A DNA stretch of 44,740 nucleotides, from contig JBFRWD010000170.1 in NCBI GenBank assembly GCA_051439425.1, forward strand, positions 1 to 44,740, read 5' to 3'. Below are positions 1-44,740 of the stretch, piece after piece. Made by a program: the position numbers and the translations under genes. Under the pieces are notes generated by a model. It saw only the letters and a program-made list of their open reading frames with translations, searched no databases and was not told the origin of the DNA. The stretch's first letter is position 1, and the number at the start of each line of letters is the position of its first letter. This DNA comes from Synechococcus sp. Its GTDB lineage: Bacteria; Cyanobacteriota; Cyanobacteriia; Thermostichales; PCC-7336.

Positions 1-468
1 GAGGCCTAATTTACTCGGTAAATACTGCGTGATTGGTGTCAAAGCCCATCCCAAAAAGATGACTAAGGGATAAACGCACATGACACCGATCGCCACCCTT
101 TTCCAATAGGGAGGCTGAGGTAATGGAGCATTGCTGGTAGGTCGATCGAACCAAAGTTCCAAGCCAACGCACTCTTGCATGTGGGATGGAGTAGCGAGAA
201 ATTCCGGTAGTTGTTCGATCCATATAGCGAGCTCGCTAGATTCGTTCCAGTTTTTTAAGTTCTCGCAGCGATCGAATTTCACCAGGGTGATGTATTCCGG
301 TAGCTCGCCATGCTTGGAGGTAATAACATCGACACTGATAAAACCGGGGCGACGTTTGACTGCACCATTCACGCCAGCCAGCCATACTTTGAATTCTGGC
401 AATTTGTCTGGCTTGACCAGAGCTGTATACATTGTTGTGACAGGTTCATTCCTTAATTTGGGATTCAT
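1..468 (-). CDS. Antibiotic biosynthesis monooxygenase (ABM)-like domain protein with C-terminal membrane segment; runs off the left edge
   Basis: Not in the ORF track. Hand translation from ATG at 468 gives MNPKLRNEPVTTMYTALVKPDKLPEFKVWLAGVNGAVKRRPGFISVDV...YITLVKFDRCENLKNWNES...GLELWFDRP...PPYWKRVAIGVMCVYPL, open to base 1. The GLExWF...PPxWK...VYPL pattern is typical of this family. AGAGGG SD-like sequence upstream. Confidence 0.8.
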   Translation of the reverse strand, partial: MNPKLRNEPVTTMYTALVKPDKLPEFKVWLAGVNGAVKRRPGFISVDVITSKHGELPEYITLVKFDRCENLKNWNESSELAIWIEQLPEFLATPSHMQECVGLELWFDRPTSNAPLPQPPYWKRVAIGVMCVYPLVIFLGWALTPITQYLPSKLGL

Positions 469-693
469 CGATATCCCTCTCTTAAGACTATTCAAGAGTT
501 TGCAATGAATAAGTAGGGGCAAGAGCGAGGGTGTGAACAATAACGCTAAGAGACTTTTAAGTTAGGTATACATTATTAACATAAAAGTGCTGATCAATCA
601 TCTATATATCTAGACGAAAAAGCAATCTATTAAAGTATTTCTTGGTGACTTTGGAAATCTTTAGAAATTGCCCTGGCACCCTCGGCAGAACAG

Positions 694-888
694 CTAGTCT
701 GGAAATTTATCAGAACTCAACTGCCCAGAAACACCCCAATCCTCTTTTTTGACTTCCTCGATGATGACGTAAATAGAATCAAGGCTTCCACCTGTGATTC
801 TTGCTGTCTCTCTCGTCAAGACCTCTACCAGCTCCCTTTTCTGCTCGATAGTTTTTCCGTCCCAAAATGAGACCCTAATTACAGGCAT
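694..888 (-). CDS. 4-oxalocrotonate tautomerase family protein (64 aa)
   Basis: Start at ATG 888 gives MPVIRVSFWDGKTIEQKRELVEVLT...IYVIIEEVKKEDWGVSG, with the catalytic N-terminal Pro and typical length. The track's 18-aa extension is unlikely. Confidence 0.9.
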   Translation of the reverse strand: MPVIRVSFWDGKTIEQKRELVEVLTRETARITGGSLDSIYVIIEEVKKEDWGVSGQLSSDKFPD

Positions 889-1110
889 TATCAAGCTCCA
901 TACAGGATTGCAACGCTCGATCTTTAATGAAGAATCTACCATAGTTTCACTTCTACCGAACCGGTAACGGTAGGTGGCACCGTCATGCAGGTGGATTATT
1001 AACTAGGACCAGCGACTTCATCAGAATAGAAAGTTACAGTTTTGCCCGAAAGGCCGATTATAAAATCTTTTCAGGTCCGCTTAGATCGAGAAATATGTGG
1101 CTGATTGGTA

Positions 1111-1275
1111 TTAAAACCTGTCTTTGGCCTCCTTCAGGATGAGATACGGCGTTGATCGACCTATCCCAAACTGCTTGGCGATGGCCGTTGCCCCTATCCC
1201 TTTTGCCTTTAAAGCATGGACCTTTTGGCGATCGTCCCGACGTTTGCATCCAAACTTGAGAATGACCCTGGGTTT
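1111..1275 (-). pseudogene. Remnant of Tn3-family serine resolvase (C-terminal HTH only)
   Basis: KFGCKRRDDRQKVHALKAKGIGATAIAKQFGIGRSTPYLILKE closely parallels the TnpR C-terminus (KFGRRR...[20 protein letters not shown]). No catalytic N-terminal domain is readable upstream. Confidence 0.75.
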
Positions 1276-1419
1276 AGCTTTCCGAGTAACGACGCACATT
1301 GTTTCAACGATCGGAACAGCTCAAAGCACTATTGCTTGCAGCTTGAGGTTTTTCAATGAAGGAATACTTTGCTCAACTTTATGGGGCTAATTCCGTGCTC
1401 ACATTTCTGACAGGCTCCT

Positions 1420-2658
1420 ATGAATGATTGCTATCCCCGATACGATCTGGTTGTCTTTGGTGCCACAGGTTTTGTAGGCAAACTCGTTTGCCAATATCTG
1501 CTCGATTGCATTGGAACAAATAATGGCGATGTCAGATGGGCTGCCGCTGGTCGCTCCCGTGCCAAATTAGACCAGCTAGTGAGCGATCTCGCTCCCGAGG
1601 CTGCTAACCTACCTCTTCTGACTGCAGATGTGACGGACGAATCTACGTTGCGGGCCCTGTGCACCCAAACCCGAGTAGTGGTTTCCACCGTTGGTCCGTA
1701 TGCCTTGTACGGTGAGCATCTGGTTAAAGTTTGCGTCGAGACCGGCACTGACTACTGCGACTTAACTGGGGAGGTTCAATGGATTCGTCGCATGGTGTCA
1801 AAGTACGAGGTACAGGCTCGGCAATCTGGAGCTCGTATTGTCCATTGTTGTGGTTTTGACTCTATTCCTTCCGATCTTGGAGTTTACTACCTTCAACAGG
1901 AGGCCCAAAAACGGTTTGGACAGACTTGCACCCGGGTCAAAATGCGAGTGAAGGCAGCCCGGGGGGGGATTTCTGGTGGAACCACCGCCAGCGCTATCAA
2001 TCTAGTGAAAGAAGCCGTAGCAAGTCCAGAATTACGGCAAGAACTCACAAATCCTTATTCCCTTTGTCCTACGAGTAATGGATGCCCCCATCAGCAACCG
2101 CCACTAATTCCCGTGCAGCAGGATAAGGATTTTCGGGAATGGATTGCGCCATTTGTGATGGCTCAAATCAATACGCCCGTTGTGCTGAGATCGAACGCGA
2201 TGCTTGAGAATGCTTACGGACTAGCCTTTCAGTATGACGAGGCGATTCTGACGGGACGCGGGCTCCTGGGCTGGATGGTGGCTCAAGGACTAAAAGTGGG
2301 GTTAGCGAGCTTCGCGCTTGCGACTTCAATTCAATCAACTCGTTGGCTCTTGGAACATTTTGTTGTGCCTGCATCCGGACAGGGTCCTAGTGAAGAAGCA
2401 CGAAATAATGGCTATTACGACTTACGATTCTGGGGCAAGACAGCAGATGGCCAAACCATAGAGGTGAAAGTGACAGGCGATCGCGATCCTGGATATGGCT
2501 CCACAGCTAAGATTTTGGGTCAGGCAGGTGTTTGCCTGGCAAATGACTTTCCAAAGTCCCACAAAAAGGGTGGTTTTTGGACCCCATCCGTTATGTTTGG
2601 AGGTGTCTTAATCGAGCGTCTAGTGAAATATTCTGGGCTAACTTTTGATGTTGTCTAG
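1420..2658 (+). CDS. Saccharopine dehydrogenase-like oxidoreductase (trans-acting enoyl reductase family)
   Basis: Rossmann motif VVFGATGFVG, AAAGRS, STVGPYALYGE, YCDLTGE, HCCGFDSIPSDLG, GDRDPGYGST; 412 aa. Confidence 0.9.
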   Translation: MNDCYPRYDLVVFGATGFVGKLVCQYLLDCIGTNNGDVRWAAAGRSRAKLDQLVSDLAPEAANLPLLTADVTDESTLRALCTQTRVVVSTVGPYALYGEHLVKVCVETGTDYCDLTGEVQWIRRMVSKYEVQARQSGARIVHCCGFDSIPSDLGVYYLQQEAQKRFGQTCTRVKMRVKAARGGISGGTTASAINLVKEAVASPELRQELTNPYSLCPTSNGCPHQQPPLIPVQQDKDFREWIAPFVMAQINTPVVLRSNAMLENAYGLAFQYDEAILTGRGLLGWMVAQGLKVGLASFALATSIQSTRWLLEHFVVPASGQGPSEEARNNGYYDLRFWGKTADGQTIEVKVTGDRDPGYGSTAKILGQAGVCLANDFPKSHKKGGFWTPSVMFGGVLIERLVKYSGLTFDVV

Positions 2659-2814
2659 CTTTTGCGTATTACCGCGCGCTTATTCCGCCTTTGAATCGGC
2701 TCAACCCACTTTGCTTTTGTTTAGAGATTGTTTGCCATGGAGAAGTCTTTGAACTTGAAGTATCAATAGGTGCTAATTCTGAAGATCTATGGACTCTTTC
2801 AATATCCTCAATGG

Positions 2815-3214
2815 TTACCCGCTGTTCGTTTCGGACTCCTCATGAGGAGTTCCCTTGCGAAAAAACTGCCTCAAAATTTCTCCAGGGCTGCGGTCCCAAG
2901 TATCAATATGCTCGTAGATGCTTCCGTCGAGTGCGAGCTTGTAACTAGAATAGCCGTTAAACAGGATGTTAGCGCCTTAGAGTGCCACGCACGGTCCAGC
3001 GAGCCACAATCTCATCTTCAGCCGTCTGCTCGACATCGTGTAAATCGAAGTAAAGGTTGGAGAAAAACAGTTTTCCTTGAAACCTTAATGTCCAAAAGAT
3101 AATTCTGTAATTGAGTTTTCCCTTAAAACTATTGACCGGGTCTTTGAAATTAATATCCTTTGAATAGATGTCATAGGCAATGTCTTTTTCAAACAGATGC
3201 GGCAGTTCAATCAC
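2815..3214 (-). pseudogene. DUF2358 (NTF2/SnoaL-like) protein, 5'-truncated and frameshifted
   Basis: Frame 1 ELPHLFEKDIAYDIY...FKDPVNSFKGKLNYRIIFWTLRF...WTVRGTLR stops at 2969. The family C-terminus continues in another frame (ANILFNGYSSYKLALDGSIYEHIDTWDRSPGEILRQFF...TAA at 2815-2817). The N-terminus is replaced by a hairpin element. Confidence 0.8.
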
Positions 3215-3320
3215 TATTGGGTCTGATTCCCCGTGGCTTGCCGCGTTTATCAGAAGCGGGAGTGCCTTCCGAAGGAAAAAATTCCGTAATGCCCCGTCCG
3301 CTTTCGGCGGGAATAGGAAT
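3209..3320. mobile_element. Putative non-autonomous hairpin-bounded element (MITE/REP-like, possibly IS200/IS605-related)
   Basis: GC-rich stem-loops CCCCGTGGCTTGCCGCG (3229-3245), CCTTCCGAAGG (3265-3275) and CCCGTCCGCTTTCGGCGGG (3293-3311). It abuts the truncation point of the DUF2358 gene. A related motif lies at ~31995-32034. Confidence 0.45.
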
Positions 3321-3410
3321 TTTAGCGCCCCGCAACTTTTACTTTTTTTGCCCTTTACTCAGATTTTAAACTAAGATCATCTTTTAAAGTTATCTGAGAA
3401 AATAAGAACT

Positions 3411-3671
3411 ATGGAAGCGCTTATTCTGATAGCTATATTCATAGCCCTTGTTGCCATCAGCACTTTGGTTATCAAAGAATCTGAACGTGCAGTTGTCTTT
3501 AGAAAAGGTAAGCCAAATCATGTCATTGGCCCAGGTGTATACTTCGTCGCACCATTTTTCGAGGTTGTAAAGCGTGTTGACATGGAAATATTTTCTAATG
3601 ATTGGCGCTCGTTATCTTCCGAAGAGTTGATGAGATTACTATTGAATCATTTTGATGGCACTTTGAAATAA
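3411..3671 (+). CDS. Small membrane protein resembling the N-terminus of SPFH/band-7 proteins (86 aa)
   Basis: N-terminal TM helix then VIKESERAVVFRKGK...IGPGVYFVAPFFEVVKRVDM, the classic SPFH start. The rest of the domain is absent. AT-rich. Confidence 0.65.
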   Translation: MEALILIAIFIALVAISTLVIKESERAVVFRKGKPNHVIGPGVYFVAPFFEVVKRVDMEIFSNDWRSLSSEELMRLLLNHFDGTLK

Positions 3672-3764
3672 CTCCTACCTTTCGGGAGATAGGGGACATG
3701 AATAACGGTGAATGGTTTAGAGCTCTCGGTCCCTGTAGTGACTGGACTGGCTGATAGATTTGAA

Positions 3765-4409
3765 TTATCTGCTCTTTCTATCAGGCAAGTTTCGGGCAGG
3801 AATAGGTCTACCAATAAGGAATCGCTGTTCGAGGCTATTAAACGCTAACCATGCGATGCCAACCAGAGAAGCGATCGCGCTTAAAGCAATAACTTCAAAA
3901 GTTGCCGCCTGTCCAAAGAGGGCGACAAGCACTGGAGAAACGATCAAAATTACTGCTATACCAACTACAGCGCCCAGCTTTATTCTTCGTATACCTTTCA
4001 ATGCTGAGCGACAGGCCGAACAGTGTTTGGTATGAGAATGGAAGCGATCTAGCAGTTCATCCTGAGTTTTCTCTGGTGGAAAAGGGGCGTTGGGAAATGG
4101 ATCGGCATTGTAGCCATTCACCCACTTATGCAATTCGAGGACCAAGGCATCGGCTTTTGTTGGTAGGAAGCAGGCCTTTGAGTACTTGGAGCTTCCACCT
4201 AACTTTTCGAGAGCTCGCTCCTGCAAATGCAGAAAGATCTGATCGTCTTCGAGGACGCGATTCTGCCCAAGATGAGAAAACCAGCGGGGAGTTAGCTTAA
4301 TGAAGATGCCTGGCAATTTAGAGGAGAACTTGAACGGGAACCGTGCAAAAATTCTGCACTCTCCTTTGTGAATAGGAGTGGAGTAAACTACGGTGAGAGT
4401 CCTACCCAT
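3765..4409 (-). pseudogene. C-terminal half of a pheophorbide a oxygenase/TIC55-like Rieske oxygenase (Rieske domain missing)
   Basis: GRTLTVVYSTPIHKGECRIFARFPF, HLGQNRVLEDDQIFLH, LLDRFHSHTKHCSAC plus two TM helices. No CxH/CxxH Rieske region; upstream sequence is AT-rich and non-coding. Confidence 0.8.
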
Positions 4410-4631
4410 CGCAGAAAGAGACTATCACGAGTAGTATTATAACGTTATGCGTTATAGTGCTGAACTCTGAAAGATAAATCGCAACCTTGGTAACTATTGA
4501 TATTCCTTGACAAAAGGAGTACCAAACGAAAAATCAACTCATCACTAACTTCCTTTTATTAAAAGCATCATAGAAATGATGAAAATGCGTGATTCGAATC
4601 TATCTATCAAGCAATTTGTCTGACCCTTTCG

Positions 4632-5699
4632 TCACAAAAGCGACAGCTGTTTCGGAACGCTTCTATCCGTCTCATTAGATAGATTGGACGCGGTCAGTCC
4701 TAGCAAACGAACGGGACGCGCATCAACTTCCGTCATCCTCAATAAATCACTGGCGAGCCCTAGCAATATGTCTCGCTCGCGAAATGAAGTTTCCAATGTC
4801 AAGCTGCGAGTCACCTGTTCGTAGTTGCTGTATTTCACTTTCAAGGTCAACGTCCTTCCTCTGCAGCCATGCTTTTCTAAGCGGGCTTGCAATGAATCGG
4901 CCAGTACACTTAGCGCTTCCGAGATCGTGGCAGGAGAGCTTAGCTCTCTGACGTAACTTCTTTCGACACCAATGGACTTGCGTAAGCGATGGGGTTCCAC
5001 CGGTCGCTGGTCGATTCCCCGAGCAATGGAGTAGAAGTGATGCCCCCGCTTGCCAAACTGTTCCCTCAGCGTATCGAGGGACTGTTGCTTGAGATCGGCT
5101 CCGTACTTCACTCCCATTGCCATCAGTTTTTTGGCCGTCGCGGGACCGATACCGAAAAACTTCTCGATCGCTAACTCATCCACAAACGCCTCAGCCTTTG
5201 CGGGAGGAATGACATACAGTCCGTTAGGCTTTTGCATTCCCGATGCAATCTTGGCCAAGAACTTGTTGCAAGAAACTCCTGCTGAAGCTGTAAGTTGCGT
5301 TTCACGTCGAATATCTCGACGGATCAAGCGAGCGATGCGTGTTGCTGGATCAACACCTAGCTTGTTATCGGTTACATCCAAATAGGCTTCATCTAACGAC
5401 AGGGGTTCAACTAAGTCGGTATACCGGAAAAAGATCTCTTGGATTTGCTGGGAAACAGACCGGTAAATGTCGAACCTTGGAGGGACAAAAATCAGTTGCG
5501 GGCAAAGTTGTAGGGCAGTTCGAGACGGCATGGCAGAGCGGACACCAAACTTGCGAGCCTCGTAGCTGGCTGTTGCCACGACTCCTCTCTGTGCGGGAGT
5601 TCCTCCCACGGCAATCGGTTGATTTCGGTAGTTAGGGAAATCTCGTTGCTCTACAGAAGCAAAAAACGCATCCATATCGATATGGACAATTTTGCGCAT
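4632..5699 (-). CDS. dinB: DNA polymerase IV (Y-family)
   Basis: MRKIVHIDMDAFFASVEQRD, ASYEARKFGVRSAM, SLDEAYLD, NKFLAKIAS...KPNG, RKSIGVE, VRLLG, and C-terminal clamp-binding-like QLSLL. Confidence 0.96.
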   Translation of the reverse strand: MRKIVHIDMDAFFASVEQRDFPNYRNQPIAVGGTPAQRGVVATASYEARKFGVRSAMPSRTALQLCPQLIFVPPRFDIYRSVSQQIQEIFFRYTDLVEPLSLDEAYLDVTDNKLGVDPATRIARLIRRDIRRETQLTASAGVSCNKFLAKIASGMQKPNGLYVIPPAKAEAFVDELAIEKFFGIGPATAKKLMAMGVKYGADLKQQSLDTLREQFGKRGHHFYSIARGIDQRPVEPHRLRKSIGVERSYVRELSSPATISEALSVLADSLQARLEKHGCRGRTLTLKVKYSNYEQVTRSLTLETSFRERDILLGLASDLLRMTEVDARPVRLLGLTASNLSNETDRSVPKQLSLL

Positions 5700-5797
5700 A
5701 CTCGAGCAGGTGCTAGATCGGTCTGTATCAGTGCGAATCTGGCAGCTTCAGACATCACCAGATTATCTCAGGAACTGTATGGAAGGATGCTGGCAGC

Positions 5798-6412
5798 TCA
5801 AGCCACTTGGAAACGGTAGCGTCGAAAGGTGATGTTAATCCTGTAATCCTTGACTCGCTTACGGACTGGAAGTGAGTGCTCCCAAAATTGCTGCAAAGGA
5901 CCTTTCATGACCAGCAGATCGCCATGATGTAAGGGGACAAGCACTTTGGCACGGCGATCGCTTTTCTTGCGAAACACGAAATCCCGACTGGCTCCAATGG
6001 ATAGCGAAGCGATGGGATCGTCAGGGTGGTAGTGAAATTCGTTGTCGGAATGCCAGCCCATAGAATCGTTGCCATCGCGATAGTAGTTGCAAAGAGCGCT
6101 ATTAAACCGAAATCCAGTAATAGTTTCCACTTGATGCTTGATTTGCAGCAGGTTGGGAGGAAACGCCAAGGGCACGTTAGCTTTACCGCTGTAGAAGTAA
6201 GTTCCGGGATGATTGCCGTAGTAAGCGGTTAGTCGTGGCTCTGGATACGTCTTGTCAAACAGATTAACCGTGCCCTGAGAGAAGTCCAGTTGACGGTAGT
6301 CGAAATTGGGTAGGTCAACGGTGCACAGTTCGGCGATCCCCGAATCATCCAGAACAGTTCTCCAACTCTTTTGAGAAGTTTCGAAATCGAGCTGAAGGTA
6401 TTGAATGTTCAT
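5798..6412 (-). CDS. AlkB-family 2OG-Fe(II) dioxygenase (ALKBH2/3-like DNA dealkylase)
   Basis: PRLTAYYG, FNSALCNYYRDGNDSMGWHSDNE (HxD), IASLSIGASRDF, WEHSLP (H), RINITFR. Confidence 0.92.
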   Translation of the reverse strand: MNIQYLQLDFETSQKSWRTVLDDSGIAELCTVDLPNFDYRQLDFSQGTVNLFDKTYPEPRLTAYYGNHPGTYFYSGKANVPLAFPPNLLQIKHQVETITGFRFNSALCNYYRDGNDSMGWHSDNEFHYHPDDPIASLSIGASRDFVFRKKSDRRAKVLVPLHHGDLLVMKGPLQQFWEHSLPVRKRVKDYRINITFRRYRFQVA

Positions 6413-6418
6413 TCGTCC

Positions 6419-6847
6419 TCACTCTTTCAACTGTAGATATAGGGTTTCAGTAGTCCATGTTGCGATACCGCACCCGAGAAAATCATTGTCTAGAGTCCAA
6501 ATATCTGACCCAGTGAGCAAAGCTAGTGCAACTGTTGGAATATCGAGAGGATCTCTGGGAATTCGTATTGCTGCCTCAGCAAGATAATTTTGCAGCTTTG
6601 CAAAAGGAACGATATCGAGGACTTCCGAACCGAGCGAGATAGCGGCCTCACACAACCGCTTTTGTTGCTCTTCTGTCATAAGGTTTCGAGCTGCTATCGC
6701 TGCTGTCCGTTTGCCAATCTCGTACTTCGTTTCTTCCCAGACTTTCTCGGTGGCATAGAGAATCAGGCTGTCATGCTGAAGCATCAATCGGCCGCGCTTA
6801 CGCAGTAACTCGCCAACTAAGACGCTAGCGTCAATCGCTATTTGCAT
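6419..6847 (-). CDS. PIN-domain (VapC-like) toxin/nuclease
   Basis: IAIDASVL, conserved acidic residues (EKVWEE, RDPLD, IWTLDNDF); 142 aa; overlaps the upstream small gene by 10 nt. Confidence 0.85.
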   Translation of the reverse strand: MQIAIDASVLVGELLRKRGRLMLQHDSLILYATEKVWEETKYEIGKRTAAIAARNLMTEEQQKRLCEAAISLGSEVLDIVPFAKLQNYLAEAAIRIPRDPLDIPTVALALLTGSDIWTLDNDFLGCGIATWTTETLYLQLKE

Positions 6848-7125
6848 TCAACCGAATCCATATCCAATTCCAAATAGGCTTCCATAAACGCGTCTTCGTC
6901 AATTCCTTTGTCAGCCAACTCGGCAAAAACAGCATCAATTTTGGCAGATGCAGCTTTCGCCTTTTCTAGGTTTCGTTGCTTCATAGGAATGTAATGTCCG
7001 ATGGTCTGTCCGTTGCGCTGAATCTCTAGAGTTTCATCTCCCCCCAAATAATGGGTGGCTCTATCGCGAAACTCCTTAATACCAATAGCTCTCACCGTAT
7101 CTGCCCACCAGATGACCACTATCAT
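6838..7125 (-). CDS. Probable Phd/YefM-like antitoxin (true start may be GTG at 7095)
   Basis: VRAIGIKEFRDRATHYLGGDETLEIQRNGQTIGHYIP matches the Phd N-terminal pattern. Acidic C-terminus; coupled to the PIN gene. Confidence 0.75.
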   Translation of the reverse strand: MIVVIWWADTVRAIGIKEFRDRATHYLGGDETLEIQRNGQTIGHYIPMKQRNLEKAKAASAKIDAVFAELADKGIDEDAFMEAYLELDMDSVECK

Positions 7126-7150
7126 GGTATCCCAAGTCCAATGGACTCAT

Positions 7151-7813
7151 TCAGCTGGTTATCACCCAAATCTGGTCGAAGCTGACGTAGAAAACGTCCA
7201 CATTTAACCTAATGCTCAACCGCTCGGATACGAGGACAGTCAGCAAAGCTGATAACAAATTCCCTATTCCAATTATTTGTGACAGCTCAATCAGTCTGAT
7301 TGCTTGGCGATGAGGGGCGAGTTCGTCCCAAATAGCCCTTTCGATCGCCCCAATCTCTTCCTTCTGAGCCAGAGCCACAATTTCCTCAACAGTCTCCAAA
7401 TCCTCTGTCTCAAGAGCAGCCAAAGCTTCGTCCTTCGAGACATACCGAACTCGACGATGACTGTCTTTGCTCGTACGTCTGGGAGGACTCGGCAACCGGA
7501 CGGGTTCGGTCTCGTAAGCAGCTAGCTCAAAAGTAGGCGCTCGTCCCACCAACCCTTCTAACCAATTGCCATCCACCAACGGTCCTCGGCAGCGATCCTC
7601 CCAATCCAGCAGCAATAGCTCTGCCCGTTCCGAAAAAGCCGCCACGATCTTGGTCAGCGCTTCTCCAGCAACGGTCATCTGCTCTGAGACCGAAACTCCA
7701 TCCAGAGTTATGTCCAGCTGTTGGAGAAGGTCGTTCACAGACATCTCCTCCGGAATTCGCACCGCTTCATCCAACCGTTCGAATAGCTCTAAGGTCAGCT
7801 GCCTGCCTTCCAT
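7151..7813 (-). CDS. Hypothetical protein of a family I recall from cyanobacterial plasmids
   Basis: 220 aa with GGAGG SD. Motifs QLTLELF, EQMTVAGEAL...ERAELLLLDWEDR, VSKDEALAAL, FY...QIWV. Family recognition is from memory only. Confidence 0.7.
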   Translation of the reverse strand: MEGRQLTLELFERLDEAVRIPEEMSVNDLLQQLDITLDGVSVSEQMTVAGEALTKIVAAFSERAELLLLDWEDRCRGPLVDGNWLEGLVGRAPTFELAAYETEPVRLPSPPRRTSKDSHRRVRYVSKDEALAALETEDLETVEEIVALAQKEEIGAIERAIWDELAPHRQAIRLIELSQIIGIGNLLSALLTVLVSERLSIRLNVDVFYVSFDQIWVITS

Positions 7814-7822
7814 TCCGCCCTC

Positions 7823-8130
7823 CTACATTCTTAGAGGACAAGGATTTATCGGACATTCCCGTTCATGGCGTTCGTATACTCCAGAAAATGCCGAGAGCTC
7901 TTCTCCACATGCATCCGAGAAGCTAGCCAGGATGCTCTTGACGTAGCGATCTAGCTGCCGGGAAGTCAGTCCATCGCAATGAATCGGCTCGGTGGCAAAC
8001 GTTAGTTGCCCGTCGATCCATAGCTGGACCTGCAACGAATGTGGGGATCGCCATTCCAACAATTGGAGCCATCTCCATCTGGACCGTGCAAGAGACGGGC
8101 TTCGGCAGTGCTTAGTGACCTAAAGGTCAT
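7823..8130 (-). pseudogene. Disrupted hypothetical gene (cyanobacterial plasmid-type, C-terminal CPxxPCPL)
   Basis: The ATG 8130 frame gives SLSTAEARLLHGPDGDG. The remainder (PHSLQVQLW...EPIHCDGLTSRQL...CPINPCPL) is in a different frame (track ORF 7823..8062), implying an internal deletion or frameshift near 8065. Confidence 0.55.
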
Positions 8131-8446
8131 CGTTCCTAGGGCAAATCGACTGACTTTGCGGCCAGTGGGTTTGAAGGGGTTGTAGTTCCTGGCCGGTACC
8201 AGGCTTGCAAGAAAGTCAATGGTAGCTAAGGTGTTACCACCTCCCTCGCGTCGCTATGCCGCGATCTCCTCGGCGCAGCCGTGTTGAAGGTTGCTCGATA
8301 TTGGAACGAAATTGCTTGGGTATCTGCGATGGCTGATGTTGCCAATCCAAGCTCATTTATACGGAGTCATACTCTTGCATCCTGGCCCTGAAGTAGATCC
8401 GGGATATGTATTCAGTGCGAGCTTAGTAAATCAGTGTTTCAAATTG

Positions 8447-9607
8447 TCAGAAGGGACCCCCGTCCGAAATATCGAATATCAGGCAGTCTTCAATGACATC
8501 TCCAGCTACACTCGTCTCGCGCGTAAAACCGATGGTGACGGGGCCGCTGGCAGTCTCGATCACCTGCTCTCTCTCCCGAACGATGTCGATTCTAGGCAGC
8601 CGCAGAGAATCATCAAAGGCGATTTCAGAGTGGAATTCCAACCTGAAATCATTGCGTGAGAGCTCCGCTTCGAAACCGAATTCCAGTTCTTCGATCTCGA
8701 AGAGAGGTCTTCTGCGCCTTCCCCTGCGACCTCTGGGATTGAGCAGTTCGTCATACAGATCCCCGTCGTACCCTACAATCACTTCCCCAAATGGGGCGAA
8801 GGGGTCATCGACATTCGCGCTATTGCCTCTCTTCTTTGCCCTTGATGGGCTCGCGGATAGAAGATCGAAGCCGGGATTTCTACGTCTTGAACCTCGACCT
8901 TTAAAGATGCCACCTGCCAAGATAAAGTCCTTTAGCCCCCCCAAAGAGACGGGAGCAAATTCGATTGTCACTTCGCGCTGGCTCGCTAGCGACGATTCTC
9001 CATCAAGGTCTGTAACGAATACCCTATCGCTACTTTGACTCAGTTCGGGGGTCAGCCGCAGGTTAAAGCTCTGGGAAATCTCGGCCGTTTCGCCGATGGT
9101 TATTTCGGAAATGGGTTCCAAAAAGGGAACGTCCCCATCCTCTCCCAAGCCCAGAACGGCGATCAGATCTGCCAACAGGTTTTGCACTCGTCCGGTGGTT
9201 CCATCATCGAGATCCCAAACAAGGTCGAAGGGATTGGCACCATCGCTACTACGGTAAGCAGGTAGGGGTAGAGGGCCGCCTATCTCAACGAAGAAGCGAT
9301 TAAATTCGGTGTAAGCACTGTCAAGGAAGCCTCGGGTAGAGCTAGTGGTGCCGTCATCAATATCCCAAATGAGTTCGAAGGGACTGACATCATCTGTTGA
9401 ACCACCATCGGATCCGGAACCGTCGCCAAAGTCGAAGTCGTCAAATCGCGACCTGAGTCGTTGCAACGAGCGGCGCCCTCGCTGGTTAAAAGTATCTAAC
9501 AAACCTCCGGAAATTCCGCGTTCGACTGGCTCGGGCAAGCCATCCTCGCTGAAAAGCTTCAGTAATTTAGGAGGCGAGTTACTTTGCCCATTACGAACAA
9601 GATTCAT
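8447..9607 (-). CDS. Hypothetical acidic protein (386 aa) with an internal repeat and Arg-rich patches
   Basis: Long ORF with AGGAGG SD just upstream of ATG 9607. No family recognised. Confidence 0.75.
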   Translation of the reverse strand: MNLVRNGQSNSPPKLLKLFSEDGLPEPVERGISGGLLDTFNQRGRRSLQRLRSRFDDFDFGDGSGSDGGSTDDVSPFELIWDIDDGTTSSTRGFLDSAYTEFNRFFVEIGGPLPLPAYRSSDGANPFDLVWDLDDGTTGRVQNLLADLIAVLGLGEDGDVPFLEPISEITIGETAEISQSFNLRLTPELSQSSDRVFVTDLDGESSLASQREVTIEFAPVSLGGLKDFILAGGIFKGRGSRRRNPGFDLLSASPSRAKKRGNSANVDDPFAPFGEVIVGYDGDLYDELLNPRGRRGRRRRPLFEIEELEFGFEAELSRNDFRLEFHSEIAFDDSLRLPRIDIVREREQVIETASGPVTIGFTRETSVAGDVIEDCLIFDISDGGPF

Positions 9608-9750
9608 GTATCCTCCTGAGACTCTTCAGTCCCTATAGGATATTGTGCGGCACTAACTTTCCTTACAACACTTAAACAAACTGTAGTGTGCCAATGTTCT
9701 GCCAGAAATCCAGGTCTACATTTGCTGCGTCGAAATCCTGCAAAATTAAG

Positions 9751-10362
9751 AAGTTGTTGACGATTTTGTCAGATCTGGGATCTCAGCCAGAAGCAATCAG
9801 CCTGTTAAGCTGAGTAACCCCTACCTTGCATATGTCATAACTGCGGTCGCACCTTCAACGAACGGACAGGTACTCCCTTCAATTTCATTGAAGTTCCAAC
9901 CGATATCGTCTTTCAAGTGCTGTTCTCTCGAGTCCGATTCAAGCTCAGTCTGCGCGATCTGGTGGAGTTCTTTTTGCTTCGAGGATTCGAATTCACCCAT
10001 GAGACGGTAAGGGATTGGGAGGAGAGATTCATTCCCATATTCATCCATCAGTTGAGAGACAAACGTCGAGGAACAGTCAATCGCAGCTGGTTTGTGGGAG
10101 ACGTTCATCAAAGTCCGGGGAACGAACTGCTACCTGTATCGAGCCATCGATTCGGACGGCAATCTAGTCGGTTCTATGCTGAGCCGGAAGAGAGACGTGG
10201 TAGCAGCTAAAGCCTTTTTCCGATAGGCGCTGGAGTTGGCGACACAACCTCCAGAGGTGGTGGTCACTGATGGATTGACCTCTAATCCGTGAGCGATCTC
10301 TCAAGAATTAGGGACAGACGTCAAGCATGAGCGCCGCGGCTGTCAGGGCAATCCGGTCGAGC
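9751..10362 (+). mobile_element. Degenerate IS6-family transposase
   Basis: From 9833: CHNCGRTFNERTGTPFN...RFKLSLRDLVEFFLLRGFEFTHETVRDWE...SWFV, a frameshift at the first catalytic Asp (~10097), then ETFIKVRG...YLYRAIDSDGNLV...MLSRKRD..AAKAFFR* ...VVTDG...*. Truncated before the final Glu region. Possible left end near 9751. Confidence 0.88.
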
Positions 10363-10718
10363 CAAGAAGCACACTCTAATTGCACTTAATCTGGGTCCAA
10401 AATCGCCGTTATTGCAGGTCCTGACGAGCTTTACTGTGGGCGCTACAAATATGGCAAGCATAACTCTTTCGATTTACGTTGAAAATCTGCCTGAAACAAA
10501 CCCCACCGATTATTGTCCAGTAAGAAGAAACAGTTGCTAACCTTGCGTGCATCAATCCCGAAATACTTCTGAAGTGACCTGCGATCGAGATCGCACCCAT
10601 AGCTAGATAGCGATCGCTGAGAGCCACCTATGACCAGCCTTATAAGGGACTTGTAACGGTCTTCTTTCCAACAAGTGCGGCTCCTCAAAATCCTTACAGT
10701 TACTGGAAATCAAGAACA

Positions 10719-12956
10719 ATGGCATTCATTAGCCTCGACAACTCTGACAACTTTCGCATTGGAACCAGTGACGCCGATCGGATTTTGGGCAATGGAGGCA
10801 ATGACACCCTATTTGGCATCGGTGGCCAAGATATGCTTGAGGGCGGCCGAGGCAAAGATTCTCTCTCTGGTGGTTCAGGGAAAGACTTTTTGGTGGGGGG
10901 GGGAGGTAACGACACCCTAAATGGCGGTGCCGGTTTCGATACAGCAATCATTAACCCCATTCAGAGTGCGATCGTCTCCGACACGCGAATTATTGGCCAA
11001 GGCCGCGATTCCATCTCGAGTATCGAGCTTATAAGCGTCAACGGTAACGTTAAAGACCAACTCTTTAATGCGCACAATTTCAGTGGCCGTGTTTTCCTGT
11101 CTGGTGGTGATGGCAGTGACACCTTGATAGGCGGCAAGAACGACGACACTCTCTTGGGGGGAGGAGAAGAGCGCAACCGTTTGGACGGCGGTAATGGCAA
11201 TGACTCTTTGGAGGGCGGTAGTAGCCACGACAAATTGGACGGCGGTAAAGGCAACGACACGTTGGACGGCGGCAGTGGCTATGACAAGGCATATATCGAT
11301 GCGACTGGCAATGTCGAAATCACCAACAGTCAAATCACGGGTCAAGGAACTGATTCCATTACCAGCATCGAAGGAGTCTACGTAACGGGTGGCGCCAACA
11401 ACCAAAGGTTGGATGCCCAATTCTTCAGCGGTCGGGTCTCTCTTAATGCTCTGGGTGGCAATGACACCTTGCTGGGAGCCTCTGGTCCCGACACCCTGAT
11501 GGGAGGCGCTGGTGACGACAGCCTTTATGGTTTCTCTGGCGATGACTCCCTGATGGGAGGCAGTGGTAACGACTTCCTTTCGGGGGGCGATGGCGATGAC
11601 TCCCTGAATGGTGGTGACGGAACCGACAGGGCATACGTCAGAGCTAGTGGAAACGTGTTTGTCAACAATACTCAGCTTAGTGGCGATGACACTATCAGCC
11701 TCAGTAGCATCGAACGTGTTGTTGCTAGCGCTTATGGTAGTTCTAGCAACCAATACATGGCTGCCACCGAGTTTGATGGCTCTGTTAAGTTTTCGGGTTA
11801 TGGCGGTAACGACAGCCTGTACGGCACTAAATCGGGTGACGATATCCTTCAGGGTGGCAGCGGCGATGACTATCTGCGGGGGTACGGTGGCGACGATAAC
11901 CTCTACGGCGAAGAGGGGTTTGATACTGCTCAATTTAATTCGGCTGGCGATATCAGAGCCACCAACAATCGGGTGACGGGGCAAGGCACGGATTTCATTA
12001 ACAGCATCGAGCAACTGAACCTTCGCGGAAACAAAAACGATCAAAGGATTGATGCCGAGGATTTCAGCGGTCAGTCCAGCCTATTTGGTCTTGGTGGCAA
12101 AGATACACTGCTGGCTGGAGCGAACAACGACACTTTGGATGGTGGTGCCCAAGCAGATTTATTGTGGGGTGGTGCAGGGGATGATGACATTAACGGTGGA
12201 GCTGGTTTTGATACCGCTGCGTTCGACGCGAATATATCCTTTACCCTAACCAACTCCACAGCCACCGGTCAGGGCACCGATAGCATCACCAATATCGAGC
12301 TCGTGCACGTAGACGGCTTAAACCAGAGTGACGATATTGACGCAACAGCGTTTAGCAAACGCACTATCTTACAGGGTGGTTCGGGTAACGACTCCCTAAA
12401 GGGTGGTAGTAACAGAGACGAACTATTTGGTGAATCGGATCGCGACTTGTTGGAAGGAAACGCTGGCAATGACTTGCTGCGCGGCGGTGCTGGTAAGGAT
12501 GTCCTCAAAGGCGGCGATGGCAATGACACCCTGATTGGCGGTACAGGCAATGATGTCTTGCTCGGTGGATTGGGTCAGGATGTGCTCACCAGTGGCACCG
12601 TCAATGACCGCGATACCTTTGTCTACAACAATATTGTTCAGGGCCGCGACCTGATTACAGACTTCGATCGCGTCGGTTCCACCAAAGACAAGTTCCGTAT
12701 ATCAGCATCAGGTTTTGCGGCCACGGGTGGAGCGTCTGACCTGACTGCCGGTAAGCTGCCTAACAGCAAAATTGTGGGCATTAACGGCAATCTTGGTTCC
12801 AGCGCTGGTTTCCGGTACAAGCAAGCCAACGGCAAGCTGTTCTTCGACAGCGACGGTGGTGACAAGTTCTCCGGTTTATCCTTGCTGGCGACCGTTGAGA
12901 ACGGAGGCTCCGCAGTTGGCCTCAACGCAATCCGTAACTCCATCCTTGTTGTCTAG
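10719..12956 (+). CDS. RTX/hemolysin-type Ca2+-binding repeat protein (probable type I secretion substrate)
   Basis: Many GGxGxDxL nonapeptides, five longer spacer modules (GQGTDSI.SIE), no signal peptide, C-terminal DLITDF...FRY...GKLFFDSDG region. Confidence 0.9.
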   Translation: MAFISLDNSDNFRIGTSDADRILGNGGNDTLFGIGGQDMLEGGRGKDSLSGGSGKDFLVGGGGNDTLNGGAGFDTAIINPIQSAIVSDTRIIGQGRDSISSIELISVNGNVKDQLFNAHNFSGRVFLSGGDGSDTLIGGKNDDTLLGGGEERNRLDGGNGNDSLEGGSSHDKLDGGKGNDTLDGGSGYDKAYIDATGNVEITNSQITGQGTDSITSIEGVYVTGGANNQRLDAQFFSGRVSLNALGGNDTLLGASGPDTLMGGAGDDSLYGFSGDDSLMGGSGNDFLSGGDGDDSLNGGDGTDRAYVRASGNVFVNNTQLSGDDTISLSSIERVVASAYGSSSNQYMAATEFDGSVKFSGYGGNDSLYGTKSGDDILQGGSGDDYLRGYGGDDNLYGEEGFDTAQFNSAGDIRATNNRVTGQGTDFINSIEQLNLRGNKNDQRIDAEDFSGQSSLFGLGGKDTLLAGANNDTLDGGAQADLLWGGAGDDDINGGAGFDTAAFDANISFTLTNSTATGQGTDSITNIELVHVDGLNQSDDIDATAFSKRTILQGGSGNDSLKGGSNRDELFGESDRDLLEGNAGNDLLRGGAGKDVLKGGDGNDTLIGGTGNDVLLGGLGQDVLTSGTVNDRDTFVYNNIVQGRDLITDFDRVGSTKDKFRISASGFAATGGASDLTAGKLPNSKIVGINGNLGSSAGFRYKQANGKLFFDSDGGDKFSGLSLLATVENGGSAVGLNAIRNSILVV

Positions 12957-13257
12957 CTTCCAAGAGAGCAGGCGAGTGGGTACTGTCAGCTGCAGCTGAT
13001 TGGTCCCTGAAACTTGTGAGAAATGCGGGTGCTCTCTCTTGGCCTGACAGTGGTTTGGGATAGATCGCCCACGAGGTCTCAACTACTCAAGACCTGTATT
13101 TCTGGATATCATTCATGCTGTTGCGCTCTATTTAAGTGCAACAGAGGGTTGCGCACACAATCTGTCTGGACAACGTTAGGTGGAAAAGAACCGAGTCGCT
13201 AGAGTCGCAGGCAAATGGATTTGCGAACAAATATAGCGTTTGGTGAGGCGACTTTGT

Positions 13258-13524
13258 ATGCGTGGTTTAAGGCGGCTAATTCCTCAAGATCTTCAGGATT
13301 CTCTGAATGCCAATCCTATTTTTCAGTGGATTGTCGTTGTTCTGCTGGGGTTTGTCGGACTCTCGTTTGTTTTCACAGGTTTCAACGGAGTAAAGAACGG
13401 GCGCATGAGGGGAAAGTACGGGCGGGTACTGGAGGGAACCGCTGCAAAATTTCTCGGGATCGTCTATATCCTGCTAGGAATTATCATGTCGGGCTTGGCG
13501 GTATCAATGAAGCTGACATCGTAA
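13258..13524 (+). CDS. Small hypothetical membrane protein (two TM helices)
   Basis: Track ORF 13240..13524, with ATG at 13258. Two clear hydrophobic segments (WIVVVLLGFVGLSFVFTGF; FLGIVYILLGIIMSGLAV) are linked by a basic loop (RMRGKYGRVLEG). Confidence 0.6.
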   Translation: MRGLRRLIPQDLQDSLNANPIFQWIVVVLLGFVGLSFVFTGFNGVKNGRMRGKYGRVLEGTAAKFLGIVYILLGIIMSGLAVSMKLTS

Positions 13525-13757
13525 ATATATATATTGATCTCCGCAATCCGCTACGGAAGGTTTTCCAATCATCTCTTCTTGTCAATTTAGGCTTTGAGCT
13601 ATCTACAGACTCCAGACCTCAGAGCGGATTGCCATTCATCACAGCTAAGGTTAAGAACTGGAACGACAATCCACCGCGATTGGGCGACTGCTGGTATTCG
13701 AGAGAGAGGGCACTGCTTGGCGATCGCCGTCATGTCCCCGTTGTTATCAGTAAAGAC

Positions 13758-15785
13758 ATGATGCTGACATTTGGGCGAGAAACTTGCGGTGATTTGTCCA
13801 TTTCGGAACGGCGAGAGTGGCTGGTGACCAACGGCATTGGCGGCTTTGCCTCGGGGACGGTGGCAGGGCTTTTAACTCGTCGGTATCACGGTTTATTGGT
13901 GGCGGCATTACAGCCACCGTTGGGTCGCACGCTGCTGATGGCAAAGCTAGACGAGACGGTTGTGTATGGTGGAGATCGCTACGAATTAGCCACCAATCGC
14001 TGGGCAAGCGGAGCCATCGATCCTGCTGGATTTCGGTATATCGAACAGTTTCGTTTAGAGGGAACAACCCCCGTTTGGACGTTTGCCTGCGCTGATGCTC
14101 TGCTAGAAAAGTGCATATGGATGCAGCCTGGAGCCAACACGACCTACGTGCGCTACTGCCTGCGGCGAGCCAGTGCTCCGATGTCCCTATCCCTGAAGGT
14201 CTTGGTCAATTATCGGGGCTTTCACCGCACCACTCAGGTCGATGGCTGGCAGATGCAGATCGATCGCCTGCCCAGTGGTATTGCCGTTACAGCGTTTGCA
14301 GAGGCAACTCCGTTTTACGTGTTGAGCGATCGCGGAACGTTTCAGCGTTGCTCGGACTGGTATCGCGGATTCGATTTGGTTGTGGAACGATATCGGGGAT
14401 TAGGCGATCGCGACGATCATCTTCATGCGGCGACTGTGGCGGTCGAGCTGGAACCGGGTGCTTCGCTACTCATGGCAGTTTCTACCGAAGCCGAACCCGA
14501 GATGGATGCGGAGATCGCGTGGGCAGCTCTCCACGCCTACGAGACGCAACTGTTGGCACAAGCAAGCCCCTCTGGCAATTCACCTATCCAGCCCCCTTGG
14601 GTCGATCGGCTCGTGTTGGCGGCAGATCAATTCATCGTAGATCGCCCAATTGACTGCGATACGGAGGATTCCGAGATGGACGGCAAAACCGTTATCGCGG
14701 GCTATCCGTGGTTTGGAGATTGGGGGCGCGACACCATGATTAGCCTGCCGGGGTTAACCACTGCAGTAGGTCGCTCGGACATTGCACGCACGATTATTCG
14801 TACGTTTTCCCGCTATCTCGATCGCGGTATGTTGCCCAACGTGTTTCCCGATGCTGGCGAGCAACCGGGCTACAACACTGTCGATGCCATTCTTTGGTAC
14901 TTCGAAGCCATTCGAGGGTATTTTGCCGCTACGGGCGATCGAGATCTCTTGCAGGAGGTTTGGCCTGCATTGGTGGAGGTAATTGACTGGCATCGGCGTG
15001 GAACTCGATACAACATTCACGTCGATCGCGATGGGTTGATTTACGCTGGCGAAGCGGGGGTTCAGCTGACCTGGATGGATGCCAAAGTAGGGGATTGGGT
15101 GGTGACTCCAAGGATTGGTAAGCCGATTGAAATTAGCGCCCTTTGGTACAACGCCCTACGCAGTATGGAACAGTTTGCCGTGGTTTTAGGGGAACCGGCT
15201 GAGAAATTCCAGGCAATGGCACACCAGACTCTGACGGGCTTCCAACGATTTTGGGCTGGGGATAAAGGCTATTGTTACGACCTCTTGGATGGTCCCGACG
15301 GCCACGATGATGCGTTGCGACCTAACCAGATTTTTGCAGTGTCTCTGCCGCTGGTCAGCGATCGGGATGGTCGCTCGCTCCTCGATCGCCACCAGCAGAA
15401 ATCAATCGTTGATGTTTGCGGACGGACACTACTGACCTCCCATGGATTGCGATCGCTGGCCCCCACCCATCCCGATTACGTTGGCCGCTATGCCGGGGGG
15501 CCGCTGCAGCGGGATGGTGCCTATCATCAGGGCACGACCTGGGGCTGGTTGCTTGGCCCTTACATTCAGGCTCATCTACAGGTTTACAACGACGTTCGGC
15601 AAGCCGAGGCATTGTTAGAGCCGATGGTGCGCCATTTATCAGGTGCCGGCATTGGCACTCTGAGCGAAATATTTGATGGAGATGCTCCTATGGCACCCCG
15701 TGGATGCTGTGCTCAGGCTTGGACCGTGGCTGAGGTGTTGCGAGTGTGGCGGTTGTTAACTGCACATAACGATCGCGGTTTTTAA
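13758..15785 (+). CDS. Glycogen debranching enzyme-like amylo-alpha-1,6-glucosidase
   Basis: [74 protein letters not shown]. The family N-terminus begins at ATG 13758; the track's 181-aa extension is non-homologous. Confidence 0.92.
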
Positions 15786-15841
15786 TCTCTCTCTCAATCA
15801 CTCTTTGTATAACTGTGGTTCCAAGTCTTGGGGATATCGTC

Positions 15842-18517
15842 ATGAATGCCGAATGCCAACGCCTAGACGAATGCCGCGATCTCCAAATCCCTTGGAAGCG
15901 CTGGGGGCCGTATCTCAGCGAACGGCAGTGGGGCACGGTGCGCGAAGACTATAGCGAGCATGGCGAAGCCTGGGATTATTTCTCGCACGACCAAGCCCGA
16001 TCTAGAGCCTATCGCTGGGGGGAAGATGGACTGTTGGGAATTTCGGACGACCAACAGCAGTTATGCTTTGCGATCGCATTGTGGAACGGTAACGACCCCA
16101 TCTTGAAAGAGCGCATCTTTGGCCTGACAGGGAATCAGGGCAACCACGGCGAAGACGTCAAAGACTATTATTTCTATCTCGACAGCACCCCCACCCATTC
16201 CTACATGAAGGGGTTGTACAAATATCCCCAAGCCGCATTTCCCTATCACCAGTTAGAGCGAGAAAACCGCGATCGAGAGCGAAGGGATATGGAATACGAA
16301 CTGCTCGACACCGGAGTGTTTGACGAGAACCGTTACTTTGATGTGCGGGTGGAATATGCCAAGGAATCGGCAGACGACATACTCATACGCATCAGCATTA
16401 GCAATCGCGGCCCCGATCCCCATACTGTGCACCTGCTGCCCACCTTATGGTTTAGGAACACATGGTCGTGGCACTCAAGCTCCGCCCCTCCCGTTTTGAA
16501 AGAGCAATCGAGTAGAGACAATCTCCACGTTGTGCTCGCTTCTCACCCCAGCTTGGGACAGCGGTGGTTGTATTGCGAGCAGGCCGATCGCCTTCTGTTC
16601 ACCAACAACGAAACCAACGTTCAGCGTCTGTTCGACGTAGAGAATGGTAGCCCCTACGTCAAAGATGGAATTCATCGATATGTGGTGGGCGGGGAAACGG
16701 ACGCGGTTAATCCCGATATGGTGGGAACGAAAGTTTCTCCCCACTACCTGCTAGAGATTCCTGCTGGGGCCACTCGGGTGGTGCTATTGCGTCTTTGCGA
16801 TCGCTACGATATCGATCGACCATTTGGCCCCGAATTCGATACGACTTTTCAGAACCGCTTGGCTGAAGCAGATGAGTTCTTTGCCAGCCTCAACCCCAAG
16901 CCTTTTAGCGCGGATTTAAGCAATATTCAGCGACAGGCGATCGCCGGTTTGTTGTGGAGCAAGCAGTATTACTACTACGACGTTGAAGATTGGTTGCAGG
17001 GAGATCCGCAGCAGCCGGCCCCGGAGGATGCCCGTCGCAGGGGTCGAAATCGCCAGTGGCGTCACCTTAACGCTGCCGACATTATCTCCATGCCAGACAA
17101 ATGGGAATATCCCTGGTTTGCCGCTTGGGATTTAGCATTTCATGCCGTACCGCTGGCGATCGTGGATGTAGAGTTTGCCAAGACCCAGCTCGATATCATG
17201 ACGCGGGAATGGTACATGCACCCCAACGGCCAGCTCCCGGCTTATGAGTGGGCTCTTGGGGATGTCAATCCTCCCGTGCATGCCTGGGCTACCTGGCGAG
17301 TATACAAGATCGAACAAAAGCAGCGGGGGCAGGGGGATCTGCAGTTTCTGGAACGGGTGTTTCAAAAGCTCTTGCTCAACTTTACGTGGTGGGTCAATCG
17401 TAAAGACACCGATGGCAACAACGTCTTTGAGGGGGGCTTTTTAGGACTGGACAACATTGGTGTGTTCGATCGCAGCGCCCCCCTACCCACCGGCGGACGC
17501 ATCGAGCAGGCGGATGGCACCAGTTGGATGGCGATGTACAGCCTCAATATGCTGACCATTGCACTGGAGTTAGCTCGACACAATCCTGTCTACGAGGATA
17601 TGGCGACCAAGTTCTTCGAGCATTTTTTGTATATTGCCGATGCCATGAATCATGTTGGGGATACCAAAACCCAACTGTGGGATGAAGAGGATGGCTTTTT
17701 CTACGATGTGCTGCATTTACCGAACGGGGAGCGAATTCGGCTTAAAGTGCGATCGATGGTGGGGTTGATTCCCCTGTTTGCTGTTATGACGTTGGAACCC
17801 GAATTACTCAAGACGCTACCTGGGTTTAAGGAACGGTTGGAGTGGTTTGTCGAGTACCGCACCGACCTCAAGCGTAATGTCGCTTGTATGGAGATGCAGG
17901 GGGAAGGAGCGCGGCGCATGTTGGCGCTCTGTTACGTCACTCTAGACCGAGTAGAGGGTGGCGATAAGCTGCGTCGCATTCTGTCAAAGTTATTGGATGA
18001 ATCGGAATTTCTCAGCGACTACGGTATTCGAGCCCTGTCTCGCCACCATGCAGACTCTCCTTACATCTTTCACGTCAATGGAGAACAGCATCGGGTGGAT
18101 TACGAACCGGCAGAATCCAGCAGTGGATTGTTTGGGGGCAATTCCAATTGGCGAGGCCCCATTTGGTTTCCGGTCAATTATTTGATTATTGAATCACTAC
18201 AAAAATTTCACCATTACGTTGGAGATGACTTTTGGGTGGAATGTCCGACCGGGTCAGGAAATATGATGACGTTGTGGGAGGTGGCGGCAGAGCTGTCGCG
18301 GCGGCTGATTCGCATTTTCACACAAGATGAATCCGGCCGCAGGCCGCTGTATGGAGGCATCGAGCCGTTCCAAACGGATCCCCATTGGCACGACTCCATT
18401 TTGTTTTACGAATACTTTCATGGGGATAACGGAGCTGGAATTGGAGCTAGCCATCAAACGGGCTGGACTGGGTTAGTCGCCAAGTTGATCCAGCAAAGTG
18501 GAGATTCAATTATTTGA
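15842..18517 (+). CDS. GH63-like / MGH1-like glycoside hydrolase (glucosidase)
   Basis: [85 protein letters not shown]. Confidence 0.92.
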
Positions 18518-18694
18518 CGGAGGGCAAATATTGTCCGACAAGCCTGTCTAGACTGTAGTAAAGAGATCCCGGTTCAAACAACTTTATTCCTTGTTCGGTT
18601 TAGGATATTAGCCAGTGCTGTAGTTGATTAAAGTTGGCATAGAGCCAACTTTAATCATGCGGTCAAAACTTCAGTTTTTCACAGGACATTCCTA

Positions 18695-20425
18695 TCAAGG
18701 CAAATCTAAAGCCTCGATAGCGCCCTCAGGTAGTTCTCGCACTACATTAAAGTTGAAAGGATCTTCGCTAACGGCTTCGATAAAGGGAGCGCCTAAAAAG
18801 GATTCGTACTCAGGATTCTCAGCAACATGTACATTAATAAAGCCAATCATAATTGATTTGACAACCCCTCGCTGGAGTACCAATGCTTCTTCAAGCTCTT
18901 GTTCGAATTCCTCACTCACTTCAAGGTCGATCGTAGTCAAATCAATATCTTCGATAGATTCCTCAATGTCTCCATCCAATCCTTGTGCAACATTGAGAGC
19001 AATACTGGTCATCCGAGTTGTGGATCGAGTGTGGGATCCTCGTGCGGCCAGGAATAAATATTTGTCCGGGGATTGCAACCATGCAAACGCCAAAGCCTGT
19101 TGAGGCACCACCGGAGAAACTACGTCAAAGGCCCCACCCAATAAGCCCACGGGGATTTCGATTCGACTAATACCCGATTCCCCAAATAATCTAGTGACGG
19201 GGGTAAAGCCCATCACCGCTGCAACCCGCGAGTCACTTAGCCCTACTGTGCCCAATCTCTCTACTGCATCTGGGTCGTCAGTTAGTTCGAGCGCCCTACA
19301 TTCCAATAACCTGGCAGTATTGACGATGACGTTGGCATCAGGAGAGCATCGTTGTGCTAATTCTTCGAAATCAATGGTGGCTCCAGCAAGCGCCAACGCC
19401 GTGTAGCCACCAAACGAGTGACCGACGACACCGACGCGATCGAGTCCTAGCTTGCCTTGATAGCTTGTTTCGTTTACTTGTTCCAGTTCATCGAGTAAAA
19501 ACGTGATGTCGAGAGGGCGATCGAGAAATTCGCTGGCCAAAAACATCTCTCCGGACAACCCACTCAACAACGCTTTCTTTTGGGCTCTATTGCTGCCTAT
19601 ATGTTCCGGTAAAACAGTCGCGATGCCATGGCTGGCCATGTGGGCGGCATATTCGTGAAAATTTGTCCGCGTGTCGCCCAATCCGTGGGACAGGACCGTG
19701 ACTGGAATAGGCTGTTCGAATTCATTAATGTCTTGAGGTAGGAACAGATCGGCTGGGAAGGTGCGTTGGCGTGAACTATCCTCCAGGATTAACTCCACCA
19801 TTTCGACGGCATGAGGACCAGCACTAATCAGATCGGGGAGTTCCTCTAAAACGACAGGTGGGCCTTGTTCTGCATCTGCCGCCGACTGTTCTTCGACGGC
19901 TTCAATCACAGCTAAAGTCAAGTTGGCATCTTCAATTGCCTGGCGACCGTAGGCAATTGCTTGAGAAATGTCTACCACCAGCTTTCGGGTAGGGAATTTC
20001 TGAATCAGTTCTAGGGTGGAAAGCTCACCATCATCAGCAAGTGAAGTAATAATTGCCGCACGAATTGCCTGTTGCCCGTTAAATCTGGCTCCAGTTTTAA
20101 AGAGTTGTCCGATGAATTGTAGAGTGTCCTCTCCCATCGGAGAGTTTAACCATTGGGAAAGTTCAATAATGTTGAATTCTTGGCTCTCGGTTAGGGCAAG
20201 TCTCAGGTATTCCTGTTGTTCTTCGTTCAAATATTGCAGGAGACCAGAGGTAGTCCCATTCTCTAAAAAATCTTCCAGGGAAGAGACTGAGATACTCCTA
20301 TTAGCAGGCCCGAGTTGTAAAATCACTTCCTCGGCCGATTGACTGGATAATGCTGCAATAGCAATAGATGACAAACTTAGTGCTATTGGGGAGATGACAC
20401 TTACTAGCAGACGAGATGAAAACAT
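18695..20425 (-). CDS. Exported alpha/beta hydrolase with DUF1400-type N-terminal domain
   Basis: Signal peptide, SAEEVILQLGP...SISVSSLE, LSHGLG, FLDRPLDITFLLDEL, nucleophile GHSFGG, probable Asp (AFDVV) and His (GSHT). Confidence 0.88.
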   Translation of the reverse strand: MFSSRLLVSVISPIALSLSSIAIAALSSQSAEEVILQLGPANRSISVSSLEDFLENGTTSGLLQYLNEEQQEYLRLALTESQEFNIIELSQWLNSPMGEDTLQFIGQLFKTGARFNGQQAIRAAIITSLADDGELSTLELIQKFPTRKLVVDISQAIAYGRQAIEDANLTLAVIEAVEEQSAADAEQGPPVVLEELPDLISAGPHAVEMVELILEDSSRQRTFPADLFLPQDINEFEQPIPVTVLSHGLGDTRTNFHEYAAHMASHGIATVLPEHIGSNRAQKKALLSGLSGEMFLASEFLDRPLDITFLLDELEQVNETSYQGKLGLDRVGVVGHSFGGYTALALAGATIDFEELAQRCSPDANVIVNTARLLECRALELTDDPDAVERLGTVGLSDSRVAAVMGFTPVTRLFGESGISRIEIPVGLLGGAFDVVSPVVPQQALAFAWLQSPDKYLFLAARGSHTRSTTRMTSIALNVAQGLDGDIEESIEDIDLTTIDLEVSEEFEQELEEALVLQRGVVKSIMIGFINVHVAENPEYESFLGAPFIEAVSEDPFNFNVVRELPEGAIEALDLP

Positions 20426-20581
20426 AAATTGAACTTAAATTAAATATAAATCAATTATATGAGCAGTAATCACAGAGATAAAAGCTGTTCTATCCTCGTG
20501 AAGATGCCTAAATTTCCCTCCTCGGCTGCTCTCTAATGTGAGACTGTGCCGGATGTTTGTGTTTAGAAGAATGGAAGGATC

Positions 20582-21706
20582 ATGCGAAGAATCAAGACGA
20601 TTGTTGCAGGCGCGTTGTGGAAGCTCAGTCTCACCGCCGCCATAGTTGCTCTTCTCTCACCCCCCGCCCTTGCTTGCACAGGGATTACGCTAACAGCGAC
20701 TGATGGCTCAGTTGTGTACGGCCGCACCCTTGAATGGGGGGCATTCGATCTCAACTCGCGAGTGATGATCGTACCGCGCGGCCAGGCCATGAGCGCGAAG
20801 ATGGAGGACGGCTCGCCAGGCATGACCTGGGAGGCCAAACATGGGTTTGTTGCTCTCGATGCGCTTGATAAACCCCTCGCTGTTGACGGAATAAACGAGC
20901 AGGGCCTCTCGGTGGGCGTCTTCTACCATCCTGGCTTCGCCGACTATCAACCCTTTGAAACTGCTACACGTGACCGCTCGCTCGGGCCCCTCGACGTCGC
21001 CAATTATCTTCTCAGCCAATTCGCAACGACTGAGGAGGTTAAATCCGGCATTGCCGATGTCCGCGTTGTCCCGGTTGTCGAGCCTGCCCTTGGCTTCCCC
21101 GCGCCTGTCCACTTCATCGTTACCGATGCGAGCGGTGCAGCCATCGTGATTGAGTATCTTGAGGGTGAACTCTCCATCTTTGATGCACCGCTCGGGGTGA
21201 TTACTAACTCGCCGACCTATGACTGGCATTTGACTAATTTGCGCAACTACATCAATCTCTCGCCAGTTGCGCTGCCGGCGCAAAACATTAACGAGCTTGA
21301 GTTCGCGCCCCTCGGTGGTGGTACCGGTATGATCGGCCTTCCAGGAGACTTCACTCCGCCCTCGCGTTTCGTACGTGCGGTTGCCTTCTCTGCGACAGCA
21401 CGCACGACGGATACGGGGGAGGAGACGATGTACGAGCTCTTCCGAATTCTTGACAACTTTAATGTGCCACTTGGCGCAACAGAGGGCTCGGACATCGAGG
21501 GCGATATTGTCGGCCTCCGCTCGGCCACTCTCTGGACAACGGCGATCGATACGAATAACCTCAAGTTCTATTACCACACGATGCACAATCGTCGCGTGCG
21601 CATGGTCGATCTGAATACGATCGACTTTGAGACGCTTGAAGAGATGATCTTCCTGCCCCTCGATCGAGAAAAGCGTCAGGACATCGAGACTGTCGCGGTA
21701 CCGTAA
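20582..21706 (+). CDS. Choloylglycine hydrolase / penicillin V acylase family Ntn hydrolase
   Basis: Signal peptide ending ALA followed by the catalytic Cys (CTGI), YGRTLEW, DGINEQGL, GVITNSPTYDWHLTNLRNY, GLPGDFTPPSRFVRA. Confidence 0.92.
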   Translation: MRRIKTIVAGALWKLSLTAAIVALLSPPALACTGITLTATDGSVVYGRTLEWGAFDLNSRVMIVPRGQAMSAKMEDGSPGMTWEAKHGFVALDALDKPLAVDGINEQGLSVGVFYHPGFADYQPFETATRDRSLGPLDVANYLLSQFATTEEVKSGIADVRVVPVVEPALGFPAPVHFIVTDASGAAIVIEYLEGELSIFDAPLGVITNSPTYDWHLTNLRNYINLSPVALPAQNINELEFAPLGGGTGMIGLPGDFTPPSRFVRAVAFSATARTTDTGEETMYELFRILDNFNVPLGATEGSDIEGDIVGLRSATLWTTAIDTNNLKFYYHTMHNRRVRMVDLNTIDFETLEEMIFLPLDREKRQDIETVAVP

Positions 21707-21772
21707 TGATAAGAAGGGGGTTTGAAACCAGTGGTGTGCAAATACAGGCTACGGCGATCCTCTACAGAGTTT

Positions 21773-21968
21773 TGAAAATACTCTGGATTGATTGCTGAAC
21801 GCCAGACGGGATACTAAAGCTGCACAAAGGTTTCTGTGTAGGATTTTGTCGCTAGAGCATATTCAAACGACAAGAGTCACCAATATTGATAGGAACGCTT
21901 GCTACGTTTAAGCGATCTTCGCACTGAAGCAATCAGGTGAGCTTCCAGAAAACTGCCAGCATCGGGGA
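21773..21968 (+). mobile_element. Second IS6-family transposase remnant
   Basis: Hand translation ENTLD*LLNARRDTKAAQRFLCRIL...HIQTTRVTNIDRNACYV*AIFALKQSGELPENCQHR parallels IS6 (GNTLDFLLS.KRD..AA.RF...PRVINVDKN.AY). Two in-frame stops. Confidence 0.75.
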
Positions 21969-22032
21969 GATCAATGATGGAATGAGCGATTGCGAAAACA
22001 AGAAAATCTGCTTGTTCGTCAATGATGGCTGG

Positions 22033-22239
22033 TTAGCGGCTGCCTAGGTGGCGCGCGCGCGAATTAGCTCTCCGACAGGTCAGCGAGCCCAACAGACTGG
22101 TCTGTTGACAGCGGCTGAAGTTGGCCGATCGCCGTAGTCTCGATCGATCGTAAGACTGGGGGGTGAGCAGGGCCATTGCTAGCAAACCGCCAACGGTTAG
22201 ATGAATCAGTGTTCTGGAAATTGAGTCTGTAGATGTCAT
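22033..22239 (-). CDS. Small hypothetical protein (68 aa) with one hydrophobic segment and an Arg-rich tail
   Basis: ATG 22239 with AGGAG upstream: MTSTDSISRTLIHLTVGGLLAMALLTPQ...C...C. Confidence 0.4.
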   Translation of the reverse strand: MTSTDSISRTLIHLTVGGLLAMALLTPQSYDRSRLRRSANFSRCQQTSLLGSLTCRRANSRARHLGSR

Positions 22240-22712
22240 TGGCCGCTCCTGGAAAATTAAGTCTGGGTTGGAACATGCTGGAGGCGAGACCGGAGGCGGT
22301 AAACAAAAGTAAGCAGTCACGGCACAACCGTTAGTGCTCGACATGGTGTCGAGCTACAGCTGGGATGACCGGTCAATTGAAATGCTTAGAAAAAAATTGC
22401 GAGTGTCGCCGAACTCCGGCAAATACAGGAGAAAGCGTTGCTGTATCCTGTGTGATGGCCTCAGAGTATCAAGGGTACAGAGGCAGAAGTTGAGGTAAAT
22501 TCAGGTCTGCTCAACTCCAAAATTGAGGTTGTGGACGATCGCAATTCAGGACCTATGGATATCCCTGTTTTCGAGAGGTCAATAGTCCGAAGGCAAGGAG
22601 TAAAATTGACCTCAAAGCTTGTCTAGATCGCATAAATTTTGAATGATTGGCACTGACGTTGACTCGCGAGGCCGGCCAGTCGATTTAGCATTTGCCCAGC
22701 GGGACAGTGACC

Positions 22713-25628
22713 ATGAGAACGTATCAAGCTGGTGGCAGTCTCGATGCCCAACATCCTTACTACATTCGACGTCAAGCCGATCGCCAGCTCTACGAAGCTC
22801 TGATAGCCGGAGAATTTTGTTCAGTATTGAATGCCCGTCAGATGGGGAAATCCAGCCTGATGGTGCAAGTAATGTCGCAGTTGCAGAACGTAGACATACG
22901 CTGCGCCACCATCGACATGTCCCGCATTTGCGGCGAGGGGGTAACGCCAGAGCAGTTTTATAAGGGGATGGCGATTGAGCTGTGGAGAAGTCTGGGGCTG
23001 ATGGGCTCGTTCGATTTGCTGGGAACTTGGCGCGGGTGGGGGGACCTGGCTCCTGTTCAGAAGTGGAGTCTGGTCGTCGATCGCCTGCTGGACAATGTGC
23101 TTGAATCTTTCGAGCTTGAATCTTTCGAACTTGATTCTGCTGGTGCGGCGCTCTTGGGCAACCATATCTCGAACCGGCAAATCTCGAACCAGGAAATCCC
23201 GAACAAGCAGACTTCGATGCGGCTAGTTGTGTTTGTGGACGAAGTGGATAGTGTGTTGCACCTGCCATTTCCGGTGTACGACTTTTTAGCTACGCTGCGC
23301 TCCTACTACAACCAACGCAGTATCAAATCCCAGTACAACCGCCTCACGTTTGCTCTGTTTGGTACGGCAACCCCTGCAGAGTTGATGGGCGATCGACGTG
23401 CGACTCCCTTCAATATCGGAACGGCAATCTCCCTCTCTGGATTTGAGCGACAGGAAGCACAACCACTCGCTCGCGGTTTGGAAGGTTATACCCATAACCC
23501 AGATGAAGCGTTGCAGGAGATTCTGGCCTGGACGGGCGGCCAACCATTCTTGATGCAACGGGTTTGTCGATTGGTGACCGAACGGGAGCCCGCAGAAGAC
23601 GAGCAGATATCGGATCGTCAGTTAATCGCAGACATCGTGCAATCGCGTGTCATCGACAATTGGGAGTTGCAGGATGTTCCCGAACACCTGCGCACCATTC
23701 GCGATCGCCTTACCCGCACTCCCGCTACAGCCAATCGGTTGCTGGGTCTCTACAAACAGGTGCTGCAATCCGACATAGGCCAACCCAATTGCGATCCTTC
23801 TCAAGATGGCGATCCTGCTCAAGCAGATAAACATCCATCTTCAGTCGATGGTAAGCACCCCTATTACGATCTAATGCTGTCGGGCATTGTAAGTGACGAT
23901 CTAGGACAGATCCGGGTAAAAAATCCGATTTATCGAACCATCTTTGATGAAAATTGGGTAGAAGGACAACTTGCCGAACTGCGGCCCTATGCGGTCTCCT
24001 TCGAGCGCTGGTTAAGCTCTCGGGGCGATCGGGCGTTTCTGTTACGGGGGGTGGATCTGGACGAGGCTCTGGCATGGTCGGCTAGCCGCCGCTTGGGCGA
24101 TGAGGACTATCGATATTTGGCTGCTAGTCAGGACTTAGCCAAACAACAAACCCTTGCGAGTCTCGATGCCCTTGAACGGGCCAGTCAAGTACTGGCGGAC
24201 TCCCGTCAACAGGCTCGGGTTGATAATCGCAGCCCAGCACGAAGATGGATGGGGACGTTTGCGATCGCCATCGGTACTGCGATTCTGATTGTGGTACTGC
24301 GCGCGATTGGCGTGCTGCAGGGTTGGGAATGGAACGCTTTGGATTTAATGTTTCGCTGGCGGGCCATGGAACCTCCCGATGCTCGAATTGCGATTGTGAC
24401 TGTAGATGAGCAAGATATTGAAGCCGTTGGACGCTGGCCCTTACCCGATGCGGTTTTGGCCGAAGCTATTTCCGCCCTTAGGGAGCGTCAGCCTAGAGCC
24501 ATCGGCCTCGATTTTCATCGCAATTTACCTGTGAATCCCGGCCACGAGCAATTGGTGGACATATTTCGCACCACCCCGCAATTGGTGGGGATCGAGCGAG
24601 CGATTGGCGATCGCTTACCGGCGGCTCCCGAGTTAGAGCGGAGGGGGCAGGTCGGATTTTCCGATGTGGTGTTGGATAGTGACGGCACCGTCAGGCGGGC
24701 GCTGCTATCGGTTCAGTTAGTGGAGGGAGATATTCGGCAGAGTTTCGCAGTCCGTCTGGCCTTGAACTATTTGCAAGACGAAGAAATAAGCGTGGCTCCG
24801 GTGGAGGGCGATCCTGGACGCTTGCGGGTTGGTCAACAGATATTCGAACGGTTTGAACCGAATGATGGGGGGTATGTCCGAGCGGATGCCGGCGGATTTC
24901 AGGTGTTGCTCAACTATCGAGGCCGCACTGATGATTTCGACACAATACCGTTGCGGGAGGTGGTACAAGGCAATATTCCAGATGAACTGGTGCGCGATCG
25001 CGTCGTGCTGATTGGCCTCACCGCTCAGAGCGCCAGCGATTGGTTCCTCACCCCCTACAGCGATCGCTGGTTTGGCTTTCCCAACATTTCTCCCGGTGTG
25101 GTTATTCATGCCAATACGCTCAGCCAAATCCTCAGCGCTGCTCTGGACGGTCGCACGCTAATTCGCATGTGGCCCGCCTATCAAGAGGTGGTTTGGATTG
25201 TATTGTGGGCGATGGTTGGCAGTGCCCTTGCCCAAACGGTGCGATCGCTGCTGCGACTCACAATTGCCGTGCTGATAGCCGAAGCGCTATTAGTCGCAGG
25301 ATGCATGTGGGTGTTTGGGTATGGGTGGTGGATTCCGAGCGTCCCTCCCCTGCTTGCCTGTGGAATTGCTGCAGGAGTTACGGCCACAACCTTAGAGCGG
25401 CGGCGAGAGTCTCAACTATTTCGCAGCACTCTCGTTCGGTTGCTGGAGATGCAGGCCCGCGATCCAGTAGTTGGACGGATTGCGTTGGAATATTTGCGCC
25501 AGTCAGAGCCCCCTGCTCGACAGAGGCTGGTGGAACAGCACCTCAATTCCGTTCAACCACCAAATTTACTCATTTCTGGGGACGAGCAAGGGGGAGGAGA
25601 TCGAGCTGAGTTCGGCGTAGTCGAGTAA
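22713..25628 (+). CDS. AAA_35/STAND-like NTPase fused to TM-CHASE2-3TM sensor
   Basis: YQAGGSL, YIRRQAD, Walker A NARQMGKSS, Walker B VVFVDEVDS, TPFNIG, WTGGQPFL. Then TM and CHASE2 (IAIVTVDEQDI, WPLPD, IGLDF, DSDGTVRR, VLIG, GVVIHA), three TM helices and a short tail. Confidence 0.9.
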   Translation: MRTYQAGGSLDAQHPYYIRRQADRQLYEALIAGEFCSVLNARQMGKSSLMVQVMSQLQNVDIRCATIDMSRICGEGVTPEQFYKGMAIELWRSLGLMGSFDLLGTWRGWGDLAPVQKWSLVVDRLLDNVLESFELESFELDSAGAALLGNHISNRQISNQEIPNKQTSMRLVVFVDEVDSVLHLPFPVYDFLATLRSYYNQRSIKSQYNRLTFALFGTATPAELMGDRRATPFNIGTAISLSGFERQEAQPLARGLEGYTHNPDEALQEILAWTGGQPFLMQRVCRLVTEREPAEDEQISDRQLIADIVQSRVIDNWELQDVPEHLRTIRDRLTRTPATANRLLGLYKQVLQSDIGQPNCDPSQDGDPAQADKHPSSVDGKHPYYDLMLSGIVSDDLGQIRVKNPIYRTIFDENWVEGQLAELRPYAVSFERWLSSRGDRAFLLRGVDLDEALAWSASRRLGDEDYRYLAASQDLAKQQTLASLDALERASQVLADSRQQARVDNRSPARRWMGTFAIAIGTAILIVVLRAIGVLQGWEWNALDLMFRWRAMEPPDARIAIVTVDEQDIEAVGRWPLPDAVLAEAISALRERQPRAIGLDFHRNLPVNPGHEQLVDIFRTTPQLVGIERAIGDRLPAAPELERRGQVGFSDVVLDSDGTVRRALLSVQLVEGDIRQSFAVRLALNYLQDEEISVAPVEGDPGRLRVGQQIFERFEPNDGGYVRADAGGFQVLLNYRGRTDDFDTIPLREVVQGNIPDELVRDRVVLIGLTAQSASDWFLTPYSDRWFGFPNISPGVVIHANTLSQILSAALDGRTLIRMWPAYQEVVWIVLWAMVGSALAQTVRSLLRLTIAVLIAEALLVAGCMWVFGYGWWIPSVPPLLACGIAAGVTATTLERRRESQLFRSTLVRLLEMQARDPVVGRIALEYLRQSEPPARQRLVEQHLNSVQPPNLLISGDEQGGGDRAEFGVVE
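23100..23210 (+). repeat. Two arrays of 15-bp tandem repeats inside the AAA-CHASE2 gene
   Basis: CTTGAATCTTTCGAR x2 plus a partial copy (23100-23138; LESFE). ATCTCGAACCGGCAA / ATCTCGAACCAGGAA / ATCCCGAACAAGCAG (23166-23210; ISNRQ ISNQE IPNKQ). Confidence 0.85.
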
Positions 25629-26576
25629 TGATTGCCAGGTCTCATCTAAGCTCTCACTGCTCGCGTCTTCTGCAGCAACCGTGGCGTTGTTAGACGAGCT
25701 GGCCTGAACGAACGCATCCACTGCGTCATACCACTGGCCTTGACGGGCATAGTCTTCGGCCCTGGCTAGTGCCGTGGTGGGGGTAGGGTTCCAGTTAGCA
25801 AGACTAGAAGGGGAATTTACTCTACGAATCCGTATTGAGGTGGCGGGATCGTTAGGACTGGGGGCGTTTCCACAGAGGGCGATCGTTGCCCACACGTAAT
25901 TCGTGTCGGGTTCCAGCGGAGGAGCGTCATCGGGCAATTGCAGGGCAACCCACTGGCTGTTGGGTGGCATGTCGAGTGTTGTTTGCGAGTGGAACTGTTG
26001 GCTATCTTCCTCGCGCACGCTGAGCAGAATGCGTCGAACGGAGGCAATGGGTTGATAGAGCCATACGGTTGGTTTTTCTCGTTCGGTCAGACCCATAATT
26101 TGCGGGGGGGGCGCTAATGCAGCGATCTCCAGTTCCGGACTGGCAGTTGAGTCGGTGGATAGAGCTGAGCTGCTGGTTAGCAGCCCCGAGGAGTCCATGC
26201 ACTGAGCGTTACGCCGACCTCCTCCTAATGTGTTTTGAGGGGCTGGTTCTTCTGGAGGAGGGACAAAGGGGAGTAGGCCCAGTTGAATTGTTCGGTCCAG
26301 CGATGGTCGATCTTCGCCAGGTTCTGAGCTGTTTAACTCGTTTGCATTGCGGGTTTCTTGCTCTTGCGATCGCGCCGTTTCCATCTCCCTTGGCATTGGT
26401 GTTGATGCTGGCGTTGACGTTTGGATTTGCGCACTGACAGGAAGTCCGGATACCGAGATGACTATTAGTCCAAATCCGAGCCCGAATAGAGTTGGGAGAC
26501 TGGATGGGGGCATGGGGGTCAATCCTTGTAATCTAGCTTTCAAGCCCCGTAATTTATTCAATTGCATCACATACAT
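25566..26576 (-). CDS. DUF928 domain exported protein
   Basis: Signal-like segment ending VSAQ, FVPPP...APQNTLGGGRR..C, ALAP...GLT...PTVWLY.P, LPDDAPPLE...YVW...C, YARQGQWYDA, WQSLL. Confidence 0.88.
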   Translation of the reverse strand: MYVMQLNKLRGLKARLQGLTPMPPSSLPTLFGLGFGLIVISVSGLPVSAQIQTSTPASTPMPREMETARSQEQETRNANELNSSEPGEDRPSLDRTIQLGLLPFVPPPEEPAPQNTLGGGRRNAQCMDSSGLLTSSSALSTDSTASPELEIAALAPPPQIMGLTEREKPTVWLYQPIASVRRILLSVREEDSQQFHSQTTLDMPPNSQWVALQLPDDAPPLEPDTNYVWATIALCGNAPSPNDPATSIRIRRVNSPSSLANWNPTPTTALARAEDYARQGQWYDAVDAFVQASSSNNATVAAEDASSESLDETWQSLLDYAELSSISSPLLVPRNE

Positions 26577-26654
26577 TCCTTGCGATCGATGCCTGAGTGA
26601 ACTATCTAAATCTCGTCTACACTTGTTTCGATCGGCCCCTTCTGGACAGAGATA

Positions 26655-29477
26655 TCACAGCCAATTTCCCACCAAAACGAAGGGAGCCCAATAAAACGGG
26701 TGGGAGTATTGAGAGGAGTGAAGCAGAGCAAGCTGGGCCTGCTGCAAAGCTTTTGCTTTGCTGCTGTTTCCCTGTTTCAGAACGGTGTAAAACTCGCCGA
26801 TCGCATCTGCAGTCGAAGCATCCTGAACGGCCCACAGTGTCGCCACCGTACTGCGTGCCCCCGACCGCACCGCCATTCCCGCCAAGCCTAACGCGGCTCG
26901 GTTATCTCCCACTGCTGTTTGGCAGGCACTGAGCACCAATAGCTCGATCGGACGATCGCGCCGACTGAGTAACAGCGCATCCAGATCTTTGACGTTAATG
27001 CGATCGTTCCACGTAATCAGAAACGTATCTTCCGAGCGGGATGACAGTTGGGCGTGGGAGGCAATATGTACCAGCGGATAGGTCGCTGTCATTGCTAGCT
27101 CCTGAAACCGCTCTCGCGTGAAATCGCCATCCAAGATCGCATCAGTGGGGGCAAGTTCGGCAATCTTGGCAACTTCCTGTTTGACCCCCGGTAGCGAGGC
27201 AAACCCTTGCCGGGACTCTGCTATTCCGCCCGCCAGAACATTGGTATTCTCCAGCGCTAACACCTCAGCATCCAGTAGTTGCAATCCGGGCGTCAGGGAA
27301 ACGGCGTAACTCTCGATTAGATATCGCTCGCCATCGTGCAACGCTGCCACAGGAATTCCGCGTAGATATCCGTCCAGAACAAACACCAATGTTTCGATGT
27401 CGTTGTTTTGCAACGTGGTTTCGGCAGGCCGAATGAGCCAGTCGTACAGTTGCTGATGGGGCTGGAGGGGAGTCGGACTGAAATAAGCTGGGTTTAACTC
27501 ACCCAACAAGTGTTCGAAGGTTTGTTCCACCAAAGCCGTTCCCTGCCCCTCGGGGGCGAGAGCGAAGTCAGTCGAGTAGAGCATCAGAGGCTGATTGGCG
27601 ACAGACAAAATAACAGCCAATCGTCCGGGCAGCAGAATCGAGTAGAACACGGCTGCCTTGGAGTCGATCGCATCGATGGCCTGCTCCTGCTGAGTTTCGC
27701 AGGCTTCGCGAAAGTAATCGTTCAGCTCTGCCAACTGCAAAGATTCAATAGCCGATCTGGCTTGCTGAAGCTCTGCTTGGGTCGGATTTTCTGGCTGCAA
27801 AAGCAAGTCAACGTATTCTCGATAGACGGGTTCGACGCTGTCTCGAAAGTTGAATTGAATTTCGGGTGAGACAGCCACTAGATCGGTTCTCAGCCCATCC
27901 AGCGTATTGACCGCCAGCCGGTAGGCATTCAAGGCGCGCTCTCGCTCTTCTGTCTGCCGGTAAATACGTCCTAGTTGCCACTGCCAAAGATAGGCGGCGC
28001 TAGGAACATCAAAGGCTGTAATTTTTTGCAGAGCTTGAGTGGTGAACTGATTGGCTCTAGACTCGTCACCCATTTGCAGGGCGATCGCACCCATATAACC
28101 GAGAGCGAAGGACTCAGAGACACCATCTCCCAATTCTTCGGCGCGATCGCGAGCGATCTCTGCGTAGCGTTGCAACTGGCTCCAGCTTGGCTGCGATTGA
28201 CGATCTGCCTCTGAATTGGGCTCAGAAGGGGGAGTGTATGGCTGGCAGTCTTGTAGCAGGGGGGATTGGACTCCGTCTGTTCCTCTCGATTGGAGACACA
28301 TCCCGGTTTGGATGAGATTGAGGCGAGCTGTGATGGTAGCGCTGCTGTTCGGCAGATCTTCGATACGGGTTTGCAACGGCTCCAACGGAGGAAGAGAGAG
28401 AGTTGTTACCCCATCGGTACGGGCGGCCAGGGCTGCTTGGTTCAAGCGAGCTTGTAATGTTTCGAGGTCAGAAGGGGAGCTAGCGGCCTGCTGAAAGCAT
28501 TGGTTGGCTTGGCGAAAAAAAGCGGCAGGGTCAGTTGTTTCGAGAGGCTCTGTGCAACTTGTGGGGGATGGGGGAACAGCCTCTGGTTGCTCTGAACGGG
28601 GTGTAGATTGGTTCGATTGGCGGATTCCTAAGGCTTGGGCTGTGTTGCCGAGCGCGATCGCCCATTGGCCACCCAATAGTGTGGACTCAGATGGTTCCAG
28701 CAGCGGCCCTATCGCAATCAATAGGTCGTAGGACGATCGCAGTTGCCCCGTGACGCGCAGCATCGTTCCTAGATTGAGTAAGGCTTGCAGTCTTAAGGAT
28801 GAGGGTAGTTCGGCACTGGAGGATTCGGCAGAAAAAAGTGTTTCAGGATTGGGAAGCTGGCAGCGATCGCTATCTTCTCCCAACACCTCCAGCAAGTTGG
28901 TACAAGCACTGGAGTACAAACCCAGAGTTTGTCGGGCGCGGGCTTGGTTGATTTGGCTGGAAGCTGTGCGATCGGTAATTCCTAATTGTCGATAGATTGA
29001 TTCAGTCTCTTGCCATAGAACCAACGCATCTCTAGATTGTCCGGTAGAGAACTTCAGTTGAGCTTGAGTGTCTAGTGCATTGGCCAGTACCCGCTGTTGA
29101 TCTGGATTTGCGTCGTAACGGCGGAGGATACTGATGCTCGTTTGAACGGAGTCACTAGCGTCCGACCAGCGGCCTAACTGTTGCGCACTGAGGGAAAGAT
29201 TGGTTAGGGCCATAGCCTGATTGAGGTGATCGCCTTGCTCCTCAAAAGAATTGGCAGCTTGCTCCCATATTGGTAGAGCCTCAGAAAAGCGCTCGGATGT
29301 ATAGAGTTCTTGAGCGGTTTCAACCAACTGACCCACATCGGACTGGGCGTTAACAGGTTGGTTGCTGTGAACAGAGAATACGGTTAGTACAGCAATGCTG
29401 AAGACCAGAACAGAAGCGATCGTGGCAATGATACGTTTCCATTGCCTTATCTTCCTCCATTGTCTGGCGGTAGTCAT
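26655..29477 (-). CDS. Exported TPR-CHAT (caspase-like) protease
   Basis: N-terminal hydrophobic signal/anchor, TPR helices, YLWQWQLGR, FNFRDSVEPVYRE, LQLAELNDYF, LYDWLIRP, catalytic His in HIASHA and Cys in LSACQT, HPFYWAPFVLVGNWL. Confidence 0.93.
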   Translation of the reverse strand: MTTARQWRKIRQWKRIIATIASVLVFSIAVLTVFSVHSNQPVNAQSDVGQLVETAQELYTSERFSEALPIWEQAANSFEEQGDHLNQAMALTNLSLSAQQLGRWSDASDSVQTSISILRRYDANPDQQRVLANALDTQAQLKFSTGQSRDALVLWQETESIYRQLGITDRTASSQINQARARQTLGLYSSACTNLLEVLGEDSDRCQLPNPETLFSAESSSAELPSSLRLQALLNLGTMLRVTGQLRSSYDLLIAIGPLLEPSESTLLGGQWAIALGNTAQALGIRQSNQSTPRSEQPEAVPPSPTSCTEPLETTDPAAFFRQANQCFQQAASSPSDLETLQARLNQAALAARTDGVTTLSLPPLEPLQTRIEDLPNSSATITARLNLIQTGMCLQSRGTDGVQSPLLQDCQPYTPPSEPNSEADRQSQPSWSQLQRYAEIARDRAEELGDGVSESFALGYMGAIALQMGDESRANQFTTQALQKITAFDVPSAAYLWQWQLGRIYRQTEERERALNAYRLAVNTLDGLRTDLVAVSPEIQFNFRDSVEPVYREYVDLLLQPENPTQAELQQARSAIESLQLAELNDYFREACETQQEQAIDAIDSKAAVFYSILLPGRLAVILSVANQPLMLYSTDFALAPEGQGTALVEQTFEHLLGELNPAYFSPTPLQPHQQLYDWLIRPAETTLQNNDIETLVFVLDGYLRGIPVAALHDGERYLIESYAVSLTPGLQLLDAEVLALENTNVLAGGIAESRQGFASLPGVKQEVAKIAELAPTDAILDGDFTRERFQELAMTATYPLVHIASHAQLSSRSEDTFLITWNDRINVKDLDALLLSRRDRPIELLVLSACQTAVGDNRAALGLAGMAVRSGARSTVATLWAVQDASTADAIGEFYTVLKQGNSSKAKALQQAQLALLHSSQYSHPFYWAPFVLVGNWL

Positions 29478-29636
29478 TGAAATGCTGCTCCCGCTAGCTC
29501 ACATGGACATTGGGTGGGGGGCGCAGAAAGTTGTCTTGCTCTCTCAATCTAATTAGTTGACTAGAACTGCAGTTATATACTTCTTATCTCTTAAGCTCAG
29601 ACGCATATGCACGTGTCTGGCAGCTTACGAGCCTGA

Positions 29637-31877
29637 CTAGTGGCCCGAACACAAACCGCTATGGCTGGGAAGTCGCTGAGAGGCTATCTCAGCCGGATCG
29701 TGAGCAGTTAAAAGCACTTCACCCTTGTCATTCCAGACCCATCCCCAAGCAGGTGTAACTCCAGCTGCTTGAGCTATAGATTCGCCCTCAAAGCTGTCAG
29801 AGGGGAATGAGCTTTCAGAATCTCGATCTGGTATGTCCACAGGTTCGGCTAAATCGGTTGGTATCAGCCCCTCTGGAGAAAGAGTATTTCCAGGGCTAGA
29901 AGGAATTCCCCCACTTCCTTCGACAACAAATTCACTCTCAAATCCCTCTGGACAGGGGCTGGCAGAGACAAGACTGTCGATATCTACAACTGTGTCAGGT
30001 AGCGATTCTAAGTTATTGCTGGGGTCGAGGTCGGGAGTGTTGAGTTTTACGAGGCCACTGAATTGAGGCCCGAGGGCAGAACTTGCTGTGATGTCGCTTT
30101 CTGGAGTAAGACGATCTCGAAATTCGGTACCCAAAATACCTTCAGCATTAATTGTGATCGTACCCCCGAAGTTATTAATGGCGTTTGCAGTGATGTCACT
30201 GTTCTCTAAGGCAACTAGATTATCAACATCAATTCGAATATTGCCGCCAGGGTCTTGTCCCGATGCATCTGTAGAAATGCGACTGCCTCTCCTTAGGATT
30301 AAATCTCTAAGGAATAGGTTAATGTTACCTCTATCTCCAATTGTTTCTGCAGATGTTTGAGAGTCGATGAGAGCGTTATTGTCGAACTTTAAATCTTCAG
30401 CGGTGATAACCAAAATATTTCCAGCATCACCGGTTCCTTCCGCAGAGGTAGAAATAAAGGCTCCATCGCGTAAGGAGAAATTTCCAGCATTGATATTTAT
30501 ATTTCCTGCATTACCTGCCCCAAAGCTTCGGCTACTAAGACCTGACGGAAATATTTCTCCGTTAGAAAGAAGCCCTTGAGCACTGATGTCTATCGAGTTG
30601 TTAGCTGTGATATCAATATCTCCACCAGCGCCATCTTCAAAGGTTTCGCTGAGAATCTGAACCCCATTCCGCAAAGAAAGTGTGTTCGATTTAATACTGA
30701 TATTCCCCGCCATACCAAGACCTAGTGTTGAGACCCCTAATGTGATAAATCCACTCTCAGCATCAACATCTATAACATCGCTATTAATTTTAATATCCCC
30801 TCCATCTGCATTAGAAAGTGTCCCTGCTCGAATACTGGTTTCAGGACCAATAGTAAGCTCGCTTGACTTAAACAAAATGTCACCTGCGTTACCCCGTCCA
30901 ACAGTTGTAGAACTGATAGCTACCACTTCAGTAAGTTCAATCAAACCGGGAGAGTAGAGTGTAATATTCCCACTATTTCCTGGGTCAAAAGGACTTTTTG
31001 TAGAAAAGATCGCTGTGCCCAAACCTAGAGATAGAGGGTCTCCAAACAAGGTTACATCTCCACTTGAGATTGAAGATAAAGGAGGAGGAGGTGTAATGAT
31101 CGAAGTTTGTTCTAAAATAGTCGAACCATAATGGTCAATGTTTTCATAGTCGACAGAAAAGCGATTTGACGAAAATTTGATATTAGCTGAACCATTATCA
31201 CCCACAGCTCCAATAGTAACAAAACTACCCTGCGAAGATATTATGGTATTAATTAATGATATGTCACCACCTATAAGAGCGATCTCGTTGCCGCTACTTA
31301 CTTGAAAGCTAGCTCCATCTGAAAAAATTGAAGCAGGTTCTCGAAATAACAAAGAAGTTGGAACATTGACAACCAGCTCTAGAGGAATAGTATTAGCTTG
31401 TTCGGCACTAAAAGCAAAATCTTCATCAAAAACGATACTTTCTGCTGTTGAGGCAACAAAAGAGCCATTCAATTGCAGGCTTGTATTTGAATTGAAAAAT
31501 ATTCCATTTGGGTTAACAAAAAATAGGTCGGCATTTCCAATGACACCCAATCTACCATAAATATCCGATGGATTGTTGCCAGTAACTCTTGAAAAAATTG
31601 AAGCGATCTCTTCGCCGGTTGATGAATTTAACGCATCAAAGAAAACATCGCTGGAAGTATCAACATTAAATTCCTCGAAGCTATGGAAGAGTAGCTCTCC
31701 TCGTTGCTCACCACCAATAATACGTTTAATATCTCTTCCTTCAAAGATATCATCAACAATGTTAGTTGAGGTTGAGCCATCGCGGATCAATCTTTGCGCG
31801 TTAACTTTCGAGTCTGACTGAATAAATGCCAGTAGAATCCCTAAAAATGATATAGCTGAAATGAGAGGTCTATTCAT
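29637..31877 (-). CDS. Filamentous-haemagglutinin-family exoprotein (TpsA)
   Basis: Signal peptide ending VNAQ, TPS domain (LFHSFEEFNV, IFSRVTG, FFVNPNGI), G-x-A-G-N/D-I beta-helix repeats, SDITASS, C-terminal GGIP...AWGWVWNDKGEVLL. Confidence 0.92.
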   Translation of the reverse strand: MNRPLISAISFLGILLAFIQSDSKVNAQRLIRDGSTSTNIVDDIFEGRDIKRIIGGEQRGELLFHSFEEFNVDTSSDVFFDALNSSTGEEIASIFSRVTGNNPSDIYGRLGVIGNADLFFVNPNGIFFNSNTSLQLNGSFVASTAESIVFDEDFAFSAEQANTIPLELVVNVPTSLLFREPASIFSDGASFQVSSGNEIALIGGDISLINTIISSQGSFVTIGAVGDNGSANIKFSSNRFSVDYENIDHYGSTILEQTSIITPPPPLSSISSGDVTLFGDPLSLGLGTAIFSTKSPFDPGNSGNITLYSPGLIELTEVVAISSTTVGRGNAGDILFKSSELTIGPETSIRAGTLSNADGGDIKINSDVIDVDAESGFITLGVSTLGLGMAGNISIKSNTLSLRNGVQILSETFEDGAGGDIDITANNSIDISAQGLLSNGEIFPSGLSSRSFGAGNAGNININAGNFSLRDGAFISTSAEGTGDAGNILVITAEDLKFDNNALIDSQTSAETIGDRGNINLFLRDLILRRGSRISTDASGQDPGGNIRIDVDNLVALENSDITANAINNFGGTITINAEGILGTEFRDRLTPESDITASSALGPQFSGLVKLNTPDLDPSNNLESLPDTVVDIDSLVSASPCPEGFESEFVVEGSGGIPSSPGNTLSPEGLIPTDLAEPVDIPDRDSESSFPSDSFEGESIAQAAGVTPAWGWVWNDKGEVLLTAHDPAEIASQRLPSHSGLCSGH

Positions 31878-31963
31878 ATCTTTATGAACCTAACTCAAAA
31901 TATTCCTAGGATACATGCGACCGAATGATTACTATGCTTTAGCTCTATATATGCAATCTTATT

Positions 31964-32038
31964 GCCGCCCCAAGGGCCGACAGGCCGCTTGTCCCCGCAG
32001 CAAGCTGACAGGGAATGGGCGACCCTTTTTTGATCGAT
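31964..32038. repeat. GC-rich hairpin element related to 3209-3245
   Basis: TCCCCGCAGCAAGCTGACAGGGAATGGGCGACCCTTTTTTGATC in an AT-rich intergenic region. It aligns with the reverse complement of 3209-3245 (CGCGGCAAGCCACGGGGAATCAGACCCAATAGTGATT). Confidence 0.5.
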
Positions 32039-32043
32039 CAACC

Positions 32044-32457
32044 TTAAGGACAAGATGTTGAGTTCGTACTACTCTGTATGCATTGTTTGGGACCTGACCC
32101 TGGTATGTTTACCGTTCCAGGAAAGCAGTTTCCACCCACACTTTTTTTGATATAGCATTGAACTACATTAACTTGCTCGTTTTTTGGGTTTACCTGAGAA
32201 CTATCACCTTTGTAACATCCCACCGCATTCGTTGCTCCCCATACTTTCCATTTAGATCTAAAAGTACCTAATGTTCCATTCGATTTTATATAAATCCCAT
32301 CGCAATTTTTCTTTTCCTTAATAAGGACTGCTGGCACAATTGGGCTGAGTGCATTTGCCGGTAATGTAACTGAAGAAAACAGTATCAACGTGATGGATAG
32401 CGTGCACATCAAGCTCATGAAAATGTTTCTCAACTTTGACTGAAGTCCTAAACTCAT
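32044..32457 (-). CDS. Small exported Cys-rich hypothetical protein (137 aa)
   Basis: GGAGAGG SD, signal peptide ending LPANA, six Cys in a basic mature region. AT-rich. Confidence 0.8.
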   Translation of the reverse strand: MSLGLQSKLRNIFMSLMCTLSITLILFSSVTLPANALSPIVPAVLIKEKKNCDGIYIKSNGTLGTFRSKWKVWGATNAVGCYKGDSSQVNPKNEQVNVVQCYIKKSVGGNCFPGTVNIPGSGPKQCIQSSTNSTSCP

Positions 32458-32718
32458 AAGTTTCCTCTCCTCTTTTCTGAAGACTTTAAGTCAACGTTGC
32501 TAAACATAGTCAAGATCTAATAATATCTTAAAGATCAGCTTGATAGATTGATTATATTAGGTTTAAAATTATAGAAATTAGTCATCATTAATACAGCTTA
32601 TTCTTGCAAGCAAATCATGATGTCTTGAAAAGCATTGCTTTAAGTTTTGAATTATCTTTTGGTTCTTGCAATAAGCAAGTTTTTTGTAGATGAACTTAAA
32701 TCGTATGTATCTACATGG

Positions 32719-34512
32719 CTAAAATGGTGAATAAGTGATTTGAAAGAGCAGGCCACTCTCTTGTAAGGTTCTCTCTCGATTTGGCCTATCTATCAAAGGG
32801 ACCCCCCAATCTAGTCGAGCATTAAATTCATCACTCATTTGCCATTGCGCTCCAATGCCAACTCCTAATAAATCTGAATCATCAGGATCGCCCCTGTTCC
32901 CGACATTCCAGCCAACGCCATAGTCAATGAACGGAATCAGTTTAAACACTCCATCCACTGACGAAATTCTGAAGATAGGAAATGCTGTTTCGGCGGAAAT
33001 AAACCAGCCGCTATCTGTCAGGAGGGAATCCTGACGATATCCGCGAACGCTATTTAATCCACCTAAGTTGAACTGCTCCTGGATCAGTAGCGGGCGATCG
33101 GCCAACTGAAGATTGGAACGTGTTGAAAACAAAATGTCGGCGGGGAATCTACGGACGTATTGCACTTGACCTTGCCAAGTAACAAAGCTACTGTCCGGAT
33201 AACTAGAATTGTCGGTCGCACCAAATGCATCCAAACCGACACTGACTTGAGAACGGGCTGCAAACACATCGTTGACGCTCCGCTCCGTCCAATCTTGTGA
33301 AAGTCGCAACGCTGTTATCCGGACGCGGCCATCACGATCTGCCCCCTCAGACAACCGCACTCCTTGACCAAATATTTTGGTTTGACTGGACTGCCCCGTC
33401 ACTGCCAAGCCAACAGCCACTTCTCGATTGGGGTTACGCACGATCGGCTGTCGAAACCCCGCACTCCAATAAAAAGACTCTCCAGTTAAATCGATACGAT
33501 CGAAGGGGTCTTCTACAACTTCTGTATCGTTAAGACCTCCCGACAATTCAAACGTTCCATCCCGTCCATTGAATGGAATGCTGTACGAGAAGTCCCCAGC
33601 ATTGCTGCCATCAGTATTGGTATACGTCCCCATCAGTTCATCGCCAAATCCCAACAGGTTACGGTGCCCGAGGGTAATCCCTCTGCGAATGGTTCCGACT
33701 GAAGGCACCCGTCCGTTGTTCGTAAAAATTTCTAAGCGAAATGGATTTGCTTCCTCTACTACAATCGCCAAAACGCCTGAGTTAGCCCGAGTGCCCGCCG
33801 ACAAATCAGCAGAAACCGAATCGATCAGAGGGTCAAGTTGTAGCAGCTGCAGGGCTTCTAAAATTTTCTGTTGATTGAGGGCACCCGCTGTTGCTACTTC
33901 CAAACGGCTTCGCAGGTAAGAGTCCCTCAATCGACGAGTTCCCGATATCTCGATCGCTTCCAGCTCCCCTTCAATTACGCTGACTGTCACGACTGCATTC
34001 GTGGGAGATAGTGCTTGGTTGGCCTCAATAACTGCTCCAGAACTGATAAAACCGTCCTGCGAATACACCTCTTCAATAACCGTTTCAACTTCCAACAACT
34101 CCACAAAAGTTAGCGGTTTACCGACATAACGTTCAAGAGTGGAGGCTAGTTGGCGATTGCTAAACGCCGTATTCCCTTCAAACTCAAACCTTTCAACGAC
34201 GATTGTTGCTGGAGCGACAGGAGCATCATCCCAACCCTCTTCCGCAGATGTATCGGATAGTGGCTCCTCTTCATCACTGCTGTCAGAGGATGGTGGTGAT
34301 TCTGGCAGCGTTAACTGTGCAATATAAGTGCGACAACTATTCGTATTCGTGTGGAAAGCTGGCGAGCTTGCAACAGCAGAGCCGGTGCTTCCAGAGAGGC
34401 CAAGCATACCGGTCATTCCGAAGGATATTATCCCCGCCAATCTTAGCTTCAGAGCAATAGAGAGTTTATGAGAAGGGAGTATTACTGCCAATGGCTCGGT
34501 TCCAAGTGACAT
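32719..34512 (-). CDS. ShlB/FhaC/HecB-family outer membrane transporter (TpsB)
   Basis: POTRA domains (VERFEFEGNTAF...Y...GFISSGA; VIEGEL), VRGY loop motif, FIDYG, C-terminal Phe. Confidence 0.94.
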   Translation of the reverse strand: MSLGTEPLAVILPSHKLSIALKLRLAGIISFGMTGMLGLSGSTGSAVASSPAFHTNTNSCRTYIAQLTLPESPPSSDSSDEEEPLSDTSAEEGWDDAPVAPATIVVERFEFEGNTAFSNRQLASTLERYVGKPLTFVELLEVETVIEEVYSQDGFISSGAVIEANQALSPTNAVVTVSVIEGELEAIEISGTRRLRDSYLRSRLEVATAGALNQQKILEALQLLQLDPLIDSVSADLSAGTRANSGVLAIVVEEANPFRLEIFTNNGRVPSVGTIRRGITLGHRNLLGFGDELMGTYTNTDGSNAGDFSYSIPFNGRDGTFELSGGLNDTEVVEDPFDRIDLTGESFYWSAGFRQPIVRNPNREVAVGLAVTGQSSQTKIFGQGVRLSEGADRDGRVRITALRLSQDWTERSVNDVFAARSQVSVGLDAFGATDNSSYPDSSFVTWQGQVQYVRRFPADILFSTRSNLQLADRPLLIQEQFNLGGLNSVRGYRQDSLLTDSGWFISAETAFPIFRISSVDGVFKLIPFIDYGVGWNVGNRGDPDDSDLLGVGIGAQWQMSDEFNARLDWGVPLIDRPNRERTLQESGLLFQITYSPF

Positions 34513-34846
34513 CCAAAATGCTAAGAATCACAATTGAGATGAGAGCCAAAATAAATCTAAAATTTATTTCAAGTGAAGCCTAAAGATAACTTACTATCTC
34601 TGAATGGTTGATGCAAATGAAATCTCTCTTTCTCAAAACAACTATGAGGAACGAAGAAACCCTGTCAGACTGATTCCAAATTCGTTGCTAATTGATAGCA
34701 ACCCTCCATGCTGCCAAGCGATTGCCCTAGAAAAACTGTTATCGCAATCCGCTGTAAGGTTTGAAGGGTAGTAGATCGCAAAATGCCTTTGTTTGCAGAG
34801 AAAAATGCCAGGAAACTCTCAAAATCAGATTGGCTATCTCACTATA

Positions 34847-36238
34847 TTAATCCCTGTTATTGGCAAGTCGAGACTGAAAATACACTCTGTATAAGCCACA
34901 GCTGAATCCTAATTGACCAGTTATTGTGTCGAGTAACCCCAAACTATTCAAACGGTGCAAAACATGGGGCTCTAAGTTCGCGGATTCTGTGGCATTCAAA
35001 ATTAACCGCACAGCATTAAGAAGCTCCGGTCGATCGCTCAGTGTCTCCCACTGTCGCTGTAGGTGGTGGCTGTAAATGCCGCTGTGGGTGGCTGCCGTTG
35101 ATAGCAATTCTGACAGGTCGGTGCTTCCTCTACTCAGGTGATAGATGGCCACATGTACCAATGCAGGCTGTCCTCCCAGCACCGTACTCAGTTGGTTGAT
35201 ATCGGTCTCCGACAGTGCGACTTGGTAGCGTTGCGCTAACTGTTGGATGTCTCGATCCGTGAATGGTGTTACTTGGACAGGCAGGCCAACATTAAAAGGA
35301 GATTGGTGGTAGTTCAACTGCACGTACACATCGGTGGAATGCACCATCACAATGCGCAATTTTTGCCAAACGGGAATTCTCTTTGACTCCTCGTACCACG
35401 AGCGAATTAACGGTAGGAAATCCTGAGCAATATTAGGATATTCAAAGATTTGATTAACCTGATTGATCACTAAGATTACTGGCCGCTCGACAGTATCCAA
35501 AATTGTCTGCAAGCATAAGGTGCTGCTCAGTTTGCACCCCATTTCTGCATCCCAATAATTGTCGAGATTTGACTTGAGCTGTAGTTGGAATGCGATATTG
35601 ACCAGCATCCACCGCAACAGGCGATCGAGGTGGGTCAAGATATCGCTATCCGCCTGCTCGAAATTAATGTAGACGCTAGTAAAGCCTTTCTGTTTGAGAG
35701 TATCTAAGACCCTCAAAATAATTGACGTTTTTCCCATTTCCTGGGGGGCTTTTAAGCGCACTAGTGCTCCCGATTGAGTTAATTCCTGCTCGATTTTGGT
35801 CTCAATCTCCGTGCGTTCGATATAAAAATTCGAACCGAGGGAAATGGCGCCGCTAGGATATTGCGAGGACTTCAAAATAGGACTCGATGCTTCATTATGC
35901 GATGCACTATTGGCACTGGAGTCCGGTTCTGGATTCTGGGGTTGTGCAACTAGCGCTTCAGACTGCTCTTCGAAATATCGCTTGAGAGCTTCTTTGAAAT
36001 TTGTCTTGCGGACTTTTTCTCCCAAAGACTCAGACAAAATCTTCCAGAGTTTGGGAGCTACATCTTGACTGATATATCCGGTTGAATATTGGGCTTTTGC
36101 GGCAATGGTGTCGTAATCGCTACGCTCCCAAGAACCTTCGAATACAACCGTCTCAATGTCGGTGAGATACCGATTGGCGGTGGTATGGACCAACTGATTA
36201 GCCAGTCTGAGGGCTGTCTCCAGGTTAAATGCTGTCAT
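34847..36238 (-). CDS. HTH-like domain plus AAA_35/STAND-like domain protein with degenerate Walker B
   Basis: N-terminal L...E..VFEGSW...Y..IA....YS.GYI..DVAPKLWK.LS..LGEKV.K.NF domain seen on cyanobacterial NB-ARC/AAA proteins. Then YPSGAI.L.S.FYIER, KAPQEMGKTS, ILVINQVNQIF, QSPFNVG, GGQPALV. Confidence 0.88.
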   Translation of the reverse strand: MTAFNLETALRLANQLVHTTANRYLTDIETVVFEGSWERSDYDTIAAKAQYSTGYISQDVAPKLWKILSESLGEKVRKTNFKEALKRYFEEQSEALVAQPQNPEPDSSANSASHNEASSPILKSSQYPSGAISLGSNFYIERTEIETKIEQELTQSGALVRLKAPQEMGKTSIILRVLDTLKQKGFTSVYINFEQADSDILTHLDRLLRWMLVNIAFQLQLKSNLDNYWDAEMGCKLSSTLCLQTILDTVERPVILVINQVNQIFEYPNIAQDFLPLIRSWYEESKRIPVWQKLRIVMVHSTDVYVQLNYHQSPFNVGLPVQVTPFTDRDIQQLAQRYQVALSETDINQLSTVLGGQPALVHVAIYHLSRGSTDLSELLSTAATHSGIYSHHLQRQWETLSDRPELLNAVRLILNATESANLEPHVLHRLNSLGLLDTITGQLGFSCGLYRVYFQSRLANNRD

Positions 36239-36450
36239 AGGCAATGGATGGAGAATAGTGGTTCGGCTCTTGGGATGCTGCTAATGGTTCGAGACGAAGG
36301 CTTGGTCATCGATTGCTCAAGCGTTTATCAAGTCAGTACTATCGCAGGTTTGATGAATCGGCCTCTTTTCGAAGGGGAGAGTTTAGGTCTGTTTCACTAT
36401 TGATAGTGCGTTATGGGGTTGCTCTGCGGTACAAGTAGGGCTTGTTTGCA

Positions 36451-37356
36451 TCAAGCAATATATAGGCTAAGAGTCCCACGATCGCCATCCAGCTCTGCTA
36501 TTACTCCCACAGGCAACGCCAGATTATCCCCGTCCCCATGTCCGAACTCCAGCCCCGCCACAATCGGGATTCCTAAATCAAGCAGGCGATCGCGAAGGGT
36601 TATCTCCGCCGAATATGGACTGTCCTCCGACCAAGTATCCTCCCAACAAAAGCGACCCAGAGCAACACCGACCACCGATTTCAATGCCCCCGAACCTCGC
36701 CATTGTGTCAACATGCGGTCAATCCGATAGTTCTGTTCGTTGATGTCTTCGAGCGCCAGCACCGTTGGGCGCTCGCCCACCGGCCAGTCCGAGGTGCCCA
36801 GCAAAGCAGTAGCTACTGTTAAATTGGCAGGCATCAGCACCCCTGTCGCATGCCCTGCAGACCACGCTTGGCCAGATATTGACGGCATAGTGCCCTTAGT
36901 CAGATATCGATGCAGGCGATCGCGAGACTCGGCAGACTCTAGCGACATATGCGTCACAATTGGCCCGTGTACGCTGACAATCCCACGAGATGCCGCCGCC
37001 CACAACAATGCAGTGATGTCTGAAAACCCCACAATCCATTTGGGAGAGTCCATAAAACCCCGCCAATCCAGCTGTGGCAGCAGCCGTGTGGCACCGTATC
37101 CGCCGCGTCCGCAGAGAATGGCTCGACAATCGGGATCGTCGAATGCTGTTTGTAGACAAGCCAAGCGTTCGAGATCGCTCCCCGCTAAATAGTTCAATGG
37201 GGCTGCTTCCTGAGGCAGCATTGGCACCACCTCGTACCCCCAACTCCGCCAAATCTCGATGCCAGTTTGCAATGACTGCGGCGACCCCGAGCCGCTGGGT
37301 AGCACCACACACACCCGATCCCCCGCCTGCAACAGTGGAGGAGTCACAAAGGCCAT
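36451..37356 (-). CDS. LD-carboxypeptidase (peptidase S66)
   Basis: YLAGSD..R, RGGYG, GFSDIT (Ser), LEDINE (Glu), FGH (His). Confidence 0.92.
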   Translation of the reverse strand: MAFVTPPLLQAGDRVCVVLPSGSGSPQSLQTGIEIWRSWGYEVVPMLPQEAAPLNYLAGSDLERLACLQTAFDDPDCRAILCGRGGYGATRLLPQLDWRGFMDSPKWIVGFSDITALLWAAASRGIVSVHGPIVTHMSLESAESRDRLHRYLTKGTMPSISGQAWSAGHATGVLMPANLTVATALLGTSDWPVGERPTVLALEDINEQNYRIDRMLTQWRGSGALKSVVGVALGRFCWEDTWSEDSPYSAEITLRDRLLDLGIPIVAGLEFGHGDGDNLALPVGVIAELDGDRGTLSLYIA

Positions 37357-37391
37357 ATGCGTTTTTCCCTCTACTATTTTCAGGTGTCATC

Positions 37392-38426
37392 TCAAGCTTG
37401 TGCCATCTCTAACTTGCGGCGACGCAGTTGACCGCAGGCCGCATCCGCATCCAATCCGCGAGATCGGCGCACGCTGGCAGCCACCCGCCGCTGCTTGAGG
37501 CGATCGATAAATCGCTCGACGAGATCGCTCTCCGGTCGCTGATAATCGGCATCGGAAATCGGATTGTAGAGTAATAAATTGACGTGAGACTGAAAACCAC
37601 CCACCAAGTCCGCAAGCTGGTCGGCGTGAATCAGATGGTCGTTGACCCCGCCGAGAAGGATGTATTCAAAACTCACCCGTCGCCCGGTGATATCGACGTA
37701 ATGACGGCAATCATCGATCAGATCGTGAATTGGGTATTTGTCCGCAGAAGGGATGAGTTGGTGGCGCAGCTCTTGGTTGGGGGCGTGCAAACTAACAGCG
37801 AGCGTTACCTGCAGCTTGTGCTTGGCAAAGCGGCGAATTTGGTTGGGAATGCCAACGGTTGAGACTGTCATATGTCGCTGACCGATGCCGATATCTTCGT
37901 TGAAACACCGCAGTGACTCCAACACATTGGGCAGATTTTGTAGGGGTTCTCCCATGCCCATAAACACGATGTTGCTGACACGGCGCTCCATGTCTTCCTG
38001 CACCGTCAGCACCTGATCGACAATCTCGTGAACGGCTAGGTTTCGTTTCAAGCCACCCTTACCCGTTGCGCAAAAATCACAAGCCATCGCGCAGCCCACT
38101 TGGGATGACACGCAGACGGTCAGGCGATCGCTGGTGGGAATCCCCACCGTTTCGATGGTTTCCCCATCCTGCAGTCCCATCAAAAACTTGACGGTGCCAT
38201 CTCTTGCTTCCGAACGATAGGTGATATCGGCTCGCCCCACCGGATAGTCTTGCACCTGCTCCCGCCATGCTTTGGAAAACACCGTGATTTCCGAGAGCGA
38301 TCGCACTCCCTTCTGATAAATCCATTGGTGCAATTGCTTGCCGCGAAACTTGGCCTGCCCTTGGGCTACGACCCAATCAGTCAACGCAGCAGCAGATTGT
38401 CCGACAAGAGGTTGGGGAGCGTTCAC
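37392..38426 (-). CDS. rlmN: 23S rRNA m2A2503 / tRNA dual-specificity radical-SAM methyltransferase
   Basis: [18 protein letters not shown] (CxxxCxxC), [23 protein letters not shown] start at 38426 preferred over the track's 38543. Confidence 0.96.
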
Positions 38427-39069
38427 GATATGTCTTGGGGGAGGATAACTGTTTCGCTCGCGAAGTAACCAATTGCCATACAACCTAGAGCTGGACGAGC
38501 AGAGGGTTTGGCGAGCAGAGTAAGACCACTGTACCTGCAGCACGAAAATGGAGATCGAGAGCGAGATTGCTGCTGGTGATGTATGGGTGGCGTTAAAACC
38601 GAACGACAGCGCCTTTTAGATTGTTGACACCACTGTCAGGACTAAAGCTAACTGCGACGAAATTGCTAACGATCCAGATTTTCAGGACATCCATTAACAT
38701 TCTCAATCATGACCATGTCGTTGAAGCGACCGCTGGCTATCTCCTGTACGCTATTCGCCCCGCAATGCTAGACCGTAACGATGTTCGCGCCGAAACAACC
38801 GAGAAGACATCAGACGACAGCAATTATCAAGAATGACAAAGACAACCGCAATATTACTTAACTCGGCAGGATATAGAGGTTGGCCTGGGTACGCTATGGC
38901 CAGCAAGACCATTCCACTTGGCTGAACGATCGCCTTCCGCGATAGTTTTGCAAGTCTCCTGTAGAAGTCCGCATAGTTGCTAGACGCGTGTTGCTGCCAG
39001 TCATGGCAGCACACTTTTTAAGAAGCAGATTTGTGTTGAGGCAGCAATCGTTCAATCGAAAGACCCCCA

Positions 39070-39374
39070 ATCGCGATCGGCCTCACCGCTAGCTTGACTA
39101 AACTGGGCCGATAATCTCGCAGCAATCCAGTTAGCTGTTGACGCGCAAGAGCGGGCAGAAGTCTTACGAGAACAGTTAGATTTTGCATACGAAAACGTAC
39201 GAAGAACGCAATCGCCATATCAAAGAATTGCTGGCATCCATCCGCCAGAGTCGAGATGCGCTGACGGGGATCTACCGTCAAGACATGAGTAAGCTACAAG
39301 ACTTTGGATTCAACGTTGAGCAAAAAGGCTTGAAGCGATTGGCAGATAGTAGATCTCTGGACGCGCCAAACTGA
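39070..39374 (+). pseudogene. Degraded hypothetical helical protein
   Basis: SASPLA*LNWADNLAAIQLAVDAQERAEVLREQLDFAY, then a frameshift (~39190) to YEERNRHIKELLASIRQSRDALTGIYRQDMSKLQDFGFNV. It reads as one continuous protein-like sequence. Confidence 0.45.
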
Positions 39375-39762
39375 GCGCAAGGAGCAGAAACTAGATCGAA
39401 AATACTTCTTCAATGACAGAAAGCGAGCAGAAGACTTTCCGCGTTGCGTCTTCCACCCGCTTTTTGTCGTTCACTCCTCACCTGCAGTGCAGTGTAGCCC
39501 ATAATTGTCAGTCCGGCACCGTTAAGCTCCAAGGTGAATAGAGCTTGTAACGGGCGAGCAATCTTACGGTGCTCCACCGCTGCAGCACCGTTCTTTGGGG
39601 ATGGCTTGTGGAACAGACGATTGCTTTTTCCTCTCTAGGTCTAGAGACTCTCACCTGCCAAATTCCTCTAGGAAGTCTGAAAAGATTAGGGGCGATCGCT
39701 CGGTTGCCTGCAAGGAAGGTGTTAAATAACGTTAAGAGCCTGCTTAACAGGATGAAGGGATC

Positions 39763-40773
39763 GTGACAATAGCTGTTTCCATTCAGGGATTGCGAAAGCG
39801 CTACGGCGACTTTGAAGCAGTGAAGGATGTGTCGCTGCAGGTGGAAAGCGGACAGATTTTAGGGCTGTTGGGGCCGAATGGGGCGGGGAAGACAACGACA
39901 CTTAGATGTCTGTGCACCCTGTTGCGTCCTGATGCTGGTGACCTGCGCGTATGTGGAGTTTCGGCGATAGAGAATCCGCGTGCGGTGCGCAAACTGTTGG
40001 GATACGTTGCCCAAGAAGTGGCACTTGATAAGGTCTTGACTGGGCGGGAGCTACTGCAGTTGCAGGCCGATCTCTACCATATGAAAAGAGCTCAGGCGAC
40101 CGCTCGCATCGACACCGTACTCAAATTACTGGATTTGGAAGCTAGGGCTGATGACCAGTCAGGAACCTATTCCGGTGGATTGAAGAAGCGGCTAGATTTG
40201 GCGGCAGGGTTGCTGCACGAACCCAAAGTATTAGTTCTAGACGAGCCAACTGTTGGTCTGGATATTGAAAGCCGCGTGGCGATTTGGGAGTTCCTTAGAG
40301 AGATTAAGGAGCGCGGCATCACTGTGTTGATGACCAGTCATTATCTGGAGGAGATCGACGCGCTGGCGGATTCGGTTGCCATCATCGATGCCGGTCGAGT
40401 CATCGCCACGGGCACTCCCTCTGAATTGAAAGACCAAGTGGGAGGCGATCGCCTCACCTTGCGGCTCAAGGAATTCACGCCGCGATCGGAAGCAGAACAA
40501 GCTCTTGATGTCCTCACCGGTTTGGCCTTTGTTCAGAACATTGTGATTAACGCCGCTCAGGGCAATGCCCTTAACCTAGTCGTTAACATAAATGAAGCGG
40601 ACGCCAGTACTGAAGTGCGTCAGCAGTTAGACCGTGCTGGGTTACCTGTATTCGGGCTAGCGTATTCCCGCCCCAGTCTGGACGATGTCTATTTGGCGGC
40701 TACGGGTAAAACCCTGAGAGATGCCGAACTTGCGGCGGCTGAAGCCGATGCTGGCGGCAGAAAGAAGAAGTAA
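39763..40773 (+). CDS. ABC exporter ATP-binding subunit (DrrA-like)
   Basis: GPNGAGKTT, YSGGLKKRLDLA, VLVLDEPT, SHYLEE, PSLDDVYL. Confidence 0.94.
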   Translation: MTIAVSIQGLRKRYGDFEAVKDVSLQVESGQILGLLGPNGAGKTTTLRCLCTLLRPDAGDLRVCGVSAIENPRAVRKLLGYVAQEVALDKVLTGRELLQLQADLYHMKRAQATARIDTVLKLLDLEARADDQSGTYSGGLKKRLDLAAGLLHEPKVLVLDEPTVGLDIESRVAIWEFLREIKERGITVLMTSHYLEEIDALADSVAIIDAGRVIATGTPSELKDQVGGDRLTLRLKEFTPRSEAEQALDVLTGLAFVQNIVINAAQGNALNLVVNINEADASTEVRQQLDRAGLPVFGLAYSRPSLDDVYLAATGKTLRDAELAAAEADAGGRKKK

Positions 40774-40828
40774 GCGCTCAGTTCCCCATCCATAGTCCTT
40801 TTTTGTCGTTTCACATGGCCTCTTTTGC

Positions 40829-41710
40829 ATGACTGAAGCTACCTCCCCCAATCTGCAAGCAGACTACGCGGGTGAAGTTGATTCTCAATTACCCGGTCTT
40901 CTGTCTCCCGAATTCTGGCAAGAAACCGCTGCTCTCACCCGTCGCCTATTCATCCAGCTCAAGCGTCGCCCAACCTCGTTTGCGGTAGGGATCGTTCAGC
41001 CGTTGCTGTGGCTGTTGCTGTTTGGTTCGCTGTTCCAAAATGCTCCCCAGGGAATTTTTGGCGATACCCAAAGCTACGTTCAGTTCTTGGGAGCTGGGGT
41101 GATTGTGTTTACCGCATACGGCGGTGCGCTGAACGCGGGGTTACCTGTGTTATTCGATCGCGAGTTTGGCTTTCTCAATCGCTTGCTAGTGGCTCCGCTG
41201 GCCTCGCGATTCTCGATCGTGCTGGCTTCGGCGTTTTACATTGTGAGTCTGGCTTTGGTGCAAACTGCGGTGATTGTTGGCGCCAGTTATGTGTTGGGCG
41301 CCGGTATTCCCGACCCTGTTGGTTTGGGGTTGGTGATTGCGATTGTTTCGCTGCTAGTGCTCGGATTCACTGCTCTTAGTTTGGGGTTGGCGTTTGCCAT
41401 GCCCGGTCACGTTGAGCTGTTGGCTGTAATTTTCCTGATCAACCTGCCATTAATTTTCTCCAGTACTGCGTTGGCTCCTCTCTCTTTTATGCCCACGTGG
41501 CTGAAGTGGGTGGCTAGCCTTAATCCACTAACCCACGCGATCGAACCGATTCGCCATCTTTACACCCATGCCGATTGGGCTTGGTCTGACATCGTGCTAC
41601 ATGCTCCTTGGGGGGACCTGTCGTTGTTAAGCTCCCTGGGAGCGCTGTCGCTCTTTGTGGTGCTGTCCGTTACGTTAGTGCAAGGAGTATTGCGTAAGGT
41701 TCTTGCCTAA
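40829..41710 (+). CDS. ABC-2 type permease (DrrB-like)
   Basis: Six TM segments, FDREFGFLNRLLVAP, MPTWLKWVASLNPLT. Confidence 0.93.
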   Translation: MTEATSPNLQADYAGEVDSQLPGLLSPEFWQETAALTRRLFIQLKRRPTSFAVGIVQPLLWLLLFGSLFQNAPQGIFGDTQSYVQFLGAGVIVFTAYGGALNAGLPVLFDREFGFLNRLLVAPLASRFSIVLASAFYIVSLALVQTAVIVGASYVLGAGIPDPVGLGLVIAIVSLLVLGFTALSLGLAFAMPGHVELLAVIFLINLPLIFSSTALAPLSFMPTWLKWVASLNPLTHAIEPIRHLYTHADWAWSDIVLHAPWGDLSLLSSLGALSLFVVLSVTLVQGVLRKVLA

Positions 41711-42492
41711 TGCCGGTTCTCGATCGCATTTGGATTTACCCCATCAAGTCATTTGATGGGGTTTTGTTGTCTGAAGCTGAAGTATTACCGAGTGGAGCGT
41801 TGAAGGGCGATCGCGAGTTTGCTCTGTTCGATCGCCTCGGTCGTTACGTAAATGCCAAACGCACGGCCCGAATTCATCAGCTAAGGGCGCAGTTCGATCT
41901 GGCTGCGCGACGAGTGTCTTTACAAGAAGAGGGCACTTCGGAATGGTTGGACTTTGGGATGGATGGCGATCGCTCTTTGCTAGAGGCATGGCTGAGCGAG
42001 TTCTTTGGCCATCGGGTTTGGGTGAAGCAGAACCAGGGGGCAGGATTTCCTGACGACACGAATTATCCAGGACCAACGGTTGTTGCAACCGAAACGCTGG
42101 CGACGATTGCTGGATGGTTTGACGGGCTCGATGCTACTCAGCTACAACGGCGCTTGCGAGTGAATCTGGAGGTAAGGGACGCGGAGGTATTTTGGGAGGA
42201 TCGCTTGTGTGTGAATGGCGATCACGGTGTTCCGTTTCGGATTGGTGATTCCGTTACGTTGGCAGGTACTAACCCCTGCGCTCGATGTGTGGTGCCGACT
42301 CGCGATCCCGTTACAGGGGAGCAGACCGATAAGTTTCAAAAGAATTTTGTCGAGCGCCGCAAAGCGATGTTCCCTGAGTGGGGCAATCCCGATCGGTTCA
42401 ACCACTACTATCGGCTAACTACAAACACGCGGCTGCTAGATAGCAGCGATGGCGGCACGATTCGGGTGGGCGATCGGGTGGAGCTGGTTTAG
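41710..42492 (+). CDS. MOSC domain protein
   Basis: IWIYPIKS, GDREFAL, RRLRVNL, FWED, PCARCVVPTRDP.TG. TAATG overlap with the permease. Confidence 0.92.
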   Translation: MPVLDRIWIYPIKSFDGVLLSEAEVLPSGALKGDREFALFDRLGRYVNAKRTARIHQLRAQFDLAARRVSLQEEGTSEWLDFGMDGDRSLLEAWLSEFFGHRVWVKQNQGAGFPDDTNYPGPTVVATETLATIAGWFDGLDATQLQRRLRVNLEVRDAEVFWEDRLCVNGDHGVPFRIGDSVTLAGTNPCARCVVPTRDPVTGEQTDKFQKNFVERRKAMFPEWGNPDRFNHYYRLTTNTRLLDSSDGGTIRVGDRVELV

Positions 42493-42807
42493 TCCGTCGG
42501 CGATCGACAATTGGCGACTATACAGAGTTCAATTCAATCGCAATGCATTTGCAATGCACAGTTATCGACGCCACTTGTTTTCTCCTTCGTTGAGGAACTC
42601 CTGGGATTGGGGTTTCTCTGAGGGGCACTCGTCTGGGGACACTAAAAATAGCTACAAAATTTCAGCTAATCCTACTCACACTTAAAGGCTGACTTTAGTA
42701 GTTGGAAAACAAACCGAAAAAAGTCAGCCTGGCGAAGGGGGCCAATCAGAATGTAGAAGACATTCGATTTCAACAAGTTCCCGCCCTTTAGCACCCCAGG
42801 GGTTGTT

Positions 42808-44740
42808 ATGAAAGCGCTGCGCACCTTCAGAATTGCTCCTTTCTTACCCCAGCCACTCGAACCCCTTAGGCAACTGGCCCACAACCTATATTTCAGTTGG
42901 AGCGTTGAAACCCAGCGACTGTTCCAGCGCATGGACGAACATCTCTGGGAAGACTGTCAGCACAACCCCGTTCAACTGTTGGGGAATCTCTCTCAAGAGA
43001 AACTGAGCGCATTGGCCTCAGACGACGGCTTTTTGGCCCACATGCAGCGGGCTCAACAACAGCTTCAGGCGTATTTGGACGCAGGCACCTGGTATAGCCA
43101 GGTACGAGGGGAAACCAAGGTAGAAGGGGAATGCTACGCCTACTTTTCAGCTGAGTTTGGCCTGGCGGACTGTTTACCGATCTATTCCGGTGGCTTGGGG
43201 GTTTTGGCTGGAGATCACCTTAAATCTGCCAGCGATTTGGGATTACCACTGGTTGGCGTTGGACTGCTGTACCAGAAAGGCTACTTCCGCCAATATCTCA
43301 ACCAGGATGGCTGGCAGCAAGAACGCTATCCCATCAACGACTTCTACAACATGCCCCTCAGCCTAGAGCGGCATCCCGACGGATCGGAGATTCATATTCG
43401 GGTGGACTATCCCAACCGAGCAGTATTTGCCCGCATTTGGCGCGCGCAAGTGGGACGGGTGCCCCTCTATCTCTTGGATACCAATATTGACGTCAACAGC
43501 CAGTACGACCAAGACATCACTGACGAGCTGTACGGTGGCGACAAAGACCTCCGCATTCACCAAGAAATCATGCTGGGTATCGGTGGAGTTCTTGCCCTGC
43601 AAGCATTGGGAATTCGGCCTACCCTCTTCCACATGAACGAGGGACACTCGGCCTTTCTCGGATTAGAACGCATCAGCCAGCTCATGGAGCAAGAAAGCTT
43701 ACCGTTCACCACCGCATTTCAAGTAGCCAAATCCAGCCAAATCTTCACCACCCACACCCCTGTCCCAGCCGGCATCGATCTGTTTCCCCCCGACAAAATT
43801 GACTACTACTTGGGGCGCTATTACAAAACATTCGGTCTTTCGCGAGAGCAATTCCTGGGCTTGGGGCGAGCAAATACCGGAGACTTTAACGCTCCGTTCA
43901 GCATGGCGGTGTTAGCCATCAACACCGCTAGCTACGTCAATGGCGTCAGCCAACTGCACGGTCAAGTAGCGCGAGAGATGTTCAGCAACTTGTGGATGGA
44001 CTTGCCCCAGGAGGAGGTTCCGATCGCCGCCGTTACCAACGGCATCCACTCTCGCACTTGGGTGGGGGTTGACGTTCAGGAACTGTACGATCGCTATCTG
44101 GGCCCCGGCTGGTCATCGGCAACCCCCTCCGATCCCCTCTGGGACAAAGTCAACGCTCTTCCCGATGAGGAACTGTGGCGCACCCACGAGCGCAGTCGTG
44201 CCAATTTAGTGGAGTTCAGTCGCAAGCGGCTGCACGATCAGATCGCCGCGCGAGGAGCATCGGTGATGGAGCTGTCGCGAGCATTAGAAGTTCTCGATCC
44301 CAAGGCACTGACGATTGGCTTTGCTCGCCGGTTTGCTACCTATAAACGAGCGACATTACTGCTCAGAGATCGCGAGCGCCTGATCGAGCTGTTGGCCAAT
44401 AAAGAGCGACCGCTGCAAATTATCTTTGCGGGCAAAGCCCACCCCAAAGACTCTCCGGGTAAAGAACTCATCCGGGAGATCGTGCATTTTTCTCGGGATG
44501 AGAGTGTCTACAACCGCATCGTCTTTATCGAAGATTACGACATGTTCGTCACCAGTCTGATGGTGGCAGGGGCAGACATTTGGCTGAATACGCCGCTACG
44601 TCCGCGAGAGGCATCCGGGACCAGCGGCATGAAAGCCGCCGCCAATGGCTTGCTGAACCTCAGCATTTTGGATGGTTGGTGGGCAGAGGCGGACTATCGG
44701 GCAACGGGATGGGCGATTGGCCGTGGAGAAGAATATCAAG
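42808..44740 (+). CDS. glgP: Alpha-glucan (glycogen) phosphorylase; runs off the right edge
   Basis: Not in the ORF track. ATG 42808: MKALRTFRIAPFLPQPLEPLRQLAHNL, AYFSAEFG, PIYSGGLGVLAGDHLKSASDLG, HMNEGH, FTTHTPVPAG, GFARRFATYKRA, PLP-site EASGTSGMK. Confidence 0.96.
   Translation, partial: MKALRTFRIAPFLPQPLEPLRQLAHNLYFSWSVETQRLFQRMDEHLWEDCQHNPVQLLGNLSQEKLSALASDDGFLAHMQRAQQQLQAYLDAGTWYSQVRGETKVEGECYAYFSAEFGLADCLPIYSGGLGVLAGDHLKSASDLGLPLVGVGLLYQKGYFRQYLNQDGWQQERYPINDFYNMPLSLERHPDGSEIHIRVDYPNRAVFARIWRAQVGRVPLYLLDTNIDVNSQYDQDITDELYGGDKDLRIHQEIMLGIGGVLALQALGIRPTLFHMNEGHSAFLGLERISQLMEQESLPFTTAFQVAKSSQIFTTHTPVPAGIDLFPPDKIDYYLGRYYKTFGLSREQFLGLGRANTGDFNAPFSMAVLAINTASYVNGVSQLHGQVAREMFSNLWMDLPQEEVPIAAVTNGIHSRTWVGVDVQELYDRYLGPGWSSATPSDPLWDKVNALPDEELWRTHERSRANLVEFSRKRLHDQIAARGASVMELSRALEVLDPKALTIGFARRFATYKRATLLLRDRERLIELLANKERPLQIIFAGKAHPKDSPGKELIREIVHFSRDESVYNRIVFIEDYDMFVTSLMVAGADIWLNTPLRPREASGTSGMKAAANGLLNLSILDGWWAEADYRATGWAIGRGEEYQ

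Follow-up and report, generated by a model that had tools for sequence, protein, structure and literature searches.

The genes at positions 22713..36238 of the window, the 44,740-nucleotide stretch of Synechococcus sp. DNA analysed here, are on balance best read as a signalling set that spans the envelope, where a CHASE2-STAND receptor and a HTH-STAND partner would drive transcription, with an exported DUF928 protein as the likely input, possibly after cleavage by a CHAT protease. The locus is composed of two plug-in modules, an input module (TpsB/TpsA, CHAT, and DUF928) and an output module (the split STAND pair). ORF calls and Pfam searches recover the seven genes and domains described in a first-pass annotation, as six minus-strand ORFs that converge on one plus-strand ORF (Table 1), and the DUF928 gene overlaps the 3' end of the receptor gene by 63 bp. 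Contigs from a single run, which may be where the window comes from, tile the greater part of the region evenly in depth and differ from it at 0-2 positions. The genome contains one DUF928 gene and one TPS gene; because both are located at this locus and other cyanobacteria have the set again with its order shuffled, the grouping goes beyond chance.

Table 1. Features of the locus (positions in the window)
Feature	Position	Strand	Basis
Receptor, AAA_35 + CHASE2	22713..25628	+	Pfam, CHASE2 E 2e-70
DUF928 exported protein	25566..26576	-	Pfam
DUF928 N-terminal motif, candidate cut site or tethered ligand	26199..26267	-	Conservation count
TPR + CHAT, exported caspase-like protease	26655..29477	-	Pfam, CHAT E 6e-59
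TpsA: TPS domain, repeat body nearly without Cys, conserved C-terminal tail	29637..31877	-	Pfam TPS
TpsA tail, Cys642 + Cys743 (candidate cysteine hook), G-[RKS]-G-G-x-P motif	29637..29970	-	Cys counts, alignment
Cassette of low GC and fast divergence (TpsA body, gene of the small protein)	29960..32700	-	GC3, identities, GC dip
Short repeated hairpin element between small gene and tpsA	31960..32035	-	Genome copies, fold z
Small exported six-Cys protein	32044..32457	-	No Pfam family
TpsB: POTRA + ShlB barrel, C-terminal Phe	32719..34512	-	Pfam
HTH-AAA_35 (A type), N-terminal HTH	34847..36238	-	Pfam, AAA_35 E 1e-120

Export signals were called from hydropathy with a 19-residue hydrophobic threshold. 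As had been proposed, the DUF928 protein, CHAT, TpsA, and the small protein feature an N-terminal hydrophobic stretch that would direct export, and the stretch in TpsB is sub-threshold but visible. Hydropathy predicts export signals family-wide in 44/45 CHAT, 101/122 DUF928, and 36/46 TpsA proteins, and a N-terminal hydrophobic stretch in 0/75 HTH-AAA and 1/99 AAA-CHASE2 proteins.

Linkage was counted in loci of at least 18 kb. A HTH-AAA gene is nearby in 43 of 80 AAA-CHASE2 loci versus 0/28 other CHASE2 loci, and in length-matched loci of 18-28 kb the counts are 17/35 and 0/24. DUF928, CHAT, or TpsA is found beside 59/80 AAA-CHASE2 genes versus 1/43 other AAA_35 B-type genes (CHAT in 41/80 loci, TpsA in 46/80), and none of the three is in view in 21/80. 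Judged by the 43/80 and 59/80 counts, the DUF928/CHAT/TpsA core keeps its linkage to the two AAA genes in other genomes, and the tpsB-tpsA-CHAT-DUF928-CHASE2 neighbourhood does recur in cyanobacteria as claimed earlier, with its order shuffled; only 20/80 loci show all four partners, and gene order and strand vary. Fisher P values for the linkage are too strong, as the kin are non-independent, and both linkage and co-phylogeny could stem from joint inheritance.

Several parts of the earlier picture have to be loosened. The HTH-AAA_35 gene is not a constant neighbour, being linked in 43/80 loci; where it is not nearby, a stand-out orthologue is located elsewhere in 8/11 genomes, and the queries used returned none in G734 (99% complete, 4 contigs), G811, and G282. 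The TPS/CHAT/DUF928 core is not tied to the AAA output, and in 28/37 cases the CHASE2 receptor of such a set has a cyclase, GGDEF, or kinase output. TpsB was linked in only 11/80 loci, and the small protein varies between loci and counts as an accessory rather than a core part.

The receptor consists of a STAND domain (AAA_35 'B type'), a TM helix, CHASE2, three further TM helices, and a short conserved tail, where the TMs are judged from hydropathy and the number at the C-terminus is an estimate. Its Walker A motif is RQMGKSS (aa 42-48) and its Walker B motif is DExD (aa 176-179); family-wide the Walker K is retained in 99/99, the Walker B D in 99/99, and the E in 98/99. The AAA_35 and CHASE2 combination is common to 119 among the best 120 receptor homologues, and a single-chain CHAT-nSTAND1-CHASE2 protein has the same tail as the receptor. 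The literature searched yielded no CHASE2 ligand. The first 100 aa of the HTH-AAA protein match HTH_VMAP-M9 (PF26355) clusters at 0.90-0.92, and its predicted structure (pLDDT 91.9) is a P-loop, helical, and winged-helix STAND fold (PAB2304, Z 21.0; SSO1545, Z 20.0; CED-4, Z 17.7). The Walker A K is retained and Walker B is amide-substituted (N259-Q260-x-N262), and from this relaxed Walker B the HTH-STAND of the window is probably unable to hydrolyse ATP. The trees of the two proteins co-track, with a Mantel r of 0.90 and an identical nearest neighbour in 31/44 pairs. AAA_35 comprises two subfamilies, A and B, which are adjacent genes in 38/43 control loci; the A-type neighbours of AAA-CHASE2 genes are HTH-type in 52/56 compared with 24/54 beside other B types, and A-type proteins elsewhere bear TIR, caspase, CHAT, trypsin, or EAD4. 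It is likely that the receptor STAND, with its intact Walker motifs, forms a hetero-oligomer with the HTH-STAND in the manner of a sensor/helper NLR pair.

The predicted transcriptional output gains indirect support from a clade-specific tandem DNA repeat in a sister clade. Across 4.83 Mb, ATGAG-N7-ATGAG-x-TT has 18 sites, none of them outside the receptor loci; 15 are in loci of one HTH clade, the sister clade, and cover 9 of its 11 loci. The clade-specific box occurs at two or more sites in the same loci; 7 sites precede the receptor gene, and others precede genes for Nif11 precursors, for small Cys peptides with a leader, for M15 and S8 peptidases, and for a SLH protein. No such box was found in the window or its two closest relatives. 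With good probability, going by this motif seen in the sister clade but not in the window, the hetero-oligomer would activate transcription at direct repeats, and its proposed targets would be the receptor gene and genes for secreted peptides and proteins.

On the input side, DUF928 identity follows the CHASE2 domain of the receptor more closely than its AAA domain (partial r 0.64 vs 0.29, first 45 loci), and CHASE2 lies within 1.5 kb of the DUF928 gene in 25/30 cases. In DUF928-anchored 19.5-kb loci an exported CHAT is present in only 4/20 and TpsA in 3/20. The linkage and co-variation with CHASE2 suggest that DUF928 is probably the direct partner of CHASE2 or the source of its ligand. DUF928 receives scarce mention in the literature searched. 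Its predicted fold (pLDDT 82.6) is Ig/FN3 plus a helical, TPR-like part, and the best fold match is MtxA (4Z29; Z 10.3, rmsd 3.6, 151 aligned, 12% identity), with no match at the sequence level. The N-terminal linker contains F104-x-x-P-P...P113-x-x-T-x-G-G-G-x-R122-x-x-x-C126, which is highly conserved (R122 and P113 each 121/122, P107 117/122, C126 118/122, F/Y104 114/122), and the Arg closes a Gly-rich linker whose predicted order is low. In one locus, L124, a stand-alone copy of the motif follows a signal-like leader beside a CHASE2 receptor. This Arg motif is the best candidate cut site.

The description of CHAT as a His-Cys caspase-like protein behind TPRs agrees with an intact dyad, His808 and Cys852, each present in 45/45 family members, and CHAT is very likely an active protease. 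Asp886 (45/45) and Asp858 (44/45) may fit a basic P1 residue. The window CHAT reads His-Ala in place of the His-Gly in 38/45 family members, and a sequence search returned no solved structure of a relative. Separase cleaves after Arg and craspases after Met or Leu, so specificity in the CHAT class varies (PMC11506125). The CHAT gene directly adjoins DUF928 in many loci. Tentatively, CHAT may cut DUF928 after Arg122, which would free or unmask a F-x-x-P-P...G-G-x-R peptide; the TpsA tail could be an alternative substrate of CHAT, or its activator.

As in two-partner secretion (type Vb), TpsB has a POTRA and an Omp85-type barrel, TpsA has a N-terminal TPS domain, and the genes are co-oriented. 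From family knowledge and sequence, TpsB very probably exports TpsA, whose two-Cys tail would remain periplasmic. The last 150 aa of TpsA have exactly two Cys in 46/46 proteins and the body has a mean of 0.09; in 43/46 the motif of the tail carries Arg or Lys, where the window has Ser. Compared with the G203 allele, the TpsA tail is 81% identical and the body 39%. The small protein, which is polymorphic, has six Cys in its mature part and one in the leader, and one homologue was found, in the same gene slot of G203 (32% identity; score 82, reached by 0/2000 shuffles). The small protein and TpsA body are thus 32-39% identical versus about 80% for most flanking genes, in a comparison of only two alleles; a more closely related strain shares the window's allele, at a divergence somewhat above that of the flanks. 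The cassette has a GC3 of 0.27-0.37 versus 0.54-0.57 for the receptor, DUF928, and CHAT genes, with a GC dip. The hairpin element has 3 genome copies, a fold z of -2.2, and no Rfam match. In ComQXPA/agr-like pherotype cassettes, signal and receptor alleles co-vary between conserved flanks. It is conceivable, though doubtful, that the small protein and TpsA body match allele by allele and so determine strain specificity. A wider circuit for self-recognition is rather unlikely: a polymorphic secreted disulfide-rich protein would bind its matching TpsA filament, the periplasmic tail of the filament would activate CHAT, the Arg-ended peptide that CHAT cuts from DUF928 would be the CHASE2 ligand, and the split NLR would drive transcription of secreted peptides and its own receptor without a kinase or second messenger. 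In G202, tpsB and CHAT are frameshifted, tpsA is missing, and the receptor, DUF928, and HTH-AAA genes are intact, so these three can outlast the protease and filament.

That state also suits a non-proteolytic reading, in which intact DUF928 is a regulatory subunit of CHASE2, the Arg motif is a docking strand, and CHAT has its target elsewhere. DUF928-CHASE2 is the tightest link in the set, but the motif peptide of L124, the invariant Arg in a low-order linker, and the adjoining CHAT and DUF928 genes argue against this reading, which is considered unlikely. Adhesin control from the inside out (LapD/LapG/CdrA-like) is judged quite unlikely; here CHAT would trim the TpsA tail and free the filament, CHASE2 and DUF928 would hold the protease back or let it go, and a cytoplasmic cue would be read by the STAND pair. 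The two-Cys tail (46/46) resembles the CdrA cysteine hook (PMC7616799), CdrA is cleaved by LapG in the periplasm (PMC4694147), and the basic tail motif (43/46) and the co-occurrence of CHAT and TpsA (41 and 46 of 80 loci) fit as well. However, the 28/37 receptors with cyclase, GGDEF, or kinase outputs fit outside-in flow, the partner has a HTH whose clade the DNA box follows, and DUF928-CHASE2 pairs are common without a nearby TpsA (3/20).

Anti-phage or anti-predator immunity, with a split NLR that senses a periplasmic invader and induces defence genes, has the periplasmic TPR-CHAT protein DdvA of Myxococcus as a precedent (PMC11506125), and HTH_VMAP-M9 derives from conflict systems (PMC8195603). 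The effector-like domains on other A-type proteins and the fast-diverging surface protein are in keeping with it, but PADLOC 2023 matched none of the 7 proteins, Pfam recognised no defence genes among the window neighbours, the partner is HTH-type in 52/56, and the box precedes genes for secreted peptides and peptidases, which makes immunity very unlikely. A chance neighbourhood of independent modules on one mobile island would account for the variable order and strand and the low 20/80 count; the controls (0/28 and 1/43), the unlinked orthologue retained in 8/11 genomes, and the clade-specific box, which single loci carry at two or more sites, render it highly improbable.

The transcriptional reading places the STAND pair near MalT, AfsR, and sensor/helper NLR pairs: the STAND fold, a HTH oligomer predicted on tandem direct repeats, and two co-inherited STAND genes are shared. 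The locus differs in that sensing and DNA binding are divided between two proteins, the HTH sits at the N-terminus, and a CHASE2 sensor lies across the membrane. The AAA_35 pair putatively belongs to the Npun2340/2341 family, in the MNS clade of STAND NTPases, whose two-gene layout was reportedly described by Leipe in 2004. The two subfamilies as neighbouring genes and the archaeal best fold matches, PAB2304 and SSO1545, agree with this. That family is named in PMC8195603, the available portion of which does not contain the CHASE2 receptor form, the HTH partner, or the envelope module. The locus is not a LapD/LapG system, as the protease is CHAT and the receptor AAA_35-CHASE2 rather than LapG-family and GGDEF-EAL. 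LapG is transglutaminase-like. The CdrA/CdrB-LapG/LapD system of Pseudomonas likewise combines a TPS filament that bears two C-terminal Cys with a cysteine protease in the periplasm and a receptor in the inner membrane, whereas LapD is a c-di-GMP receptor that works inside-out (PMC4694147, PMC7616799).

MtxA of magnetotactic bacteria is likewise an exported Ig and TPR-like protein, and its gene is followed by a CHASE2 adenylate cyclase gene; the output there is a cyclase, and the available portion of the source reports no ligand or mechanism (PMC4439547). DdvA/DdvS of Myxococcus xanthus shares a periplasmic TPR-CHAT with a His-Cys dyad and trans-envelope transcriptional control, but DdvA serves as the membrane anti-sigma of an ECF sigma, whereas CHAT here is apparently a separate exported protein and the output a STAND pair (PMC11506125). 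A DdvA-type anti-sigma fusion was rejected, as CHAT has only a short basic leader before its hydrophobic stretch and none of the scanned proteins of the window is a sigma factor. In Nostoc PCC 7120, the exported precursor PatX is cut by a peptidase (PatP) to an Arg-ended signal, HRGTGR, that inhibits cytoplasmic HetR, whereas the DUF928 motif ends in G-G-[ST]-R, and its target would be a receptor in the membrane (PMC12756182). The seven-gene module was not found in the literature searched.

DUF928 Arg122, CHAT Cys852, the TpsA cysteine pair, and the sister-clade ATGAG repeats are named sites for tests of the scheme. If it is true, a NLR-type sensor/helper pair acts as a transmembrane transcription switch, and cyanobacteria would have an input for a large family of receptors upstream of cAMP/cGMP, c-di-GMP, and kinase signalling.

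The window is one entire contig of a 4.8 Mb cyanobacterial genome, and ORF calls and Pfam confirmed all seven ORFs of the signalling set with the strands and domains assigned in the first-pass annotation. These encode the AAA_35-CHASE2 receptor, DUF928, an exported TPR-CHAT protein, TpsA, a small six-Cys protein, TpsB and an HTH-AAA protein, whose HTH is matched by atlas clusters of PF26355 and by a confident helical model. The closest named receptor homologue is from Synechococcus sp. PCC 7336 (61% identity). Genome-wide, CHASE2 occurs in five genes and AAA_35 in four; DUF928 and TPS are each encoded once and CHAT gives one strong match, all three within the locus. Promoter and terminator scans were no better than shuffles, and an Rfam search gave no match above threshold.

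Coordinates of the receptor, the HTH-AAA protein and features observed in the window, its genome and the compared loci
Feature	Location	Strand	Remark
AAA_35-CHASE2 receptor	window 22713..25628	+	
HTH-AAA protein	window 34847..36238	-	
DinB-like polymerase, 2OG-Fe(II) oxygenase, PIN-domain genes	window 4632-6847		consecutive; Pfam
ORF of 220 aa	window 7151-7813		no Pfam match
ORF of 386 aa	window 8447-9607		no Pfam match
RTX calcium-binding repeat protein	window 10719-12956		Pfam
Glycogen debranching and GH63-like glycosidase pair	window 13215-18517		Pfam
Small hairpin repeat	window 31960-32035		three genome copies; also many environmental contigs
Second A-type HTH-AAA_35	G000:C180:328-1749 (own genome)		separate contig, unpaired in assembly
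Second B-type AAA_35	G000:C178:45055-48696 (own genome)		separate contig, unpaired in assembly
CHAT-nSTAND1-CHASE2 protein	L274:141-4520		single chain
TPS-CHAT fusion	L291:4837-8634		close to AAA_35-CHASE2 gene
Exported TIMP-like protein	L271:6331-6825		near tpsA
CHAT and tpsB of relative G202	L111:16489-19265, L112:267-1669		each in two frames (decay or sequencing error)
Stand-alone Arg-motif peptide	L124:11683	-	75 aa, leader-bearing

A profile of the receptor C-terminal tail had matches in 38 of the 401 class genomes and in 60 of 401 from one order, and 60 of these places were taken, each with at most 15-17 kb of flank on either side. They comprise 55 intact AAA_35-CHASE2 genes, 1 split gene and 4 longer proteins, one of which was domain-scanned and is a CHAT-nSTAND1-CHASE2 protein. 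Further loci were 80 for AAA_35, 63 from metagenomes, 20 stretches from relatives, and 30 short and 20 long loci for DUF928, the 20 long ones forming a DUF928-anchored control set. Neighbours were labelled with custom profiles seeded on the window proteins, and their counts are lower bounds because overlapping ORFs can be lost, as was the DUF928 gene of L113, the locus in the related genome G203. The main counts exclude loci shorter than 18 kb (21 of 101 receptor loci, and 6 of 34 and 26 of 69 controls). No other recurring gene family stood out when the 45 largest clusters of neighbours without a label were compared by size alone.

The linkage of the receptor to the envelope core, about which the first-pass annotation had asked, is observed: DUF928, exported CHAT or TpsA is found near 59 of 80 receptors versus 1 of 43 other B-type AAA_35 genes. 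The idea that this core is specific to the AAA output was rejected, since CHASE2 proteins with other outputs are accompanied by it too, in a control set that is skewed to DUF928 because it was partly collected via DUF928. The 37 other CHASE2 proteins feature a cyclase (14), GGDEF (6), His kinase (6), Ser/Thr kinase (2), N-terminal CHAT (5), CHAT-nSTAND1 (1) or no recognised domain (3). DUF928 is the tightest link, with CHASE2 at most 1.5 kb away in 25/30 cases, and within a receptor chain it follows CHASE2 better than it follows the AAA domain. Comparison of the loci gives fair support for a putative DUF928-CHASE2 link. The DUF928 model consists of an Ig/FN3 fold and helices, and its best match is MtxA (Z 10.3; next 7.3); a CHASE2 cyclase gene comes after mtxA (PMC4439547). 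N-terminal of the folded part lies a motif of 17-22 residues that runs from a Phe to a near-invariant Arg (Arg122 in the window). This motif also stands alone in the peptide of L124, which adjoins a CHASE2-GGDEF-EAL gene; in the window's own genome none of the 25 listed of 33 matrix matches was a convincing stand-alone peptide. PDB sequence searches with DUF928 and CHASE2 gave no useful match, and a complex prediction for the CHASE2+DUF928 pair alone scored 0.18 against a mark of 0.32, which speaks neither for nor against contact.

On the output side, AAA_35 proteins are of two types, A with an N-terminal effector and without a sensor, and B with a C-terminal sensor, and the two adjoin in 38/43 control loci. 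The extra domains in the 27 long A types scanned include TIR, CHAT, caspase, trypsin, kinase, cyclase, GGDEF and EAD4. The A type carries an HTH in 52/56 cases beside CHASE2-bearing B types versus 24/54 elsewhere. HTH-AAA genes lie near 43/80 receptors and 0/28 other CHASE2 genes (loci of at least 18 kb), so that constant linkage to AAA_35-CHASE2 loci, put up for checking in the first-pass annotation, does not hold. In 8 of 11 genomes with a receptor without a linked partner, one HTH-AAA gene is found elsewhere, 7-20 points above the other AAA_35 genes there and roughly mirroring receptor identity; G734, G811 and G282 have no such stand-out gene. The ATPase-domain trees of receptor and HTH-AAA agree (r 0.90; identical nearest neighbour in 31/44), and this agreement does not reflect the species tree alone, because two pairs from one genome (G482) are far apart in the A tree. 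The Walker motifs of the B type are almost invariant in 99 sequences and the A-type Walker B drifts, reading N-Q-x-N in the window; we infer that the receptor is probably the catalytic sensor and HTH-AAA a helper that hydrolyses ATP poorly or not at all. In structure comparison the A-protein model matches PAB2304, SSO1545, CED-4 and plant NLRs; a PDB sequence search with HTH-AAA gave no useful match. Comparative support for the predicted split STAND output is good.

Spaced 4-mers were screened upstream of the module genes, and TGAG/ATGA at a 12-bp repeat was among the top motifs upstream of receptor, HTH-AAA and tpsA, the first two regions being the same DNA where those genes diverge. The box consists of two or three copies of ATGAG-N7. 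In 4.83 Mb searched, 7 perfect triplets and 18 strict doublets were found, every one in receptor loci; 15 of the doublets belong to 9/11 loci of an HTH clade whose members have a common recognition helix, and 3 are on short contigs. Seven boxes lie 71-221 bp upstream of the receptor gene. Others are found ahead of genes for two Nif11 precursors, two small Cys peptides with leaders, one M15 and one S8 peptidase, an SLH protein and a Tll0287-like protein. A period-12 repeat is common to two intergenic sites in 12/44 paired loci versus at most 1/71 controls. In another HTH clade (L294/L295 of G707, L189, L042), 2/3 loci share a TATCAACTTT-like repeat with a 10-bp period, present at two intergenic sites. 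The window HTH branches as the sister of the ATGAG clade, and its recognition helix differs. The sister-clade matrix, three-genome footprinting and a triple-repeat scan gave nothing convincing in the window, and the exact pattern has 0 sites in the whole own genome. A triplet with an 11-bp period, ~92 bp upstream of the HTH-AAA start codon, outscored 40/40 shuffles; it was one of 60 tests and is not conserved in G202, and was rejected. Since no box was found for the window HTH, the regulon claim is transferred from relatives.

The assignment of CHAT as a His-Cys protease domain is upheld by its predicted dyad (His808/Cys852), both residues being kept in 45/45 sequences; a PDB sequence search with CHAT gave no useful match. 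Separase cleaves after Arg and craspases do not (PMC11506125), and Arg122 of DUF928 is therefore a candidate cut site only. The last 150 residues of TpsA contain exactly two Cys in 46/46 sequences, a tail that, from sequence alone, resembles the CdrA hook (PMC7616799). The L274 protein has the receptor's C-terminal tail and represents a second STAND family wired to CHASE2; G020, G026 and G417 encode similar proteins of 1370-1420 aa. The TIMP-like protein may be a protease inhibitor. G202 lacks tpsA, with a HicA-like ORF in the gap, and its receptor, DUF928 and HTH-AAA are intact.

The TpsA body and the small-protein gene form a variable cassette. Relative to L113, receptor, CHAT, TpsB and the visible part of HTH-AAA are 80-82% identical, DUF928 62% and the TpsA tail 81%, versus 39% for the TpsA body and 32% for the small protein, which has six Cys in both alleles. 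The GC3 of the cassette is 0.27-0.37 versus 0.54-0.57 for receptor, DUF928 and CHAT. Across 22 pairs of close loci, identity of the TpsA body lies a median 28 points under that of CHASE2, a figure that includes fast repeat bodies and perhaps some paralogous pairs. A closer strain has the same cassette allele at ~89% nucleotide identity (flanks 94-95%), which would count against frequent cassette swapping. A leader-bearing ORF with at least 4 Cys lies directly upstream of 5/51 tpsA genes versus 8/623 unlabelled genes, 1/45 CHAT genes and 0/194 DUF928 or HTH-AAA genes; the G203 allele aside, those before tpsA look unrelated to the window small protein, which is without a Pfam family or atlas match. 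Its profile search gave the two alleles and three multi-repeat proteins, which were set aside. The proteolytic step and the strain-identity step are each proposed as a hypothesis with named residues.

Comparison systems include MalT, AfsR, paired NLRs and ComQXPA, and the two-gene layout of the Npun2340/2341 family was reportedly described by Leipe in 2004. Further comparisons are PatX/PatP (PMC12756182) and LapG/CdrA (PMC4694147), and the literature covered also includes 10.1101/2023.06.23.546230. DUF928 occurs in one paper of the literature searched, where its gene adjoins genes for CHASE2 and WD40 proteins (PMC5587647). Caspase-CHASE2 fusions and STAND conflict systems are covered in PMC8195603, and PMC2853523, PMC3501461, PMC5756287 and PMC7475262 are further matches for CHASE2 with caspase. 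CHAT, CHASE2 and DUF928 together were not found in the literature searched, which mostly excludes subscription journals. Apparently undescribed so far in that literature, the signalling set is real and widespread.
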